A stretch of DNA of 27,968 nucleotides. It comes from Elsinoe ampelina (lineage: Eukaryota). The translations under genes and the position numbers were made by a program. The DNA is taken from the NCBI GenBank assembly GCA_010093995.1, contig ML992510.1, positions 1,243,339-1,271,306 of the forward strand. Direction: 5' to 3'. Below, in pieces: positions 1 to 27,968 of this stretch. Position 1 is the first letter of the stretch, and each line of letters begins with the position of its first letter. The notes under the pieces are model-generated. The model saw only the letters and a list, made by a program, of their open reading frames with translations. It had not been told where the DNA came from and searched no databases.

Positions 1-613
1 CAATCCGCACCAAACAATGGATGAAGCGACCACAATACGCACATTCACACAGCCATCGATCCCCGACTTGTCGCTTTTCATCAACAACGTTCGGTGCGGA
101 CCTTAATTACGATACCCACATAGACTTTTCACTGGGAGGGATGCATACACCACTGCGAACACACCATTCTTGTACAATCTGGTTTTTTTTTCTCATTTCT
201 GCTTTTCATGTGCGCCACTCGGCCGGAGAAGGATAACAGACCATCACTACCAAAGCTAGGGTGCAAGGTGTGTTGGTTCTGACCATGATATCCACCTGAC
301 CAGCCACGGGGTCAAGGGCCACGTTATCCGCGGCCGACCGAGGGTGGGCACGTCGTTCCATCAGCACACTCAGAAGGCTGCAAGGAGTTTTCTGGGGCAA
401 ACAGGAGTCTTGACGGTCGAGTCGTTTTCCAAAAGCTGCCCAAGTGGCCGGAGACGCAGTGCTCTCTCGCTAGCTAGCTAGATGCTTTAGTACCAAATGC
501 CAGTCGTGAATAGCGAGCGCGATAGACTTTTTGTTTCTCACTCTCATCAATTCTCTTTCATACCCTCGTCCTATGTACAACCCCTGCCTCGCCTACCTCC
601 CCTTGACAAAAGG

Positions 614-1792
614 CTAATGATTCCTCTCCACAATCTCCATGGCAAACCTCGCAAAGTCTTTTCCCTCTTCCACCTCCTCCCACAGATTCGGCTGCGTGAA
701 CACGGCCAACGTATTCCTCGCCACCCTCGCCCCCGCTCCCCCGGCCCCCGCCTTGACCCCCCTCACGAAATGGGGCACCGCGCGGAACTTGCCCCTCGTG
801 ATCACCTCCAGCGCCTCCCCCGTTTGGAACGCCAGACAGTCTCTCGGTATCGCGACCTTTGTGACGGCGCCGGAGCGGGAGTGGATGTACAGCCCTGCTT
901 TGGGGTCGGGGGAGCGGTCGAGTTCGTCGAGGGGAGGGAGGAGGAGGGGAGAGGACGAGGAAGAGGAAGAGGTGGGGACGGGTAAGGGCGTGGCGGGGCA
1001 CGCCGATTCGTCGATGAACATGGCGCTGGTCAGGCCGGTGAGGCAGCCGTGGTCGAGGTGGGTGGCGCACCAGTCGTCTTGGTCTTCCGGGCCGGAGGTT
1101 GTGTCTGCTTCGGTTGAAGGGGCGGTGGGGTCGGGGAAGTAGTGCAGGAGTCGGGCCTTGGTGGAGACACTGGTGCGGACTACGTGTTCGAGGTAGCCGG
1201 GGCGGTAGTCGGGGATGTTGGCTTGCGCGTAGAGGTCGCATGCTTTGGCTACGAGGACGGCGGTGGAAATGATGAGGTCGCAGAGGGAGTGGAAGGTGGT
1301 GTGGAAGCCCGGGAGGACTGAGTCGGAGGGCCAGACGTTGGGGGCGGTGTACTCTGGGAGGGAAGGGTAGAGGGTGCGGGCTTTAGTGGAGAGGGCGTCC
1401 GAGGTCACAGGGGAGGCGTAGTATGAGCCTTTGAGGGTGTCGTAGCGACCATCTTTGAGTGTCTCTTTGCCGCATGACCAGCCGACGAGGTAATGCGAGG
1501 TCTCGTCTTCGAGTTTGGCTAGCTCGGCAGCAGGGAGATTGGCGAGGTAGGAGGAGTATGACAAGAGGCGTTTCCGGAGATCGATGAATTGAGGAGCGAG
1601 GTCTTTGACGACGATGATACCGAGTGAGTCTGGTCCAAAGGCTTCCTCGAGTTTGGTAAAAGGAACGGTGCCTGGCATGGTCAGTATCTGCTATATCATT
1701 GAAGATGATCACTTACCATCTTCCAACTCCTTTGAGCTCAAAGTGACAGGCGACTGCGGATGGTTCGCCGCGCCATTGATCTGTACAGCCAT
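614..1792 (-). CDS. 2-oxoglutarate/Fe(II)-dependent dioxygenase (IPNS/clavaminate synthase-like fold), ~377 aa, 2 exons (1792-1717, 1671-614)
   Basis: The ORF carries an HxD...H facial triad (WCATHLDHGCLTGLT ... AVPHFV) and a downstream R (ARNTLAVFTQP). ATG at 1792 gives MAVQINGAANHPQSPVTLSSKELEDG. A 45-nt intron at 1716-1672 (GTAAGT...ACTGAC...CAG) joins it in frame to the tracked ORF. Confidence 0.85.
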
Positions 1793-2038
1793 TTCTAATA
1801 TCGTCCTTGACGTGGTATTTTCCTCAGACACTTCTGGCTACATACACTCACTTTCAGACCGGATAGAAGAAGATCAAGTCCACAATCAGAAACCCAGATT
1901 CTCTCCTCTCCCCCATCTCCGTCCCCTCCAAACCTCTCCCCGCCATCACTTTTCTCCTCTCATCGGATCTCGCCGACCTCCTCCCACCACACCTTCCGCA
2001 ACAATCACCACCTGACCTCCCCTCACCTTGCACCAGCG

Positions 2039-2911
2039 ATGGTCAAATCCCTCTCCTTCAAAGGCGACCCCAAGCCCAAAAAGCGCAAACGCGCCCCCTC
2101 CCCCTCCGCCGCTGCCGACTCCCTCTCCTCTGCCCCCGCCCAGGAAGCTCCCACTGAAGAAAACGACTGGGTCCTCGCCGACCACCCCTCTGAGGTCGCG
2201 GGCCCTGTCCTCCTCGTCTTCGCCTCCGCCTCGCCCACCACCTGCCTGGCCACCGACGCAAATGGGACAGTCTACGCTTCTGTAGTGGAGAATATCGTCG
2301 AGGGAAGCCCGGCGTCTGCGGAGCCGAGTGAGGTCAGGCAGGTGTGGGTTGCGAATTCTGTGGTAGGGTCAGGGGAGGTGAGTTTTAGGGGGAGTAATGG
2401 GCGGTATCTAGGGGTGGATAAGGAGGGGAGAGCGAGTGCGGTAAGGGAGGCGAGGGGGGTGGAGGAGGGGTTGGTGGTTGTGCCTACTCTTTCGGGGAGT
2501 GGTGGAGGAGATGAGGACGAGGAGGGGGACAAGGTGGAGAAGCAAGAGGAGGTGTTGGGGCTGGACACGAGTGCGGCTACGTTTCATCTGAAAACTTTCA
2601 AGGGCATGTACCTCGCTGCTGTGCCTTCGCCGTTGGATCCGGAGAAGATTCTGATACAGGCGAAAAAGGATAAGATGACAAAGGAGAGCGCGGTGGTGAT
2701 TAGGATGCAGGCCAAATTTAAGCCAAAGTTGGAGCAGGCGAAAAAGGACAAGGCGTATGAGAAGATTGGGAGGGCGCAGATCGAAAGGGAGGCAGGGAGG
2801 ACGCTGAATGATGACGAGGTGAAGAGGTTGAAGAAGGCGAGGAAGAGAGGTACGTATCATGAGGAGATGCTGGATGTGAGAGCAAAGGGCAAGCATGACA
2901 AATTTGCATGA
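2039..2911 (+). CDS. FRG1: FRG1-family protein (fascin-like/actin-crosslinking fold, spliceosome-associated), 290 aa
   Basis: N-terminal LSFKGDPKPKKRKR basic NLS, EPSEVRQVWVA, FRGSNGRYLGVD, IRMQAKFKPK and C-terminal LKKARKRGTYHEEMLDVRAKGKHDKFA all match the fungal FRG1 pattern. Single exon, divergent from the dioxygenase gene across ~250 bp. Confidence 0.88.
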   Translation: MVKSLSFKGDPKPKKRKRAPSPSAAADSLSSAPAQEAPTEENDWVLADHPSEVAGPVLLVFASASPTTCLATDANGTVYASVVENIVEGSPASAEPSEVRQVWVANSVVGSGEVSFRGSNGRYLGVDKEGRASAVREARGVEEGLVVVPTLSGSGGGDEDEEGDKVEKQEEVLGLDTSAATFHLKTFKGMYLAAVPSPLDPEKILIQAKKDKMTKESAVVIRMQAKFKPKLEQAKKDKAYEKIGRAQIEREAGRTLNDDEVKRLKKARKRGTYHEEMLDVRAKGKHDKFA

Positions 2912-3095
2912 TCGCAAGACAACGAGGTACACGAATGATATACGATACCCCGTCTTGCTTTGTCAGGATCAGAGCAAGACAATGAAAGCTTCAACATGAT
3001 CGATTCATGTGTGGTTTTGGAGAAGAAAGTGCCATGTGGCTGTACTATACATATTCAGCTGGGCTGGTAGTCTATCCCTTCCATGCAATGCGCAT

Positions 3096-6000
3096 CTACT
3101 CGGCTGTGGTATCCATCTGACTATTCCGTCTCCTGTTCTTTAGTGCATCTCGCACATCGTCCGCCGCACTCTTCTCTGCCACTTGCGCCTGAGGGGCCTG
3201 CTGAGAGCCATTCTCCTTCGCTTGATCTTTGCCGCCATCTGTATTCTTCCGCTTCTGCTTCCCTGCCTTCTCCTTCTTCTCGTTGTTTTGCCCTTGTGCC
3301 TCGGCCCATTTGTTCTTGCCCTTGCCCTTCTCCTTGGCCTTTCGCTCGAGCTCTTCTCTTTCCCTCGTCCTCTCTTCAGCCCTCTTGCGCTCTTCACCCT
3401 CATACAATGCAAGCAAAGCAGGAACGTACTTCTCCATCTTGGCAATGTCCCCGACCTTGACACGCATGTAGTCGAACGCTATGCAGACCTTCATGTCTTT
3501 GTTCGCGTGCAGCTTGAACGTAGCTTTGCCCACTTTTCCCTCATCCTCGGCATCTTCGTCAGCAGCAGTCGGCGCAGCCACGTCGTCGCCGTCATCATCT
3601 ACGTCGTCTTCAAGAACCTTCTCTTCCGCTCGCGCATCTGGACCATCCTCATACTCCAGAACGGGTACCTTGGCGTATCTCTGGCTGAAATGCGTCAACA
3701 CGACCGCTTTGGCGCCCATCTGCGCTCCAACCATCAACGCCTCTCCGGTAGTGCTGTGACGTTTCGCAATAGCGTCATTCTTCAGCTCGTCGTCGAAAGT
3801 GGCCTCGTGTACCAGGACTGTGCTGCCCTTGCCCATCTCAACAAATCTGCCTGATGGTCTGCAATCACCCGAGTAGCTGAGCTTGAAGCCGGATGGTAAA
3901 GTAACAGACACAGCCATCGCGTTGTTACAGTGACGGACGTGACAGGCTTGAACATCTGCGAAGCCGAGAGAGAAGGGGGCGAGGCGTGTACGAATGCGTT
4001 GGATGCGTGGACTGAGTGGTGGCTCGTCGCTCGGCAGCGCAGGAGGAACGAACCAGTTCAGTAAGGTGGCGCGATCGAGGTCACCTGATGCCGGTGTGAC
4101 GGCTATGGGAACGACGTGAGAATAACCAAAGTCTTCGAGTTGAGAGTACTCGAACAGCCAGTGTAGCATGGCCGAGTCGGACATGACGATGAGCTGAGGC
4201 GAGCGATTCAGGTGCATGACAGGGTTGAATAGTGGTGAGGCTGGATTGAGCGATGCTGCTGGAACCGAGTTGTGCACGGTTTGATACCAGGTCTTGATGA
4301 CTGATGCAGTACCAAGGTGATGGTCAGCGTGTAGATGGGAGATCCATATGCATCTCAGATCTCGCATGACAGCAGCAAATTCATCTGGCGAGTAGACACG
4401 TCGCAGTTGTCCAACTGTGTTTTCGCCAGCATCGAGCAAGATGCTGCCCCAACCAGGCACGCGAACCAGAGTACCTGATACGTTGCGGTACTTGGACGGT
4501 AGTGCAGAGCCCGTGCCGATAGTGATAACCTCAGCGTTCGGATCGACGACTTTTGACATCCAGTCATTCAAGGCGGATTGGTCTTCGAGCATGGCAGCCT
4601 CGGCTTTGTCAGCCTCAACTCTAGCCTCTGGGACTACATTGTCGAGCACGGTGTCAACGTCAAGCTGCACGTTCACTTGATCATTGATGAGCTTGTTTGT
4701 AGGTTCCAGCTGGAAGATTTGTCCGCGGTCGGCCAAGGTGACGTGCTGAGGTAAAGCTTGAGACTTGCTGGCTTCGACAATATGCGGCACTCTGTATCGG
4801 ACTGGGTCTATAGCGGACAGCTTGATAGTCGCAGACGCCGCAGAGTCGAAACTGAACCTGTCCTGGCTTATTCCTGGCGCCGCAACCATATGCTGTAGGC
4901 CAGACTTGCTGGAAATGAATTCCTGTAGGGTTGCATCCTCAAAGACATCCTTTCCCAAGATCCAGCAATATGCGCCAACGCCATCGATAATATCCGAAGG
5001 TAGACTGCTGACTTGATCGAGGAAAGGCTGTACATAGTCCCTTGACGGTAGATCTGCGACGAAGAATCCTGTGGCATCTTTAGGAGGCTCCAAGACCATG
5101 TCAGGGGTGATTGTATCGCCCTTGTCGTTCTGCAAGGACTCTCCCATTGTCAATGTGCTCCACTTTGACTTGTCCTTGAGTCCCAACTCCAAAGCCTTCT
5201 TCGGATCGAATTTGCCTCGTTGCGGGTAAGTTCGGACAATGTAAGAGATTGAATCCTTTGCAGGCGGTGGCGCTGGCAGGCGCTCGGATAAGACAGCACC
5301 GGGCCAAGGTGACCGTATCAAGACCTTTTCCTTCGGATCGCAGCCAGGTTGACCAGGTAATGGACCAGTGTAATTTTCAATCTTTTTAGTCACTGGGTTT
5401 CGGACAAAGATCTTGGCTGGTAGCTTCACCTCATCGAGTGGGCATGAGAAGAGACGATCAATACGCCAATCAGAGCTGAACATCTCAAAGACGACCTTGC
5501 GCGCAAGCTCAAGGACTGATTCTGGCTCATGAAGACTGCTTGTCGTGGTCTCGTTTGGCTGAACATCTTGCATCTCTTCATGACTTCGTTTCCTTTCATT
5601 GCGTGGAGTCTCGTTACCTGAAGTGGGAGCAGTATGAAGGCCCCAGACACGGATGAAATCATCCTTGAACAGAAATGTAGCAGGTCCAGTCTCGGCAGTG
5701 TTTCGTTCAGCTGAAAGGGCAGGTACCTCGTGCGCACTCAGTGGCATGCCGGTCCGGAAGATGAACCTTCTTGCTGTCGCAAGCATGTAATTAAGTCCAC
5801 CAGGGCCATAGATGGTCAAACTTTGCCTCTCCTTGTTCAGCTTCTGCAGATACACAGCTTGTTTGCGATCGTACTCCTCCCTGGTGAGGTCATCCTGCTT
5901 GGATTTGCCGAAGACCTTTGCCCGTATCTGTTCTGCGGCGGCAGCGGTGGCGGAAGAGACACCATCTGCCAGCACTAGTACAAGTCCAAGCAGACCGCCA

Positions 6001-6197
6001 ATATTGGACCACTCCGTCCGACCTGATATGAAGACTTCTGAGATCTTGAGGACTTTTGCCCCTTGCTGTATAGCGGCTCTTTGCAGACCCTCGCCAGCAC
6101 TCCCAAATAGATATCTCTTGCGATCAAAGTGAACCAGAAGTGTGGTGCCGCGAGTGTCTGACGTGGGCGTCGTCAGATACTGGAGGAAGGACTTCAT
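3096..6197 (-). CDS. TRZ1: tRNase Z long form (ribonuclease Z, ELAC2/Trz1 orthologue), 1033 aa from the first in-frame ATG
   Basis: Motifs GTGSALPSKYRN (PxKxRN loop), LLDAGE, HLHADHHLG (HxHxDH), YSGDCRP, HEATF, HST and THFSQRY are present. The N-terminal half has the pseudo-motifs YLFGSAGEGLQR and RGKFDPKKA. The tracked start at 6509 is TTG; the first in-frame ATG is at 6197 (MKSFLQY). Confidence 0.95.
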   Translation of the reverse strand: MKSFLQYLTTPTSDTRGTTLLVHFDRKRYLFGSAGEGLQRAAIQQGAKVLKISEVFISGRTEWSNIGGLLGLVLVLADGVSSATAAAAEQIRAKVFGKSKQDDLTREEYDRKQAVYLQKLNKERQSLTIYGPGGLNYMLATARRFIFRTGMPLSAHEVPALSAERNTAETGPATFLFKDDFIRVWGLHTAPTSGNETPRNERKRSHEEMQDVQPNETTTSSLHEPESVLELARKVVFEMFSSDWRIDRLFSCPLDEVKLPAKIFVRNPVTKKIENYTGPLPGQPGCDPKEKVLIRSPWPGAVLSERLPAPPPAKDSISYIVRTYPQRGKFDPKKALELGLKDKSKWSTLTMGESLQNDKGDTITPDMVLEPPKDATGFFVADLPSRDYVQPFLDQVSSLPSDIIDGVGAYCWILGKDVFEDATLQEFISSKSGLQHMVAAPGISQDRFSFDSAASATIKLSAIDPVRYRVPHIVEASKSQALPQHVTLADRGQIFQLEPTNKLINDQVNVQLDVDTVLDNVVPEARVEADKAEAAMLEDQSALNDWMSKVVDPNAEVITIGTGSALPSKYRNVSGTLVRVPGWGSILLDAGENTVGQLRRVYSPDEFAAVMRDLRCIWISHLHADHHLGTASVIKTWYQTVHNSVPAASLNPASPLFNPVMHLNRSPQLIVMSDSAMLHWLFEYSQLEDFGYSHVVPIAVTPASGDLDRATLLNWFVPPALPSDEPPLSPRIQRIRTRLAPFSLGFADVQACHVRHCNNAMAVSVTLPSGFKLSYSGDCRPSGRFVEMGKGSTVLVHEATFDDELKNDAIAKRHSTTGEALMVGAQMGAKAVVLTHFSQRYAKVPVLEYEDGPDARAEEKVLEDDVDDDGDDVAAPTAADEDAEDEGKVGKATFKLHANKDMKVCIAFDYMRVKVGDIAKMEKYVPALLALYEGEERKRAEERTREREELERKAKEKGKGKNKWAEAQGQNNEKKEKAGKQKRKNTDGGKDQAKENGSQQAPQAQVAEKSAADDVRDALKNRRRNSQMDTTAE

Positions 6198-6718
6198 TGG
6201 TGTGGCCCTTACTCCTCCCTTGCCTAGCAGTCTTCTTCTGTCTCGCCCTCCAGGTTCAAGGTCATGTATCCTCGAAGTCTCTCCGGTATGCTTGTAGCGG
6301 ATAAAGAAGCATAGGTGAGTAGTCCGACGGGAGTGGTTAAGACGGAGTCGCAGCCAGGGCGAAATGCTAGATGGCCGAGCAATCGTGGCGGAGGCAAAGC
6401 GGAGACGAGGAGGAGCCAACGTGCGGAGCAGACACGCGCATAAGTGTATATGGTGAGCAGGGCTAGGCTGGAAGTAGTCTGACAAGGGGAAATCGTTGAG
6501 TTGTGGCAATGGTCGAGCAGTGGTTGATCAAGAAGAAATTATTTTGTGAGGTCTTGAAGCTCTTGTCACTTGAGTCAAAATTGCGGAGAGGTTCACTTCA
6601 GATCAACGAAGAAGCTATACTGTATAGTGTCTCTTCTCCTTTGAAACCATCAAACATGGAGCAAATGCTAGATAAGGGATCGATCAAGGATTTACATCCC
6701 GCCGTGATACATCTTAAC

Positions 6719-7579
6719 TCAGAAATGCGGCCAGAAAGAAGCCCAGCGCACATCTTGATATGCCGCCGCTGGCAGGGACGCCATGCTGGAAAATGACACA
6801 ACCACCACATACATGCTTGCCGGAACAAAAAAGAGCAAGCATTGAGGCCATGAGAGCTTATAGCAGCCACCAGATTCGAGCCCCTTGAAGGCATACTTCT
6901 CGCGCCAGCAAACATATACCTCGGCGGTCCCGTAAACGCACAATAGCCCCCAGACAGCAAGACAACTAGCTCGCCAAAGATGCTTCTCCCATGAGGTGGC
7001 GAACTCAAAATTCCAGCCTGCCAGGTGAATGCTTGCGAAGGCGGCTGTCCCGATGGCCAGAATGATGTGGTCCTTCAGACAATTCGCTTGCGGATCTCTA
7101 TCGTTTGGGATCCTAGCCAATGGTCTCGCCTGCAGACCGACCCGACAAATCAGTCTCAGTAGTCGTTTGCTCCATCGACTGGACATGTAGGCATTTGGTT
7201 CGACAAAATCAAGTGGCGTATCAGACCAAGGTTCCTTGGCCGCCTCGCCGGCATTGCACAAGATATCTACTGTGGTATATCTTGTGGTGAGTACGATTGG
7301 TGAGTTGACATCCAGCGGTTTGTGCCACCAGATCAGCAGAGTAGTCAGCGCAGCCGCGGTCATAGCAATCGTCGACAGCTCGAAGGGCGTGATCGGTAAG
7401 TCCTCTGCAGCTCGACCCAGCGTTTGTACGAGCAGCCACCTGGTCTGCAGTATTGCAAGAAATTTTGTCATGCCATCCGCCTTGCTCTTGTCCCATATTC
7501 CTTTCTTTGTTGTTTGTGGCAGCTCGATGCTTCCCTGTTGCACGAGATAGGCAAGCTGTTTGGCCGAGATTGGGACCTT
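6719..7579 (-). pseudogene. 5'-truncated copy of a fungal multi-pass membrane protein family of unknown function
   Basis: Motifs IWDKSKADGMTKFLAILQTRWLLVQ, LPITPFELSTIA, WWHKPLDV, IHLAGWNFEF...EKHLWR and LPAAAYQDVRWASFWPHF resemble a widespread fungal hypothetical family (recognised from memory). The frame is closed upstream by TGA at 7582-7580. No in-frame ATG precedes the conserved part, and only ~100 bp remain before the divergent gene. Confidence 0.6.
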
Positions 7580-7680
7580 TCATCTATCTAAGCGCCAACT
7601 GTGCCACTCATCACGACGCCTTTTTCCTCATGTCAGGATGACTTGCCCTTCCATACTACACTGCTGTTCCGAGACAAAAG

Positions 7681-8929
7681 ATGTGGTATCAAGCAGCTTC
7701 AATTCTCATATTTCTTTTCGTGCAACGATGGCTACGATACAGTCGGCGGGATGCCGCCTTCAAGAAGTTTCCACGGCGAGACAGCTATCCCTCAATGACC
7801 CTCGACGAGGCCTACGGACTTCAGCGACAGCTGGCTGAACTTGAGTTCCCGACCATCTTCTCGGGTTCGGTCTTCTTTGCGTTATTCAAGGTGAGCTTCT
7901 GTGCTCTAATTGAAGACAAGCACTGACGGATCGCAGACTTATGGGATCCCTTCGATATCGAAGCTACTGGTGGCGACAGGGCAGTTGGCCAACGAGACGA
8001 CTGCATCCAAGCGAGCGGCTGATACCGGTGTCATCCTTACGGAAGTTGTTTTGCATCATCCCGCAAATCCTCGAGCCATCGATGGCATAGCTCGCATGAA
8101 CTATCTCCACAACCGATACCGCAAAGCAGGCAAGATCTCCGACGAGGACATGCTCTATACCCTCAGCCTTTTTGTCCTTGAACCGATCCGCTGGACAAGC
8201 AGATTCGAGTGGCGTGAGGTCTCCGAAGTGGAACGCTGCGCCATGGGCGTCTACTGGTGCTGGATGGGAGAGGCAATGGAGATCCCAGCCACTCCACTTC
8301 CATCAGCCAAATCAGGATGGAAAGACGGACTGCACTTCCTGGACGAGCTGGAACATTGGAGTCGACAGTACGAAGCCAAGCACATGGTCCCAGCGGCCTC
8401 TAACCAAGCCGTGGCAAAAGGCACCATCAACATCGCCCTCACCAATGTACCCAGATTCCTACACGGTTTTGCGACCGACATGGTCAACGCCCTCTTGGAA
8501 CCAAGGTTGAGGACGGCGATGAAGTTTCCCGACCCTTCCCCTCAAGCAGCTCTGTTACTTCAGGTTGCGATGACCACACGGCAACTGGTGATCAGACATG
8601 TCTTTCTCCCACGACCGTATTTCATGCGCAAGAGATGGTTCACCGACGAACTCAATGCCGAAGGAAAGATACATTCCGTCCAGTTCGTGGCTCATCCTTG
8701 GTATGTCAAGCCAACACAGTCATGGCGATGGAGTCTAAAGGGAGTGTTACTTCGACTGGCAGGAGGCAAAGTACCGGGTGACGACGGGGACAAGTACCAA
8801 CCAGAAGGGTACAAGATTCCCGACCTTGGACCGGAGACGCTTGTGGGTAAGGGTCACGAGGAGATGAATGCACAGCGTATAAGGATAGGCAAGAATCAGC
8901 GCCTTGGGTGTCCATTCTCGAGATGGTAG
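7681..8929 (+). CDS. MpaB/MpaB'-like ER-bound oxygenase (DUF2236 / rubber-oxygenase-like), 400 aa, 2 exons (7681-7890, 7937-8929)
   Basis: N-terminal hydrophobic anchor (MWYQAASILIFLFVQRWLRY), then LEFP...FALFK|TYGIPSISKLLVATGQL, KRAADTGVILTE, IARMNYLHNRY, DMLYTLSLF, PWYVKPT and C-terminal GCPF. A 46-nt intron at 7891-7936 (GTGAGC...ACTGAC...CAG) joins two tracked ORFs in phase 0. Confidence 0.88.
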
Positions 8930-9133
8930 TTGGAGCAAACAATCTATTCGAGTGGGAAACATGTGAACCGAAGAAACTGTCTCTGGTCTGAAAATATGTC
9001 CTAATTCGCTAACTATCTAAACATGGTATGATGAGCGTGACCGCGAGCCTCCCATTCCCCAACCCATAATATTACTCCTCATGACATCGTAAGTTTATGC
9101 ATTGGACAAGCATCATCTGCATGGGCCAGCCAT

Positions 9134-10459
9134 TTAGAAGTAGCTGCCCTGGCGGTTCTGCCTGGCGACGTCCATGGCAATGTCAAGTTGGGAGGGACCT
9201 TGAGGGAATGACTGGGCGTTGAAGATCTGGGGTTGAGAAAAGTCAAAGTTCATGTTCTGCTGGGAAGGAACGGCGTTGTTGATGTTGAGCATGGAAAGGT
9301 CGACGGGGGCTTCGGGCATCATGTTTCTGGTCGGCTTCGACATCTGTTGGGGGATCTCCTGCTGGGCATTCGACTGGCCACGACGGTTGTTGAGCTGAGC
9401 TTGGGATGCAATGAAGGCAGGGTCCTTTGAGATGTCTTCAATGAAGGGAGTGAAGGAAGGGTGGCGGAGGAGGGTCTGGATGAGAGCACGGTAGCGCGCG
9501 TTCTCCTCGGCGAGCTGGTCGTTGGTGTTCTTGAGGACAGTATTCTCCTGAGCCTTGACGGCTACCTCGCCTTCGAGCTGACCAATGTATTCTGGCTAAC
9601 GTTAGTATGATTACAACCATTCGGGGACGATGTACTGACCTTTTCTCCTCGAACGGAAAGCACGAGCAGAGACCTTGTTGCGGAGCTGGCGACGTTCCTT
9701 GCTGCTGAGCTTCTTGCCCTCCTCGGAAGCCAGCAGACGCTCGTCCTCGTCCATCTCCTCCTCGGCCTTCTTCATGCGGGACATGCTGGAGCCGTTCAGA
9801 CTGGCGGTGTCGTCCTCGGCGATGGATGAGAGTGCGCTGCCTTGACGCATTTGGTTGAGCAGGCGGGAGATGCTCTCCTCGGTGTGGGGATCGTTGGGCT
9901 GGGGGGCACGACCCTTACCCTTGTTGTTCTGAGGTTGCTGCTGTTGCTGTTGAGCCTTTGCAAGGGCGGCTTGTTGGTGCATGCCGGGCCAGAGACGACC
10001 GACATCACTTTGTGGTTCCTCATAGCCGTCGAGTTGGGTTGGGTCGACAAAGTTGTTCTTGAACATTGCCTGGTTATTGAAGTCCATGCTCATGTCTGCG
10101 TCCATGTCGACACCTGAATTCCAGCCCATGCCAAAGCTGCTCTCATCAATGCCGGAGTTGAAGCCACCCATGTTGAACCCATCAGGCATTGGCTGGTTCA
10201 GGGCGGAGAGGTCGACACCGACGCCAGTCTGCTGTGGGAAGCGGTCGTATTCGTGCGATGGGCCGGCGAAGATCTGGCCGTCCTCTTCAGAGTAGACCTG
10301 TGCGGCAACGTTTGACGGACCTGCTCTTGCGGATGTTCGTGATGACGCACGTGGGGAGAATGTGGTGCCTTGGTTGAAGTCGAAGAGGTTGTCCATGTCC
10401 AAGTCGGACTTGAACATGTTCGGGGTGACACCCCTTTGGGCGAACTGTGCGGTAGCCAT
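9134..10459 (-). CDS. Fungal bZIP transcription factor (LziP-like), 425 aa, 2 exons (10459-9640, 9591-9134)
   Basis: Basic region EEGKKLSSKERRQLRNKVSARAFRSRRK continues as EYIGQLEGEVAVKAQENTVLKNTNDQLAEENARYRALIQTLL (leucine zipper) after removing a 48-nt intron at 9639-9592 (GTCAGT...ACTAAC...CAG). Exon 2 runs in frame into the tracked ORF ending QNRQGSYF*. Confidence 0.92.
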
Positions 10460-11737
10460 TGCGTGTCGAGGAAGTGGTCGACGGCTCAGGAGGTTGTTAT
10501 CGCAATGTCAATGCTGAGGCAGGATGTTTTGACGCGGTACGGGGGTGCTGCGAGGAAGAAGCCGGTGATGAGAGGTTTCCAGGCAGGTTCCTGAAGTGAT
10601 GACGCGGCCTCTGTTGGGTGAAGAAATCGGAGTTTCGGGGTTGTTCTGGGGAAGGCTTGTTGATGATGTGTCGCGGATGAAAGTGTATGATTGTACAGTC
10701 GCTCAATGGTCTGCAAGCGAGCGTGAGTGTTGTTGTGGTGTTGATGGAATGCAAAGGCGGGATGAAGGGTGAATTGAGAAGGTGAGAATGGGATGGGCCA
10801 AGGAAGCCGGCGGATGCGAGGATACTCAAGACTGAAGAGAGAGCACAGCCCCGAGACAGCCCCAACCTTGAAGGCCCACCCAAGAAACGCTCGCTGGGCC
10901 AGGCTTGTCTGACGAATCGCTGTCCACTTTTGTTTCTCCCGGAGATCTGCCTTGGAGCGACTTTTCAGGAAACGGTCGGGAATTGTGGGCGACTCGTTGC
11001 ACCGATGCAGTAACCGCTTGACCCGAACGAGCAGATTCGGCAGTCGATCGGTGTTTGGTTTGTGAACAGAGGCAGAAACCTTGTCACTTTTGCTTCGGTC
11101 CAATCACTTGGAGGCTTTGACATGCTCTTGTGATTGGCTCCTGCCCGACGAGCTGACGAAACCTCAGCTCGACTCGATCTTAACGCGCCTGATATCGGCC
11201 TCATGAAATCGACCTCTTTGCTCACCAGTTTCACCCGATCGCAAACTTATTTTGCTGCGGTATAGTCGACGGATCCACAGTCCCGTGGCTGCTAACTAAC
11301 CTGTTCATAACAAAATGGACGACAAGCTCTTCCGCGATTCTATCTATAGAACAGACCCATCTTGATCTTCTGCTCGACGAGCATCTCCCGACATCACTGC
11401 CTGTGCAAAGATTCTCAAGTTGATCACGGTGAATGCTCATGAACCTGAACTTCATGTCTTGTACTTGGCCGTTCAAACAATCCGACTGCCAACGGTCGAC
11501 CACAATGCCGGGATGATTCCGCGCCTGAATCTTCTTCCTTGACCCTGATCCCCTGCATAGCTTAAGAGGCATCGGGTGTCCACTCTCTGTGATCGTTGTA
11601 ACCCGAATATAGCCCGAGAAATTTGGTTCCGAAGGGCAAAAACTGTCGGTCCGATATTGAGCGACTGCCAGCGGAACTTGACTACCGTGGACATTGCTGT
11701 TGATGGTGATGGTCGCCATGTTAAAGGTCGCTATTCA

Positions 11738-12302
11738 TCATGCCTCAAGATTGATGCTTCGTCCAAATCGTCCGTAGAGAGCCGTCGTAAGACCGGTCAT
11801 CTCTTCACGAATCTGGTCGAGCTTGCCTTCCAGTGTTTCGACCTCTCCGTCGACGTCCTCGACTGATTTTGTGAGAAGCTCCTGTACCTTCTCGAGCGGA
11901 AGTTGAACAAATGAATCCCCGATGCGATATCTGATGAGCGACAGTCGGTCATTGACTTGAACAAGTGCTCACGATTACTTACGAAATCTTCTCGTCTTCG
12001 TCTGCTAGTTCCAATTCGTTGGAGATTTCTTCGAGATCTTCCTTTTCCTTCTGTGATTGGAACATCAGAATTATCGCAATTGTGAACCATATCGGTGACT
12101 TGCATTCTTGGCCTTCAACTCCTCCTCGATCGTTCCGACCTTGCGGTGCAGTGTGCTGAATCGATTGATCTTTTCTTGGTCCTCCTTTCTGACCTCAACC
12201 TCTTCACTTTCCTCCTGCTTCGAGAGCTTCATGTGGGTCAACACCAGTGCGTAGAGGAGATCGGTATGTACTCACCATTCTTCGCGGAGCTACTGCCGCC
12301 AT
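11738..12302 (-). CDS. GIM3: Prefoldin subunit 4 (Gim3/PFD4), 136 aa, 4 exons (12302-12276, 12226-12104, 12050-11983, 11930-11738)
   Basis: Spliced translation: MAAVAPRRM|LSKQEESEEVEVRKEDQEKINRFSTLHRKVGTIEEELKAKN|KEKEDLEEISNELELADEDEKIS|YRIGDSFVQLPLEKVQELLTKSVEDVDGEVETLEGKLDQIREEMTGLTTALYGRFGRSINLEA*. EDQEKINRFS, YRIGDSF and LYGRFGRSINLE are characteristic of PFD4. Introns are 49, 53 and 52 nt. Confidence 0.93.
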
Positions 12303-12424
12303 ACTGCTTGCGATATACCAAAGTTGCCGGGTATATTGATGTTATGTTCAATAGTTGGGATGTTGACTTGTGTGGGGGAGGAAAAAGGATTGATTACTGC
12401 CTGATCCACCAAACTGAGGTAGAT

Positions 12425-12620
12425 TGTAACTACATAAATACTTAACCTAATAAACTAAAAGATGACTAAATCAATAGAACTCCTAAATAACAACAGATTA
12501 AGACAATAACTATCTAATTTAATCATAAACTAGTAGAGTAGTAGATAAGTGTTTAGTTCTACTAGGGGATAAACTAAATTAGAGTTCTTCTTAGCGCTCT
12601 AGCTTATACCTCGGTTAATA
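12425..12620 (-). repeat. Putative 3' LTR of the Copia element
   Basis: Begins TATTAAC (RIP'd TGTT-) directly after the PPT. The distal end is taken at GTTACA (plus-strand tgtaac, 12,425), where the composition changes. The partner LTR lies outside the window, so the left boundary is uncertain. Confidence 0.5.
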
Positions 12621-14770
12621 CACCCCTTTACTAAATAGCTATAACTCTATAATAGCTAGTTAGTAGACTACTAACTTAAGGAATAGCTATTATAAGAAGG
12701 CCTTATACCTTCTAGGTAGTAATAACTTAGTTAATCTATTAGCTAAGGTGTCTACTAATAGTGTCTATATTACTAAGATAGAGCTAGATAGTTCTCTAGC
12801 TAGATTAATCTCTTGTCTTAGCTAGTAATAATAAATATTAATATAGTAAAGATATATATTTAGCTTCTTAATTAGAGTAGTAATAAGACTAATAGTTTAC
12901 TAATTGTTACACTAAATACTAACATATTTAAGGGGATAGATAGAGGCTATTAGCCTTCTCTACTATATAGCTTACTTAGTAGTCTCTATAAGAGTAAGTA
13001 ATTTAGCTTCTATACTTAAGGTTATAACTATTAGCTACTTAGTAGCCTTCTAGTTAATTAAGCCTTAGAATATCTTAAATAGATAGCCTTAAAGGCTCTT
13101 TCTTAAAGAGTAACTACTAAAGCTAGTATCTAATAAGGCTTAGAAAATTAGAGGTAGTATTAAGCTATTAAAGGTAAGAGCTAGATCTTTAGTTTTATAG
13201 AGATACTAGATTACTCTATTTACTAGCCTCTAGTAAGTTAGTAATAGATTAGTTAAGTACTTTAATAATCTAGAAGTAGTAAAGGTAATATTAAGCCTTA
13301 TAATAATAGTTATAAAGTTAATAGATCTAATCTTCTACTAGTATAGGTAGATCTCTTATAGTAATACTTAGCCTTTATAAGGTTAAAGTATCTTAATTAG
13401 TAGTAGTATTAATACTAGCCTTATTAGTTCTATAATAAACTTACTATATATCTATTATATATACTAGGCTTAGCTAAGCTAAAGTCTCTTTATTAGTCTA
13501 TCTCTTATAACTTAGATAGCTAGAAACTAGCTTAGATCTCTAAGTACCTTTATCTTATATTTAGTATAGAGAGCTATAATAATAGTATTAGCTTTCTCTT
13601 TATACTTCTTAAGATATATAATAGTAATATTATTTATAAAGAAGAAGATTATTACTTTAGGTATTATCTAGAGGTATAGAGCCTTAGAGGCTTAAGTAAA
13701 TCTAATACTCTTTAGAGTAGTAGTAAATTTAGTATACTAGAGAGCTAAGACTTACTTTAGGCTATATAGTGCCTTATTAAGTAGTAGAATTATATCTAAT
13801 AGAGTAATACTAGAATAGTCCTTTATAAGATTCTCTATAACTAGCTTAAATCTAGTATAGTAGATAGTCTTATTAATAAGACTATTAATATAGGCATTAA
13901 TAATATCTATCTAGATAGCCTCTATATCTTTATAAGTAAGTAATACTATAAGTATTCTAAAGATCTTAGCTACTAGAGTTACTATATAAGTTTTAGATTT
14001 TATTAATTAGAGATTACCTCTTATATAGACTTTTACTTTATACTTTATAACCTTTCCTTTATTATTAACTTTATAGGTAAATACCTATATTAAAGAGATA
14101 GGCTTACTAGTAGCTTAAGCTACTAGTATAATAGTCTATATATATTTTAAGTATAAAGTAAGTAATTTAACCTTTATAGCCTCTTAAAATTACTTCTTAT
14201 AAGAATAAGCCTTAAGTTCTCTAATATTAGCTAGTAGTAGTAGAAGATTATCTCTTAATTCTAGCTTAGGCTAAGTTAGTGTTAGTGTTATTAATAGATA
14301 AGTATTAAAGGCTTAGTAATATCTAGGAGCTTTATTAGTTTATATAAGAGTAGTAATATATACTTACCTTCTTAGTTTTTTTATTCTTCTTATTATAAGA
14401 ATATATTTAGGAAGAAGATTAGCTAACCTTATAGTAATTCTTTAAGAGAGTTACTTAGACTAAGCTTTAACTACCTCTTTAGTCTAAACTTCTATCTTAT
14501 CTCCTTTAGCTTTATCTCCTCTAAGTAGTAGAGGAGATAGCTATACTACTATAGATAGTAGTAAGACTAAAGTATTAAAGAACTATTTATTTAGTAAAGA
14601 TTTCTAGATCTAAGCTTAGTTTAGATCTAGAATAGCCTTATCTAATTAGTCTAATAAAGGTAGTAACTAATCTAGTATAATAGAGTAACTCTTATCTAGC
14701 TACTAAGATAGGCTTAGCCCTTAATCTAGATTACTCTAACTTAGAGTCTAAGATAGTATCTAGTTCGGCT

Positions 14771-14866
14771 ACTAAACTAGATTCTAAACTAGATTCTAAA
14801 CTAGATACTAAACTAGATACTAAACTAGATACTAAACTAGATATTAAACTAGATACTAAACTAGAT
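14771..14866 (+). repeat. Tandem array, 8 x 12 bp, consensus (A/T)CTAAACTAGAT
   Basis: Eight contiguous units counted directly: five actaaactagat, two tctaaactagat and one attaaactagat. It lies in the Copia integrase-RT linker and the period is a multiple of 3. Confidence 0.95.
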
Positions 14867-14874
14867 TTAGTTTA

Positions 14875-15077
14875 TAATACGAGATAGATACGAACCAGAT
14901 TTAGTTAGGATCTAGTTTAGATTAGTTACGTAATTTTAGTATCGTAGCCTAGGCTTCTAGCCGCTCTACTCTTAATATTATATATACTTTATATACTAGC
15001 TTTTCTTTTTCTTCTTCTAAGTCTTAATATCTTAATAAATAGACGTAATTAACCTCTTATCTTACTAGTTATAATTA
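14875..15077 (+). repeat. 5' LTR of Gypsy element A
   Basis: 203-bp direct repeat of 27,637-27,839. Termini TAAT...ATTA correspond to RIP'd TGAT...ATCA. Confidence 0.92.
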
Positions 15078-18000
15078 CTATATTAAGACTTTGAAATAAC
15101 TACGACTAAGTAATAGAGCTATTAAACTATCTAGTTATTCTACTACTTATATAACTACTAATAACTACTACTTATAAAGAATTAAAGAATTAAAGAAGAA
15201 GCTATTATAACTATAGTTCCTATATACACTATAATAGATCCTCGCTACTACTATATAGGTTAATACTATAAACCTTAAAGATATAAGAAAAAGGTAATAA
15301 GTTAAGTTATAGATAACTCTTAAAGGAAGTAAGCTACTAGCTAAAAATTTTAATATCTTCTTTATTACGTGTTAACTTTTTATACTATTCTATTTATAAC
15401 TAACTATACTAAGTATAGCTTAATCTAACTATAGTAATAAAGAGCGCTACTAAAGTAAGCTACCTTAACCTATCCCTAATAATAATAATGCCTCTATTTA
15501 CTCTCTCTACTATAATCTTTTTACTCTCTCTAACGCTATACTTCTTAAGAAGCTATAGGAAGAGTATAGTATATAGGCACTAAGAGACGTATTTAACTAT
15601 ATTAAGTTCTTCTATAATAAGTAGACTATATAGGTAAAAGACACTTATACTAATACTCTCTACTATTACTATAAGTTAGATACTACTTAGGCCTAGCTTA
15701 GTAACCTCTAATCTAAACTAGACGTATCTTAGTTCTATACTAATAGCGTTACTACCTAAGCTACTTACTACCTAGATAAAATCTAAGAGCTTAAGGCTAA
15801 GATAGACTAACTAAGAAACGAGATAGAGCGTAGTATACTAGCTCTTTCTATATATAGCTCTACCTTATTAGAAAAGATACTAGACTCTACTATTATTAGT
15901 ATAGGTATACTAGAGTAGTTCGAGGTCTTTAAGCACTAGATAAGAAATAAGATATATACTAATATAGATCGTTTCTCTATAAGAGACACTTAGTTTACCT
16001 ATCTATACTTACACCTCTCTAGAGAAGCCTATATCCTTATTATAGACTTAGCTAGTAATAACGTTATTAGCGTTAAAGAGGTTCTTACTCTCCTAGCCTA
16101 GCGCTTCGAGGATCCTAATTATAGAGCTACTATATATACTTAGTTTACTAACCTCTTCTAGTATAATAGTATATTTAACTCCTTTATTAGTAAGTTTAAT
16201 AAGTATACTCTTTATACTAAAATTGCTAAAGAGAAGTAGCTATACTAGATCTATTAGAAGATATTTAATAAGCTAGGTAATACTCTAGTTAACTATAACA
16301 CTAATAACCTTACTACCTTTATTACTAAGGCCTACGCTACTAACTATAATATTTAATAGAACAACTTTATTACTAAGCGCACTTAGGCTTTATATTCTAT
16401 ACTAGCTATAAGCTACGCTACTACTATACTTACTTATATACCTTATTCTACCTTCGTACCTATAGCTCTATCTACCTTTTACTCTATTACTAGAGGTGCT
16501 CTATAGCCTTTCTATTTAGCTCTAGCACTTACCTATTATATATATAGTAAGCTTAGATATATCTCTACTAAGTATATAGCTAGCGCCTTAGAGAAGGCTA
16601 CTTACGCTACTATATACTCTATATATATTAGTACTATAAAGGAGATATAGTAGCTCTAGAATCGCTTAGCTAAGTTAAGTAACTAGGTCGATACTAGTTC
16701 GACTTACGAACTAGATCTAGTTAAGCCTTAGTTTAACCCCGAAATAGACTATAAGCCTACTAGTTTCTCTAGCTAGAGAAATAAGTAGCTAAAGAATAAG
16801 TTCTATTCTCTAGTAGAATAAGAGTAATTCGAGATAGATCCGGAGGTATATAGTTACTAAATAGTGTTATTAGCTACTATATCCTCGCTATTATAACTTC
16901 TATTACTATTTACGACCCCTATAACTACTCGTATACTATTATACCTTAAGCCTTTATTAATACTAGCGTGCTTATTAGCGCCGTAGTTAATTATAACATT
17001 ATTAATAAGCTAAAGAGCTTTAGCTACCCCGTAGTACTAGCTAGTCCTATTTAGCTTTAAGCCTATAATAGTGTTCTAATAGAGTAAGTTATATATAGTA
17101 TTTCCTTTACTACTACTATTTCTAGTAAGCTAAATAACCTTACTACCTTTTATATTATAGATATTAGCTAATTTAATATTATTCTTAGCCTTAGCTAGCT
17201 TAAGGCTAATAGAGCTACTATCGACTATAAGTATAGCTAAGTTATATATAAAGAAGAGTTTTCGCTAATAGTTATTAAGTAGAAGCTACTATAGCTAATT
17301 AAAAGGCTAGAATCTAAATCTAAGCCTAGCTTAGATCTAGGAATCTAGCTCGGTAAAGCTACTATTTTAGTTTAGAATTAGTTTACTTCTAGTTTAATAT
17401 ATAAACTAGGTTCTAGCTTAGCTACTAAGATAGAGCGAACTAGACTATATTAACTACTAGCTCTTAGGTCGAACTTTAAGCTAAATTAGAAGGAGTTTAA
17501 GCTAATCTCCTATAGTACTTAGTTAATATATAAGTTCTCCTACGTACTTACCTACGTAAGTAATACTAGGTAAGAAGAGCTAACTATTACTTTTATTAGC
17601 GCTACTACCTTTATATTAGTAGCTAAATACTAAGAGAATAAGGTGTTTATAATCTTAGTAAAGAATATTAAAGACTACTACTAGATAGCCTCTAAGCTAG
17701 AACTAGATTCTATAGTAGTTCTCCTAGAGGAGTTATAGGAGTTTACTAATATCTTCTCTAAAGAATAATCTAATATACTTCCTTAGTATCGGCTAGATTT
17801 CGACAACTATATTATACTTAAAGATAGCGCTAAGCTACTATATATAGAGTCTTTACGCTACCTATTACTAAAAGAACTTAATATAGTAGAATAATTTATT
17901 TAAGAATATCTTAATAAAGGCTTTATTATACTAAGTTCCGCTAGCTATTTCTTACTTATTCTCTTTATTTATAAGCTAGGTAGAGGACTTTATCTCTACG

Positions 18001-20207
18001 TTAACTACTATAGCCTTAATAAGGTAACTAAGCGAGATATCTATTCTCTACTCCTTATTAAAGAAATGCTTATACGCGTAAGTAAGGCTAAATAGTTTAG
18101 TAAGATCGACATCTATTAAGCCTTCTACTACCTCTATAACTCTATTAATAGTAAAGATCTTACTATGTTCTCTATATATATAAGTAACTTTAAGTAGCTA
18201 GTAATACTATTCGGCCTTACTAATGTCTCTATAGTCTAGTAGAGGTTTATAAATTATAATTTTATTAATATACTAGAGCGCTTCGTGTCGATCTACCTAG
18301 ATAATATTCTTATCTATATAAATAGCTTCTACTAAGAGTATATTAAGTATATTAAGCTAGTACTCTAGAGGCTCTATAAATTAGGCCTAAACACTAATAT
18401 TAAGAAGAGTAAGTTCTACTTAATAGAGGTAAAGTATCTTAGTATTATTATTAGCTAAGATAGAGTTAAAATAGATCTAAAGAAGATAGAAGCTATATAA
18501 GTCTAGAAATAGCTAGCTCCTAGTAATACTACTTAGGTAAGAAGCTTTATTAGTTTCTATAGCTACTATTACTACTTTATTAAGGGATTTAGTACTATTG
18601 CTAAGCTACTAAATAATCTTCTTAAGAAGGATACTATACTATAGAATAATAAGTATACTACTGTATTTAACTATATAAAGTATACTATTATAAGTATACC
18701 TATCCTTACGTATTTTAATTACTTAAAGTAGATAGTTCTTAAGACTAATACCTTCGATACTACTACTACTAGAATTCTATTATAATATAATAAGTCTAAT
18801 ATTCTCTAGCCTATTACCTTTTTTAGTAAATCTATAAATAAAGCTAAATATAACTATACTATCTATAATAAGGAACTACTAGTAATTGTCTAAGCCTTTA
18901 AGAAATAGGCCTCTAAGCTTATAAGTACTTAATCTAATAAGGCTATCTACGTCCTTACTAACTACTAATTCTTAATATACTTTATAAAGACTTAGAAGCT
19001 ATTACGCTACTAAGTATACTAGGCTCTCTACCTTACGTAGTTTAACTTTAAGATTATATATAGGCCTAGCGCTACTAATAGTAAGGCTAATATACTTACG
19101 AGGAGAAATAGAGATATACTATATTTAAGAGAAGACTCTAATCTACGCTAGATACTACTACTATATAAGGTGCTAGATTAGCGTATTATTAACGAACTAA
19201 ATCTAGGTTGTATCTAAACTAGATTACTAATCTAAGCTAAACTAAGATCTAGTTTAGTATCTAGTTTACGGACTAGTTTACTATCTAGTTCGCTACCGAT
19301 TTTATTTTCTATTTTGCTACCTATATTAGTGCCTATTTTAGCTACTAAACTAGATATCTACGTAGTACCTATCTTAGCTACGAAAGAACCTTTACTCCTT
19401 TTCGAAGAAGTAGCTAAAGCTAACTTATAAGACACTAAGTGTAAAATAGTTAGAGGTATTTACTATATAATAGAGGCCTTTCTAAAGAGAAAATAGCTAC
19501 TATCGAGCGATGTTACTATTAATAAAGGAATATTATAGGTCGCTAGCTAACTATTCGTACTATAGTTAATAGCTATAAAGGTTATTTAAGAAGTCTATAT
19601 ATTAAAGAACTATATATATAAAGGAGCTACTAAAACGGCTACTATAATTAAGACTACCTTTTATATCTCGAGCTATAATAACTTTATTAAGAGGTTTATA
19701 GCTAACTATTATAACTATAAGCGCTTAAAGGCTTACTATAGCTTACTAGCTAGCCTTCTATTGCTATTACCTATTCCGGTAAGGCCTTAGTAATATATTA
19801 CTATAGACTTTGTTACTAGTCTACCTCTAGTAGATAGCTATAATATAGTACTATATGTTATTAATTACTTATCTAAGAAGTAATACTTAATCTCTTACTT
19901 CTAGAGAGAAGAAGAAACTTTTATATTTAAGATAGCTAAGCTATTATTCTTCTACGTATAGAAACTATATAGCCTACTAAATAGTATTACCTCTAACTAT
20001 AGCCTTTAGTTCGTTAGCGACGTATAGAAGAGACTCTACTAGATTCTAAAGATTATAGCTAAGCTATCTACTACTAGCTACTCTTAAATAGATAGCTAAT
20101 TAGAAGTTATAAACTAAGAGTTTAAACGAGTTATTCGATTCTATATAATATAGTTTAGTAATTAGACTCTTATTCTACTAGTTATAGAGTTCTCTATAAA
20201 CGCTAAC

Positions 20208-20394
20208 TATTAAAGCCTTATATTAAAGCTACGTATATCGTAATATAGAGAACGCCTATCTAACCGAATAGTTCGTTAGTAGTAGAACTAATTACTATTA
20301 AGTTTAAGGCGTAAGTGCTATATAAGATAAGTAGGTACGTTACGTAAGTAGAACTAGCTACTACTAAGTGCTGCTCTAATACTAGGCTCTTATA
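20208..20394 (-). repeat. 3' LTR of Gypsy element B
   Basis: 187-bp direct repeat of 26,719-26,905. On the minus strand it starts TATAAG (RIP'd TGTAAG), directly after the PPT. Confidence 0.92.
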
Positions 20395-20782
20395 ATTGTC
20401 TCCTTCTCTAGGAGAGCTATTCTTAGCTCTCGACTAGAAGTGTATAATATATAGCGCCTTCTAGAAGTAATATAGGCTTAAGGTAGTTAAGGTATTTATA
20501 TAAAAGCCTTATATATATCTTATATACTACTTAGTAGTAGTAATCCTAGGGATTTAGTTTCTATAGAGGCGTTTATCTAGTCGCTATAGTACTAAAGCTA
20601 ATTAGTAGCGATAATATTACTTTTCTTAGAATTTCTAGTAGTATCGTAGGAGATACGCGCCTTACGCTAGTAGCTATAACAAAGATATAGTATACTAGAG
20701 ATTAGTCTATATAATCTTATTATTCTTCCTTATATTCTTCTTTTCTACCTAAAATATATCTATATTTTATTAATTTTTTACT

Positions 20783-21604
20783 ATATAAGTATACTACCTA
20801 TAACTATTATATTATTTAACTCTAGGCCTCCTATAGCTAATACTTATAGCGTAAGGTCTACTAGCGCCTAGAGAGCTATTACTACTAGCGCTAACTCTAT
20901 AACTCTTTTACTTCCTAAAGAGAAGACTAATACCTATACTAGGTACGCTAATAGCGTTACTAAGAGTAAGCTAATAGAGCTCTTATAAGAGACATAACTA
21001 ATTTATAGTAGGTCGTATTTATACTAGAGGTAACTTTAGTATCTTTTTCTATTATAAGTGTAAATACTACGCCTATAGTAAGTATATATATAAGCTACTT
21101 CTATCTATTCTATGTAATATATATATTAACGCCTTTAATATAGTTACTAAGCTTAAGGCCCCTAACTAGGCCGATATTACTACAGCTAAGAAGTATATAT
21201 ATACTATAGCCTATAAGAATATCCCTAAGGTTAAGAAGTTTAAGACTATACTTAAGGTATACTATACTAACAAGAATAAGATTATTAGTAAGGTCTTAAC
21301 TCCTTATATAAAACCTATAGGTAGCTTACTTAGTAGTGTTACGCTTAAGTATAAGAAGGTTAAGGAGCTATAGAAGATTAGGCGTAGCCTTTATAGCTTA
21401 ATTACTATCGGTAAGGAGGTAAGTTAGACTATACTTCTTATACGTTATAAATATAGCTAATAGGTTTAGATAGTATATAACTCTAGTAGTTCTACTATCG
21501 AAATTAACTATATTATAGCTAGTAGGTAGCTTATAGCCTCTATAGTACTTATAGAGAAGAATCTTAGTATAGAGGTAGACGAAGAGAATAGTAAGAATAA
21601 GTAG
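20783..21604 (+). pseudogene. RIP-inactivated antisense accessory gene inside element B, ~228 aa, putative exons 20783-20784, 20826-20965, 21009-21418, 21470-21604
   Basis: After removing introns 20,966-21,008 (GTAAGC...ACTAAT...TAG) and 21,419-21,469 (GTAAGT...GCTAAT...TAG), one frame has only four internal stops (all TAG, no TAA) over ~228 codons of TA-saturated DNA. The first intron (20,785-20,825) and the split AT|G start need a RIP-reverted donor and are less certain. Confidence 0.7.
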
Positions 21605-24600
21605 GCATATACGAGCTAGGTATATATCTCTAGCGCTATATCTATAATAAGGCCTTATATAGAGTATAATAGAGTATAGAGTTTAGGTTAATACCTATAA
21701 TAGTAGCGTAAGTATAGCGCTTTATTAAAATATATTTCCCTAGGTAAGAAGTCTATTCTTTGCCCTATTTATGTATTTATATAATCTATTTACTTATATA
21801 CTCTATAATCTATATCTTCGGTAACTTTTCTTAGCTACTCTTAGCTACGACTCGTATATAGCGATTAGCTCTCCTATATTTACGTAATTCTCTTTAGGTT
21901 CCTAGCTATTAAACTTAATAGGCTAGTCCTTCTACTTTACTAAGTAGAATACCTTACTCTTCGTAGTTCTCTTACCTAGAATCTCCTCTACTATCTACTT
22001 ATCTACTTCGTTAGCGAGAGATATACTCTCTTTTAGCTCCTTACTAGCTTTACCTATCTATAGTTTAAGAAGAAATATATAAAAGACATTATAGATATAA
22101 TACTAACTTAGTAAAGCTAGGTAATATACCTACGATTTAATTATGTTAAGTATATAAAATAGACTAAGGAATTATAGTTCTATCTTCTTCTTTAGTATAG
22201 GTAGCTATAAGTTCTTAGCTAAAAGTAGTACTAAGTTACCTACGCTATATACTTTTAGCGTATACTTTCTATTATAGTACTTAGTCTAGTAGGTAGAAGT
22301 CTCTTTCTATTACTCTATTAGCTTTATATATATATCTTATAAGTGTTATACTAACTCTACTACTACTAGTACTCTTCTCCTTAAAGTCTTATTCTAAGAC
22401 TTAATAGCTATTACCTCTAACTCTAGATAGTAGCTATATATTATTTAGAAGAGACTTATACGTAGCGTAGTATAAATACTATTATTACTTACAAATTTCA
22501 CTTATAATAGATGTTCGGCCTAGTTATTCTATAGCTCTATATAGTAGTACCTTAGGTACTATTCTAATATCTAGTTTTACTACTTAGTTTAACTATCTAT
22601 CTATAGGTAAAAGGCTATACTAAGCCTACGCTTTACACGCGTTTCGTAATAGAATTTACTCTAGAACTAGCTAGTAAAGACTAATCCTTAATTACTTACT
22701 ATTTCTCTTAGGATACTATAATAGTAAATAACGTAGTTACGTAGAATCTCTACTAGCTCTATAGATATATACTTCTTAGTAGTAGAGATATATAGTAACA
22801 TCTTAGTATAATAGTCTATAATTACTAGTACTATATTATAGACGCTACTACCTTACTTACTTAGTAGTAGATTAGTAATAAAATCTATTATAATTTCTTA
22901 CTATAGGTAGTCTAGTATTAGTAGCGTATATAGCTTACTATAGAGGCAATAGTAGTATACTTTATACTTCTAGTAAACTTAGTATAACTATACGTAGTTA
23001 TTAATATCTTTTCTTATAGTTAGCTAGAAGTATTTCTATAATAGAAGCTTAAGTATCTTATTCTTACTAAAGTAACTAGCCTATTTGCTATTATAGTATA
23101 TATATAGTATCTATACCTTAAGTACGCTATTATTCGGAATAACTAGTAACTCTTTATAGAAGAGAAAATTATCTTATATATTCTATAGTACTCTACTCTT
23201 ATCTCTACTACTCTTCGCTTATAAATGTAGCTTTATAATCTTAGAGTCTTATCCTTATAGTAGCTCTACTACTAATATTAGGTTAGTAGATAAATCTTTA
23301 AAGAGATTCTCCCTTATAGTTACTATAACTATAACTCGCTAGGTCGTTATAAGCCTCTAAGAGTTCTTAGAAGAGAAGTCGCTACTATATAGTGTATAGG
23401 TAGCCTAGGCCTATTCTAGAGTAGCCTTATATATAGCGTAGATATATCTAATAAGCGAAGTAGCTTTCTTAACGTTAGTAGTCTAGTCCTATATATAAAG
23501 CTTATTCTAAAGAGTAAAAAGGAGATATAATACCTCTTACTCTTCTACTACGTAGTTAGAGCGCCTCGAGGGTATATTAGCTAGATTCCTTATACCTAGC
23601 TAATACTCTATTATAAAGTTAAAAGTAGTAAGGAAGGTAGTCTAGTAAGCTTATTAGCTATTTAGCTATTTTAGCTTTATAAATCCTTAGAGATTATTAT
23701 AGTTAGTAAGTACTTAAATTATATATAAGATACCTTCGAGATAGTATTACTATTACTTAAATATATATATAATTACTAATAGCTCTTAGTTGTATATCTC
23801 GTAATTATACTTAGCTAGGATAAACTTCCTTAACTAAAAGGCAATTAGGTACTAAGTACTATCGAATAGTTAGGACAGAATTACTACTACTATAAACTTT
23901 AATATATTGCTTTTAATACGTAGAGGCAGCGTAGAATTATAGTAGTAGAGAATAGAGGCACGTATAAATATGTCTTTAATGTTCTTAAATATTTATTATT
24001 TACTATTTACTTATACTCTATATAAAAGAGCTATACTTACAACCTTTAACTAAGCCTTTAAGGAGGCTAGAGAGAGAAGTAATAATCTTAGAGTAGTACT
24101 ATATAAAGTAATAATAGAAGTTTATAAAGCTAATAAACTACTAAACCTTATAATAACTCTTCGGCCTTAGCTAATTCTTAATTATAGTTACTCTACTTAG
24201 ATCTATTAAGACGCCTATAGTAGAGATAATATAGCTAAGAAATTCTACCTTCTTAGTAAAGAATTTATATTTCTTAAGGCTAGTATATAAAGTAAACTTC
24301 TATAGCCTTACTAGAACCTCGCGTATATAATATATATAGTTCTCTCTTAAGTTACTATAGATAAGAATATTATTAAGGTAGATAATATAGATAGTATTAA
24401 CTAGTCTATCTAGCGCTTTATTAATATACGCTTAGAAGGTAGCTAGAGCGTTAGTTAATCTAAAAGGTATAACTAAATACTTAAAATAGCTATAGTATAT
24501 ATAGAATATAGTCTTCTACTTATTACTATACTTAATAGAGATCTAATAATAGACATTCTTAAGATCTAGCTTCGAGAACTACTAGGCTTACTTAAGCTAA

Positions 24601-26718
24601 TTAAGTGTCTTACTAATAAGTAGAAGCAAGTAGCGATTCTTAATAGTTACCTCGTTTAAACTTTAATAATCTATATATAAGCGTAGACTACTATCTTTCT
24701 TAGGTATAAATAGGATAGAAGCACCTACCTTACTTATAGAGTGTCTAATTTACTTATTTAATTAAGTAGTCTCGAGATAGTTCTTAAGTACTTTAAGCTC
24801 CTTAACTAAGAGATTATATAAGGGCTAGAATAGAGGCCTCTTACCTAGCTCTAGCTTAATTATATACTCTACGCCTAGTAGGTATAGCAATTTAGTAATA
24901 TTCTTATAGATAAAGATATTAAAGAACTCTACGAATTCTAATAGTAGAGCTAGGTTATCTACGGCGTAAGTATAGTTCTTAGATAGAGTCTATACTATAG
25001 TATATACTCTCGGCTTATTCTTAAGGTCCTTTATAAAGTCTTCTAGTTCGTATAGATAAACTATATATAAGAAGTAGCTATATAACTAGTTATCTATAGC
25101 GCTATCTATAATTATATACTATCTTCTCTACTATAGGCGCTCTAAAATAACTAAAGGGCCTAGTCCTAAGTCTATAGCGTAGAAGAGGCTAATTATCTCT
25201 CTAAGGTTACTATAGAAGTCTACTAGGCGTATATAAAGCTAGTATATACTATAGTAGAATCTAGCTTACTCTATAAAGAAAAAGATACTTAGATACTAAG
25301 TATACTTAACTCTTAGTAGATTATAATAAAGAGTAAATACCTAAGATATAAAATTAACTTCTATATAATTGTCTATAAGAAATATATAGTCTTCGCGCCC
25401 TATAGGCACTATAATAGCGCTATAATAGAGTAGTAATAGATAAGTGTTAATTAGAAGAGGGAAAGAGCTTAGTTATACTCTTTAGCTAAGCCCTTAGAGT
25501 TTCCTAACTTAGAGTTATTAGACTTATCTATAGTAGTAACCTTACGTACTACCTAAGACTTACTATTCTTTTATAAGTGCTTTAACCTATACTCCGGCTT
25601 AATATAACTAGTTTTACTATAACTATAGTACTTAGTATCTCTCTTCTACTTATTAGAGGAACCTCCTTAACTACTAAACTATTTAATAAGTAAGTTAGTA
25701 GCTTTACACTTATAGTAAGCTTAAGAGCTACTACTAGACTAGTAGTAGTATTCTTCTTAGAGGCTACTATAACTACTATACTTACGTAGGTAGTTACTTT
25801 TATCTTTCTATATAGTGCACTTACTACTAGTATAGTCTATAGACTTAATATATAAGCCTAAAGAGACTAACTTCTAGCGCGTAGCTAGAATAGTATAGTG
25901 TTTAATAATAGTAGTACGTAGTATAAGCTATAGCTTAGTAAGGAGATAGTATACTCTCTACTCTTCGGAGTAGAGAGCTAGTTACTCCTTAAGAGTAGCA
26001 AGTTTCGAGGCGAAGGCCTAGATAGATTCGCCCTTATATTATTAGGCTCCTTTATATATAAGAGTTATATATACTTTATAATTAATAGAGTTATTAACTA
26101 TGTCCTATACGAACTAGTAGAATTACTTCTACGTATAGCTTTCTAAGCTATCTACGTAGTAGTAGTAATACTATATCTTATCTAGCTCGCCTATAAGAAA
26201 TATAACTCTATAGAGTACCTTCTACTAGTTACTAGAATAAGTCTTAGGGGCTAGAGCAAAAATAACCTTAAGATTCTTTAGAAAGGATCTTATCTCTTTT
26301 AGAGTCTTACTCTAGTAGAGATAGAGTTCCCTTAGTTAAGGTTATTTAGAGAATAGCCTTATAAATAGTCCGCTACTACTATATATACTCTACGTACTAG
26401 TATTACTTACTATAGACTTAGTAGAAGTACGCGAGCTATAGTTAAAGCCTCCTTAATAGTATTCTATATCGTATATATAGTATATTTACTTAATCTCTTT
26501 CTCGAGGCTCTAAGCTTTAAGCTCTAGCTCTAAACACTTATACTTAGTATATAGGTATAGTAGCTACTCTATAAGAGTTTCTTCTTTCTCTAGGAGAGTC
26601 TACTCGATAGAGTTTATCTCTATAACATTGTTTATATAAGGTATAAGCGCCTTACTAATAGAGTTCTAGTTATCTATAGAGTCTAATAGATTATAACTAT
26701 AAGTAGAGTAATTAAAAC

Positions 26719-26905
26719 TATTAAAGCCTTATATTAAAGCTATATATATTATAATATAGAGAACGCCTATCTAACTAAATAGTCTATTAGTAGTAGAACT
26801 AATTACTATTAAGTTTAAGGCGTAAGTGCTATATAAGATAAATAGGTATATTATATAAGTAAGACTAGTTGCTACTAAGTGCTACTCTAATACTAGGCCC
26901 TTATA
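26719..26905 (-). repeat. 5' LTR of Gypsy element B
   Basis: 187-bp direct repeat of 20,208-20,394, followed on the plus strand by the TSD CTAAC. Confidence 0.92.
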
Positions 26906-27636
26906 CTAACTCCTTAGAAAGTACTAAGCTATTACTATTCGAGGTAACTAGAGAATATAAGCTAAGAATAAGCTTCTAGCCTCCTACTAACTTACTATTA
27001 ATAAGAGCTAAGCTTAATAAGGCCGAAATTCGCGCGCTTACTAAATAACTAGAAGAAGCTCTTACTATTACTAAAGCTAACCTTACTATCGCTTAGTTAT
27101 AAATAGTAGAGTAAGCTAATAAACACCGCTAGCTAATAGAGTTTAAAGCTAGCAATTTAGTGTAGTTATCGACGAAAAACCTTTAGCTATAGAGTAATCT
27201 AAAGCTACTACTAAAGTATATTAGTTCTTATAAGATTCTTAAAAAATAGTTACTATTAGTATATAAGCTTAATCTACTAGCTACTTTATAAAGGATTTAC
27301 TCTATATTCTACGCTAATCTTCTTACTAAGTACCTAAATAACTCTCTACTAGGCTAAGCCTTTAAGAAACTACCTCTAGTAGAGATTAATAGTAAGGAAA
27401 AGTATAAGGTAAATAATATAATTAATATATATATACTATAAGAAAAGCTAGTTACTTATATAAGCTAAAAGAGCTATCTAGAGAATCTTATCTAGTAGCT
27501 AATTAACAATCTTAAAGAAGTAGCCGATATACTACGTAACTATCTAAACTCTTATATAAATAAGCTAAGGTTAAAATAGATTAATAAATAATATATAATA
27601 GCGTTTAAGAGTAAATATACTTAAGAGAGAAGATAG

Positions 27637-27839
27637 TAATATAAGATAGATACGAACTAGATTTAGTTAGGATCTAGTTTAGATTAGTTACGTAATCTTA
27701 GTATTATAGCTTAGGCTTCTAGCTACTTCGCTCTTAATATTATATATGCTTTATATACTAGCTTTTCTTCTTCTTCTTCTAAGTCTTAATATTTTAATAA
27801 ATAGATATAATTAACCTCTTATCTTACTAGTTGTAATTA
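27637..27839 (+). repeat. 3' LTR of Gypsy element A
   Basis: 203-bp direct repeat of 14,875-15,077, preceded by a purine tract and followed by the TSD GTTTA. Confidence 0.92.
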
Positions 27840-27844
27840 GTTTA

Positions 27845-27968
27845 GTTATTTCCTCTACTTTATATATCTCTTTAGATTTATTAACCTTCTATAGAAGCCT
27901 TAGTAGATTAAGTAATCTAATTAGTTTTAGCTAAGGTTATTTCTCTAGCTTATAGAACTAAGTTTTAT
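27845..27968 (-). mobile_element. Probable continuation of the interrupted Copia element (runs off the window)
   Basis: RIP'd sequence beyond the GTTTA TSD. By TSD logic it was contiguous with 14,874 before element A inserted. It is too short to show a diagnostic motif. Confidence 0.65.

Follow-up and report, generated by a model that had tools for sequence, protein, structure and literature searches.

A decayed antisense gene between pol and the 3' LTR of a Ty3/Gypsy chromovirus in Elsinoe ampelina, with an intact homologue in Elsinoe fawcettii

The plus strand between pol and the 3' LTR of a Ty3/Gypsy chromovirus of Elsinoe ampelina (element B) contains a decayed antisense gene. It extends approximately from 20785 to 21604 of the stretch of DNA analysed here (the window, 27,968 nt of contig ML992510.1, to which all coordinates refer), and thus lies inside the spacer that separates the chromodomain boundary of pol (21851) from the polypurine tract (PPT, 20399-20409) and the 3' LTR. 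The reading that we favour, with a probability of roughly three in four, is that of an antisense accessory gene of this chromovirus family, positioned between pol and the PPT/3' LTR and inactivated by RIP, the process by which fungi mutate repeats from C to T and from G to A.

According to this reading, the gene would probably be driven by its own promoter, for which the pyrimidine tract at 20715-20750 is the candidate, and would be split by a well-supported intron of 43 nt and a likely one of 51 nt. Since the genomic RNA corresponds to the opposite strand, such introns would persist through transposition: by established logic, antisense introns escape removal from the genomic RNA and would be copied faithfully each time. 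The ancestral product is predicted to have had ~225-240 aa, with a variable N-terminus, a core of the form C-x2-C-x9/10-C-x12-C-x2-C-x6-C with a basic second half, a long helical middle rich in Lys and Glu, and an acidic C-terminus. The Cys module may bind zinc and, by analogy with the antisense accessory proteins of other retroelements, the product could act in the nucleus, where it would bind nucleic acids or chromatin and regulate the element.

The carrier element and its state of decay

The first ~12.3 kb of the window form a GC-rich gene part (50-62% GC), and the stretch from ~12.6 kb to its end is an AT-rich block (24-31% GC). In the AT-rich block the RIP indices TpA/ApT and (CpA+TpG)/(ApC+GpT) amount to 1.9-2.6 and 0.07-0.16, respectively, while in the gene part they are 0.53 and 1.29. 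The antisense gene and the pol of element B are RIP-saturated to a like degree, with TpA/ApT of 2.15 and 2.07 and (CpA+TpG)/(ApC+GpT) of 0.07 and 0.08, respectively. Of CpA and TpG, three dinucleotides each are left in the 822 nt of the gene, and one of them belongs to the surviving TGT codon. The copy in the window is dead, as evidenced by RIP saturation, the conversion of five of its six motif Cys codons to Tyr, four TAG stops and the lack of an ATG.

Element B is a RIP-saturated Ty3/Gypsy chromovirus on the minus strand, displaying two LTRs, the domain order RT - RNase H - integrase and a chromodomain at the C-terminus of pol. Its 3' LTR (20205-20394) pairs with the 5' LTR (26716-26905) at 89.5% identity over 190 nt, and the PPT, read from the sequence, is a minus-strand purine run adjoining the 3' LTR. 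The gag-pol region (21995-26715, with RT, RNase H and the integrase region) has at least one frame change: RVT_1 (E 4.4e-13) was detected in one frame and RT_RNaseH_2 (E 3.6e-10) in another, and these two as well as RT_RNaseH exceeded the Pfam cut-offs. The chromodomain that ends pol (21851-21994) was recognized as Pfam Chromo with E 6.9e-5 and 23.1 bits, 2 bits below the cut-off of 25.1. The pol frame has accumulated ~8 stops per 100 codons, and its matches in the protein library are generic Gypsy pol proteins.

From the chromodomain to the 3' LTR the spacer of element B measures 1,456 nt (20395-21850), in agreement with the ~1.4 kb given in an earlier annotation made from the sequence alone (hereafter the first-pass annotation). 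Element B interrupts a second element (element A, plus strand) inside its integrase region. Element A is delimited by LTRs at 14875-15077 and 27637-27839 (91.1% identity) and contains RNase H at ~18651-19000 and an integrase SH3 domain (SH3_Tf2-1) at 27175-27333. It had been described as having almost no spacer; the distance from the SH3 domain to the LTR is indeed much shorter than its counterpart in element B, but it measures ~300 nt.

An intact homologue in Elsinoe fawcettii

The plus-strand translation of 21011-21604, with X in place of stops, was used as a phmmer query against a library of 1.84 billion representative proteins and yielded two matches. One of these is KAF4546987.1 (hypothetical protein D9617_77g092410), an intact protein of 213 aa from the citrus scab fungus Elsinoe fawcettii, in which residues 43-172 matched query residues 3-135 with E 6.4e-5. 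The other, a repeat protein of 1,044 aa (E 3.6e-8), was matched by query residues 4-37 only, in ten short repeat stretches, and was judged an artefact of composition or repeats. Conversely, tblastn with KAF4546987.1 aligned its residues 41-170 to 21011-21409 of the window in a single frame with E 1e-9.

This relationship was also assessed by an alignment that takes RIP into account, in which a window codon counts as compatible when C>T and G>A changes suffice to derive it from a codon of the aligned residue. Compatibility was found in 88 of 133 columns, the background rate being 0.20 per residue, and the score of 116 exceeded by more than 20 SD those obtained with 100 shuffled versions of KAF4546987.1 (25.2±4.0, maximum 48). 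In this alignment Gln158 of the homologue stands opposite the TAG at 21371, and its seventh Cys (108), outside the motif discussed below, is opposite a RIP-compatible Tyr. The homologue displays the layout expected for the ancestral product, that is, a Cys module, a helical region in which TNKNKI and KVKEL-Q-KIRR occur, and an acidic tail closed by an Asp run. Thus phmmer, tblastn and the RIP-aware alignment, with an intact protein at the other end, bear out the proposal that the plus strand had encoded a genuine protein.

The search for further relatives gave no others. KAF4546987.1 found only itself among 1,476 candidates when compared with proteins of 117-373 aa, and it belongs to a single-member cluster, on one contig and with no paralogues found. 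No relative appeared in metagenome and viral-contig scans performed with this protein and with its alignment to the window, and the translated window, submitted to a word-based protein search, retrieved nothing among 107 candidates. Locus tags neighbouring the E. fawcettii gene were sought among the pol matches, which comprised five generic Gypsy proteins, none of them from E. fawcettii. In the collections searched, the family consists of a single homologue plus the window sequence, and its carriage by a retrotransposon is known here from the window lineage alone.

Copies of the region and the origin of the gene

Logan contigs of a DNA run (X1) were compared with 20205-23200 at a threshold of at least 80% identity, resulting in 2,774 contig pieces that cover 30 of 30 bins of this segment, with the caveat that contig depth is not equivalent to copy number. 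The pieces are distributed over identity classes that go from 760 pieces at 99% or more down to 340 pieces below 90%, and transitions account for 260 of the 270 variant places. Inside the gene, among the variants listed, an un-RIPped C or G was carried by 21 contigs at 20907 and by 13 at 20923. X1 is possibly the window's own sample and therefore informs on copy number within one genome only. A second run (X3), which belongs to another study and bears another species label, gave 222 pieces of the region. A 28-letter loose end of X3 located before 21352 differs from the window in 10 letters, at 8 of which the window has T or A and X3 has C or G; by our reading it encodes Leu-Glu, as does KAF4546987.1, where the window encodes Leu-Lys. 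Judged by these letters, the loose ends of X3 read as a less mutated version. Two further runs (X6 and X9), presumed to be of RNA, gave no pieces of the region, a result that has no bearing on expression. Because many diverged pieces occur in X1 and others in X3, the region is multicopy rather than an insertion confined to this copy; the one-off insertion that the first-pass annotation had contemplated is not what was found.

These observations bear on an alternative history, unlikely in our opinion, in which a host gene was captured once by the ancestor of the element and has been carried as a passenger without a role, KAF4546987.1 being the cellular gene or its orthologue. Such a history would agree with the solitary state of the E. 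fawcettii protein, a single-member cluster without paralogues, since several annotated copies might be anticipated for an active multicopy element; transduction is, moreover, among the origins of additional ORFs considered in the accessible part of a previous report (PMC7264820). However, transduced ORFs are said in that same part to exist in one or few copies (PMC7264820), whereas the region studied here occurs in many diverged copies in X1 and was met in X3 as well. Furthermore, its position, orientation and putative own-promoter layout fit a recurrent class of antisense genes located between pol and the 3' LTR. Origin by capture and a later role in the element are mutually compatible.

The six-cysteine module

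The motif of KAF4546987.1 is C-x2-C-x9-C-x12-C-x2-C-x6-C, and the window differs from it by an x10 in the first loop. Its Cys residues 31, 34, 44, 57, 60 and 67 stand opposite TAT 20935, TAC 20944, TAT 21020, TGT 21059, TAC 21068 and TAT 21089, respectively. These are, one for one, the Tyr and Cys codons that had been selected from the window sequence as remnants of a six-Cys motif, and the claim that the fourth Cys survives as TGT at 21059-21061 was likewise confirmed.

The same annotation had interpreted this motif as a variant of the Zn(II)2Cys6 cluster, whose canonical spacing is C-x2-C-x6-C-x5-12-C-x2-C-x6-8-C. That part of the proposal found no support, considering that the first loop has x9 or x10 in place of x6 and that no Zn_clus match was obtained at E<=10. 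True membership of the Gal4-type binuclear cluster family, with a canonical DNA-binding transcription factor domain, is accordingly improbable. The likeness is real in that the motif has six Cys, a C-x2-C-x6-C following Lys residues that reproduces the canonical second half, and nearby basic residues, after which come helices and an acidic tail. With a Cys module followed by helices and an acidic end, KAF4546987.1 is reminiscent of small Gal4-type activators. On the other hand, in Zn(II)2Cys6 proteins (PF00172) the first loop is an invariant x6, while that of the homologue has nine residues, none of them basic, and that of the window ten; Zn_clus was matched at E<=10 neither by the homologue nor by the six frames of the window, and no PDB sequence matched KAF4546987.1 at E<=10.

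Pfam at E<=10 gave no match of KAF4546987.1 to Zn_clus (PF00172), DUF3716 (PF12511) or TRP28, and none at all, Zn_clus included, over the six frames of the spacer. Imm5_like appeared on the homologue below threshold (E 0.013, 15.8 bits, cut-off 25) and was dismissed as a chance match. In the ESM Atlas the complete protein was related only to unnamed Ascomycota clusters (0.91), and the Cys module alone retrieved, at rank 4, a cluster in which 28% of the members bear DUF3716. The Cys pattern of DUF3716 is one that we take to resemble this module, but the score of that cluster, 0.76, is far too low for it to be a lead.

An AlphaFold2 model of KAF4546987.1, built from a two-row alignment, reached a mean pLDDT of 50.2, too poor for a fold to be read from it, with values below 50 across most of the Cys module (residues 1-36, 45-48 and 50-65); helices were predicted at 72-87, 99-134 and 151-172 in this same low-confidence model. 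Altogether, we describe the motif as a six-Cys module that probably binds zinc, and by analogy the protein may perhaps act like a small Gal4-type factor.

Exons, introns and coding strand

Upstream of the gene, the tract at 20715-20750 (plus strand) is 86% C/T and is the sole segment to reach this value among 15,332 segments of 36 nt in the AT-rich block, on either strand. The pyrimidine-rich tract that had been noticed at ~20,715-20,750 is thus both present and unique; as a core-promoter CT box it is a candidate.

Exon 1 (20785-20965, plus strand, frame pos%3=1) carries the first C-x2-C, encoded by the TAT at 20935 and the TAC at 20944, and its frame has 3 stops per 100 codons compared with 8-24 in the remaining five frames. 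No ATG remains in 20400-21000. In-frame ATA codons are present at 20785, 20791, 20800, 20809, 20833 and 20899; the start previously placed at 20783 falls outside the frame of the exon, the nearest in-frame ATA codons being those at 20785 and 20833. The start of the gene is left uncertain, because nothing upstream of ~20929 aligns significantly to KAF4546987.1. Exon 2 (21009-21418, plus strand, frame pos%3=2) contains the third to sixth Cys of the motif (TAT 21020, TGT 21059, TAC 21068 and TAT 21089) followed by the helical, Lys-rich region. Exon 3 (21470-21604, plus strand) encodes the acidic end and the terminal TAG (21602-21604); compared with the tail of the homologue it scored 18, not significantly above its shuffled versions (16.3±2.8), and neither exon 1 nor exon 3 aligns significantly to KAF4546987.1 on its own. 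The helix and tail anticipated from the sequence (KVEELRKIRR-like and EVDEE...) are both found in the window and have counterparts in the homologue, with the helix reading KVKEL*KIRR in the window.

The model adds up to 219 codons with four internal TAG besides the terminal one, as had been stated for a frame of ~228 codons. Given a background of 11-13.5% stops per codon, so few internal stops in 219 codons have P ~3e-8; the proposed plus frames have 1-3 stops per 100 codons.

Intron 1 (20966-21008, plus strand, 43 nt) displays the signals GTAAGC..CTAAT..TAG. In the 15.4-kb block the plus strand has 11 intron-like motifs and the minus strand 5, approximately 0.5 per kb per strand, and as such motifs are not rare there, they constitute weak evidence by themselves. 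More informative is the arrangement of the frames: the open stretch in frame 1 stops at 20986 and that in frame 2 opens at 21002, without overlap, and therefore they can be joined only by removal of a segment and never by a 1-nt shift. KAF4546987.1 is continuous over this point, with Q40 before and G41 after the intron, and the window has one extra codon at the junction. Of the 10 residues that precede the donor, seven are RIP-compatible with residues 31-40 of the homologue, and compatibility of at least 7/12 for the corresponding 12-mer occurs at only 109 of 30,664 positions in the block. With permissive RIP-aware scoring, the spliced model reached 123 and the unspliced one 118. An alternative intron of 66 nt with its donor at 20943 scored 131, above the spliced model, with loss of the first C-x2-C; the gain comes from matching the Pro-rich N-terminus of KAF4546987.1 to a Leu-rich frame. 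Support for the 43-nt intron is moderate, and its proposed part in keeping the frame stands, as it bridges two non-overlapping stretches at a place where the homologue is continuous.

The second intron (21419-21469, plus strand, 51 nt; GTAAGT..GCTAAT..TAG) is in frame. Four stops fall within its 17 codons, compared with 4 of 219 in the exons (P=2e-4), and on the basis of this sequence evidence it is likely. The homologue provides no check on it, because the alignment ends at 21409 and the C-terminal lengths differ; the earlier claim thus holds for the canonical signals, to which clustered stops can be added, and extends beyond the part covered by the homologue. A probable third intron had also been announced, but it was not borne out: the only further candidate, 21078-21143, aligns without gaps as coding sequence, with 14 of 22 columns RIP-compatible. 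We also discarded a larger in-frame intron that would reach from 21419 into the acidic tail, since reading of the sequence showed no AG at an in-frame distance.

The coding strand is opposite to that of gag-pol, as judged from the plus-strand alignment of the homologue and the minus-strand location of the pol domains, with the reservation that the mirror frame is open too. Since KAF4546987.1 is a predicted protein, derived from an ab initio gene model, an artefact of mirror frames has to be weighed. It would mean that the minus strand is the coding one, as a C-terminal extension of pol or an extra ORF in sense orientation, and that the plus frame of the window and the E. fawcettii model are both mirror images, for which we see a slight chance. 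The longest open run of the AT-rich block is on the minus strand (94 codons, 21401-21682), the codon-aligned minus frame is just as open as the plus frame, in runs of 94, 61 and 44 codons, and over 21000-21600 this frame, which is that of the chromodomain, has 3-4 stops per 100 codons. Being self-complementary, the purine-N-pyrimidine (RNY) codon bias does not differ between the strands, and composition cannot discriminate between them.

Over 20700-21000, however, only the plus frame is open: it has 3 stops per 100 codons, and the minus frame concerned has 24. All seven Cys of KAF4546987.1 are retained in the window as codons derived from TGY, for which a minus-strand gene would need A-ending Ala or Thr codons at the seven sites in spite of at least 34% of codon differences that RIP does not explain. 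Leu (19%), Ile (13%) and Tyr (12.5%) predominate in the minus reading, the acidic tail read on that strand would become a run of Val and Leu, and an intron motif is located where the plus frame switches. These features favour coding by the plus strand.

A non-coding spacer, with open frames and GT..AG motifs produced by chance from a RIP-skewed composition, has next to no probability: intron-like motifs are common in the block, and Tyr codons (20 of 219) are so frequent that many Cys patterns could be drawn, yet chance would have to explain a significant match in a whole protein library, a RIP-aware score more than 20 SD over shuffled sequences and four stops in 219 codons against a background of 12%.

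Antisense accessory genes in other retroelements

The class to which an antisense accessory gene of element B would belong is known. In Botrytis cinerea and Sclerotinia, Boty-like Ty3/Gypsy elements carry an antisense extra gene, brtn, reported by Zhao et al. in 2011 (Virology 417:248) according to the accessible portions of three reports that cite it (PMC8365987, PMC4227169, PMC7264820), in one of which it is drawn between pol and the 3' LTR (PMC7264820). The likeness to element B, as far as these portions go, includes the carrier, a fungal Gypsy element with a chromodomain, the antisense orientation of the extra gene and its position. However, brtn comes from a different fungal class, the Leotiomycetes, and the homologue described here from Elsinoe, and the two are likened by layout and not by sequence. 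The brtn gene reportedly contains introns.

In plant Gypsy elements, the extracts available of two sources describe antisense ORFs of this location under the name aORF-3R, with gene23 of maize Grande, those of rice RIRE2 and those of Silene Retand, the latter with a TRP28 domain, as examples (PMC7264820, PMC11963269). Grande gene23 has its own promoter and a nuclear product, for which DNA binding and a regulatory role were proposed in those extracts (PMC7264820, PMC11963269). Position and orientation are shared with the gene of element B and, as stated there, aORF-3R are present in most copies of a family, to be compared with the multicopy state of the region studied here. By the same extracts, in contrast, plant aORF-3R belong to lineages other than chromoviruses, have far longer spacers (2.9-6.6 kb) and encode unrelated proteins. 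For antisense ORFs at this location in general, nuclear localisation and a regulatory role are proposals in the part of the text consulted, with no function established (PMC7264820).

Among deltaretroviruses, HBZ of HTLV-1 and APH-2 of HTLV-2 are antisense nuclear regulators, as summarized in the available section of PMC11963269. Like these, the gene of element B would be antisense and arise from the 3' end, which on the strength of that section is an analogy of layout and proposed role. HBZ is a bZIP protein with its promoter in the 3' LTR; it is not Cys-rich and has no sequence relation to the protein described here.

Small accessory proteins are also carried by DNA transposons of fungi: REP9-1 and REP9-2 of Zymoseptoria tritici, which contain DUF3716 (PF12511), travel with a class II transposon, according to the accessible text (PMC8232023). 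They resemble the product discussed here, within what that text covers, in being small accessory proteins of fungal transposons with no assigned function, and differ in that their carrier is not a retrotransposon and in that PF12511 has no match to our protein at E<=10.

No description of such an antisense gene was found in the open full-text literature; while the class is known, the protein family is apparently undescribed.

Taking these systems together with the layout of KAF4546987.1, a bolder proposal can be formulated, to which we attach low odds: that of a Dothideomycete, chromovirus-borne antisense family encoding a minimal protein similar to a transcription factor, which would switch on its own LTR or reprogram host genes. 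The atypical six-Cys zinc module would then bind DNA, the helices would dimerise and the acidic tail would activate, and the introns would have been kept as they are antisense to the genomic RNA. Such a protein would be the counterpart in fungi of HBZ and other antisense regulators of retroviruses.

Concluding remarks

In LTR retrotransposons, antisense accessory genes have been described chiefly in plants, brtn being the only fungal case in the literature searched. A RIP-inactivated antisense accessory gene in the chromovirus family of element B would be a second fungal case, with a recognisable architecture of Cys module, helices and acidic tail. As the copy in the window is dead, the interest resides in the family rather than in this locus, and KAF4546987.1 offers a named, intact gene that can be expressed and assayed. 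The case also illustrates that genes can be read from RIP-saturated DNA once C>T and G>A substitutions are taken into account, an approach of use in annotating the AT-rich compartments of fungal genomes.

Genomic Context of the Nested Elements

The first part of the window (1-12300) is GC-rich and carries ordinary genes: ORFs encoding an FRG1-like protein (2039-2911, plus strand), a tRNase Z-like protein (3096-6509, minus strand) and an mpaB-like oxygenase (7910-8929, plus strand). Between about 11.5 and 13 kb the GC content drops from values in the 50s to less than 30%. Element A (14875-27839), a Gypsy element on the plus strand with LTRs at 14875-15077 and 27637-27839, is bordered at both sides by the 5-nt direct repeat GTTTA. 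Element B, the minus-strand chromovirus (20205-26905), lies within the integrase region of element A as a nested insertion, and no matching duplication was visible at its ends in the window sequence. Immediately ahead of the 5' LTR of element A there is a 12-nt tandem array of about 11 units (14735-14866), which has an inverted match (73-88% identical) within the same element at 19138-19356.

Coding Traces of the Antisense Gene

The pol frame of element B (21900-25800, minus strand) contains about 8 stops per 100 codons, a density near background, whereas the decayed antisense accessory gene (ca. 20785-21604, plus strand) shows only 1-3. This gap is likely explained by the scarcity of Gln and Trp in the intact homolog from Elsinoe fawcettii (KAF4546987.1; 6 Gln and 1 Trp in 213 residues), together with frame changes in pol. 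On the minus strand, the frame whose codons coincide with those of the antisense gene is open to the same degree as the gene, at 21401-21682 and 20963-21295, its uninterrupted stretches measuring 94, 61, and 44 codons; the chromodomain of element B (21851-21994) is in phase with it. This open minus-strand frame is read as a mirror effect of the antisense gene, once GC-rich.

Copies in DNA Sequencing Runs

Among the contigs of X1, a DNA run possibly from the same sample as the window, one links position 20429 directly to 20509. The 79 nt missing from it fall between the polypurine tract (20399-20409) and the pyrimidine tract (20715-20750), and this contig is a deletion variant among the element copies. 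In X3, a run labeled as another species, 18 pieces of the region 20205-23200 are at least 99% identical to the RIP-mutated copy in the window, and less mutated pieces of the same region are also present. Such similar RIP patterns between species labels are unexpected, and could result from close kinship, mislabeling or transfer.
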